Origin: Nostoc punctiforme PCC 73102
GTDB taxonomy: Bacteria; Cyanobacteriota; Cyanobacteriia; Cyanobacteriales; Nostocaceae
DNA: 32,000 nt
Direction: 5' to 3'
Assembly (NCBI RefSeq): GCF_000020025.1
Contig: NC_010628.1
Location: forward strand, 3,480,001 to 3,512,000
Position numbers and translations under genes: made by a program. The notes below the pieces were generated by a model. It saw only the letters and a program-made list of their open reading frames with translations, searched no databases and was not told the origin of the DNA. This document shows positions 1-32,000 of the stretch, piece by piece. How positions within the stretch are numbered: the first letter of the stretch is position 1; each line of letters begins with the position of its first letter.

Positions 1-396
1 AACACTGAGATTTATGGTAAGTGCGCCCGTCCCCACGGTCATGGACACAACTATCATCTAGAAGTCACCGTCAAAGGAGAAATTGACCCACGCACCGGCA
101 TGATTGTCGATTTAGGGGGTTTGAATCAAGTGATAGAAGATTATGTGGTTGAACCATTCGATCACACTTTTTTAAATAAAGACATTCCTTATTTTGCCGA
201 AATTGTGCCCACTGCTGAGAATATCGCACTTTACATTAGTAATTTATTGCGATCGCCCATTCAAGAATTGGGAGCTAAACTTCACAAAGTGAAACTTATT
301 GAAAGTCCCAATAACTCCTGCGAAATCTACTGCACGGAGTCAGAATCAGATTCAGTCAGCGCATCCGTGAATCAGCCAGTATTGGCACGAGTTTAG
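1..396 (+). CDS. 6-pyruvoyl-tetrahydropterin synthase / QueD-family (6-carboxytetrahydropterin synthase), 5' end cut by window edge
   Basis: Frame 1 is open from base 1 (NTEIYGKCARPHGHGHNYHLEVTVKGEIDPRTGMIVDLG...). It has the C-x3-HGHxY zinc/catalytic motif and the later FDHTFLN motif typical of the PTPS/QueD fold. Stop codon at 394-396. Confidence 0.85.
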   Translation, partial: NTEIYGKCARPHGHGHNYHLEVTVKGEIDPRTGMIVDLGGLNQVIEDYVVEPFDHTFLNKDIPYFAEIVPTAENIALYISNLLRSPIQELGAKLHKVKLIESPNNSCEIYCTESESDSVSASVNQPVLARV

Positions 397-430
397 CTAA
401 TTGTAAATTTAGGCATAGGACATTTTTAAT

Positions 431-449
431 AATTACGAATTACGAATTA
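431..449. repeat. Short STRR-type heptamer repeat (AATTACG, about 2.6 copies)
   Basis: Direct reading: aattacg aattacg aatta, in the convergent intergenic region. Confidence 0.6.
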
Positions 450-490
450 TTAAAATTAGCCCTTTCAAAGTGACTCTTAAAATGTATTTT

Positions 491-556
491 ATTCTCTTCG
501 GTTCTCTGCGGTTTAAAAGTGATTTATTTAACCGCAGAGGCACAGAGAACACAGAG
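491..556. repeat. Long imperfect hairpin and copy of a dispersed repeat (minus-strand core CTCTGTGTTCTCTGTGCCTCTGCGGTT); probable bidirectional terminator
   Basis: A 10-bp stem ctctgcggtt (504-513) pairs with aaccgcagag (530-539). An outer pairing joins gttctctg (501-508) and cagagaac (543-550). It lies between convergent genes ending at 396 and 586. The core recurs in the opposite orientation at about 28867-28893. Confidence 0.65.
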
Positions 557-585
557 TAAAGAGGATAATCGAAAAGAATCCAAGC

Positions 586-1143
586 CTAGAAAAGTTTACT
601 CACTAAGCAGGTGAAACCAGGTAGCAAAGGACTTGTCAGTTCATCTTGACTAAATAGAGTAGCTGCTAACTTTAATGCAGCCTGTTCACGACGATAAACT
701 TCAACTTTCTTCTGTATAGAATCGCAAATCCAATATTCCTGAACTCCTTGCACCGAGTAAAGCTTTAGCTTTGTTTCTCTGTCGCGTTTCTCATTCTTTT
801 CACCGGGTGAGAGAACTTCTACTACTAACTCCGGTGCGCCTGTGAGATGTCCAGCTTCATCTAGTAAGTGTTTTAAGCGTTCATGACTTGCCCATACCAC
901 ATCAGGGATCACATTGTCAGAATCTGAGAAAATAATTCCAGGTGCGATCGCAGCTTTACCTAAACCAGTTTCATCTGACCAATTGTTAAGAACTGTAACA
1001 ATATTGCCACAACTTGATTGATGATCCCAACTAGGTGATTTAGTCACAAATAGTTCTCCATCAATAATCTCATAGCGATTTCTGCGATCGCCAGCGAATA
1101 ACTCTAGATCATCTGTCGTCCAACGCACTGGAGTTGTTTGCAT
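586..1143 (-). CDS. Uma2-family (DUF820) putative endonuclease
   Basis: 185 aa. Layout typical of the cyanobacterial Uma2/DUF820 family: RYEIIDGELF near the N-terminus, a PD-(D/E)xK-like core (IPDVVW ... PELVVEVLSPG), and a C-terminal KLKLYSVQGVQEYWI. Confidence 0.8.
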   Translation of the reverse strand: MQTTPVRWTTDDLELFAGDRRNRYEIIDGELFVTKSPSWDHQSSCGNIVTVLNNWSDETGLGKAAIAPGIIFSDSDNVIPDVVWASHERLKHLLDEAGHLTGAPELVVEVLSPGEKNEKRDRETKLKLYSVQGVQEYWICDSIQKKVEVYRREQAALKLAATLFSQDELTSPLLPGFTCLVSKLF

Positions 1144-1175
1144 AGAAACCCCCTAGCATTTTCTTAAATCATATT

Positions 1176-2141
1176 TTAAAAATACCGACGACGGGCGGAA
1201 TGTCGCAAATAGCGATAAATGCCCCAAGCTAAAACTCCAAAAAAGAGATTTAGCAAAAAGCGACTAAATATAAACCACAAAATATAACTGTCAAAAAGCT
1301 TTGACGGACTCAAAAAACTAATTTTATTGGCTAAGAGAAACAGCCCAAAAATAGCATTTCCACCCAGCACGAGGGCAAAAAGCACTAAACCCCTCTGCCA
1401 GTAACGTCGCTGGGGTGTACGTTCCCAAATCAGGGTAATTACAGGTTTACCTTGCACTTTTCGCAGTAATTGTTCTAGTCGCCAAAACATCCACAATAAA
1501 AACGGAAATAAACCATAATTAAGGAAACATAGCGCTAGTGAGTAACTGCAAGCACTAGATAGAATATTAACTAGGGCATGACAGATTACAGAATTCAGCC
1601 AAGCCCAAAGAATAAACTTCCTGTCTTGATATAATCGATTTTTAGACGAAATATACATTCCCAAGGCATATCCCCAAGGCGCAGAGAACATGGCATGGAC
1701 TGGCGTGCTAATAGTACGCCCAAGAATTGATCCTGTATTGTGAAAAAGATAAATCCAGTTCTCTTCGGCGGTAAATCCAAGGGCAACGGCTATGGTGAAG
1801 AGGAAAACGGTTGAGGGAAGTAATCGATACGTGCGTTGCAAATAATAGGTTGGCACAACAACCCCTGCTAACTTGCAGCCTTCTTCAATTACACCTACTT
1901 CCACAAGCTGCCGCAAGATTGCACCAGGGAGCGAGCGCTTGATCCGTTCCCAGTCTACAACCCAATTGGCTACAGTTTCAAAATTCCATTCAAGTCTAAG
2001 GGCTAAAAGACCAGATATTGCCCCGATGCCAAAGAACATCAGTAACTTTAACAGAGGTGGGGCAAATGGTACTCGATAGTAGTAGCCTAGCAGCAGCAAG
2101 GGTGGTATTGCTGACCACAGCAGTAGAGAAAAATCAACCAC
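1176..2141 (-). CDS. PrsW-family intramembrane metalloprotease
   Basis: 321 aa and polytopic. Motifs EEGCKL, FTAEENWIY and HALVN fit the PrsW EExxK / FxxxE / HxxxN pattern. GTG start overlaps the upstream stop (GTGGTTGA). Confidence 0.7.
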   Translation of the reverse strand: MVDFSLLLWSAIPPLLLLGYYYRVPFAPPLLKLLMFFGIGAISGLLALRLEWNFETVANWVVDWERIKRSLPGAILRQLVEVGVIEEGCKLAGVVVPTYYLQRTYRLLPSTVFLFTIAVALGFTAEENWIYLFHNTGSILGRTISTPVHAMFSAPWGYALGMYISSKNRLYQDRKFILWAWLNSVICHALVNILSSACSYSLALCFLNYGLFPFLLWMFWRLEQLLRKVQGKPVITLIWERTPQRRYWQRGLVLFALVLGGNAIFGLFLLANKISFLSPSKLFDSYILWFIFSRFLLNLFFGVLAWGIYRYLRHSARRRYF

Positions 2142-3057
2142 TCACCTGAGCAATTACTGTGCGGTGACGGTGGGTATTATTAGTGATAGTAGGAGTTTGG
2201 AAACCTGCCTCAACAAAAGCTTGCTCAATGTCCAAAGCAAAATATTCATCTAAATATGGTTCAGTACTTTTGAGCAAGGTCAAAATGTAGGCTGGCATTT
2301 TCTGGTAAACTTCAGACTTGGGATTCATATCCATGATTGCCAAGTAGCCACCCGGACGCAGCACGCGCCGCATTTCAGCTAAAATCTGTCGGGTTGCTGA
2401 TTGGGGTAATTCGTGACACATCAGAAAAATTGAGACTAAATCAAATGAGGCATCTGGTAGCCCAGTAGATTCAGCTTGGGCATGAAGCCAATTAATTTTA
2501 GCTTGGCGTTGTTGGGCGCGGTAATTGGCAACAGCTAAAAAGTAGGGGGATAAATCCAAGCCGATAATTTTAGCTTGAGAATAAACTGCTTGTAGGGCAA
2601 AAGTACTTAAGCCAACACTACACCCTACATCTAAGATATCTTGCGGCTCGTTAGGGATTTGGCTTTTTAGAATATTGTGGTAACTTTGGCGCAGCATGGG
2701 ATCGCCTTGCGCTTCTTCAGCGCCTTCCACAACCTTAGAGTGGACAGCGTAAGCAGCAGGTTCTACTTCAAAAGCGGCTTGCCAACTTAGATTTCCGGTT
2801 TCGTAGGCATGGAATGAGGTGACGTAGTAATCAGGGTAGGAAAGCTGAGAATTTTCTATTTGAGTTAGATCAGCCTTCCAGTCACGTGCCTGTAGTGTTT
2901 TGACTTCTTTCGTCCAAGGTACGCCAATTCTCTCCGCACGTTTAATCATCATTTGACGGGCTTGATGTTTCGCTAGGTTGGCTAAAGGCTTGATTGCCAG
3001 TACGCCATTTACCAAGCGGGAAGCGAAGCCAGGAGTAGTTTTTACAGCAGCAGTCAT
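2134..3057 (-). CDS. Class I SAM-dependent methyltransferase
   Basis: 307 aa. SAM-binding motif I ILDVGCSVGLST, acidic loop IIGLDLS, and post-motif LRPGGYLAIMD. Confidence 0.85.
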   Translation of the reverse strand: MTAAVKTTPGFASRLVNGVLAIKPLANLAKHQARQMMIKRAERIGVPWTKEVKTLQARDWKADLTQIENSQLSYPDYYVTSFHAYETGNLSWQAAFEVEPAAYAVHSKVVEGAEEAQGDPMLRQSYHNILKSQIPNEPQDILDVGCSVGLSTFALQAVYSQAKIIGLDLSPYFLAVANYRAQQRQAKINWLHAQAESTGLPDASFDLVSIFLMCHELPQSATRQILAEMRRVLRPGGYLAIMDMNPKSEVYQKMPAYILTLLKSTEPYLDEYFALDIEQAFVEAGFQTPTITNNTHRHRTVIAQVSG

Positions 3058-3312
3058 AAATTAATTTGCGTTCACAGCTTTTTTACTTATGACATAATTG
3101 CTGGACGGCAGTCTAGAAATGAATTGAATTATATAACAATGTCATGGAATTTTGATATAGAAAATTTTGGTGTGATTTGTTTCTTCAGACAATCACACTG
3201 TTCTCTAATTTATATATTTTATTGAAGATTGGTAATATCTATCTCAACAGAGAGGGCAAAAAGTTGAGCGCCATATAAAAAAAGACTACAACTAACTTAT
3301 TTAGTCTCAAGT

Positions 3313-3747
3313 ATGGCAAGACCAAGAAGAAGAGCAAGTGGCTTTTTAAGGGATTTTCAAGAATTTGCTTTCAAAGGTAATGTAATTGACTTAGCGATCG
3401 CAGTCATCATCGGTACTGCCTTCAGCCGGGTTATCACCTCCTTTGTTGAGGATGTGATTATGCCATTGATTAACCCCTTGATTGGCGTGACTGGCAAAGA
3501 ATGGAGAACTATCACTATAGGCCCAGGAATTGCGATCGGTCAATTTCTTGGCGCAATCATTGACTTTTTAATCATTGCCTTGATCTTATTTGTAGCAATT
3601 CGTACCTTACAAACATTCAAGAGGCAAGAGGAGGTTCCCGTAGAATCCTCACCATCAGACGCTAATGTTATAGCTCAGGAAAGGCTGACTGGGGCGTTGG
3701 ATAGACTGAGCCAGACATTGGAATCTCGGAATCATGAAGTGTTGTAA
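3313..3747 (+). CDS. mscL: Large-conductance mechanosensitive channel
   Basis: 144 aa. N-terminal FQEFAFKGNVIDLAIAVIIGTAF...VEDVIMPLI signature of MscL, with two TM helices. Confidence 0.9.
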   Translation: MARPRRRASGFLRDFQEFAFKGNVIDLAIAVIIGTAFSRVITSFVEDVIMPLINPLIGVTGKEWRTITIGPGIAIGQFLGAIIDFLIIALILFVAIRTLQTFKRQEEVPVESSPSDANVIAQERLTGALDRLSQTLESRNHEVL

Positions 3748-3749
3748 GT

Positions 3750-3896
3750 GGGAGCAGGGGGGGAAGGTGCAGGGGAGCAGGGAGCGGGCGTATGAAGAAG
3801 AGACAACGAAGAGGGGAGAGAGAGGAGAGATTTGTTCAATAATTCCCCGTTGTCCCCTTGTCCCCCTGCTCCCCTGTCCCTCTGCCTCTTCTGCCT
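3750..3896. repeat. Purine-rich/pyrimidine-rich dispersed element (copy 1) filling the mscL / DUF3352-like intergenic region
   Basis: Shares two blocks with the copy at 23877-24001: ATGAAGAAGAGACAA (15/15) and TTGTTCAATAATTCCCC (17/17). Flanked by inverted GAAGAAGAG / CTCTTCTG. The upstream GGGAGCAGGGG block is also found at 24635-24645. Confidence 0.7.
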
Positions 3897-3902
3897 AATT
3901 CC

Positions 3903-5582
3903 TTATTTTGCAGAAGGCTTGAGAGCTAACAACATCTCTAATTCACTGGTAGATTTATCGGGGCTATTAGCAGTAAAACCAAGACCACGAATGGAATTGA
4001 GGATTGTGATGGTATTGGGATCGGATGAGATTAAACTATTGACCAATGGTACAGTTTTAGTTTTATCCATATCCAGGTAGAAATAGCCGCCGTTGGGCTT
4101 TTGCAAAGAACCAGTAACGGCTTTGAAAGCTTCGCTATTATCGAGAGATTGATTTTTGCGATCGCTGATTGCGTCAGCAATTGGGCCACCAAGAGCCACA
4201 AATACAGTATCTTGATCCAGCCAACCATGCGCCAATAAAGCTCCCTGTTTGGGGATTTGCCATTCAGTTACGTCTTTACCACCGATATTTCTATTAGCGA
4301 TGTTGATTTGTTGTACTTTGGCCAAATTATCCAATTTTGTCAAGGTGGCTTCGGCTGTTTTGCGATCGCTAGTGTCAAATACTAAAGCACCTCCAAAACC
4401 AACACTGGCTAACACTCCTTGATTGGATGGAATAGCACCAAAGGCAAATTCCCCATTCATCCAGCCAAAAATATCCTTATCTAGATCAATATTGGCAATT
4501 TTCACTTGTCCTCGTGCTTGCTCCAAGGCTTGCTTCATTTCTGGATAATCTTTTGACTGTTCTACTAAAGTTTCCCAGCCACGGCTGATGCCATTTCCGC
4601 TAATCAGAGCAAAGGTATCAGTAGGAAATTGCCCGACTATATTTCCCGGACTTGATTGATACTGGAATTTATTCAGCTGTGGATCTAAATTAGCGATCGC
4701 TTTTACCCGCACTCCCGCATCATCAACACCAACACCCGCTACCACAGATTTTATCTGCTTCAGTTGCGCCAAGGCTTGTGGAGGTAACTGCTTTGCCTGC
4801 TGACTTCCGGCAGTTAACTGCTGTACCATAACTGCATAGTCTGGTACATAAATTTGGGCGAGGCTATTTTTAACATCCACTCCTTTGCTGAGAATGCTGC
4901 TTGCACCTTCTTTACTGGCAAAAGAAGACTGTCCCTTAAAGGTGTCAATTGCTTTTTCTACAGCTTGCTTTTCGGGGGCTAATAACAAGTGACTATTATT
5001 TAAAACTACGCTATATGTAGGTTTGCCATTTTCTGTAGTTTCAAGAATTTTTTGACCTTGGTAGTCAGATTCTTGGGATTTCACCCCTTTCTGTGACTTC
5101 AATTTGTTAGCAAAATTCAAGGCACTGATTTTATCCTTGATTCCCACTACTATCAGGATATTTGATTCCTGCTGTAAATTTGTTGGTACATTAGGTGCCC
5201 CGGAGGGCACTTTTAACTGTGCTGGTTTCACAGAATTTGGTGGTAGTACAGCAATCATCACACCACCAACCCAAGGCTTTATGTCTTTTTCATAAGAAAC
5301 GTTACCGTCACTGAACATTTGCTTATTGAAATCTTCCAGACCTTTTGCCACTAACTTTTGTGCCTCTGGAGTACCAAATTGCTGTAACTTTGCCCAAGCT
5401 TGAGGGTCAGTAGTAATATAAGTTGCCATCAATGCTGTTGAAGGTACTAATTTAGCACTGCCGAGAGCGTCTGAGCTACTTCCTGATGGGCCTTTCAAAT
5501 ACGTGTAAGCCGCGATACTTCCTGCTACAACGAGAGCAGCACCAACCGCAGGAATGAAAAACTTTGATTTACTTTCGGGCAT
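3903..5582 (-). CDS. Conserved cyanobacterial membrane-anchored protein (DUF3352-like)
   Basis: 559-aa ORF with one N-terminal TM/signal anchor (FFIPAVGAALVVAGSIAAYTYL) and a long soluble domain. The family assignment is from memory of similar cyanobacterial proteins and is not verified. Confidence 0.55.
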   Translation of the reverse strand: MPESKSKFFIPAVGAALVVAGSIAAYTYLKGPSGSSSDALGSAKLVPSTALMATYITTDPQAWAKLQQFGTPEAQKLVAKGLEDFNKQMFSDGNVSYEKDIKPWVGGVMIAVLPPNSVKPAQLKVPSGAPNVPTNLQQESNILIVVGIKDKISALNFANKLKSQKGVKSQESDYQGQKILETTENGKPTYSVVLNNSHLLLAPEKQAVEKAIDTFKGQSSFASKEGASSILSKGVDVKNSLAQIYVPDYAVMVQQLTAGSQQAKQLPPQALAQLKQIKSVVAGVGVDDAGVRVKAIANLDPQLNKFQYQSSPGNIVGQFPTDTFALISGNGISRGWETLVEQSKDYPEMKQALEQARGQVKIANIDLDKDIFGWMNGEFAFGAIPSNQGVLASVGFGGALVFDTSDRKTAEATLTKLDNLAKVQQINIANRNIGGKDVTEWQIPKQGALLAHGWLDQDTVFVALGGPIADAISDRKNQSLDNSEAFKAVTGSLQKPNGGYFYLDMDKTKTVPLVNSLISSDPNTITILNSIRGLGFTANSPDKSTSELEMLLALKPSAK

Positions 5583-6135
5583 TTTATTATCCTCTTTTGC
5601 TCAGATTGTCACCGAGATTTATACAAGTGTCACTGTAGAGTTTTCGGATTTATTAATAATTTCCACTCATCGATCGGTATTTACTGATAAAATTAGTAGT
5701 CCTATAAGCTTGCAGTCTCAAATAATTACCCTAAAAAAGACTCCCAGGGAATGAGGAGCGAATTTGCAAATGATATGCTGTTCATCTCAAATAAAATAGC
5801 CTGCTTAACAGCAGCAAGTTATCCTAAGTTATAAGAACAATTAGGAGTATTTGTACTTAATGAGAATCTATCGAGGTGCAAGAGACACTTGACTCGATGA
5901 CAAAAAAGTGCAAAACATCAGTAAAAGGAAATGCGGGAGGGATATGGAAAAAAGTCCCAGGATCGATAGTCGATCTTCGGAAACTTGGGTGAGATTAATT
6001 TCAATCCTCCAATCCCCAATGGGAATCTTAACCCCCATATTGCCCTATTGATTTGGGAAATACAGATACCGCTATTTTGCTTAATTACATCTAGCCAAGC
6101 CAGACTTTTCAGGATTACAAGGTCAGTAAGGATCA

Positions 6136-8775
6136 ATGTCGAAGTCTTATTTTGATACAGATAATAACGGACACAAACCTTTTGAGTTACCGGGAGCAAG
6201 ACCACACTACAATCCCGATCGCCCAGGACAGGTGGAGCATATTTTTCTCGATCTCAGCTTAGATATTCCTAAGAAAAGCTATCAGGGCATTTGTAGCATT
6301 CGCCTCTTGCCAATCCGTAATGGCATTGACCGTTTGACTTTGGATGCTGTCAACCTGAATATCGAGTCTGTGCAAGTGGACGATGTGCCACAAAATTTTG
6401 ACTACGACGGGGAACAGCTTTCTATCAAACTTTCTGAGGTAACTCAGATTGGTAAACGCTTGCTGATTGCGATCGCCTATTCGGTGGCAAAACCGCAACG
6501 CGGTATTTATTTTATCCAACCAGACAAGCATTATCCAAATAAGCCCACTCAAGTTTGGACTCAGGGAGAAGACGAAGACTCTCGCTTTTGGTTCCCCTGC
6601 TTTGACTATCCAGGACAATTGTCTACTTCAGAAATTCGCGTTCGTGTCCCCAACCCCCTCGTGGCGATTTCCAACGGCGAACTGATTGACACCACAGAAG
6701 ATGGTGATTATAAAATCTACCATTGGTTACAGCAACAAGTTCATCCTACCTACTTGATGACTTTGGCAGTAGGTGACTTTGCCGAAATTCAGGATGAATG
6801 GAAGGGTAAACCAGTCACCTACTACGTAGAAAAGGGACGGGAGGAAGATGCTAAACGCAGCATGGGCAAAACTCCCCGGATGATCGAATTTTTGAGCCAA
6901 AAGTATGGTTATCCATATCCTTTCCCGAAATATGCCCAGGTTTGTGTCGATGATTTCATCTTTGGCGGGATGGAAAACACCTCCACAACCTTGTTAACAG
7001 ATAGATGTTTGCTTGATGAACGCGCCGCTTTAGATAACCGCAACACCGAAAGTTTAGTCGTCCACGAACTCGCCCACCAGTGGTTTGGTGATTTGGTGGT
7101 GATTAAGCATTGGTCTCATGCTTGGATTAAGGAAGGAATGGCTTCCTATTCTGAGGTAATGTGGACAGAGCAAGAATATAGTCTAGAAGAAGCAGCTTAC
7201 TATCGTTTTTTAGAAGCTCGTCGTTACATTAGTGAAGATAGCAGCCGCTACCGTCGCCCGATGGTAACACATGTTTACCGCGAAGCTATTGAACTTTACG
7301 ATCGCCACATCTACGAAAAAGGGTCTTGTGTTTATCACATGATTCGGGCCCAATTAGGAGATGAATTATTTTGGCAGGCTATTCAAACATTTGTCCAAGA
7401 TAATGCCCACAAAACTGTAGAAACTATAGATTTACTCAGGGCGATTGAAAAGGCTACTGGACATAATCTTTTGTTTCTCTTTGATCAATATGTTTATCGT
7501 GGCGGCCATCCCGATTTTAAGGTAGCTTACTCTTGGGATGGAGATGCTAAGTTGGCAAAAATTACGGTAACTCAAACTCAAGCTGCTGAAGATAAAAATG
7601 GCAGTAAAGATTTGTTTGATTTAAAAATACCTATTGGTTTTGGCTATACCCAACAAGAAGGGAAAAGTGAGGAGTTAGGAGTTAAAAATAATTCCAAACT
7701 CACAACTCCTAACTCACAACTCAAGACTTTTGTCGTGCGTGTAAATGAACGAGAACAAAGCTTCTACTTTCCCCTAGAAAATAAGCCTCAATATATCAGC
7801 TTTGATGTTGAGAATAATTACCTAAAAACAGTAGCTTTAGAGTATCCAATAGCAGAGTTAAAAGCACAATTAGAATCTGACCCCAACCCAATTTCGCGCA
7901 TCTATGCAGCAGAAGCTTTAACGAAAAAAGGCGGGTTAGAAGCAACAAAAGCACTGTCTGCGTCCCTCAAAAATGACCCATTGTGGGGTGTGCGGGTGGA
8001 AGTGGCAAAACAACTAGCCAAAATTAATTTAGACCAAGCTTTTGATGGCTTAGTTCTGGGATTAAAAGATAAAAATGCTTACGTGCGACGATCTGTAGTG
8101 GAAGCACTTGCTCAAATCAAAACTGCTGAAAGCTATAAAGTTGTAAGAGGGTTGTTGCAAAAAGGCGATCCCAGCTACTATGTGGAGGCAACAGCCTCTC
8201 GTGTGATTGGCGCGATCGCATCTGCAAACTTGGAAGAAAAACCCAAGGAAGATAAGGTAATAAAGCAACTCAAGGGCATTTTAGAAGAAAAGGCGGGTTG
8301 GAATGAAGTAGTGCGGAGTGGTGCGATCGCTGGTTTAGCTGAATTCAAAACCTCGGAAGCAGCTTTAAATCTACTACTCGAATACACCAAAATCGGTGTA
8401 CCACAACCTCTACGTTTAGCCACAATTCGCGCTTTAGGAAAGATTTCTGTAGGTCAAAGTCCGGTTAATTTGGAACGGATTTTAGAAAAACTGGCAGAAC
8501 TAGCTAAAGAAACCTTCTTTTTAACGCAAGTGGCGGTAGCAGCAGCATTGGGACAAATGGAAACACCCAAAGCAGTCGGAATTTTGCGATCGCTAGCTGA
8601 ACAAACAGCCGATGGGCGTGTCCGTCGCAATGCTGAAGAAGAAATTTCCAGGGTGCAAAAGAACATCGGTTCAGAAAAAACCCTCCGTCAATTGCGTGAA
8701 GATTTCGACCAACTCAAGCAACAAAACCAGGAATTGAGAAGCCGTTTAGAAAACTTGGAGGCCAAATCTAAATAG
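6136..8775 (+). CDS. M1-family zinc aminopeptidase (aminopeptidase N-like) with C-terminal HEAT repeats and coiled coil
   Basis: 879 aa. GGMEN exopeptidase motif; HELAH (7063-7077) followed by WIKEG giving HExxH-x18-E. C-terminal repeats carry DPLWGVRVEVAKQL / DKNAYVRRSVVEAL HEAT-like motifs. Confidence 0.9.
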   Translation: MSKSYFDTDNNGHKPFELPGARPHYNPDRPGQVEHIFLDLSLDIPKKSYQGICSIRLLPIRNGIDRLTLDAVNLNIESVQVDDVPQNFDYDGEQLSIKLSEVTQIGKRLLIAIAYSVAKPQRGIYFIQPDKHYPNKPTQVWTQGEDEDSRFWFPCFDYPGQLSTSEIRVRVPNPLVAISNGELIDTTEDGDYKIYHWLQQQVHPTYLMTLAVGDFAEIQDEWKGKPVTYYVEKGREEDAKRSMGKTPRMIEFLSQKYGYPYPFPKYAQVCVDDFIFGGMENTSTTLLTDRCLLDERAALDNRNTESLVVHELAHQWFGDLVVIKHWSHAWIKEGMASYSEVMWTEQEYSLEEAAYYRFLEARRYISEDSSRYRRPMVTHVYREAIELYDRHIYEKGSCVYHMIRAQLGDELFWQAIQTFVQDNAHKTVETIDLLRAIEKATGHNLLFLFDQYVYRGGHPDFKVAYSWDGDAKLAKITVTQTQAAEDKNGSKDLFDLKIPIGFGYTQQEGKSEELGVKNNSKLTTPNSQLKTFVVRVNEREQSFYFPLENKPQYISFDVENNYLKTVALEYPIAELKAQLESDPNPISRIYAAEALTKKGGLEATKALSASLKNDPLWGVRVEVAKQLAKINLDQAFDGLVLGLKDKNAYVRRSVVEALAQIKTAESYKVVRGLLQKGDPSYYVEATASRVIGAIASANLEEKPKEDKVIKQLKGILEEKAGWNEVVRSGAIAGLAEFKTSEAALNLLLEYTKIGVPQPLRLATIRALGKISVGQSPVNLERILEKLAELAKETFFLTQVAVAAALGQMETPKAVGILRSLAEQTADGRVRRNAEEEISRVQKNIGSEKTLRQLREDFDQLKQQNQELRSRLENLEAKSK
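7667..7724 (+). repeat. Intragenic STRR-type heptamer hairpin, in frame within the aminopeptidase CDS
   Basis: ggagttaggagtt (7671-7683) is complementary to aactcctaactc (7704-7715). Four tandem heptamers AACTCAC/AACTCCT/AACTCAC/AACTCAA span 7697-7724. The loop contains AATAATTCC, as in the intergenic elements. Confidence 0.7.
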
Positions 8776-8795
8776 CAGCAAATGATAGTTAAAAG

Positions 8796-8837
8796 TTGGT
8801 AATTGGTAATTGTGGTAAAACCACTACCAATTACCAA
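8796..8837 (+). terminator. Hairpin built from TTGGTAA heptamers downstream of the aminopeptidase gene
   Basis: ttggtaattggta (8796-8808) pairs with taccaattaccaa (8825-8837), and gtgg (8812-8815) with ccac (8821-8824). It starts 21 nt after the stop. There is no strong T tract. Confidence 0.5.
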
Positions 8838-9411
8838 AGTTGTATTTAACGCTCTAATTTTTATTATTCAAAAAGCTTCTTAATATACACTCTCTTACAA
8901 AAGTTGATTTTCCTTAAATAGTTATTTTTTACACATAGAGTATTACAATTTTCACTTAATAGAGTAAGTATAAATAAATATAGTATCAAGATTCATGATT
9001 TCCCGCAGAAGTCGTGAATCCTTCTCCTGAGCGGTTTCTGTTTAATTTAAGTTTATCTACTTACTACTGTGATATGTAGCTGAAAGCAAACATGCTTACG
9101 GATTTCTCATATCCTAACCAAATTTACAGATACAGGTAGATATTTATATTTATATAAAATAAGGTTAAGAAAAGATAAAATCACCGAAAAGATGGATAAG
9201 TAGTTGTAGTTTTATAAAGTATAATTAAGAAAAAGATAAACAAATCTAGGAAGTAATTTAGGCTAAAACTGCCTCGAACAGTACCCCAGAAAGGCAGGGT
9301 TCGAGTTGTTTCAGATAAAAAACTACCGCTATCTTTTGCCTACAACTAACTTGTAGGTTTACTAGAGAAACAATCATTGTAAATTTTTCAGTTGAAGAGG
9401 CAAATAAAGGC

Positions 9412-11136
9412 GTGGGTCAGTATCAACCTACTCAGCTAAAGCTCTATAATCCAGATGCGATAGCTCGCTATTATAGTTACCGTCCTTGGCTAGCCTGGGG
9501 GCGACTGCTGAGAATTATCTCCTCTTTTGCAGTATTTATAATCAGTCTCAAGTGGGACGAATGGCAAGACAAAGTTGAGCAGAACAAGGGTAAACGAGCT
9601 ATCCAGTTGCGAGAACTGCTCACCCGCCTCGGCCCAACTTTTATTAAAGTTGGTCAAGCCCTCTCCACCAGACCTGACTTAATACGTAAGGATTTTTTAG
9701 AAGAACTGATCAAGTTACAAGATCAGTTACCACCTTTCGACAATGCGATCGCTTACAAAATTATCGAAACCGAGCTAGATCGTCCAATTAATGAAAGTTT
9801 TAGCGAACTCTCACCTCACCCAGTCGCAGCAGCTAGCTTGGGTCAAGTATACCGTGGTCGTCTGATCACTGGCGAAGAAGTTGCAGTGAAGGTGCAACGC
9901 CCAAACTTACGCCCAACTCTTACCCGCGACCTCTATTTATTGCGCTGGGGTGCGAGTTGGGTAGCTCCTTGGTTGCCCCTGAATCTCGGTCACGATCTCA
10001 CTTTAATCGTGGACGAGTTTGGCACGAAGCTATTTGAAGAAATCGACTATATAAATGAAGGCCGCAACGCCGAAAAATTTGCTAGCAATTTCCGCAACGA
10101 CCCACAAGTTAAAGTTCCAGGAATTTACTGGCGTTATACCAATACCCACGTTTTAACCCTGGAATGGATTAACGGCTTTAAGCTGACGGATACTAAAAGC
10201 ATCCGCGAAGCAGGTTTAGACCCAGAAGCGATTATCCAAATTGGCGTTACTTCAGGATTGCAACAGCTCCTAGAACACGGCTTCTTTCATGCTGACCCCC
10301 ATCCCGGTAATTTATTTGCTGTACCCGATGGTCGGATGGCTTATATCGACTTTGGCATGATGGATCAGTTGGAAGAAAACACCAAAGAAACACTAGTAGA
10401 TGCGCTAGTGCATTTGGTGAATAAAGACTATACCGACTTAGCCGAAGACTTTGTAAAATTAGGATTTCTGACTCCAGACACGAATATTTGCCCGATAGTG
10501 CCAGCATTAGAAGCGGTGCTAGGAAACGCCATTGGCAAAAATGTCAAGGATTTTAACTTCAAAACTATTACCGATGAATTCTCGGAACTGATGTACGAAT
10601 ATCCTTTCCGAGTTCCGGCGAAGTTTGCTTTGATTATTCGTTCCTTAGTGACTCAAGAAGGTATTGCCCTGAGCCTCAACCCAGATTTCAAAATTGTGGA
10701 AGTGGGTTATCCCTACATAGCACGGCGGTTGCTGACGGGGGAATCGCCGGAATTACGGCGGCGATTATTGAATGTGTTGTTCAAAGATGGTAAATTTCAG
10801 TGGCAGCGTTTAGAGAATTTAATTGCGATCGCTCGTAGTGATAACAACTTTGATGTATTGCCGACAGCCCAGATGGGTTTCCAATATTTAATGTCGGAAG
10901 AAGGCAAGTTCCTGCGGCGACAGCTGGTGCTAGCTCTCACTGAAGATGACCGCCTCCACACCGAAGATGTCCAACGTCTGTGGAACCTAGTTAAAGATGA
11001 CTTAAAACCGGATCGTTTACTAAATGCAGCGATCGGTATTTTAACAAATTTATCTAGAGAAGGCGCGGCGGCTATTCTGCCAAAAGCTACATTTCTAGTG
11101 CCTTTTACTGGAAACCAGTCAGCAATTAAAAACTAA
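9412..11136 (+). CDS. ABC1/AarF/UbiB-family atypical kinase
   Basis: 574 aa. Motifs LGPTFIKVGQALSTRPD, AAASLGQVY, VAVKVQRP, FFHADPHPGNL and IDFGMM are hallmarks of the ABC1 kinase family. GTG start. Confidence 0.9.
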   Translation: MGQYQPTQLKLYNPDAIARYYSYRPWLAWGRLLRIISSFAVFIISLKWDEWQDKVEQNKGKRAIQLRELLTRLGPTFIKVGQALSTRPDLIRKDFLEELIKLQDQLPPFDNAIAYKIIETELDRPINESFSELSPHPVAAASLGQVYRGRLITGEEVAVKVQRPNLRPTLTRDLYLLRWGASWVAPWLPLNLGHDLTLIVDEFGTKLFEEIDYINEGRNAEKFASNFRNDPQVKVPGIYWRYTNTHVLTLEWINGFKLTDTKSIREAGLDPEAIIQIGVTSGLQQLLEHGFFHADPHPGNLFAVPDGRMAYIDFGMMDQLEENTKETLVDALVHLVNKDYTDLAEDFVKLGFLTPDTNICPIVPALEAVLGNAIGKNVKDFNFKTITDEFSELMYEYPFRVPAKFALIIRSLVTQEGIALSLNPDFKIVEVGYPYIARRLLTGESPELRRRLLNVLFKDGKFQWQRLENLIAIARSDNNFDVLPTAQMGFQYLMSEEGKFLRRQLVLALTEDDRLHTEDVQRLWNLVKDDLKPDRLLNAAIGILTNLSREGAAAILPKATFLVPFTGNQSAIKN

Positions 11137-11162
11137 AAACCTATAAATCAGGAGTTTTAATA

Positions 11163-11537
11163 ATGTATTATTTTCCTCTACAACCACCCTATTTCCTTTT
11201 ACTCGTTGGTTTTTTGACAGCATTAACATCTGGTTTGGCATTATCTGGCACTTTGAAAGTAATTGTGCAGAATTGGCCAAGTGAAAGAGCAGAAAATACT
11301 AAACCACGTTCCTCTCTAAAACAATTACTTGTGCCATTTATCGGTATCACTGGCGGGACTTGTCTATTTCTATCTTCAGGTTTAGAGATATTTGGCTTTC
11401 CCTCCACTTTGGCTTTAGGAGTTGGTCTACCAATTAGTTTGTTTACTTGTTTATTAGTTTGGTTGCAGTTGGGAAGTATGATGACCTTTATAGAACGCGA
11501 AGGGATGCAATCTTTAGATTTAGATTCTTTTTCTTAG
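11163..11537 (+). CDS. Small hypothetical membrane protein (about 3 TM)
   Basis: 124-aa ORF starting 26 nt after the ABC1 gene. AGGAG lies about 8 nt upstream of the ATG. Hydrophobic segments are present, and a strong hairpin follows at 11598-11625. Confidence 0.6.
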   Translation: MYYFPLQPPYFLLLVGFLTALTSGLALSGTLKVIVQNWPSERAENTKPRSSLKQLLVPFIGITGGTCLFLSSGLEIFGFPSTLALGVGLPISLFTCLLVWLQLGSMMTFIEREGMQSLDLDSFS

Positions 11538-11597
11538 ATTGATAAAAATATGTTTAAGTTATTATTAACTGAACTGCCTTGATATAGGAATAAACTT

Positions 11598-11633
11598 AAA
11601 TGCTCACCATAGCTGGTGAGCATTTATACTTTT
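11598..11633 (+). terminator. Rho-independent-type terminator
   Basis: A 12-bp perfect stem aaatgctcacca / tggtgagcattt with a 4-nt loop, followed by atactttt. Confidence 0.65.
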
Positions 11634-11876
11634 GTAGTAAGCATTTTTCAAGGCTTTAGTATAGATGCAATTAATTCATGCCTTAAAATCTTTTAGGGAT
11701 TGCATATAATTTTACTAATTAGAGGAAGATAGGTACTATTACAGTAGTCAGCCCCTATATTATATATGTGAACATAGTGTTTGATTTAAATCAAAACAAT
11801 TTGCATGATTCTTCTGTCTCTAAACAAATTTTTAATATTAGTATCAACCAAATTTTATTTAAACAATTAAAATCTT

Positions 11877-12761
11877 ATGAACCAAGAAAAATCAGACATT
11901 TGTTTTTGCACTTTAGCTTTAGGGAAAAGATATCGCTCTCATGCTTTCCTATTAGCTCAAGATATTGAAAAATATTCGCCAGGAGTATATTTAATTCTCC
12001 TAACAGATAAGCCAGAAGAATTTAAAATATATCTTAACGTTTTAGCATTTAAACATGAACAACAGAGCATTGGTTGTTACCACGATAAAAGGTTTGTAAT
12101 TGCCAAAGCCATATCACTGTTTAATACTTGTATATTTGTCGATGCAGATATCAGAATATTAGATAAGTTACAACCAGATATAAAATGGCTTCCTGGTATA
12201 ACAGCAAGAAGTTGTACCAGTATTGCCAAACACAATCAAGAATATATTAATTCAGCAAATGATGATTACAAGGCAAATAGAGTTAGAGATTTGACCATTC
12301 TGAGCAAACTAGCACAAAAACTAGGCCTGGATTTAGAAGATACTAATATTCAGTTTGTCATGGAAATGTTATTTGTAGTTACAAGGCAAAATGGGCGTGA
12401 AATCGAATTTATTAAGCAATGGGAAACTATAGCAATTTACTGTGAGTTAAATGGTTTTTATAGTGCTGAGGGTTATGCAATAGGATTAGCTGCTGCTAAG
12501 GCTGGATTGCCAGTTCGATGGGATGCTATGGACGGTATTGTTTATTTCAAGGATTGGGTAGAACGGCAAAAAATCAAAAAGGGACAAGCAAATCCAGATG
12601 AAACGCTGATATATTTTCAACAGCACGAAGCGATTGAATACCACAAAAATTCGATTTCCCAAAAGCTATTGCATAAGCTAAATAAATTTATTGGTTATTA
12701 CTATCGGTCCTTGCGTTTAAGACTTGCGGCATTGAGTAATTTTAATTTTTATCACCGATGA
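11877..12761 (+). CDS. Hypothetical GT-A-like (DxD) nucleotide-sugar transferase, convergent to the glycosyltransferase operon
   Basis: 294 aa. GT8-style N-terminus (ICFCTLALGKRY...) and a DxD motif, CIFVDADIRIL. No TM segments. The functional call is tentative. Confidence 0.45.
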   Translation: MNQEKSDICFCTLALGKRYRSHAFLLAQDIEKYSPGVYLILLTDKPEEFKIYLNVLAFKHEQQSIGCYHDKRFVIAKAISLFNTCIFVDADIRILDKLQPDIKWLPGITARSCTSIAKHNQEYINSANDDYKANRVRDLTILSKLAQKLGLDLEDTNIQFVMEMLFVVTRQNGREIEFIKQWETIAIYCELNGFYSAEGYAIGLAAAKAGLPVRWDAMDGIVYFKDWVERQKIKKGQANPDETLIYFQQHEAIEYHKNSISQKLLHKLNKFIGYYYRSLRLRLAALSNFNFYHR

Positions 12762-12814
12762 AACTTTGGAAAAACATCAACAAGCTGATTTAATTGGCAT
12801 TCTTTGCTGAATTA

Positions 12815-13852
12815 TTAGTAACCATTAATTTTATCCTTGAAGTTACGATACTTTAATTTAATATTGTTTACTCTTTGCTGAATAAAACTACTAGTAGACT
12901 TTTGCAAAAGCGTTATCTGGCTTGGGCGGGTAAAACTTTGAGGCCGTTTTTCAGGCGACTTTAAATAGCGATAATATAAGAAAACATCGCGGTAAGGGAT
13001 ATCTACATCTTCACCTCCACAAAGCCGCACAAAAGCTGAAGAAGATACACTCATATAGTGTAAGTAGGTCAATTTCCGCCCTTGGTCAAAGAGGATATTA
13101 TCTACTACATCAAATTTAGAACTCCAGTGATTACCAGTTGCCTGCTCGCAGTCATGAAAAGCAAAGTTATAATAGGAAATTCCACTTCTCAACACCATGT
13201 AGTTAAATAAAGATTGGTCAGGTGCTAAAAAAGCCATGACATCTGCCTCACCCGATATTAATTTGCCCATTAAATCGGCTCTTATCGCTGGAGGAAAAAT
13301 ATTTTTCTTGGTTGCAAACCAACCAGCACAAAATACTTTATCTTGCAATTTTTCTGAATTGAAAATTTGCTGCATTTGCTCTGGTGAACCATCAAAAATA
13401 AATTTTAAGTCAGACTTATATTGAAAATCATTGACTACCCAATCAGATGTATCTAATTGTTCATATACATAATCTACTGGCCCCATTAACAAGGTATCTG
13501 CATCAAAATAAATAAATCTATCAAAGGGGCCATCCACAGCACAAAATTTGCGGTGCATTGGTAACTCATAGAGTTCTGAAAAACCCCACTCTCGCCAAGT
13601 TCTTTGCGCTCTAGGATAATTTTTCCATATCTGAGTCGCAAAGTTATCCCAATAAGCTATGGAATCAGAATCTTCAAATAAGCTGACATTATCTCTAGAT
13701 GCAATCTCTGCTTTCACCTTATCTAAGCGCTGATTATATGGAAGTATACAAATAGGAATTTTCCTACCAGCATTAGCTTCTATACTGTTGAGCAATGCTA
13801 CTAGTTGATCATAGACAACATCATTGGCTAGGATGTAAATACCATCAATCAT
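12815..13852 (-). CDS. GT8-like DxD glycosyltransferase-family protein, tandem paralog 1
   Basis: Start set at ATG 13852 (MIDGIYILAND...), with AGGAG about 8 nt upstream; the ORF track extends to 13888. Motifs: ALLNSI, FIYFDADTLLM (DxD), FCAGWF, PDQSLFNY, YLHY, YRDVFLYYRYL. Clearly homologous to the next two genes. Confidence 0.65.
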   Translation of the reverse strand: MIDGIYILANDVVYDQLVALLNSIEANAGRKIPICILPYNQRLDKVKAEIASRDNVSLFEDSDSIAYWDNFATQIWKNYPRAQRTWREWGFSELYELPMHRKFCAVDGPFDRFIYFDADTLLMGPVDYVYEQLDTSDWVVNDFQYKSDLKFIFDGSPEQMQQIFNSEKLQDKVFCAGWFATKKNIFPPAIRADLMGKLISGEADVMAFLAPDQSLFNYMVLRSGISYYNFAFHDCEQATGNHWSSKFDVVDNILFDQGRKLTYLHYMSVSSSAFVRLCGGEDVDIPYRDVFLYYRYLKSPEKRPQSFTRPSQITLLQKSTSSFIQQRVNNIKLKYRNFKDKINGY

Positions 13853-13868
13853 TGGGATACTCCTAATA

Positions 13869-14759
13869 TTAAGTGCGGGCAGCAACAAAAGGAAATAAGC
13901 GGCGAGTCAGTTTGGAGATGAAAGCGAATTTACCCTCATGGAGATAGCGATAGTGTTCCCACAATTGCCAATAGGGACTACCAGTTTTCATCCGCGTACC
14001 AGCCCAGTGGAGATATTTTAGTCGTTGTCCTCGGTCATAGAGGGCATAATCTTGCTGTTGGAAACTTTGTGAACCCGCCCAACTACCAGGCCCACCACCA
14101 GGAATTTTGACGAGGTTTCCTCGTTTGTCAATCAGTTTGAGAACAAGATAATTTAAAATTGGTTGGTCTGTAACTCCTTCAGAAAAATCGAAATATTCAC
14201 GATGCGCTGCACACTCGCGCAAAGCTTCATCCATCTGTTCTTCGGTAATAACTCCTTTTCTCGAAGCCCAAAACCCACTGTTGAAAACATCTTGAAGTTG
14301 AGCATCAGAAAAAAGTTGCTGCTCTTTCACAAATGGGGAAAAGATATTTCGCAGTTTGTCATTGGCATAATGGTAATCACAACAGAAGAAATCAACTTCT
14401 GAAAGTTTGTCTAAATTGTCGGCGATTTTTTCAAAAACGACAATATCTGTATCAATATAAATAAATTCATCTAAAGGACCAAACCACGCAACTAGTTTAC
14501 GCATTTTGTTTGGTAAGGCAAGGAAATCTCGATCAAAAATTTCTCCGATGCGTTTAGTAAATTTATCAATAAGTTCCAAATCTGGGAAAATTTGCACTTT
14601 GTGTAAGGTAGAAAGCTGTTCTGCTACCTTGTGATAATTTTCGTTAAATGGTATTAGATAAATGGTTACTTCTGGATCGTAGTAACGAATACTATTTAGT
14701 AAAGCGATCGCATTATCAATAACACGATCGTTGGCAACAATATAAATTCCCCTACTCAT
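13869..14759 (-). CDS. GT8-like DxD glycosyltransferase-family protein, tandem paralog 2 (most divergent)
   Basis: 296 aa. Motifs GIYIVANDRV..ALLNSI, FIYIDTDIVVF, FNSGFWASRK, TDQPILNY, YLHWAG, WEHYRYL. Start lies 3 nt after the upstream stop. Confidence 0.65.
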   Translation of the reverse strand: MSRGIYIVANDRVIDNAIALLNSIRYYDPEVTIYLIPFNENYHKVAEQLSTLHKVQIFPDLELIDKFTKRIGEIFDRDFLALPNKMRKLVAWFGPLDEFIYIDTDIVVFEKIADNLDKLSEVDFFCCDYHYANDKLRNIFSPFVKEQQLFSDAQLQDVFNSGFWASRKGVITEEQMDEALRECAAHREYFDFSEGVTDQPILNYLVLKLIDKRGNLVKIPGGGPGSWAGSQSFQQQDYALYDRGQRLKYLHWAGTRMKTGSPYWQLWEHYRYLHEGKFAFISKLTRRLFPFVAART

Positions 14760-14762
14760 AAA

Positions 14763-15743
14763 TTATCCTTGGTTAATTAACTTAAGTTTTCGCAAAGCTC
14801 TTGTAAGTAAATTTGGTACTGGAGCGTCATTATAATTCTTCGGAGGGTTTTGAAAGATGGGACGCTTATCTGGTTCGTTTAAGTAACGATAGTAGAGAAA
14901 TAAATCTCGATAGGGAAAATCAATATTTTCTCCAGCACAGACTGCTTGATTAATATTAGGAGGGATACCAATATAATGAAGGTAGGTTAGCCGATTACCT
15001 TTGTCATAAAGAAGGTGTTCTCGTTCCTCGAAGTGCTTAGATGTGGCGGAACATCCTGTCTTTGCATTATCTGGTAGTTGACGAGCAAAGTTATAAATAT
15101 AAAGATTAGACCTCATTACCATGTAGTTTATCAGTGGTTGTTCTCCAGCACCGCCATACAAAATTTCCGCCTCACCATTTTGTAAATGCGATATTAGTAA
15201 ATCTCTTTGTTCTGAGTTAAATGTTCCTCGTTTTGCACCATAGAAACCGGAGCAAAAAATTTCAGAATCAATCCGCTTTTGCTCGAAAACTTCTAGTAAT
15301 TTTGGCGAGTTAACATTATATATCTTACTAACGTCTTTAAATTGGAAATCGTAGACAACAAAATCATACGTATCTAGCTTTTCAAACACCGATGTCAGAG
15401 AATTCATCACCAAGGTGTCTGCATCTAAATAGATAAATTTATCGAATGGCCCATCAAAGGCGCAAAAACGCCGATGAGCGCCATACAACCGTGATTTACT
15501 CCGATTCAATCGCTCTGGTGCTGCTGAGAGCATAAATTGATCCCAACGGTTGATTGATTCTTGATTATCGTAAAGAAATACATTAGGTCGTTTAGCTATT
15601 TCATCAGCAATTCGCTGTGTCTGATCGTCGAAAGGATAGATACAAACAGGAATTTCGGGGCCCAAGATAACATCAATACTGTTGAGCAAAGCCACCAGTT
15701 GATCGAAAACATAATCATTGCCAAGGGTACAAATACCATTCAT
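14763..15743 (-). CDS. GT8-like DxD glycosyltransferase-family protein, tandem paralog 3
   Basis: 326 aa. Motifs GICTLGNDYVFDQLVALLNSI, FIYLDADTLVM, FCSGFYGAKR, GEQPLINY, YLHYIG, YRDLFLYYRYL. Start lies 3 nt after the upstream stop. Confidence 0.65.
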   Translation of the reverse strand: MNGICTLGNDYVFDQLVALLNSIDVILGPEIPVCIYPFDDQTQRIADEIAKRPNVFLYDNQESINRWDQFMLSAAPERLNRSKSRLYGAHRRFCAFDGPFDKFIYLDADTLVMNSLTSVFEKLDTYDFVVYDFQFKDVSKIYNVNSPKLLEVFEQKRIDSEIFCSGFYGAKRGTFNSEQRDLLISHLQNGEAEILYGGAGEQPLINYMVMRSNLYIYNFARQLPDNAKTGCSATSKHFEEREHLLYDKGNRLTYLHYIGIPPNINQAVCAGENIDFPYRDLFLYYRYLNEPDKRPIFQNPPKNYNDAPVPNLLTRALRKLKLINQG

Positions 15744-15746
15744 AAT

Positions 15747-16706
15747 TTATGAGTGTTGATCGACAAAGTTTGATAACCAGTTAAGTAAGTTTAATTTATG
15801 TAGAATAATTTGACGTGCTTCTGCGATCGCATCTTTGGCAGCATACCAAGCATCAGGTGTAGCCGTCACTTCTTGGATGTAGGCAATACCTTTTTCATCT
15901 AAACTGGGCAACCGCAAAAAACTACCCGGTGGCAATAATTTATCAGCAGCAGGGCCACCATAGTAGATTGGTAGACACCAGGCAAGTAAACTATCCCAAA
16001 GTTTCTCACTGACATACCAATTATTGTCAGCATAATTTTCAATTGCCAAATTGTAATAGTATGGTGCCATCCCATACCATTTGTTACCTAGCTCTCCCGA
16101 TTTTTTAGCCGATTCTGGTAGGTTACGCCCATATAAATCAAATTTCATGCCACTAGATTGTAGGGACTGTAAAAAGTCTAAACGCTGGCGATGTTTGGCT
16201 GTACGACTAATTCCCGAAGTAATCCAACTGCATGGGGCAACCTTTTCAGGTGGAGGCATTTCATTTAAATCTTGAAATGAATTTGAATGATACCAAATAG
16301 CAGGCATATAGTCAGGAGTCGGGGCAAAATCATCGGGGCCAGAAATGTAGCCGCAATACTTCTGGGCTTGTTGATAATTATGATTAGTTGTTTCGACAAT
16401 TTCATCTAAAGGCGGTTCCCTTAGCAAATAAATAATCCGATCTTTGTTGATACCACGCAGTAGAGAATCAACATTTACTACTGATTTTTGCTGCCGTTTG
16501 CGAAAGCTATCTAACCAAGATTTTTGTGGCGCTGCTTGGGGAAAATCAAATTGATACATCAGTAGAAAATCTGGTTTAGTTGCTAGTGACTGCATTTGCA
16601 TATTGCCCCAAACTCCAAATTGATGAGGGGTTTGTTGCCACAGCCAATCGGCTCTAGTTTCTAAACCTCGATAGCTGCTAATCATTCCTACAGTTTTTAT
16701 AGTCAT
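15747..16706 (-). CDS. GT10-like glycosyltransferase (alpha-1,3/4-fucosyltransferase-type C-terminal domain)
   Basis: 319 aa. YNLAIENYADNNWYVSEKLWDSLLAWCLPIYYG matches the GT10 pattern FENSxxxxYVTEKxxDxxxxxxxPIYxG. Confidence 0.65.
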   Translation of the reverse strand: MTIKTVGMISSYRGLETRADWLWQQTPHQFGVWGNMQMQSLATKPDFLLMYQFDFPQAAPQKSWLDSFRKRQQKSVVNVDSLLRGINKDRIIYLLREPPLDEIVETTNHNYQQAQKYCGYISGPDDFAPTPDYMPAIWYHSNSFQDLNEMPPPEKVAPCSWITSGISRTAKHRQRLDFLQSLQSSGMKFDLYGRNLPESAKKSGELGNKWYGMAPYYYNLAIENYADNNWYVSEKLWDSLLAWCLPIYYGGPAADKLLPPGSFLRLPSLDEKGIAYIQEVTATPDAWYAAKDAIAEARQIILHKLNLLNWLSNFVDQHS

Positions 16707-16747
16707 TTTAGTTATTAGTCATTTGCCATTTATCTTCTAGATTCTTT

Positions 16748-17971
16748 TTATGCGATAAATAGGGGTAGCAGAGATTCATCAACATAACTAAGAATTTTTG
16801 CGGCTCGATTTTCCCAAGAAAACTGCTTGACAAATTCGATACTATCTGGATAACCTTCTATTTTTCTAGGATGAGTTTCTAAAACCTGCTTCAGACTTTC
16901 GGCAAATTTGCTCGGGTTATCTGGTTCACACCAAGCAGCGATCGCTTTTGTATCTTGAAACTCAACTAATGAAGGGATTTCCGTCGAGACAATAGGAGTT
17001 CCAGAGGCGAAGTAGTCAAACAGCTTTAAAGGAGATGTGAAAGTTGCCGCTTTTCCCGAACAATGAGGGTGAGCTAAAACATCCGCTGCTTGTAGCAAAG
17101 ATGCTAACTCATTATGCAAGACATAGCCCAAAAATTGAATATTATAAACCTGTTTTTCTTTTACCAATTGCTGATAATATTCTACTTCTGCTGGCTTACC
17201 ACCTGCACAGGCAAATTGCACATTAGGCATTTCGTTAGCCACATCAATTAGTACATCAATACCTTTAAATTGCTGTAACGCTCCCGCATAAACTACCAAT
17301 TTTTGGTTTTCATCTCGCAATAGTTTTTGTCGCCATTCTGCGGCTTTTTCTGGTTGTCTCTGCATAAACAAGCGATTGAAACCATTGTGCAACTTAATTA
17401 CTTTTTCTGGCGGCATCCCATTTTTAATCATGCTTTCACGGATTGTTTCTACAACGGTGACAGCTATTTGTAAGAGTGGATTTGTAACAATTTCTTGCTC
17501 AAATGGTTTCTCTTCATGGTGGTGGTGTTCATAAATTGCCGGAATGCCATTTTTGATGGCAGCTTTGACAAAATTCCAGTTGCGACTGTGGACAAGTTTA
17601 GTACTTGGAAGTATATGAAATGGTAAATAATACTTGCTTGCAATAGTGTTGGAGTCAGTAAATTTGCTCGAGAAATGGTCAATCGGCCAAGGCATCGGTA
17701 ATGGAGCAACTTTTAACTTGTCATGGAGATTGTAATATTCAATAAGTTCTGTTGGTGTTTTTATCGGTTCAAAAGGACGCAGTAAATTAATTGGGTTATT
17801 AGCTTTCACTCCTTTATCAGGGTATACCAAAACTGTTGAGTATCCTAAGTTAGCGGCGGCATTAGCTGCGTTTGTAGACTGCACTAGGTGAGCCTCTGGC
17901 TGAGGTAATTCTTCACCAATGAAAAAAATATAGTGTTTTTTTAAAGTATTAGTTTCCATAATTTTAGACAT
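16748..17971 (-). CDS. GT4-family (GT-B fold) glycosyltransferase
   Basis: C-terminal GT-B signature (LAHPHCSGKAATFTSPLKLFDYFASGTPIVST). The start is ambiguous: ATG at 17971 overlaps the ABC stop, ATG at 17959 (METN...) lies 4 nt after it, and the ORF-track TTG is at 17986. Confidence 0.8.
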   Translation of the reverse strand: MSKIMETNTLKKHYIFFIGEELPQPEAHLVQSTNAANAAANLGYSTVLVYPDKGVKANNPINLLRPFEPIKTPTELIEYYNLHDKLKVAPLPMPWPIDHFSSKFTDSNTIASKYYLPFHILPSTKLVHSRNWNFVKAAIKNGIPAIYEHHHHEEKPFEQEIVTNPLLQIAVTVVETIRESMIKNGMPPEKVIKLHNGFNRLFMQRQPEKAAEWRQKLLRDENQKLVVYAGALQQFKGIDVLIDVANEMPNVQFACAGGKPAEVEYYQQLVKEKQVYNIQFLGYVLHNELASLLQAADVLAHPHCSGKAATFTSPLKLFDYFASGTPIVSTEIPSLVEFQDTKAIAAWCEPDNPSKFAESLKQVLETHPRKIEGYPDSIEFVKQFSWENRAAKILSYVDESLLPLFIA

Positions 17972-20288
17972 TAATATTATCCTCAAATGTTTCTAAACTC
18001 TTCAAAAGACATATCGCAGATTCATAAGTTTCACTAACTAATTCATTTGGCTCTTCTTGGGGAGTATCTATAAAATTATCTGCTAGAGAGCGGAGAGAGC
18101 TAAGTATGAGATTCAGAGAAGTTCTAAACTCAACTGAGAGATGATTAAAGCTTTGATAATAGTTACTGATGACATTTTGATTTTGGTCAGAAATTGAAAG
18201 AATCTGCCCCCTTATTTGTAAGTTAATCACATCCTCAAAAATATCAATGGTGTTGAGAATTCTCCAGGCTGATTTATAAGAGTCTTCAATTAGTTTGTGC
18301 CGTTCTTGAGAATCGTCTCCCAGATCATCAAGTAATAAGTATAGGAACCCAATCATCGAGTTCAACTGTGTCCGAATTTCGTGAGAGATGCGGAGCGAGC
18401 TTTGATTGTGTTTAGTAGCGGCTTCAGGACGATCGACAAATTTCTTTGAGTTTAGGCGCATTGCCTTAAGAATTTTTGTCTGAATCAAGTTTTTATTAGG
18501 GCGATCGCTAAATTGCATTGAGTACAGGCGTGAGTAGTAAGCACCTTTTTGCAAAAGTTCTTCATGGGTTCCCACTTCTACTACCTGTCCTTGATCTAAT
18601 ACAGCTATTTGATCGGCTTTTTGGACTGTAGAAAGGCGGTGAGCAATAACTAGGGTGGTGCGATCGCGACTAAGATCGTCAAGTGCAGATTGTACTAATC
18701 GTTCGGAAACGGTATCTAAAGCGCTGGTGGCTTCATCTAAAATCAGAATTTCGGGATTTTGGAGGAGGGCGCGGGCGATCGCTAATCTTTGCCTTTGTCC
18801 ACCAGACAACATTACCCCGCGATCGCCAATTAGGGTGTCAAATCCTTGAGGCAATTTGCTAATAAACTCATAAGCATTTGCCCGCTTTGCTGCTGTCAAA
18901 ATCTCATCGTCAGTAGCCTGTGTTCGCCCATAAGCGATGTTATTTTGCACTGAGTCATTAAAAAGAAAGGTATCTTGACTGACAATCCCCATCCGCTTCC
19001 GTAGGGATACTAGATCGAACTCCCGCAAATCGGTGCCGTCAATGGTAATACTGCCAGCGATCGGGTCATAAAATCTGGGTAAAAGGTCTGCCAAGGTAGA
19101 TTTACCAGCCCCAGAACCGCCTACCAATGCTAAGGTCGTACCACGCGGTAAATATAAATTTACATCTTTGAGTACCAACTTTTCATGACCAGGGTAGGCA
19201 AAGCAAAGAGAATTAAAAGACACTCCCTTTTCTAATTTTGTGTAGGGAAGCTTACCTTTCTCCATGAACGGCTTATCGTGCAAGCTCAAAAACTCATTCG
19301 TCACATCCACACTAGCTGCGGTACTGGCAAAGTTGCTGCGAATAGTATTTAACTGAGAAATCAATGGCAGTACTCGCAGCAGCACTAATAAATATGTCAA
19401 TAGTACGGTAGAAAGCGAAGAAACCTGTTGAGCAAAGAAGGTTTTGCTCAAAAGTACAATCAGCAGTAAAGCTGTAATACCCATTACCTCACTTAGAGGT
19501 GTAATGGCTTCCGAATTAACTTGAGATTGGAAATCTGCTAATTCGCGATCGCGAATTAGTTTTTTAATCCGTTGATATTCTTTTTCTTCATTTCCCGTCG
19601 ATTTTACCAATCGAATTCCGTTCAGAGTTTCCAGTACGGAGACAGAATATGCTCTAGACATCTCACTCAGCTGCTTCCCAAAATTTCTTGACCGGGAAAT
19701 AGCATACTGGTTTACTAACGTCACCAACGATAACAAAAGCGTAGCAGCAATTGTCAACTGCCAAGAAATTGACAGCAACAAACTGACAAAAACTAAAATT
19801 GTGATTGCCAGGATAACTATCTTGACGATACTACCTATAGAACTTGCAGACCGACCAATTTCTCCACCAAGACGGTTGATTAAATCTCCGACCTTAGTTT
19901 TGGCATAATAATCTATATCAATTTCTAGTAATAGCTTTAACCCAGTTTCGCGCATATCTGATGTTAGCTTTCGGGTTAAAGAACTCGATGCTAATGAACT
20001 GGCATAAGTAGCTAAATTCTTTAAAATAATTGTGAAAATAATCGCCCCAGCCATTACTCCTATCCGGTAAGGCTCTGGAGTATTATCAAAGGGAGATATC
20101 ATCGTTTTTAGGATAGGAGGAGCAGTACTTAAATCTACTTCTTGTCCCACGATTTTTAAAACCACTGGCACAATTAAAGCGGTGCTAATCCCATTAAATA
20201 AAGCTCCAGAAAATCCTAACAATATTGTCAGTAGAATCAAACCTGGATAGGGCCTAGCGAATCGTAATAGCAGTTTTCTGGTAGACAT
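17964..20288 (-). CDS. ABC exporter half-transporter (6-TM domain + NBD, MsbA/PglK type) with a C-terminal tandem HisKA/DHp-like extension
   Basis: 774 aa. N-terminal TM domain, Walker A GGSGAGKST, signature LSGGQRQR, Walker B ILILDEATSALD. After the NBD ends (...YSMQFSDR, about aa 590) the tail has an H-box LRISHEIRTQLNSMIGF (His636, nt 18381-18383) and a second, degenerate copy LSVEFRTSLNLILS (Val719). Confidence 0.9.
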   Translation of the reverse strand: MSTRKLLLRFARPYPGLILLTILLGFSGALFNGISTALIVPVVLKIVGQEVDLSTAPPILKTMISPFDNTPEPYRIGVMAGAIIFTIILKNLATYASSLASSSLTRKLTSDMRETGLKLLLEIDIDYYAKTKVGDLINRLGGEIGRSASSIGSIVKIVILAITILVFVSLLLSISWQLTIAATLLLSLVTLVNQYAISRSRNFGKQLSEMSRAYSVSVLETLNGIRLVKSTGNEEKEYQRIKKLIRDRELADFQSQVNSEAITPLSEVMGITALLLIVLLSKTFFAQQVSSLSTVLLTYLLVLLRVLPLISQLNTIRSNFASTAASVDVTNEFLSLHDKPFMEKGKLPYTKLEKGVSFNSLCFAYPGHEKLVLKDVNLYLPRGTTLALVGGSGAGKSTLADLLPRFYDPIAGSITIDGTDLREFDLVSLRKRMGIVSQDTFLFNDSVQNNIAYGRTQATDDEILTAAKRANAYEFISKLPQGFDTLIGDRGVMLSGGQRQRLAIARALLQNPEILILDEATSALDTVSERLVQSALDDLSRDRTTLVIAHRLSTVQKADQIAVLDQGQVVEVGTHEELLQKGAYYSRLYSMQFSDRPNKNLIQTKILKAMRLNSKKFVDRPEAATKHNQSSLRISHEIRTQLNSMIGFLYLLLDDLGDDSQERHKLIEDSYKSAWRILNTIDIFEDVINLQIRGQILSISDQNQNVISNYYQSFNHLSVEFRTSLNLILSSLRSLADNFIDTPQEEPNELVSETYESAICLLKSLETFEDNINV

Positions 20289-20600
20289 TGGGTATTTCTA
20301 TGCAATTTTCACTTATTAATATTATTCACAAATCACTTGCCAAACTTGCTAATATCAAATAAAACAAAACTAAATAATTTTCAATATCCCAACAAAAGAA
20401 GCAGTTATTGCTGGAAGAATATTGCCCGATCGCAAGGGGAGATTACAAGAGCGATTTTTTCCTGTCGCCATCAAAGTTAGCTTGTGGTTTGAGTCCTCAC
20501 AACTTTTGTATGGCCTCAATTTACCCAAGATTGAACCCCCAACTGAAAAGTTCCTCTACCTCCCACTTTCTTCAATTTACGCTTCCTTCCATATTAATAT

Positions 20601-21764
20601 TTACAACTGAGAAATTACCGACTTTAATACCGAAGCCATAGCCTCTATACTATAGTGTTCTACACATCTTTTTCTGGCGTTGATACCTTGCTGGTTTGCT
20701 GACTCTAAATTCTGAAAAATCCATTGAATCTGTTCAGCAATCTGCTCAGGACAAGCAGGATCGACTAAATAACCAGTATCACCTAATATTTTGGGAATAT
20801 CTCCAACGCGCGTTGATAATACAGGTTTAGCCATTGCCATTCCATCTGTCAACTTCAGGGGAAATTGAGCGCGAGTTTCTGGGGTATCTCGTTGGGGAAC
20901 AACTACAATGTGAGCTGCTGCTACTAAATCAGGCATTATATCCGCTGGATATTTTGGTAATTTGATAATCCAGCGTCCCCATTTTCGTTGAAGTTGCCGA
21001 TCGTAATCATCATAAGGACTGCCACCTACAATCACTAGTCTTAAGTCTGGTTGATTAATTTTATCGAGCGCTATGAGAACATCTTCTAGACCTTTGTAGG
21101 GTCTTGGCGCACCAGGAAACATTAAAATACGATATTCAGATAAACCATAACGATTTCTGCTGGACTCAGCATCATATCGAGCAGGATCAAATAAAGCAGT
21201 ATCCTTACCATTGGGAACAAATGTACCCCCAAAACGCTGCTGCAAAAATTTAGTATGCACCGTCACCGCATCAGCACTATTTACCAAACCTTCCATCCAT
21301 TTTACGTATAAAGGATGATAAGGATTCCTGAGTGCGCCGTCTGATTTAAACAAGTCCCTGACTAATTGTTTGGGTGTGAAACGATAATGCCAGTCATCGC
21401 CACCATACCAACTGAGTTCCCAATCATCTATGTCTAAAATTAATGCTTTTTGGCTAAATATTTTCTTGAGTAGGGCGACTCCAAAACTCGCTATTTGTGG
21501 TTTTATTGCATAAATTATATCTCCATTGATTTTTGGTAAAAATTTGTGAATTTCTCCGAAAAAATCGGGAAAATTTTTACCCGGCAAATTATAAACGTTT
21601 AATTCTGATGGCAAATTTCGATATAAGTTATTTCCAAATAAAAACCCCATGATTTCAACTTCGTATTCTAAGTTTCTTAGGGCTGTTGCTATCAAGTATG
21701 CACGCAAAATAGCTGCACTTGATAAATCTGAAACCAACAGCGATATCTTGGAAAAATTTTTCAC
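20601..21764 (-). CDS. GT4-family (GT-B fold) glycosyltransferase
   Basis: 387 aa. C-terminal GT-B donor-binding region (VVVPQRDTPETRAQFPLKLTDGMAMAKPVLSTRVGDIPKIL). Confidence 0.8.
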   Translation of the reverse strand: MKNFSKISLLVSDLSSAAILRAYLIATALRNLEYEVEIMGFLFGNNLYRNLPSELNVYNLPGKNFPDFFGEIHKFLPKINGDIIYAIKPQIASFGVALLKKIFSQKALILDIDDWELSWYGGDDWHYRFTPKQLVRDLFKSDGALRNPYHPLYVKWMEGLVNSADAVTVHTKFLQQRFGGTFVPNGKDTALFDPARYDAESSRNRYGLSEYRILMFPGAPRPYKGLEDVLIALDKINQPDLRLVIVGGSPYDDYDRQLQRKWGRWIIKLPKYPADIMPDLVAAAHIVVVPQRDTPETRAQFPLKLTDGMAMAKPVLSTRVGDIPKILGDTGYLVDPACPEQIAEQIQWIFQNLESANQQGINARKRCVEHYSIEAMASVLKSVISQL

Positions 21765-21782
21765 TGTTTTTATACTTAATAT

Positions 21783-22625
21783 TTATTTAATGCGCCAAGG
21801 ATTTGTAACTTGATTCGGTAAAAATACTTTAGCGAATCTGTCAAAAACCCTTGTATATAAGGAACGACTAATATCTTTAGCATATTGAGGCCGATAAGGA
21901 TAAGTACAGTGAAGAACTTTAATTGTATCCTGAATATCATAAGCATCCTGCCACTTGCTGAGATAATTATAGGTTGGTGGTAAGATTTTCTTATGAGGTT
22001 GTACAGATGCGATCGCAGAAGCAAAAGCCCCTTGATCTTTTAAAAGCAATTTATCTTGATTATTTTTGACAATCTCAAAATAACGTTTAAATTCGTCAAA
22101 AAATATTTTGGTTACTTCAGTTTTCCGAAAAGCCATAAAACCGCCATTATACTGCACACTATCTGCTTGTAATGGTAATCCTACCGATTGCAAAATTGGC
22201 AGAACGTTTGGCAAAAGTTCTTCTTGTTTACCACGTAATAAGTTTGTAGCTTTAAGAATAGAAGGTTGCACATCTTCGGTTAGTAAAAACTCATATTCAT
22301 CTAAATAGTCAAATACATCATTGATGTTTGTAAGTAAACAAATATCTGAATCTAGGTAAATCGTTTTATCAAACTCAGAAGCCTCATATAGAGCCAATTT
22401 TGCTTGCCGCGATGCTAAAACAGTATTTTCGTTTGCTGGTGCTGGTTTTAAAATTACATTTTTGAACGCCTTAAGCAAGGGATAAAGAACTATTGGAACT
22501 TGGTCAATTAAAATAATGATTGGCTCTTGATGAAACTTTCTGACTGCTGCTAAAAAATGAATACAATCTTGAAACGAGTAAAGCCCAGTTAGAATTGTAA
22601 TAAAACCTTTAGTTGGTGTTGACAT
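21783..22625 (-). CDS. GT8-like DxD glycosyltransferase-family protein (first gene of the operon)
   Basis: 280 aa. Ordered GT8-type motifs TIYLDSDICLL, YNGGFMAFRK, KDQGAFAS, VLHCTYPYRP. No TM segments. Confidence 0.6.
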   Translation of the reverse strand: MSTPTKGFITILTGLYSFQDCIHFLAAVRKFHQEPIIILIDQVPIVLYPLLKAFKNVILKPAPANENTVLASRQAKLALYEASEFDKTIYLDSDICLLTNINDVFDYLDEYEFLLTEDVQPSILKATNLLRGKQEELLPNVLPILQSVGLPLQADSVQYNGGFMAFRKTEVTKIFFDEFKRYFEIVKNNQDKLLLKDQGAFASAIASVQPHKKILPPTYNYLSKWQDAYDIQDTIKVLHCTYPYRPQYAKDISRSLYTRVFDRFAKVFLPNQVTNPWRIK

Positions 22626-23030
22626 AAATCCAATGAATAATTTTTGTTGACTTTGAAAATTAGATAAGTATTTATTTATAAAATCTTACTTTAGTTTGAG
22701 TGATAGTTAAATTCGATAGAGTAGAGATCAGCAAAATATGAATTTGAATATTGATTATGTTTAAGCAAAAAAATATTAAAATAAATTTAACTTTATATTT
22801 ATAACTATTCCCAGAGAAAATTCACTGATAAATTCATCTAAATTTTACTTTATTTAAGTATAATTACCGTGTAAACACAAAAGTATAATATTCATAGGTA
22901 ATATTGCACTATAACTATAATAAACAAAGTATAAACACTTGATATAGCTTGTGAATGTAGCACTATTATTCACTGGAATCTGGGATTGCTACTCAATACC
23001 AAACATTTATGTTGTAAGGGAGCAGAGGTA

Positions 23031-23804
23031 ATGCAGGTAATCCGTCTGGAAGCACTCTCAGACAACTACATATTCTTGTTATATGACGACAAACGTAATA
23101 TCGCGGCTGTTGTCGATCCAGCAGAGGCTCAACCAGTATTAAAGAAACTGGCAGAGTTAAAAGCTGATTTAGTAGCAATTTTTAACACGCACCACCATAA
23201 CGATCATGTAGGTGGTAATAAGCAATTAATCGAAAAATTTCCCCAACTGATAGTTTATGGAGGAGCCGAGGATCGTGGTAGAATTCCGGGACAAAAGGTA
23301 TTTTTGCAACAAGGCGATCGCGTCGAGTTCGCAGACCGCATAGCTGAAGTTATCTTCGTTCCTGGACATACCCGTGCTCACATCGCTTACTACTTTCCAC
23401 CTCAAGAAGCTAGTGAGACAGGCGATTTGTTTTGTGGTGATACCCTATTTTCCGGCGGTTGCGGTCGTTTATTTGAAGGAACACCGACCCAAATGGTAGA
23501 TTCTTTAAGCAAACTGCGTTCTCTACCTGATAATACACGCATCTGGTGTGCCCACGAATACACATTAAAAAATCTGCAATTTGCCTTAACTGTAGATGGC
23601 GACAACGCTGACTTACAAAGACGCTTCAACGAAGTAAAAGCTTACCGTAGTCGAGGAGAAGCTACCATTCCCTCACTGCTAGGAGTGGAGAAGCACACCA
23701 ATCCCTTTTTACGTTGGGATCAGGCATCATTACAATCAACTGTTAAGAGTAGTGATGGAGTGCAAACCTTTGCGCGGATAAGAGAAATGAAAAATAACTT
23801 TTAG
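23031..23804 (+). CDS. gloB: Hydroxyacylglutathione hydrolase (glyoxalase II)
   Basis: [17 protein letters not shown]..., metallo-beta-lactamase [10 protein letters not shown] motif, and C-terminal NPFLR. ATG 23031 is preferred over the ORF-track TTG 22986 because GGGAGCAGAGG lies just upstream. Confidence 0.9.
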
Positions 23805-23806
23805 GT

Positions 23807-23873
23807 ATTGGGCATTGGGCATTGGGCATTGGGCATTGGGAATTGGGAATTGGGAATTGGGGATTGGGAATTG
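23807..23873. repeat. STRR-type heptamer tandem array (ATTGGGC x4, then ATTGGGA x5)
   Basis: Direct reading. About 9.5 consecutive heptamers begin 3 nt after the gloB stop. Confidence 0.85.
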
Positions 23874-23876
23874 AAC

Positions 23877-24001
23877 ATGAAGAAGAGACAAGGGAAACAA
23901 GGAAGAGGGGGTAGACAAGAGAGAGACTTGTTCAATAATTCCCCCTTGTTTCCCATACCTCCCATGCCTCTCATGCCTCCCCTTCCCCCTTGCTTCTTCT
24001 C
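23877..24001. repeat. Purine-rich/pyrimidine-rich dispersed element (copy 2)
   Basis: Same conserved blocks as 3792-3896: ATGAAGAAGAGACAA and TTGTTCAATAATTCCCC. Inverted ends GAAGAAGAG (23879-23887) / CTTCTTCTC (23993-24001), with an inner pairing GGGAAACAAGG / CCTTGTTTCCC. Confidence 0.7.
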
Positions 24002-24159
24002 AATCCTTTCAACTTTTTAGTGGGAATAGTTGCGATCGCACCCTTCCTTTCGCTACGATCTGTAAGCTTTAGGGTGTAGGCCAAGAAGCTTGGAATACAG
24101 CAGTGACATTGTGAGCTATCAAGCCTTACCCAAATTAATCAGATTTTACAGGAAAAACG

Positions 24160-24618
24160 ATGGCGAAACGCGTACAGTTAGTTTTAAATCAAGATATCAG
24201 CAAGCTGGGGAAATCTGGCGACTTAGTGGAAGTAGCTCCTGGCTACGCTCGTAATTATCTGATTCCCCAGAAATTGGCAACTAATGCCACTCCTGGTATT
24301 CTCAAGCAAGTAGAACGCCGTCGCGAGCAAGAGCGTCAACGGCAATTAGAACTCAGACAACAAGCTCTTGAGCAAAAAGAATCTCTTGAAAAAGTTGGTA
24401 GCTTGACAATTGCCAAGCAAGTTGGTGAAAACGAAGCAATTTTCGGTACTATCACCACCCAAGATGTTGCAGATGCAATTAAGGCAGCCACCGGTCAAGA
24501 AGTGGATCGGCGTGGAATTACCATCCCCGATATTAACCACCTTGGTACTTACCAAGCCGAAATCAAGCTGTATTCTGATGTAGCGGCACAAGTCGATATT
24601 CAAGTCGTCGCTAGTTAA
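24160..24618 (+). CDS. rplI: 50S ribosomal protein L9
   Basis: 152 aa. The N-terminus [40 protein letters not shown] is the canonical L9 N-domain. Confidence 0.92.
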
Positions 24619-24660
24619 CTCAGAAGGGGGACGAGGGAGCAGGGGTAATAATTCTTAACT
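24619..24660. repeat. Partial copy of the G-rich element (GGGAGCAGGGG + AATAATTC)
   Basis: GGGAGCAGGGG (24635-24645) is identical to 3750-3760 and is followed by TAATAATTC. It sits immediately after the rplI stop. Confidence 0.45.
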
Positions 24661-24665
24661 CTGCC

Positions 24666-24730
24666 AATTTTAGATTTGGAATTTTGGATTTTTGATTGAA
24701 GAAAAAATCTAAAATCTAAAATCTAAAATT
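24666..24730. repeat. STRR hairpin (AAATCTA heptamers and their complement)
   Basis: aattttagattt (24666-24677) pairs with aaatctaaaatt (24719-24730). The inner arms are about 12/16 complementary. The right arm has three tandem AAAATCT units. Confidence 0.7.
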
Positions 24731-24781
24731 GCATAACTCCCATACTCCCGGCTAGCAAAATCGTCAAAACTAAAATCGTTT

Positions 24782-27412
24782 ATGGCTGAAGAACTTAATT
24801 TTAAAGGCGATGGTAGCGATCGCCTCCCCCCACAAAATATTGAGGCCGAAGAAGCGATTTTGGGGGGTATTTTGCTAGATCCAGAAGCGATTAGTCGAGT
24901 TAGCGATCGCCTCCTTCCCGAAGCTTTTTACATTAGCGCCCATAAAGATATTTATCAGGCAGCTGTGAGGCTCCACACCCAAGGTAAACCAACAGATTTG
25001 CTCTCAGTCACAAGTTGGCTAACTGACCATGAGATGCTTACCCGCATAGGCGGCAGAAATAAACTAGCAACTCTGGTAGACCGCACAGTCTCAGCCGTGA
25101 ACATCGATGCCCTCGCAGGGTTGGTGATGGAAAAATACCTGCGGCGGCAGTTAATTAAAGCTGGCAATGAAATTGTACATCTTGGTTACGAGACAGAAAC
25201 CGAGTTACCAACTGTTTTAGATCAGGCAGAACAGAAAGTATTCGGCGTAACCCAAGAGCGTCCACAGTCAGGTTTAATTCACATTTCTGATACTCTAATT
25301 AATAATTTCCAGGATATCGAGGATCGAAATCAAGGCATCGCCTTACCTGGTGTTCCCTGCGGATTTTACGATTTAGATGCCATGACCAGTGGCTTTCAAC
25401 GCTCTGATTTGATTATTGTCGCGGGCCGCCCATCAATGGGGAAAACCGCATTTTGCTTAAACCTTGCTCATAATATAGCTGCTTCTTATAAATTACCAGT
25501 TGCTTTTTTCAGCTTGGAAATGTCCAAAGAGCAATTGACACAACGTTTATTAGCCAGTGAAGCGCAAATTGAAAGTAGTTATCTGCGGACTGGTCGCCTC
25601 AGTCAAACACAATGGGAACCTTTAAGCCGTGCTATTGGTATCCTTTCCGAGATGCCAATTTATATTGACGACACGCCGAATATTACAGTTACACAAATGC
25701 GTAGTCAGGCAAGAAGGCTGCAAGCGGAAGTTGGAACTGAATTAGGATTAATTGTAATAGATTACTTGCAATTGATGGAAGGAGCAGGCGATAATCGCGT
25801 ACAAGAATTATCAAAAATTACGCGTCAACTCAAAGGTTTAGCGCGGGAATTATCTGTACCAGTTATTGCTTTATCTCAGTTAAGTCGAGGGGTGGAAGCG
25901 CGTACTAATAAGCGTCCGATGTTGTCAGATTTGAGAGAATCTGGTTGTTTAGCAGGCGATAGTCTGGTGACATTAGTAGATAGCGGACTGCAAGTGCCAA
26001 TTAAGGAATTAGTAGGTAAATCTGGTTTTGCAGTTTGGGCATTGAACGAAGCTACAATGCAGCTAGAAAAGGCAATTGTTAGCAATGCTTTTTCGACTGG
26101 TATAAAGCCTCTGTTTACTTTGACAACTCGATTGGGGCGGAAAATCCGTGCCACAGGTAATCACAAGTTTTTAACAATTAATGGCTGGAAAAGACTTGAT
26201 GAATTAACTCCTAAAGAACATCTCTGTTTACCAAGAAATCTCCCCAGTTCTGGTAAACAAACTATGACTTATGCCGAAGTTGCATTATTAGGGCATTTAA
26301 TTGGCGACGGTTGTACATTGCCACGTCATGCCATACAGTACACTACCAGAGAAATAGATTTAGCTCAGAATGTTGCTTTCTTGGCAACAGAAGTTTTTGG
26401 AGACTCAATTGTTCCTAGAATTTCACCTGAACGTGAGTGGTATCAAGTTTACTTATCCGCAGCACAGCATCTAACTCATAGTGTTAGAAATCCAATAGCC
26501 AAATGGCTAGACTCTCTGAATGTTTTTGGTTTAAGGTCTTACGAAAAATTTGTACCTCGAGAATTGTTCTCACAACCCAAAGAGTTAATAGCGTGCTTTC
26601 TAAGACACCTTTGGAGTACAGATGGTTGTATAAACTTAATTGCAGGAAAAAAGCCAAGACCTATTGCATTTTATGCAAGCAGTAGTGAGAGACTAGCTTT
26701 TGATGTACAGACACTTTTATTAAGGCTTGGTATTAATGCAACACTAAGGACAGTTCCTCAAGTTGGCAAAGGTAGAAACCAATATCATGTAATAATTACT
26801 GGTAAGCCCGATCTTCAGTTATTTATTGTTCATGTTGGAGCAGTAGGACAATATAAGCTACGTTCACTCCAAGATATTTTCCAACACCTTGAAAACAGTA
26901 TTCACAACCCTAATAGAGATATAATTCCGAAGGATATTTGGAAAATGGAGGTTGTACCTGCGATGCAAGCTATTGGCTTCACCACACGGATATTACAAGC
27001 CTCCATTGGAGTTTCGTATTGTGGCTCTACTCTTTACAAAGTAAATTTAAGTCGAGAAAGAGCTTTAAAAGTTGGCAACATTGTTCAATCATCTAAACTG
27101 GTTACTCTTGCCAAAAGTGATGTTTATTGGGATGAAATAGTTTCAATTGAATATAGTGGTGAGGAAGAAGTGTTTGACCTCACCGTTCCTGGTTTGCATA
27201 ATTTTGTTGCAAATAATATTATTGTTCACAATTCCATTGAACAAGACGCGGATTTAGTAATAATGTTGTATCGCGATGAATACTACTCTCCCGATACTCC
27301 CGATCGCGGCATTGCAGAAGTAATTATAGCTAAACACCGCAACGGGCCTACAGGGACAGCTAAACTTTTGTTTAATCCACAGTTTACAAAGTTTCAAAAT
27401 TTAAAAATTTAG
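24782..27412 (+). CDS. dnaB: Replicative DNA helicase DnaB, interrupted by an intein (876-aa precursor, 447-aa mature)
   Basis: N-terminal PPQNIEAEEAILGGILLD, Walker A GRPSMGKTAF, and VIDYLQLM. The extein junction RESG / SIEQDADLV is restored once the intein is removed. Confidence 0.95.
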   Translation: MAEELNFKGDGSDRLPPQNIEAEEAILGGILLDPEAISRVSDRLLPEAFYISAHKDIYQAAVRLHTQGKPTDLLSVTSWLTDHEMLTRIGGRNKLATLVDRTVSAVNIDALAGLVMEKYLRRQLIKAGNEIVHLGYETETELPTVLDQAEQKVFGVTQERPQSGLIHISDTLINNFQDIEDRNQGIALPGVPCGFYDLDAMTSGFQRSDLIIVAGRPSMGKTAFCLNLAHNIAASYKLPVAFFSLEMSKEQLTQRLLASEAQIESSYLRTGRLSQTQWEPLSRAIGILSEMPIYIDDTPNITVTQMRSQARRLQAEVGTELGLIVIDYLQLMEGAGDNRVQELSKITRQLKGLARELSVPVIALSQLSRGVEARTNKRPMLSDLRESGCLAGDSLVTLVDSGLQVPIKELVGKSGFAVWALNEATMQLEKAIVSNAFSTGIKPLFTLTTRLGRKIRATGNHKFLTINGWKRLDELTPKEHLCLPRNLPSSGKQTMTYAEVALLGHLIGDGCTLPRHAIQYTTREIDLAQNVAFLATEVFGDSIVPRISPEREWYQVYLSAAQHLTHSVRNPIAKWLDSLNVFGLRSYEKFVPRELFSQPKELIACFLRHLWSTDGCINLIAGKKPRPIAFYASSSERLAFDVQTLLLRLGINATLRTVPQVGKGRNQYHVIITGKPDLQLFIVHVGAVGQYKLRSLQDIFQHLENSIHNPNRDIIPKDIWKMEVVPAMQAIGFTTRILQASIGVSYCGSTLYKVNLSRERALKVGNIVQSSKLVTLAKSDVYWDEIVSIEYSGEEEVFDLTVPGLHNFVANNIIVHNSIEQDADLVIMLYRDEYYSPDTPDRGIAEVIIAKHRNGPTGTAKLLFNPQFTKFQNLKI
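25946..27232 (+). mobile_element. DnaB intein (429 aa) with a LAGLIDADG homing-endonuclease domain
   Basis: Block A CLAGDSLVTL (Cys1 at 25946), block B ATGNHKF, LAGLIDADG motifs LLGHLIGDGC and FLRHLWSTDGC, blocks F/G VFDLTV...NIIVHN, then Ser+1 (27233). In frame; 1287 nt. Confidence 0.92.
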
Positions 27413-27420
27413 CCGTTGAA

Positions 27421-27507
27421 TTGGGGACTGGGGATTGGGTACTGAGAAAAGCCAATGCCCCATACTTCGACTCCGCTCAGTACAAGTGCCCACTGCCCAA
27501 TGCCCCA
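27421..27507. terminator. Long hairpin of heptamer-like units between convergent dnaB and the FKBP gene (probable bidirectional terminator)
   Basis: The left arm ttggggactggggattgggtactgag (27421-27446) is largely complementary to the right arm ctcagtacaagtgcccactgcccaatgccccaa (27475-27507). Confidence 0.55.
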
Positions 27508-27511
27508 ATCT

Positions 27512-28033
27512 TTATTTAACTCCTAGCAATTCCACATCAAAAATTAGAGTTGCATTGGGTGGAATCACGCCACCAGCACCACGAGCGCCATAGCCTAACT
27601 CAGATGGGATGATTAACTTACGACGACCGCCTACTTTAATCGTGCTAACTCCCTCGTCCCAACCTTTGATTACCTGTCCTACACCAATTTTAAAGCTGAA
27701 GGGTTGGCCGCGATCGCGTGAACTATCAAACTTAGTACCATCTTCTAGAGTGCCGACATAGTGAACTTCAACCGTTTGTCCTGGTTGAGGAGTTGCCCCA
27801 GTCCCCTCTTTTAACTCCACATACTTCAATCCAGACGGAGTAGTTACGGCATTAGCGTCAGACATAGTATTACTCGCAATTAAGATATTGTTTTCAGTTA
27901 CAGTTGTGGCCGCTGGCGGCGTTTGGGTTAACTGGGCAGCAATGGCAGTATTCTGTTTACTGCCTACTTGCCCCACAGCCAAAAGCACAACACACACCAG
28001 CATGAACGCCACACTGAGGAAAATTGGTTTCAA
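27512..28033 (-). CDS. FKBP-type peptidyl-prolyl cis-trans isomerase, secreted or thylakoid-lumen type
   Basis: 173 aa. N-terminal signal/anchor, then [41 protein letters not shown]...[14 protein letters not shown]. Confidence 0.9.
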
Positions 28034-28111
28034 AATCAGTTCTCCTTACTTAAGTATCCTGGCAAAAAGATTACCAATAGGACACAATTAGTTTAAATCA
28101 GAAAGGACATC

Positions 28112-28435
28112 TTAACGCCAAAGCTTATTTTCCAAATCGCGCAATTGCCGCTCTAAACGGTCAATTCTACCCCGTAATTCGTCCACTTCCGACTGTCGAG
28201 CTACGCCTAAATCTTGCATCATATTTCGCATTTGTCGTTGCATTTGGACATCCCAGTTTCCCTGCTCCGACTTTAACTGCTGGGCAATATCATCTATAAC
28301 TGCCTTAGCTTGCTCAGGATTGAGCTTACCATCTTTAACCAAGTCATCGCTGACTTGGCGCAGTTTTTCTGCTACTAAAGACGTTGTGCCAAGACCCATC
28401 ATCATTAGCTGTTGTAACCAGTTGTTGTTATCCAT
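28112..28435 (-). CDS. Phasin-like coiled-coil protein (COG3937-type)
   Basis: 107 aa. LGTTSLVAEKLRQVSDDLVKDGKL...EVDELRGRIDRLERQLRDLE resembles the phasin / PHA-granule regulator family. Confidence 0.6.
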   Translation of the reverse strand: MDNNNWLQQLMMMGLGTTSLVAEKLRQVSDDLVKDGKLNPEQAKAVIDDIAQQLKSEQGNWDVQMQRQMRNMMQDLGVARQSEVDELRGRIDRLERQLRDLENKLWR

Positions 28436-28569
28436 ATTCCCTTCCTCTTACTTGTGTCAAAGCAGCTGACCCTTACTCCTGAGTGTAGGCAATGAAGCTA
28501 TGCGAAAAGCGTAGTTCTTCTAGCCTACATCTCTATTTTGGCAAATTAGCAAACACAGGATCGTAGGGT

Positions 28570-28785
28570 GTGATTATAAAACTACTCAAGTTTGAGATTG
28601 CCCCACATTTAAGGGAAAATTTTATCCATAAGGACACGCAAATTTGGACAACAGCGCTGGCTGAATATCCTGGCTTTCTAGGTAAAGAGGTCTGGATTCA
28701 ACCTCAACGATCCTACATAAGTTATACCGAACAGTCTCAATTAACCAAAACAAAGGGCAAAATCCCCTCGTTTGAAGGTAAGTAA
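28570..28785 (+). CDS. Small protein resembling the N-terminal half of the TIGR03792-like / dimeric alpha-beta-barrel family; possibly 3'-truncated
   Basis: 71 aa. The first ~45 aa (LKFEIAPHLRENFIHKDTQIWTTALAEYPGFLGKEVW) look conserved, whereas the tail is low-complexity and ends 18 nt before a MITE-like element. GTG start. Confidence 0.4.
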   Translation: MIIKLLKFEIAPHLRENFIHKDTQIWTTALAEYPGFLGKEVWIQPQRSYISYTEQSQLTKTKGKIPSFEGK

Positions 28786-28802
28786 AATTTCGTTACAGTC
28801 AC

Positions 28803-28930
28803 TAAGGAACTTCCAAATAAAACAATATTCAAAACTAACGCAAATAATTCTCTCTATCTCTTCTCCCTCTGTGTTCTCTGTGTCTCTGTGGTTGGTTTAT
28901 TTGGATAATTTATTTCTTGGAAGTCCCTTA
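28803..28930. mobile_element. MITE-like element with ~20-bp terminal inverted repeats
   Basis: The left end TAAGGAACTTCCAAATAAA (28803-28821) matches the reverse complement of the right end TTTATTTCTTGGAAGTCCCTTA (28909-28930) with one mismatch and a 2-nt indel. Inside it carries CTCTGTGTTCTCTGTGTCTCTGTGGTT, also found at 491-556. Confidence 0.55.
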
Positions 28931-28972
28931 ATGAAGTACAGCGTAAATTCAGCCACCATCCCAATTAACTAG

Positions 28973-29019
28973 ACAAGTAGGGGCAATACCCTGCGGGAAA
29001 CCGCTTTACCCCTACTTGT
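28973..29019. repeat. Strong nested hairpin repeat with a GAAA tetraloop
   Basis: The 11-bp outer stem ACAAGTAGGGG (28973-28983) pairs with CCCCTACTTGT (29009-29019). The inner stem GCGG-GAAA-CCGC spans 28993-29004. A related copy lies at 29931-29973. Confidence 0.7.
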
Positions 29020-29099
29020 TGAGGGTAGTTAAACTTTTGTCACAGTGATTAGTGAAGAGATCGCCCTAAAAAATTATCAGAATCTGACTTGAATTTTAG

Positions 29100-29510
29100 T
29101 TAAATTTGTGAACGCCATTTCTGAAAGGCAATCTCGTAATCCTCTGATTTACTCTGATAAACGCCCCACCAATGAAAAAATAATCCTAACCCCCATCCTA
29201 ATGCTGGGAAAATAGCCCAAAAATAACCAGGACTAGTGATTAAATTCAAGAGAATGAGGAATAAATTCACTGCCAAGAAGGAAACAAAATGCCCCCAAAA
29301 AGCTCTGCGTCGAAAAGTATTAAATGTGCGTCGTGACCGTTCCTCTTCTTGCTGAAATAACCACTTTCTTTCAGTTTTTTCCAAAATATCAGAAGAAATG
29401 CCTAATTCAGATGCCATTTCTATAAGCTGTTCTCGTGAAAATTCACCTTCCTGTTTCCGGGTGAGTGCTATTTCAAGGATTTTTTGCACATCTTCTGAAT
29501 CGTAAGTCAT
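29100..29510 (-). CDS. 2TM-domain membrane protein
   Basis: 136 aa. The C-terminal pair of TM helices, FWGHFVSFLAVNLFLILLNL...FWAIFPALGWGLGLFFHWWGVY, is typical of the 2TM domain. The N-terminal region is charged and helical. Confidence 0.65.
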   Translation of the reverse strand: MTYDSEDVQKILEIALTRKQEGEFSREQLIEMASELGISSDILEKTERKWLFQQEEERSRRTFNTFRRRAFWGHFVSFLAVNLFLILLNLITSPGYFWAIFPALGWGLGLFFHWWGVYQSKSEDYEIAFQKWRSQI

Positions 29511-29930
29511 TTTAACTACCTTATAAGTTTGTGTGTAAATGCGCTTTTGATTTCACGAAGTTTTCAATAGGCTTCGTTCAATTCAGTTAGCGAACGTCTC
29601 CACATTTTGCACCCAATACTTAGTGACATTCACAACCTTATTATTTTCTCACAACTGATTTAGGGCTGCTGTATTTGTCAATACCTCTATATTAGTTTTA
29701 TGACGTTAAGCCAAATATTATCTAAAATTTTAATGCTAGATTTGTCAGAAAATATTGACAATTATATATTGCGATTTTCGCTTTTTAATGGGATTTTTGA
29801 TATTAATTAAATATCACAATATCTACATAAATTTGGATTAAATAGACGCATAAGCTTGAGATAAGTAATTACAAATACTTGTCTTACCTTTTCAGAACTT
29901 ACGCAAAAAATAGCCAAAATTCTTATTTTA

Positions 29931-29973
29931 ACATAGGGGTGATACCCTGCGATAAGCCGCTTTGCATCTACAT
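29931..29973. repeat. Degenerate second copy of the 28973-29019 repeat
   Basis: AGGGGTGATACCCTGCGATAAGCCGCTTTGCATCT compared with AGGGGCAATACCCTGCGGGAAACCGCTTTACCCCT: about 26/35 identical by eye, and the outer stem is lost. Confidence 0.5.
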
Positions 29974-30153
29974 AAATTTCCCATACAACGTGGGTTTTTA
30001 CGTTTAAAAAATAGGGGTTCAGAATAAGGCTTAAGACTTAAACCCCTGATTAAGGGTTAATGCTTAAGCCTTAAGCCTTGTTATTTAAAATCTAAAATTG
30101 AGTGAGCAAGAATATATCTTCAATCAAGAACTGGAAGTATCACATTCGGCGAT

Positions 30154-31245
30154 TCAGAGATTTATGGAAGTGTAGATATCATCCGAGTTTGGATTTAGGT
30201 AAGGACGTTGCAATTCAATTTCCCATAATGAAAAATGCCGCAGAATTGCTGCTATCTTATCTGCTGGCGTATCATTTCCTAGATGCCAAGCTTCAAGCAA
30301 ACCATTAGCAACAATTTGGCATCGATGTGTACCAAAACTTTCATGATCGCCAAATTTACGGTCTGGTTCTTCAGCGATCGCTAACCCTGGTGCTATAAAC
30401 TTGGTAAATAAAGGTACTTGCTGCTGAAAATGCACTTGATTTTCTTTATATACCCTCTCTAAGACTGGACGAACAAGTTCATAATCCTTTTTGTCAAAAT
30501 AAAGAACTGCTGAGTCGTAACGCCCATAATCAGAAGGGTTGTACAATGCTTTAAATGAGAAGGCAATGGATATAGCATTGAGTTGGCTAGTCAAATCGTT
30601 CATGACTGCAACTGAGCCTTCGGGGGTCAAATTGAAGTAGACACGTACCAAAGTTTGATAATTTCGAGCCATAGCTGCATTAGCAATTGCCATATAAAAT
30701 CCGTTTTGCACCAGATTCTTAGGCATTTTGATTGCTATTGAGTCACCAATATTAGCAGCTTGTTGTAAGCTATCGGGTTCAACGTGCACCCTCAAACCGT
30801 TCTTATGCACCACCAAACTACCATCTAAGTCTTCTTTTAGAACCAGCCAATTATCATTCCAGTAGCCTACACCTCTGTTATTTTCATGCAAGCGATCGTA
30901 AAAAGCTATATCTACACCAAATAGTGTATTGTTTTCGATATCTTGGTTTAAAGCCAAATTTGCTGCTTCTTTATTGGATGACGGAAGACTTTTCAATGAG
31001 CCATTGTAGTATAAGGCGTAAAGTATACTACGTAATTGATGACTCAAAAACTTATTTTGAAAATCTAAAGATAATTGTTGAAAGTGAGAGACTATTGATT
31101 CTGGTACTTCCACCGGGCCAAACTCTGGATGTCTAATACAATGGTAAGACTGGATTTCAACCTTATGAACGATATCTCGTAGTGATGTCTGCAATGACTC
31201 TGGAATATCTGATATTTGATTTGCCAGCGAATCTAATAGTTGCAT
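30154..31245 (-). CDS. Conserved hypothetical protein, possibly HopA1-effector-family-like, co-transcribed with the upstream kinase
   Basis: Long ORF. Start set at ATG 31245 (MQLLDSLANQ...), which avoids a 47-nt overlap with the kinase gene; the ORF track extends to 31371. The HopA1-like guess rests on size, the kinase neighbour and remembered motif patterns (RVYFNL...FKALYNPSDYGRYDSAVLYF) and is not verified. Confidence 0.6.
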   Translation of the reverse strand: MQLLDSLANQISDIPESLQTSLRDIVHKVEIQSYHCIRHPEFGPVEVPESIVSHFQQLSLDFQNKFLSHQLRSILYALYYNGSLKSLPSSNKEAANLALNQDIENNTLFGVDIAFYDRLHENNRGVGYWNDNWLVLKEDLDGSLVVHKNGLRVHVEPDSLQQAANIGDSIAIKMPKNLVQNGFYMAIANAAMARNYQTLVRVYFNLTPEGSVAVMNDLTSQLNAISIAFSFKALYNPSDYGRYDSAVLYFDKKDYELVRPVLERVYKENQVHFQQQVPLFTKFIAPGLAIAEEPDRKFGDHESFGTHRCQIVANGLLEAWHLGNDTPADKIAAILRHFSLWEIELQRPYLNPNSDDIYTSINL

Positions 31246-31324
31246 AGAAACTTGCCTGTCAATAATGTGGAGAGATAGGGACAGACAAACAAAAAATGTT
31301 TGCGTCCCTTTGTTGACTTGGAAT

Positions 31325-32000
31325 TTATTTTGAAGCGGGAGATAAATTAATGGGAGAGAGGTCTGATGCATCTACACCAAAAATTGTTGGTATCGATGCT
31401 TCTGGACGGCATAATAAACTTTTAGCAACCTGGAGTATGCAAATACCTTTATTACCAAAAGTTTTTTCGTGCTGGAGTTTGGCTTGAATAGATTTAATCA
31501 AAGCGAAACCGCAAAACTGCATAACTCTCTGTAAAAAATCAGGATGAAGTTCTATAATTTCGGGGAAAGCAGAGAGGTAAGCAATCACCAACTCTCTAAT
31601 AGAAGGTTGCAGCAAATGTAGAGGAGTTGTTGCTAGACGTAAAGACTCTTGAATCGCCATTGTTTTACTGGTAATCATACTGTGTAGCCAAAGTTGTAGA
31701 TAGCTGGCTATCAGTGTTCCTAAATCACTAGCTGGATCTCCCCAAGCGCCACGTTCCCAATCAATCAATCGAATAATACTCTCATCTGAGGACGATTCAT
31801 TAAAAGCAGCTTCTTCCCAATTCAGGGAGAGGAGAATATTGTTTAGTTTCAGATCGTTATGGGTTAAACAACAGGGAATCAAGGCATTATTCAACTCTGC
31901 GATCGCCTGCCCTAGGCTATCATAACGTTGATAAAGAGACAAAAATTTTAGTCCATCGGTAGGTAACTTACCAAAAACTGCCGGGGAAACTCTATCCATT
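31325..32000 (-). CDS. Aminoglycoside-phosphotransferase/CotS-like protein kinase-fold enzyme (C-terminal part; N-terminus lies beyond the window)
   Basis: Catalytic loop THNDLKLNNILL and metal-binding IDWERGAWGDPASDLG (HxDxxxxN ... IDxE/D), typical of the APH/choline-kinase-like fold. The ORF is open to the window edge. Confidence 0.8.
   Translation of the reverse strand, partial: MDRVSPAVFGKLPTDGLKFLSLYQRYDSLGQAIAELNNALIPCCLTHNDLKLNNILLSLNWEEAAFNESSSDESIIRLIDWERGAWGDPASDLGTLIASYLQLWLHSMITSKTMAIQESLRLATTPLHLLQPSIRELVIAYLSAFPEIIELHPDFLQRVMQFCGFALIKSIQAKLQHEKTFGNKGICILQVAKSLLCRPEASIPTIFGVDASDLSPINLSPASK

Follow-up and report, generated by a model that had tools for sequence, protein, structure and literature searches.

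What could a compact group of eight glycosyltransferase genes and one exporter gene produce, when neither a priming transferase nor a polymerase is encoded beside it? This question is raised by a locus of Nostoc punctiforme PCC 73102, which was analysed within a 32-kb stretch of DNA (hereafter the window). Nine ORFs were found at positions 11877-22625, eight on the minus strand and one convergent on the plus strand (Table 1), in agreement with a sequence-only reading of the same DNA, which had also described their spacing. The minus-strand genes, taken as longest ORFs, are separated by -20, 3, 3, 41, -23, 312 and 18 nt; with the gene-caller starts from identical contigs (345-aa and 407-aa products), the two overlaps become +16 and -8 nt. 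The 345-aa form is the one used by gene callers for R2821a, whose start is likely the ATG at codon 13. The convergent gene g294 lies 53 nt from its nearest neighbour, and orthologues of every one of the nine genes are present in other genomes at 55-100% identity. Of the 312-nt gap, only the ~70 nt immediately preceding the ABC gene are conserved (column identity 0.45-0.72), an Rfam search of the gap gave no match, and promoter-like sites are not commoner in it than in shuffled sequence; it probably contains an internal promoter or ribosome-binding site and is otherwise an unconserved spacer. The locus had also been called more AT-rich than its flanks. A modest difference does exist (GC 0.378 versus 0.419 and 0.406), although it is not a property of the whole locus, being found mostly in the two edge genes (0.340 in g294 and 0.336 in g280) and in intergenic DNA.

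Table 1. Positions in the window of the nine genes, the two parts of the ABC protein and the long intergenic gap
Feature	Positions	Strand	Assignment	Support or remark
g294	11877..12761	+	Convergent accessory GT-A transferase, DAD motif	Cyanobacteria-restricted family
R2821a	12815..13888	-	Third NF045582 paralogue, DAD motif	NCBIfam 409.9 bits
R2821b	13869..14759	-	Second NF045582 paralogue, DTD motif	NCBIfam 336.2 bits
R2821c	14763..15743	-	NF045582 (Npun_R2821/R2822 family) GT-A, GT8-like	NCBIfam 411.5 bits, cut-off 250
GT10	15747..16706	-	Putative alpha1,3/4-fucosyltransferase, core gene	Pfam Glyco_transf_10 C-terminal 9.9e-11
GT4_412	16748..17986	-	GT4 (GT-B), core gene	Pfam Glycos_transf_1 4.4e-19
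ABC C-terminal extension	17964..18506	-	Residues ~595-774, two tandem DHp (HisKA)-like helical modules	
ABC exporter	18507..20288	-	Residues 1-594, six-TM type-I (ABCB/MsbA-type) membrane domain and nucleotide-binding domain	
Intergenic gap	20289..20600	-	312 nt, 5' of the ABC gene	Length ~20 to 420 nt across loci
GT4_387	20601..21764	-	GT4 (GT-B), core gene	Pfam Glyco_trans_1_4 7.8e-21, Glycos_transf_1 7.1e-19
g280	21783..22625	-	Accessory GT-A (GT8-like), DSD motif	hhalign 93% to NF045582 profile

The five proteins with DxD motifs are GT-A-like, as had been proposed, a relationship detectable only by sensitive methods: Pfam gave no match for three of them and sub-threshold GT8 matches for two, and support came from NCBIfam family NF045582, hhalign and predicted structure. 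Three are members of NF045582, and g280 (sub-threshold Pfam GT8 and Nucleotid_trans matches) is related to it. R2821c is the most conserved core gene (70-71% identity to its Limnospira and Microcoleus orthologues); its family profile aligns with genuine GT8 (hhalign 81%, E 1.2e-5), about 20 of its orthologue clusters have a precomputed Pfam GT8 match, and its distant relatives exceed the Mannosyl_trans3 or GT8 thresholds. R2821b keeps its position at 86-99% identity across Nostocales and 66-67% in Oscillatoriales, and R2821a falls into two allele classes (81-97% and 64-70%). Since the paralogues hold the c-b-a order and their separate identities across orders, the triplication is ancient, and redundancy among the copies is unlikely. 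No match to g294 was obtained in Pfam and NCBIfam searches; its AlphaFold2 model (pLDDT 93.9, pTM 0.90) was best matched in Foldseek by glycogenin (GT8), ABO transferases (GT6), UGGT and WbbM (E ~1e-6, TM 0.35-0.47). By Kyte-Doolittle analysis, a convincing TM segment was found in none of the transferases, as had been noticed from the translations. There are only two marginal hydrophobic stretches (1.65 in a 326-aa protein and 1.86 in the 280-aa g280), the second of which aligns in hhalign with the N-terminal core conserved in the R2821 family and can be read as GT-A core strands.

The remaining transferases, recognized directly by Pfam, are the expected two GT4 enzymes and one GT10 enzyme. 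GT4_387 occurs in every locus that reaches its position, in allele classes of 86-97% and 63-70% identity, and at 62-63% in Limnospira and Microcoleus. GT4_412 also has two allele classes (84-97% and 53-57%); it is absent from six loci, including that of Cylindrospermum PCC 7417, and is thus dispensable in some genomes. GT10 (65-66% identity in Limnospira and Microcoleus) matches the solved structures of plant FucTA (9s6a, 1.4e-8) and H. pylori alpha1,3-fucosyltransferase (2nzw, 8.8e-5) over the stretch YNLAIENYADNNWYVSEKLWDSL, and family membership suggests that its donor would be fucose. The soluble transferases of H. pylori include both GT10 and GT11 fucosyltransferases. Alternative versions of the locus carry GT11-like and second GT10 genes, which supports a fucose-rich product, and the fucosylation put forward earlier is accordingly plausible.

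The only transporter is a type-I ABC half-transporter, as had been recognized (Pfam ABC_membrane 2.8e-22, ABC_tran 1.8e-35), whose translation shows the motifs GGSGAGKST, LSGGQ, ILILDEATSALD and IAHRLST. Its best NCBIfam match is HepA_fam_ABC (571.6 bits, cut-off 725), followed by MsbA (TIGR02203, 462 bits, cut-off 602), and the PglK model gives 233 bits (cut-off 1000); as all of these scores fall below their cut-offs, the substrate is not readable from homology. Among solved half-transporters MsbA is the best match (343 bits, 1e-101). Some MsbA-type ABC proteins export peptides or drugs, and the lower-scoring NCBIfam matches of this protein include families for bacteriocins and type-I secretion. 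These matches and the lack of a lipid-priming gene would suit a non-lipid acceptor, that is, a protein, peptide or small molecule glycosylated in the cytoplasm and then exported, which the sequence-only reading had offered as an alternative. We consider this highly improbable, since the locus and its surroundings contain neither a conserved small ORF nor a gene for a precursor (the sole long gap being unconserved), a C39 peptidase domain is lacking in the ABC protein, genes for aglycone biosynthesis are absent from every version of the locus, and the sulfo-, pyruvyl- and acetyl-modifying accessories are read as more typical of polysaccharides.

At 774 aa, the ABC protein exceeds MsbA by ~180 aa, owing to a HisKA-like extension at its C-terminus, which had been missed. 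Pfam HisKA matches two stretches of it (3.6e-10), which form an internal repeat (36% identity, E 9e-11), and a histidine-kinase DHp domain is matched in the PDB (7n0e, E 0.007); a HATPase_c or kinase domain is absent from the extension. SHE[IL]RT is retained in the first module of almost every Nostocales orthologue, the His position of the second module is occupied by V, A, D, I or S, and the orthologues of Limnospira and Microcoleus have a single module with Tyr. The 610-position HepA model stops at residue 592, and the extension lies outside the HepA, MsbA and PglK models. Most likely, the DHp-like modules serve as a dimerisation or regulatory appendage of the ABC protein.

The locus had been regarded as an orphan unit of nine genes. 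However, a seven-gene core (GT4–ABC–GT4–GT10–three NF045582 paralogues) is collinear in Nostoc, Cylindrospermum, Limnospira and Microcoleus (55-71% identity) and is syntenic across Nostocales and Oscillatoriales, whereas both end genes are variable, strain-specific accessories. In Nostoc, the central cassette exists as two haplotypes between flanks that are 94-97% identical, a pattern like that of serotype loci, which is read as a mark of diversifying selection on a surface antigen. g280, which opens the operon in haplotype A alone, occurs in 43 of 44 haplotype-A loci versus none of 31 haplotype-B loci and has an orthologue in Microcoleus (67% identity). g294 was found in only 28 related loci (49-96% identity), is solitary amid housekeeping genes in Symploca, and is not a fixed component of the locus. 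No paper on the locus was found in the literature; it is a real, uncharacterised gene cluster of a known kind (eight transferases and one exporter).

In other genomes, sulfotransferases, pyruvyltransferases and one methyltransferase are encoded next to the core. The cofactors of such enzymes (PAPS, PEP and SAM, respectively) are cytoplasmic, which fits complete assembly in the cytoplasm before export. The sulfotransferases and pyruvyltransferases flanking the Limnospira core also bear on the possibility of a capsular or released polysaccharide, in which a long polymer, bearing sulfate and pyruvate in Limnospira, would arise through repeated action of some transferases and be exported by the ABC protein in the manner of HepA. 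HepA_fam_ABC as the best family and the likeness of the g294 model to the polymerising WbbM, among other matches, point in the same direction, and Maeda et al. (2021; PMC8205485) speculated similarly, suggesting an 'ABC transporter-type cluster' for the sulfated capsular polysaccharide of A. platensis. Nevertheless, this appears unlikely: no OPX/PCP or outer-membrane export component is encoded near the locus in the genomes examined, and eight single-domain transferases look better suited to building a defined unit than to polymerisation. It also overlaps the explanation favoured below, differing only in the length and fate of the product.

Consistent with what had been reported for the window, no match to a phosphoglycosyl transferase, Wzx, Wzy, Wzz, ABC-2 (Wzm/Wzt), OPX/PCP or NDP-sugar gene was found among its other large ORFs. 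Similarly, no priming transferase, polymerase, Wzx/Wzm/Wzt, OPX/PCP or sugar-nucleotide gene adjoins the locus in 85 related loci, and the variable edges of more than 80 loci contain no phosphoglycosyl transferase, Wzx, Wzy, Wzz or OPX gene. These missing genes would be fully accounted for if lipid A or a similar anchor were extended by the transferases directly on the inner leaflet and then flipped by the ABC protein, as MsbA flips lipid A-core, since neither primer nor polymerase is then needed. In enterobacteria, the GT4 enzyme WaaG and the GT8 enzymes WaaO, WaaR and WaaJ extend lipid A in this position. The combination of GT4 and GT8-like enzymes with an MsbA-type transporter, and the conserved R2821b and R2821c beside variable genes, which recalls a conserved inner core with variable outer-core types, are in line with such an LPS core. 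We nonetheless hold it to be improbable, as the score of the ABC protein against MsbA misses the cut-off and the HepA family is nearer, GT4_412 is dispensable in several genomes, and we know of no precedent for an LPS core that is sulfated or pyruvylated, as the Limnospira version implies.

We therefore lean, with somewhat better than even confidence, towards the locus being the Nostoc version of a conserved filamentous-cyanobacterial cluster for a lipid-linked, probably fucosylated heteroglycan assembled wholly on the cytoplasmic side of the inner membrane; the earlier proposal of a glycan-assembly operon with soluble transferases and one MsbA/HepA-type exporter is thereby supported. Either an enzyme whose gene lies elsewhere would prime the acceptor, or an existing membrane lipid would serve as one. 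The core soluble transferases (two GT4, one GT10 and the three ancient NF045582 GT8-like paralogues) may add sugars in turn, supplemented by strain-specific accessory transferases (here g280 and g294), and the ABC half-transporter would flip the finished glycan, like Wzk in H. pylori, PglK in Campylobacter or MsbA acting on lipid A-core. On the cell surface, the glycan would then resemble an O-chain, a core or a capsule or sheath, with a structure that may vary between strains.

Among known cyanobacterial systems, the HEP island of Anabaena PCC 7120 contains the priming transferase hepC and other genes. It resembles the present locus as a transferase cluster with an MsbA-like exporter; however, the Nostoc ABC score is below the HepA equivalog cut-off, a hepC-like primer and the other HEP genes are not at the locus, and its core also occurs in the non-heterocystous Limnospira and Microcoleus. 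The hps system is likewise conserved in filamentous cyanobacteria; its product in N. punctiforme contains fucose, as judged by UEA lectin staining (PMC6495340), as is predicted for the product here. It differs in being of the Wzx/Wzy type and in including genes for minor pilins (PMC12288463). The GT4 proteins of the locus reach only ~30 bits against the HpsO/HpsP models (cut-offs 550-575). Identity with hep, hps or hgl was rejected, for hep and hps on NCBIfam scores below thresholds. In the enterobacterial waa system, soluble GT4 and GT8 enzymes encoded in conserved and variable blocks build on an inner-leaflet lipid that MsbA flips, with no phosphoglycosyl transferase or polymerase. The Nostoc locus shares the soluble GT4 and GT8-like transferases and the conserved and variable gene blocks, but it has no heptosyl- or Kdo-transferases and its transporter is encoded inside the transferase operon. 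The locus also resembles the Wzk O-antigen route of H. pylori, in which a fucosylated glycan is made with WecA encoded elsewhere, an MsbA/PglK-type flippase and no polymerase (Hug et al. 2010; PMC2841628); this Wzk/PglK route and lipid A-core assembly with MsbA had been overlooked when the locus was said not to fit known pathways. Soluble cytoplasmic transferases, a single MsbA/PglK-type half-transporter and the lack of Wzy and Wzx are common to H. pylori Wzk, Campylobacter PglK and the Nostoc locus, whereas the genes are scattered in H. pylori and form one tight conserved operon in Nostoc, and the Nostoc ABC protein differs from PglK in its low model score and its DHp-like extension. By analogy, the design of the Nostoc locus appears to match the H. 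pylori Wzk, PglK and MsbA route, with a putative carrier lipid and ligase.

All nine open reading frames (ORFs) that the sequence-only reading had assigned to the glycan locus were found in the window at exactly its coordinates, and they can be divided into a seven-gene core (GT4_387, ABC, GT4_412, GT10 and the three paralogues R2821c, R2821b and R2821a) and two variable edge genes, g280 and g294. Based on the longest ORFs, the spacers between the minus-strand genes are -20, 3, 3, 41, -23, 312 and 18 nt, and the convergent g294 is separated from its neighbour by 53 nt; on identical public contigs, gene callers chose starts that yield 345-aa and 407-aa products, with which the two overlaps become +16 and -8 nt.

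Features of the glycan locus and its surroundings in the window
Feature	Position	Strand	Remark
Uma2-family gene	586-1143	-	putative restriction endonuclease
Hairpin	11597-11626		likely terminator
g294	11877-12761	+	edge gene
R2821a	12815-13888	-	NF045582 paralogue
R2821b	13869-14759	-	NF045582 paralogue
R2821c	14763-15743	-	NF045582 paralogue
GT10	15747-16706	-	core gene
GT4_412	16748-17986	-	core gene
ABC	17964-20288	-	exporter
DHp-like extension	17964-18506	-	C-terminal part of ABC
Palindrome	19537-19560		inside ABC coding region
Long operon gap	20289-20600		
GT4_387	20601-21764	-	core gene
g280	21783-22625	-	edge gene
DnaB helicase gene	24782-27412	+	split by intein
HopA1-family gene and APH/choline-kinase-like ORF	30154-31999	-	overlapping pair

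Pfam searches bore out the proposed GT10-like enzyme, two GT4 proteins and a single half-transporter with ABC_membrane and ABC_tran domains. Both GT4 proteins were above the gathering scores of Glycos_transf_1/Glyco_trans_1_4 (69.1 and 69.0 bits for GT4_412, 68.4 and 75.3 bits for GT4_387), and the GT10 protein carries the C-terminal domain PF00852 (42.1 bits, cut-off 23.9) and aligns over YNLAIENYADNNWYVSEKLWDSL with two solved alpha1,3-fucosyltransferases, FucTA (9s6a) and H. pylori FucT (2nzw). Considering this gene together with the accessory GT11 and GT10 genes of other locus versions, a fucosylated product is plausible; no GDP-fucose synthesis gene was found within the 32-kb window. It was also confirmed that the transferases have no convincing transmembrane segment, with two marginal hydrophobic stretches being present, of which the one in g280 aligned by hhalign with the N-terminal core that is conserved in the R2821 family.

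The five DxD proteins had been described as GT8-like, a label that Pfam alone did not support; profile and structure comparison supported a GT-A fold with a DxD motif. None of the five reached the gathering score of PF01501 (24.3 bits): R2821c scored 20.4 bits, g280 18.1 bits, and the other three had no match. The three tandem genes at 12815-15743 belong to NCBIfam NF045582, the "Npun_R2821/Npun_R2822 family" (409.9, 336.2 and 411.5 bits against a curated whole-protein cut-off of 250 bits), and g280, with 28.5 bits against the same cut-off, is not a member. Some R2821c orthologues have a precomputed PF01501 match, and one distant relative (P0288) scored 27.1 bits with this model. A profile of 16 R2821 sequences was aligned by hhalign with a bona fide Pfam-GT8 protein encoded in a related locus (81%, E 1.2e-5) from the DxD motif, which is invariant in the alignments, to a conserved His, and all of its weak PDB matches were GT8 enzymes. 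An exhaustive search for the family returned 668 clusters at 50% identity, among which distant members score above the Mannosyl_trans3 or GT8 threshold or contain a fused GT2 domain. The same profile matched g280 (hhalign 93%) and gave no sequence-level link to g294 (1%), which is tied to the GT-A group by its AlphaFold2 model (pLDDT 93.9, pTM 0.90), resembling glycogenin, ABO transferases, UGGT and WbbM at E ~1e-6. The model of R2821c, built on a 12-sequence alignment, was too poor to use (pLDDT 49.6).

Residues 1-594 of the 774-aa ABC protein have the usual make-up of a type-I exporter, and the Walker A, signature, Walker B and H-loop motifs are all intact. Its score was below the cut-off of the HepA family ABC model NF045513 (571.6 bits, equivalog cut-off 725), of the lipid A-core flippase MsbA model TIGR02203 (461.9 bits, equivalog cut-off 602) and of the PglK/Wzk model NF050066 (233.1 bits, cut-off 1000), so orthology to HepA, MsbA or PglK is not established. 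The best match among solved half-transporters was MsbA (343 bits), with which the protein shares the type-I exporter architecture; these data bear on an alternative in which lipid A would be extended directly by the transferases and flipped in the manner of MsbA.

The remaining residues (~595-774) comprise two tandem DHp/HisKA-like modules, as indicated by Pfam HisKA (40.2 bits in two stretches), an internal repeat (E 9e-11) and a PDB match to the histidine-kinase DHp domain 7n0e. Module 2 is the end of the protein; no HATPase_c domain follows the HisKA modules, and the protein is therefore not a full histidine kinase. Among 88 orthologues, module 1 keeps the motif SHE[IL]RT in nearly all Nostocales of both haplotypes (defined below), and in module 2 the His position is occupied by V, A, D, I or S; the Limnospira and Microcoleus proteins contain a single module in which Tyr replaces His. 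Nine fragments were returned as homologues of the 180-aa extension, always attached to an ABC ATPase domain. The conservative reading of these sequences is that the modules would have a dimerisation or regulatory role. Since the His of module 1 is conserved in Nostocales, a signalling role is possible; even so, we consider it unlikely that the modules are a signalling device coupling surface-glycan export to a two-component pathway. If they were, the H-box His of module 1, strictly conserved in Nostocales, might be phosphorylated in trans there, or this module might pair with the DHp of a partner histidine kinase, which would resemble RetS with GacS. In that case the protein would, to our knowledge, be the first exporter of type I to have a built-in two-component interface. 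We have not seen the DHp-tagged architecture described for a type-I ABC exporter; this unusual exporter is worth structural study. A terminator scan also picked up a palindrome with a 10-bp stem inside the ABC coding region, which is centred on GCGATCGC, the cyanobacterial HIP1 motif, and is probably just a HIP1 site.

Other large ORFs of the window encode a PTPS fragment, Uma2, PrsW, a methyltransferase, MscL, DUF3352, an M1 peptidase, an ABC1 kinase, GloB, L9, DnaB with an intein, FKBP, a phasin-like protein, a 2TM protein, HopA1 and an APH-like protein. As had been claimed, they include no priming transferase, polymerase, flippase, ABC-2, OPX/PCP or sugar-nucleotide gene. A 124-aa membrane protein next to the locus was rejected as a component of the system, as the 124-aa neighbour in Limnospira is unrelated, and a defence-system link was also rejected, PADLOC giving generic ABC matches only. 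Just past the gene for this membrane protein lies a perfect hairpin with a 13-bp stem and T-runs on both strands, which is likely a bidirectional terminator between the housekeeping flank and the glycan locus. The sole long gap of the operon varies from ~20 to 420 nt across genomes and is conserved only in the ~70 nt before the ABC start, a pattern that suggests an internal promoter from which ABC and the downstream genes could be transcribed separately; a hidden peptide gene or RNA in this gap was rejected.

Several neighbours are of interest in their own right. The Uma2-family gene (E 5e-37) has a 230-aa relative among the variable edge genes that four further Nostoc genomes carry at the glycan locus (e.g., 12996-13688 of locus L081). 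The intein of DnaB carries a LAGLIDADG homing-endonuclease domain, and an intein-bearing DnaB also adjoins the locus in Cylindrospermum PCC 7417 (L090). A 405-aa protein of the HopA1 effector family (E 5e-60) is encoded directly downstream of, and overlapping, an APH/choline-kinase-like ORF; this family is named for a plant-pathogen type III effector, and such a pairing is odd in this cyanobacterium, a possible symbiont of lichens or plants.

The distribution of the locus was investigated by tblastn of 16 window proteins against 91 related loci. The genome scan kept 80 loci, all from close Nostoc relatives, and distant synteny came from exact-protein look-ups. Proteins 100% identical to those of the locus are encoded on many public contigs; in Nostoc sp. 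LEGE 12450 the identity is 94-100%. The three NF045582 genes, GT10, ABC and GT4_387 were present in every locus that reaches their position, and GT4_412 was absent from six. Conserved synteny across Nostocales, which had been proposed as a check, was found for the core, the cluster always being located between GloB-L9-DnaB and the 124-aa protein plus ABC1 kinase; the order GT4-ABC-GT4-GT10-c-b-a recurs in Cylindrospermum PCC 7417, Limnospira platensis and a Microcoleus genome at 55-71% identity. This puts the conservation of the core close to that of a housekeeping gene, since the ABC1 kinase next to it shows 73% identity in Microcoleus. A locus gene was also observed on contigs binned as Acetobacteraceae, Chroococcales and Actinomycetota metagenome-assembled genomes (loci L013 and L036, 91-94% identical to Nostoc, and protein P0077, 71% identical); the most likely explanation is mis-binning of cyanobacterial DNA in mixed metagenomes, possibly from lichens.

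The edges are far more variable. g294 was found in only 28 loci (49-96% identity), with a Symploca homologue standing alone among housekeeping genes, and g280 in 43 of the 44 haplotype-A and none of the 31 haplotype-B loci; both are accessories. Elsewhere the edges contain alternative GT4, GT2, GT8 and GT11-like genes and second GT10 genes, together with Acyl_transf_3 and a PIG-L deacetylase. In Limnospira the core is accompanied by sulfotransferases, two pyruvyltransferases, an acyltransferase and additional GT4 genes (L087/L088, 1-17000), and in Microcoleus by GT11, a Branch-family gene and a methyltransferase. No PGT, Wzx, Wzy, Wzz or OPX gene was found at the locus edges of the other genomes examined, so that the consistently adjacent priming transferase and polymerase that would have refuted the sequence-only reading were not seen; a Polysacc_synt gene occurs only in Cylindrospermum, beyond the ABC1 kinase.

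Comparison of 77 Nostoc loci (L007-L085) with window positions 12815-22625 separated a window-like haplotype A (44 loci) from a divergent haplotype B (31 loci), leaving two unassigned.

Median identity of Nostoc haplotypes A and B to the window proteins
Protein	A	B
ABC	88%	70%
GT4_412	90%	56%
GT4_387	88%	63%
R2821a	86%	69%
g280	90%	absent
R2821b	95%	95%
R2821c	92%	91%
ABC1 kinase (flank)	95%	94%
L9 (flank)	97%	97%

Such dimorphic cassettes between conserved flanks are what one would expect of a serotype-type surface-glycan locus. The Cylindrospermum locus is B-like, which suggests an old polymorphism or an exchange between genera. The locus had also been described as AT-rich, which holds for it as a whole (GC 0.378 vs 0.419 and 0.406 in the flanks), with the qualification that the minima are the two edge genes (0.340 and 0.336); the low GC of these exchangeable genes is explained by the cassette pattern.

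In the best-supported model, the soluble transferases would assemble the whole heteroglycan on a membrane lipid in the cytoplasm, and the dedicated ABC protein would then flip the lipid-borne glycan, giving rise to a strain-variable surface glycan. Gene content fits this design, and no version of the locus contains a polymerase or a flippase of another pathway. Complete assembly in the cytoplasm is also supported by the reliance of the accessory modifiers on cytoplasmic cofactors, PAPS, PEP and SAM being those of such enzymes. A non-lipid acceptor might be glycosylated instead, but neither a conserved small ORF nor a peptidase domain nor an aglycone pathway speaks for it. As to the product, the haplotype structure argues for a surface antigen; a capsular or released polymer would be a further alternative, and Maeda et al. 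made a passing suggestion of this kind for an A. platensis "ABC transporter-type gene cluster" (PMC8205485).

Surface glycans of filamentous cyanobacteria, such as Nostoc symbionts, Microcoleus crusts and Limnospira 'Spirulina', are needed for gliding, for withstanding desiccation and for symbiosis, as well as in encounters with phages and grazers, and few of their pathways have been genetically defined (hep, hps and synechan). The two Nostoc cassettes between near-identical flanks would give a handle on strain-specific surface types, and the Limnospira version, which includes sulfo- and pyruvyltransferases, is a candidate locus for making the sulfated polysaccharide of this 'Spirulina'. As the locus occurs in genetically tractable relatives, including N. 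punctiforme, whose Npun_R2821/R2822 appear in the NCBIfam family title, it should be a useful and testable target for cyanobacterial glycobiology.

When compared with the hep, hps and hgl islands, as the sequence-only reading had proposed, the locus matched none of them. Identity with hep was rejected because the exporter falls short of the HepA cut-off and genera without heterocysts also have the core. The hps locus is a Wzx/Wzy-type system with minor pilins (PMC12288463), and this identity was rejected because the window has no Wzx, Wzy or pilin gene; the HpsO/HpsP models gave 28.6-33.1 bits against cut-offs of 550-575. Identity with hgl was rejected as well. The UEA-reactive, fucose-containing glycans of N. 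punctiforme have been attributed to hpsE-G (PMC6495340). Within the literature searched in full text, no paper mentions the N. punctiforme orthologues Npun_R2819-2824 or tags beginning with Npun_R281/282, and such tags are absent from the supplements of PMC6495340 and PMC12691664. The nearest precedent is the Wzk pathway of H. pylori, in which an O-chain bearing Lewis antigen is assembled in the cytoplasm and exported by a PglK-type ABC flippase, with WecA encoded elsewhere and no polymerase (PMC2841628). The likeness lies in pathway logic, not in orthology; the present locus has no adjacent PGT, Wzy or Wzx gene. With such a precedent, the notion of a pathway anomaly was not borne out: the locus is uncharacterised, yet a recognisable kind of system, and it is distinguished by a conserved core of seven genes that includes an anciently triplicated GT8-like family, by dimorphic cassettes and by a DHp-tagged exporter.

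What the first reader, a model, noticed from the sequence alone, without database searches (positions are those of the whole stretch)
17964..18513. ABC exporter fused to two histidine-kinase DHp (HisKA)-like modules without a catalytic ATPase domain
Seen in the sequence: the canonical NBD ends at about ...LYSMQFSDR, and the protein then continues for about 185 aa. Residues 630-692 read SSLRISHEIRTQLNSMIGFLYLLLDDLGDDSQERHKLIEDSYKSAWRILNTIDIFEDVINLQ. This closely matches the HisKA H-box and helical hairpin (consensus SHELRTPLxxIxGF...) and retains the phospho-acceptor His (His636, nt 18381-18383). A second module (from aa ~717, LSVEFRTSLNLILSSLRSLADNF...LKSLETFEDNINV) has the same layout but carries Val at the His position. 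No HATPase_c (N/G1/F/G2 boxes) follows, and the window contains no response regulator. Inference: an orphan DHp on a transporter could act as a dimerisation clamp for the half-transporter, as a docking or phosphotransfer site for a trans-acting kinase or regulator, or as a way of coupling export to signalling. I am not aware of this architecture being described for MsbA/PglK-type exporters, but I cannot search to confirm that.
Basis: partly seen in the sequence, partly recalled or inferred. Interest (0 to 1): 0.78.

Follow-up and report, generated by a model that had tools for sequence, protein, structure and literature searches.

The report
Glycan ABC exporter with kinase-less DHp tail
A sugar-polymer export pump conserved in Nostoc-type cyanobacteria ends in a duplicated histidine-kinase docking domain with no kinase engine, which most likely lets a signalling protein dock directly on the pump; it is real, conserved and has not been studied.

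Summary
Window 17964-20288 (-) encodes a 774-aa protein of Nostoc punctiforme PCC 73102 (ACC81359.1, probably Npun_R2826). It has an MsbA/HepA-type transmembrane domain and NBD, a flexible linker, and two HisKA-like hairpins. No HATPase_c domain follows, and the window holds no response regulator. HisKA passes Pfam's threshold. The two hairpins are homologous to each other (38% identity, E=3e-11), so the tail is an internally duplicated DHp. AlphaFold predicts a single-chain four-helix bundle (pTM 0.73).

The fusion is not an artefact. It is intact in at least 79 species of heterocystous cyanobacteria, always inside the same eight-gene glycosyltransferase cluster. Hairpin 1 is under purifying selection about as strong as the transmembrane domain (dN/dS 0.15 against 0.12).

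The main correction concerns the "phospho-acceptor" His. It is replaced by Tyr, and only Tyr, in at least five lineages, including a relative with a ComFB (cyclic-dinucleotide receptor) domain inserted. The rest of the H-box (HExxT...N..G) stays conserved. This matches the pseudokinase DivL. The tail is therefore best read as a docking or sensing module for a response regulator encoded elsewhere, not an obligate phosphotransfer site. It is a new variant of known kinds, and its function is untested.

The parts
17964..20288 (-). Whole gene: 774-aa ABC exporter with tandem DHp tail (N. punctiforme ACC81359.1 / WP_012409352.1 / UniProt B2IVH4; probably Npun_R2826)
   Evidence: ORF; exact-sequence identity; domains; locus tag inferred from NCBIfam naming of the downstream genes as Npun_R2821-2823
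19269..20288 (-). Transmembrane domain (aa 1-340), type-IV/MsbA-like ABC_membrane
   Evidence: Pfam ABC_membrane 65-304, 80 bits; best NCBIfam match HepA_fam_ABC at 571.6 bits, below the 725 cut-off; dN/dS 0.12
18510..19268 (-). Nucleotide-binding domain (aa 341-593), the only ATPase in the protein
   Evidence: Pfam ABC_tran 373-522, 122.9 bits; Walker A conserved at the same position in all parsed orthologs; dN/dS 0.09
18405..18509 (-). Flexible linker (aa 594-628) between the NBD and the DHp
   Evidence: pLDDT below 50 in both models; dN/dS 0.47 and 66% mean identity; length differs by 0, +24 or +33 aa among orthologs
18426..18497 (-). 72-nt tandem duplicate (aa 598-621) of the segment encoding the C-terminal helix of the NBD (aa 574-597, nt 18498-18569)
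   Evidence: Local DNA alignment score 53.5 against 20.9 +/- 4.1 (max 35) for 500 shuffles; present in the 773-aa class and absent from the 749-aa class
18213..18404 (-). DHp module 1 (aa 629-692): HisKA hairpin with H-box SHEIRTQLNSMIG
   Evidence: Pfam HisKA; S635-G647 invariant in 80/80 genomes except L642 (L66/M14), with single exceptions at I638, S644 and M645; dN/dS 0.15; AF2 helices 626-653 and 660-695, pLDDT mostly above 80
18381..18383 (-). His636 codon (CAC), at the canonical phospho-acceptor position
   Evidence: Translation; His in 80/80 species genomes; Tyr in 6 of 132 full-length family members, arising at least 3 times within Nostocales and present in 2 deep lineages
17967..18146 (-). 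DHp module 2 (aa 715-774): degenerate duplicate of module 1 with Val719 at the His position
   Evidence: BLASTP of module 1 against module 2: 38% identity over 58 aa, E=3e-11; aligns to the DHp of real kinases; the His-equivalent column is variable (V42 I15 A9 S4 Y4); dN/dS 0.31; AF2 helices 701-738 and 745-773
12815..22625 (-). Eight-gene glycan synthesis and export cluster: u280, GT4, ABC-DHp, GT4, GT10-like, and three Npun_R2821-2823-family paralogs (one GT8-like)
   Evidence: Pfam and NCBIfam; seven of the eight genes found in 79/79 loci and the first (u280) in 76/79, same order and strand in the 12 loci printed; the ATG of the downstream GT4 overlaps the ABC stop codon (ATGTCTAA, 17964-17971)

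Best explanation
The C-terminal 146 residues are a kinase-less, internally duplicated HisKA DHp. The two hairpins most likely pack against each other into a single-chain four-helix bundle, a covalent mimic of the usual DHp homodimer. Only hairpin 1 keeps the functional face (H/Y-E-x-x-T...N..G). The bundle hangs from the exporter's NBD on a flexible tether.

I propose that it is a pseudokinase-type docking module for the receiver domain of a response regulator encoded elsewhere in the genome. It would physically couple a two-component pathway to the pump that exports the glycan made by the co-operonic glycosyltransferases.

Signal could flow in either direction. A phospho-regulator binding to the tail could gate export, as in DivL-like reverse signalling. 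Alternatively, the transport state could control access to the DHp face, which could then hold or dephosphorylate the regulator through the HExxT motif, or in His-bearing Nostoc proteins exchange phosphate with it.

Shown: the architecture, the homology, the duplication, the conservation and selection, the His/Tyr alternation, and the operon context. Predicted: the intramolecular bundle. Inferred: regulator docking and the direction of signalling.
For: 1. HisKA homology is significant by three independent routes.

2. Conservation goes beyond a hydrophobic core. Apart from L642 (L66/M14), the stretch S635-G647 is invariant or differs in 1 of 80 genomes, including the polar exposed residues H, E, R, T, Q, N and S, and module 1 has dN/dS 0.15. 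These are the alpha-1 positions that contact the regulator in HK853-RR468 and carry the H-E/D-x-x-T/N motif (PMC3510030; PMC7005713).

3. The His position accepts only Tyr (126 H and 6 Y among full-length members; at least 3 independent changes plus 2 deep Tyr lineages), while E, R, T and N are kept. DivL has Tyr there, needs neither phosphorylation nor its CA domain in vivo, senses DivK~P on the canonical docking face, and Y550H does not change binding (PMC4211667).

4. A CA-less DHp is known to be biochemically competent: the DHp of EnvZ, NtrB and HK853 alone dephosphorylates its regulator.

5. A sister lineage inserts a ComFB cyclic-dinucleotide receptor domain between the NBD and the same tail (P0305). 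That marks the C-terminal extension as a regulatory input or output region.

6. The linker is disordered, fast-evolving and variable in length, as expected for a tethered docking module.

7. AF2 gives a compact four-helix fold (pTM 0.73; 78 residues with pLDDT of 90 or more). Its best structural neighbours are monomeric four-helix bundles.
Against: No partner has been identified. No receiver-domain gene lies within +/-10 kb in the window or in any of 79 Nostocales loci, so docking rests on analogy.

The intramolecular bundle comes from a monomer-only AF2 run on a shallow alignment of 38 sequences. A domain-swapped or inter-protomer arrangement cannot be excluded, and the model coordinates could not be inspected.

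The Foldseek matches are generic, with none at E<=0.001. The full-length model was too poor to show NBD-tail geometry.

Much of the conserved H-box is conserved across the whole HisKA family, so its invariance here could be partly inherited structure rather than a working interface.

His is strictly kept in 80/80 species genomes. That could mean phosphorylation matters in Nostocaceae.
Confidence: 0.5

Rival explanations
1. The tail is an obligate phosphorelay station. His636 would be a true phospho-acceptor, a Spo0B/ChpT/Hpt-like histidine phosphotransferase made from a single-chain DHp. It would receive phosphate from a receiver-only regulator or a trans-acting CA domain and pass it on, so that export and a developmental phosphorelay share one phosphoryl flow.
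For: His is present in 80/80 species genomes, and the kinase-associated Glu at H+1 is invariant. The DHp is closest to hybrid/phosphorelay-type kinases such as ArcB, TorS, BarA, GacS and HrmK. A monomeric four-helix bundle carrying one exposed His is the Hpt design. From established knowledge rather than tests here: Nostoc and Anabaena use receiver-only regulators such as DevR, partnered with the kinase HepK, to control heterocyst polysaccharide genes including hepA.
Against: Tyr replaces His in at least 5 lineages, including complete genomes whose nearest relatives carry His. The protein, the tail and the operon remain intact in those cases. No CA domain is present in cis. No Hpt profile match was found. 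No partner is encoded nearby.
Confidence: 0.17
2. The tail is a purely structural or allosteric appendage of the transporter. The DHp-derived helices would act only as a dimerisation or zipper element or a C-terminal regulatory domain that holds or tunes the two NBDs. This would resemble the C-terminal regulatory domains of MalK or MetN, or C-terminal zipper helices in some heterodimeric exporters (from my own knowledge, not tested here). No two-component partner would be involved.
For: DHp domains are by origin dimerisation modules. The half-transporter must homodimerise. No two-component gene lies in the conserved neighbourhood. The phospho-acceptor is dispensable in some lineages.
Against: The predicted fold satisfies the hairpins intramolecularly, which leaves no obvious dimer interface. 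The tether is 35-68 aa, disordered, variable in length and fast-evolving, which makes it a poor rigid clamp. A clamp does not explain invariant polar H-box residues or the restriction of position 636 to His or Tyr. The ComFB-containing relative points to signal input rather than mere scaffolding.
Confidence: 0.23
3. The tail is a kinase decoy. It would form mixed helical bundles with the DHp of a bona fide (hybrid) histidine kinase and inhibit or activate it, as RetS does to GacS in exopolysaccharide control.
For: The closest solved sequence is the GacS DHp (7n0e, 7z8n); RetS (6dk7) appears only as a weak hit (E=0.69). From my own knowledge, RetS-GacS DHp heteromerisation regulates exopolysaccharide production.
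Against: Two hairpins in one chain are predicted to satisfy each other. The hits to GacS and RetS are weak (E from about 0.007 to 0.7) and reflect the general hybrid-kinase H-box. There is no supporting context.
Confidence: 0.07
4. The tail is a decaying remnant of a kinase gene fused by accident, or an annotation or assembly artefact with no function.
For: Module 2 is degenerate and the CA domain is missing.
Against: The fusion is intact in 79/79 species loci and in all 120 top database hits across at least 10 genera. Tail dN/dS is 0.25, and 0.15 for module 1. Divergent cyanobacterial lineages keep the tail at 36-50% identity.
Confidence: 0.03

Closest known systems
DivL (Caulobacter crescentus pseudo-histidine kinase)
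   Same: Both have a HisKA DHp whose phospho-acceptor position can be Tyr, with the rest of the docking face conserved. DivL functions without kinase or phosphatase chemistry and without its CA domain, by sensing a phospho-regulator on the canonical docking surface; His and Tyr are interchangeable for binding (PMC4211667).
   Different: DivL keeps a CA domain and upstream PAS domains, is a homodimer, and regulates another kinase (CckA). Here there is no CA at all, the DHp is duplicated in one chain, the N-terminal partner is a complete ABC exporter, and most members still carry His.
Bce-type ABC transporter-histidine kinase sensory complexes (BceAB-BceS)
   Same: Both involve direct physical coupling between an ABC transporter and two-component signalling, so that transport activity and signalling inform each other (PMC4513084, PMC10314905).
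   Different: In Bce the transporter and a complete kinase (DHp plus CA) are separate proteins that associate through their membrane domains. The Bce transporter has a different, MacB-like fold and belongs to Firmicutes peptide-antibiotic resistance. Here a CA-less DHp is covalently fused to the NBD of a type-IV exporter in a cyanobacterial glycan operon.
Isolated DHp domains of EnvZ, NtrB and HK853, and DHp-type phosphotransferases (Spo0B, ChpT)
   Same: A DHp without a working CA can still bind its regulator and dephosphorylate it through H-E/D-x-x-T/N or relay phosphate (Spo0B and ChpT, from my own knowledge). The motif HEIRT is intact here.
   Different: The EnvZ, NtrB and HK853 fragments are laboratory truncations, and Spo0B and ChpT are soluble homodimers with a degenerate CA-like domain. 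None is a tandem single-chain DHp, and none is fused to a transporter.
HepA (heterocyst envelope polysaccharide ABC exporter) and MsbA/PglK-type exporters
   Same: The transporter core is the same fold and the closest NCBIfam family (HepA_fam_ABC 571.6 bits; MsbA 461.9 bits), and it sits among glycosyltransferases.
   Different: The score is below the HepA equivalog cut-off of 725, so this is a paralog rather than HepA. The HepA model is 610 positions long and our match to it ends at residue 592, so it covers none of the tail. The substrate is unknown.
Cyanobacterial ABC-ComFB fusion (Limnothrix sp. P13C2, UniProt A0A1C0VII2; P0305 here)
   Same: The same exporter family and the same tandem DHp-like tail, with Tyr at the H position. 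The ABC-ComFB combination has been noted in the literature (PMC12448109).
   Different: It carries an extra ComFB cyclic-dinucleotide receptor domain and a long low-complexity linker. The paper does not mention the DHp-like tail. I did not verify that A0A1C0VII2 and P0305 are the same family.

Membership tests
HisKA / DHp domain (Pfam PF00512) | Significant match to the family profile | tested here: met
   27.9 bits in the whole protein (gathering score 26.9); 39.9 bits with two stretches in the tail alone. Module 2 alone aligns to kinase DHp domains.
HisKA / DHp domain (Pfam PF00512) | H-box with phospho-acceptor His followed by E/D-x-x-T/N | tested here: met
   S-H636-E-I-R-T640 in module 1. 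Not met in module 2 (Val719). His is replaced by Tyr in 6 of 132 full-length family members.
HisKA / DHp domain (Pfam PF00512) | Helical hairpin forming a four-helix bundle | tested here: inconclusive
   AF2 predicts four helices in a compact fold (pTM 0.73), and Foldseek's neighbours are four-helix bundles. This is a monomer-only prediction of an intramolecular bundle, not the canonical homodimer. No experimental structure exists.
Sensor histidine kinase (EC 2.7.13.3, the name UniProt gives some members) | HATPase_c catalytic domain with N, G1, F and G2 boxes | tested here: not met
   No HATPase_c hit at E<=10. The protein ends 82 residues after module 1, and the next gene is a glycosyltransferase.
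Sensor histidine kinase (EC 2.7.13.3, the name UniProt gives some members) | Autophosphorylation on His from ATP | not testable with these tools
   This needs biochemistry. The only ATPase present is the ABC NBD.
Hpt phosphotransfer domain (PF01627) | Profile match and the HxxKG-type motif on a monomeric four-helix bundle | tested here: not met
   No Hpt hit in the Pfam scan at E<=10. The fold class (single-chain four-helix bundle) is similar, but the sequence ancestry is HisKA.
Type-IV (MsbA-like) ABC exporter half-transporter | ABC_membrane transmembrane domain followed by one ABC_tran NBD with Walker A | tested here: met
   ABC_membrane 80.1 bits and ABC_tran 122.9 bits. The Walker A motif G.SG.GKS is found in all parsed orthologs.
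HepA (NCBIfam NF045513, equivalog) | Score at or above the curated equivalog cut-off | tested here: not met
   571.6 bits against a cut-off of 725. It is the closest family but a paralog.
DivL-type pseudokinase | Non-phosphorylatable residue (Tyr) at the H-box with a conserved regulator-docking face | tested here: inconclusive
   This protein has His. Tyr occurs in at least 5 lineages of the family with the rest of the H-box kept. There is no sequence-specific relationship to DivL, and DivL keeps PAS and CA domains.
DivL-type pseudokinase | Binds a phosphorylated response regulator without modifying it | not testable with these tools
   This needs binding assays with candidate receiver proteins.

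The most novel reading that the evidence does not exclude
A covalent, single-chain 'pseudo-dimeric' DHp on an ABC exporter acts as a phospho-regulator-operated switch or flux reporter. A two-component or phosphorelay signal, possibly from one of the receiver-only developmental regulators of heterocystous cyanobacteria, would be read directly by the pump that exports a cell-envelope glycan. In sister lineages the same module would also integrate cyclic dinucleotides through ComFB. That would be the first example of two-component signalling acting post-translationally on an ABC exporter through a fused DHp, and the first natural single-chain DHp bundle.
Probability: 0.3. Interest if true: 0.8.

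Novelty: new variant of a known kind. Interest (0 to 1): 0.6.

Why it matters
Two-component systems are normally thought to control transporters by transcription. The best-studied exception, the Bce modules, uses a separate and complete kinase. A kinase-less DHp fused to an exporter's NBD would be a direct protein-level link between signalling and glycan export.

The fusion is conserved across heterocystous cyanobacteria, where envelope polysaccharides decide heterocyst function, motility, desiccation tolerance and symbiosis.

It is also a natural experiment on what a DHp needs. The homodimer is replaced by a tandem duplication, the CA domain is gone, and the phospho-acceptor toggles between His and Tyr. 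That extends the pseudokinase concept established for DivL.

On the practical side, UniProt's automatic name 'histidine kinase' for these proteins is wrong, because there is no catalytic domain. N. punctiforme is genetically tractable, so the proposal can be tested directly.

Tried and rejected
- **Assembly or frameshift artefact:** rejected. The fusion is intact in 79/79 loci and 120/120 top hits.
- **Module 2 as a remnant of the CA N-terminus:** many kinase hits extended to query residue ~164, so I considered this. Rejected, because module 2 alone aligns to the DHp of those kinases and to module 1.
- **A partner regulator or kinase encoded nearby:** none in the window or in the Nostocales loci. 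Only the ComFB-variant locus L081 has an OmpR-type regulator about 0.8 kb downstream, and that is a single case.
- **Full-length AlphaFold model for NBD-tail geometry:** too poor to use (pLDDT 58, pTM 0.35).
- **Foldseek against the PDB:** gave only generic helical-bundle matches, none at E<=0.001.
- **Literature searches** by accession, locus tag and architecture found nothing specific. Supplementary tables and non-open-access papers, including most N. punctiforme transcriptome work, were not searchable.
- **His/Tyr as a heme or metal ligand:** suggested by superficial fold hits to cytochrome b562-type bundles. No supporting evidence, and not pursued.
- **The ABC NBD phosphorylating His636:** considered. 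Nothing supports it, and the tether and chemistry make it unlikely.

Full report
**1. What is there**

RISHEIR translates from 18372-18392, which puts the His636 codon at 18381-18383. HLSVEFR puts Val719 at the equivalent position of the second module.

The sequence is identical to Nostoc punctiforme PCC 73102 ACC81359.1 / WP_012409352.1 / UniProt B2IVH4. NCBIfam names the three ORFs further downstream as the Npun_R2821/R2822/R2823 family, so by gene order the target is probably Npun_R2826.

Pfam finds ABC_membrane (65-304), ABC_tran (373-522) and HisKA (634-682; 27.9 bits against a gathering score of 26.9). The tail alone scores 39.9 bits (E=4.4e-10) in two stretches. No HATPase_c is seen even at E<=10. 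The transporter core is closest to the cyanobacterial HepA family but falls below its equivalog cut-off (571.6 against 725 bits). MsbA is next.

**2. Is the HisKA resemblance more than chance?**

Yes, by three independent routes.
- The Pfam profile match.
- An exhaustive phmmer of residues 596-774 against 1.84 billion representative proteins. It returned 189 hits at E<=1e-3. Twelve at E<=1e-10 are the family itself. The rest are overwhelmingly ordinary kinases aligned at their DHp, for example PAS-HisKA-HATPase_c-REC hybrids.
- The best solved-structure sequences are the GacS DHp (7n0e, 7z8n), with RetS (6dk7) only a weak hit at E=0.69.

NCBIfam's weak hits to the tail are likewise to kinase DHp regions, mostly of hybrid or phosphorelay-type kinases (ArcB, TorS, BarA, LuxQ, EvgS, HrmK).

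**3. The tail is an internal duplication**

Module 1 (about 629-692) and module 2 (about 715-774) align at 38% identity over 58 residues (E=3e-11) and are collinear through both helices down to the terminal FED.IN motif.

Module 2 on its own hits the same DHp segment of real kinases as module 1, for example P0056 356-405 against 357-413. In a divergent member (P0035) module 2 still reads SVRTQLNVMIGTMRFLIDDL, much closer to an H-box.

I considered that module 2 might be a relic of the CA N-terminus, because many kinase alignments ran on to query position ~164. I rejected that on the evidence above.

**4. Predicted structure**

AlphaFold2 was run on the tail with a 38-sequence alignment. It gives mean pLDDT 78.9 and pTM 0.73, with 78 residues at pLDDT of 90 or more. 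There are four long helices: 626-653, 660-695, 701-738 and 745-773 in protein numbering. The preceding linker has low confidence.

A pTM this high for four helices means the two hairpins are placed confidently against each other. Foldseek's best PDB neighbours are single-chain four-helix bundles (designed bundles, FAT domains, b562/BRIL) at TM 0.5-0.6. None is statistically significant, as expected for a generic fold.

The topology also fits. Alpha-2 returns to the NBD-proximal end and a 5-residue loop starts alpha-3, so hairpin 2 can occupy the place of the second protomer in a canonical DHp dimer.

There are four caveats:
- The prediction is monomer-only.
- The alignment is shallow.
- I could not inspect the coordinates.
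- A domain-swapped arrangement in the transporter homodimer is not excluded.

The full-length model was poor (pLDDT 58, pTM 0.35). It reproduces the four helices and a disordered 594-628 linker but says nothing about NBD-tail geometry.

**5. Conservation and selection**

A genome scan found the tail in 79 species-level genomes: Nostoc, Komarekiella, Desmonostoc, Roholtiella, Tolypothrix, Calothrix and Aulosira. In every one it is part of an intact 746-782-aa ABC fusion.

The top 120 database homologs (73-97% identity) are nearly all full-length fusions of 747-782 aa, apart from a few shorter entries from short contigs, and add Cylindrospermum, Scytonema, Fortiea, Halotia and Kalymmatonema.

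Pairwise dN/dS by region:

| Region | dN/dS |
|---|---|
| Transmembrane domain | 0.12 |
| NBD | 0.09 |
| Linker | 0.47 |
| DHp1 | 0.15 |
| Inter-module loop | 0.30 |
| DHp2 | 0.31 |

In DHp1 the block S635-H-E-I-R-T-Q-x-N-S-M-I-G647 is invariant in 80/80 genomes apart from L642 (L66/M14) and single exceptions at I638, S644 and M645, polar exposed residues included. Much of alpha-2 (Y671 K672 S673 A674. R676 ... N679. I681 D682. F684. D686) is nearly invariant. The His-equivalent column of DHp2 is variable (V, I, A, S, Y...).

**6. The His is not universal**

Among 132 full-length family members retrieved, position 636 is His in 126 and Tyr in 6, with no other residue.

Nostoc cf. commune SO-36 (P0248), Cylindrospermum NIES-4074 (P0262) and Scytonema HK-05 (P0278) each have a nearest relative that carries His (93%, 85% and 85% core identity). 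That makes at least three independent His-to-Tyr changes inside Nostocales. Two deep cyanobacterial lineages also carry Tyr: P0035/P0299 at about 58% core identity, and P0305 at about 50%. Three metagenomic fragments also have Tyr (P0019 and P0028; P0034).

The codon is CAC or CAT. Seven other amino acids are one mutation away, yet only Tyr is seen. Selection therefore keeps a His-or-Tyr side chain, not a phosphorylatable one. In all Tyr variants E, R, T and N of the H-box persist (SYEIRT.LN).

**7. Context**

The gene sits in an eight-gene, same-strand cluster (12815-22625): an unassigned 280-aa ORF, a GT4, the ABC-DHp gene, a second GT4, a GT10-like gene, and three paralogs of the Npun_R2821-2823 family, one of them weakly GT8-like. 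Seven of the eight genes are found in 79/79 loci and the first (u280) in 76/79, and order and orientation are the same in the 12 loci printed, across several genera. The flanking genes are rplI/gloB and an ABC1 kinase.

The ATG of the downstream GT4 overlaps the ABC stop codon (ATGTCTAA), which suggests translational coupling. This is a core, vertically inherited glycan or glycoconjugate synthesis and export unit. Its product is unknown.

No receiver, kinase or Hpt gene occurs among the window's ORFs of 120 aa or more, or by tblastn within +/-10 kb in any Nostocales locus.

**8. Informative relatives**

P0305 (920 aa, on a cyanobacterial metagenome contig) is the same exporter, then a low-complexity linker, a ComFB domain (680-731; 53 bits) and the same tandem tail with Tyr. 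ComFB is an established c-di-GMP/c-di-AMP receptor family. A ComFB-ABC fusion in Limnothrix was noted in passing in PMC12448109, without mention of the helical tail.

The order NBD, ComFB, DHp mirrors sensor-then-DHp in kinases. It marks the C-terminal extension as a signalling region.

The linker in N. punctiforme contains a 72-nt tandem duplication of the segment encoding the last NBD helix (score 53.5 against 20.9 +/- 4.1 for shuffles). Orthologs differ by 0, +24 or +33 linker residues. This variability argues against rigid, register-dependent mechanical coupling.

**9. Mechanism**

Established knowledge supplies the frame.
- In HisKA kinases, alpha-1 of the DHp contacts the regulator. The motif H-E/D-x-x-T/N carries the kinase-specific acidic residue and the phosphatase-specific Thr/Asn. 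The DHp of EnvZ or NtrB alone is sufficient for phosphatase activity (PMC3510030). The His only assists the phosphatase reaction, and a CA-less HK853 is active (PMC7005713).
- DivL of Caulobacter has Tyr at the H position and needs neither phosphorylation nor its CA domain in vivo. It has neither kinase nor phosphatase activity and works as a sensor of DivK~P on the canonical docking face. Y550H leaves binding unchanged (PMC4211667).

The family here shows the same signature: His and Tyr interchange, everything else on the face stays frozen, and there is no CA.

I therefore consider the tail most likely to be a tethered, single-chain DHp pseudokinase that docks a receiver domain encoded elsewhere, coupling a two-component pathway to the exporter (confidence about 0.5). 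The direction of signalling (regulator~P gating export, or transport state controlling regulator access, dephosphorylation or phosphate exchange) is not resolved by the data.

Rivals:
- An obligate Spo0B/Hpt-like relay through His636 (0.17). It is favoured by strict His conservation in Nostocaceae and disfavoured by the recurrent Tyr.
- A purely structural clamp or regulatory domain (0.23). It is disfavoured by the intramolecular fold, the floppy variable linker and the polar invariants.
- A RetS-like kinase decoy (0.07).
- A functionless remnant (0.03).

**10. Comparison with known systems and novelty**

The protein works most like DivL (a docking pseudokinase) and conceptually like the Bce modules, where an ABC transporter and a kinase form one sensory complex (PMC4513084, PMC10314905). 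It is a member of neither.

It is not a histidine kinase, despite UniProt's automatic name for some members, because the defining CA domain was tested for and is absent. It is a HisKA-domain protein and a type-IV ABC exporter. It is a HepA paralog, not HepA.

I found no paper describing the architecture, the locus tags or the accessions. Supplements and subscription papers were not searchable.

I rate it a new variant of known kinds: real, ancient within Nostocales, under selection and uncharacterised. Two features are unusual, a single-chain duplicated DHp and fusion to an exporter's NBD. Interest is 0.6. The function remains inferential, and the partner, if any, is unknown.

Noticed in passing
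window 24782-27412 (+): A DnaB replicative helicase interrupted by an intein with a LAGLIDADG homing-endonuclease domain (Pfam DnaB_C, Intein_splicing, LAGLIDADG_3). A DnaB homolog passing the filter of at least 50% query coverage was found in only 13 of 79 loci; the flanks rarely reach the gene.
   Followed up: no
window 18426-18497 versus 18498-18569 (-): A 72-nt tandem duplication of the segment encoding the last helix of the NBD creates a 24-aa linker insert. It is present in the N. punctiforme-like and the Tolypothrix/Calothrix/Aulosira proteins and absent from the 749-aa class. One clade (L007, L010, L078) has a further +9 aa.
   Followed up: partly
window 12815-15743 (-): Three tandem paralogs of one family (NCBIfam NF045582, 'Npun_R2821/Npun_R2822 family') with no assigned function. 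One shows a weak GT8-like Pfam hit. All three are conserved in 79/79 loci, and they may be novel glycosyltransferases.
   Followed up: no
P0040 / P0300 (906 aa, metagenome; found): A protein with three tandem HisKA/DHp modules (H-box RHDLRTPINA), no HATPase_c, then a receiver domain and an adenylate/guanylate cyclase domain. It is another CA-less, multi-DHp architecture.
   Followed up: partly
L081 10001-12763 (P0305), with an OmpR-type regulator at 13531-14295 (-): An ABC exporter with a ComFB domain and the tandem DHp-like tail (Tyr at the H position) on a cyanobacterial contig. It is the only family locus with a response regulator nearby, about 0.8 kb downstream on the opposite strand.
   Followed up: partly
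P0309 (Fischerella sp., 167 aa, on a 5.6-Mb contig) and P0033: Tail-only proteins that begin inside the end of the NBD (MGTHEELLQKNGHY...). In Fischerella the gene may be split or frameshifted, or the tail may be expressed on its own. The genomic DNA was not examined.
   Followed up: no
window 17964-17971 (-): The ATG of the downstream GT4 gene overlaps the ABC-DHp stop codon (ATGTCTAA), which suggests translational coupling. The longest-ORF TTG start at 17986 listed by the ORF finder is probably not the real start.
   Followed up: partly
window 586-1143 (-), 30154-31371 (-), 11001-13000 and 22001-23000: A Uma2-family putative endonuclease and a HopA1 effector-family homolog lie at the edges of the window. 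GC content dips to 0.30-0.34 at 11-13 kb and 22-23 kb, flanking the glycan cluster.
   Followed up: no
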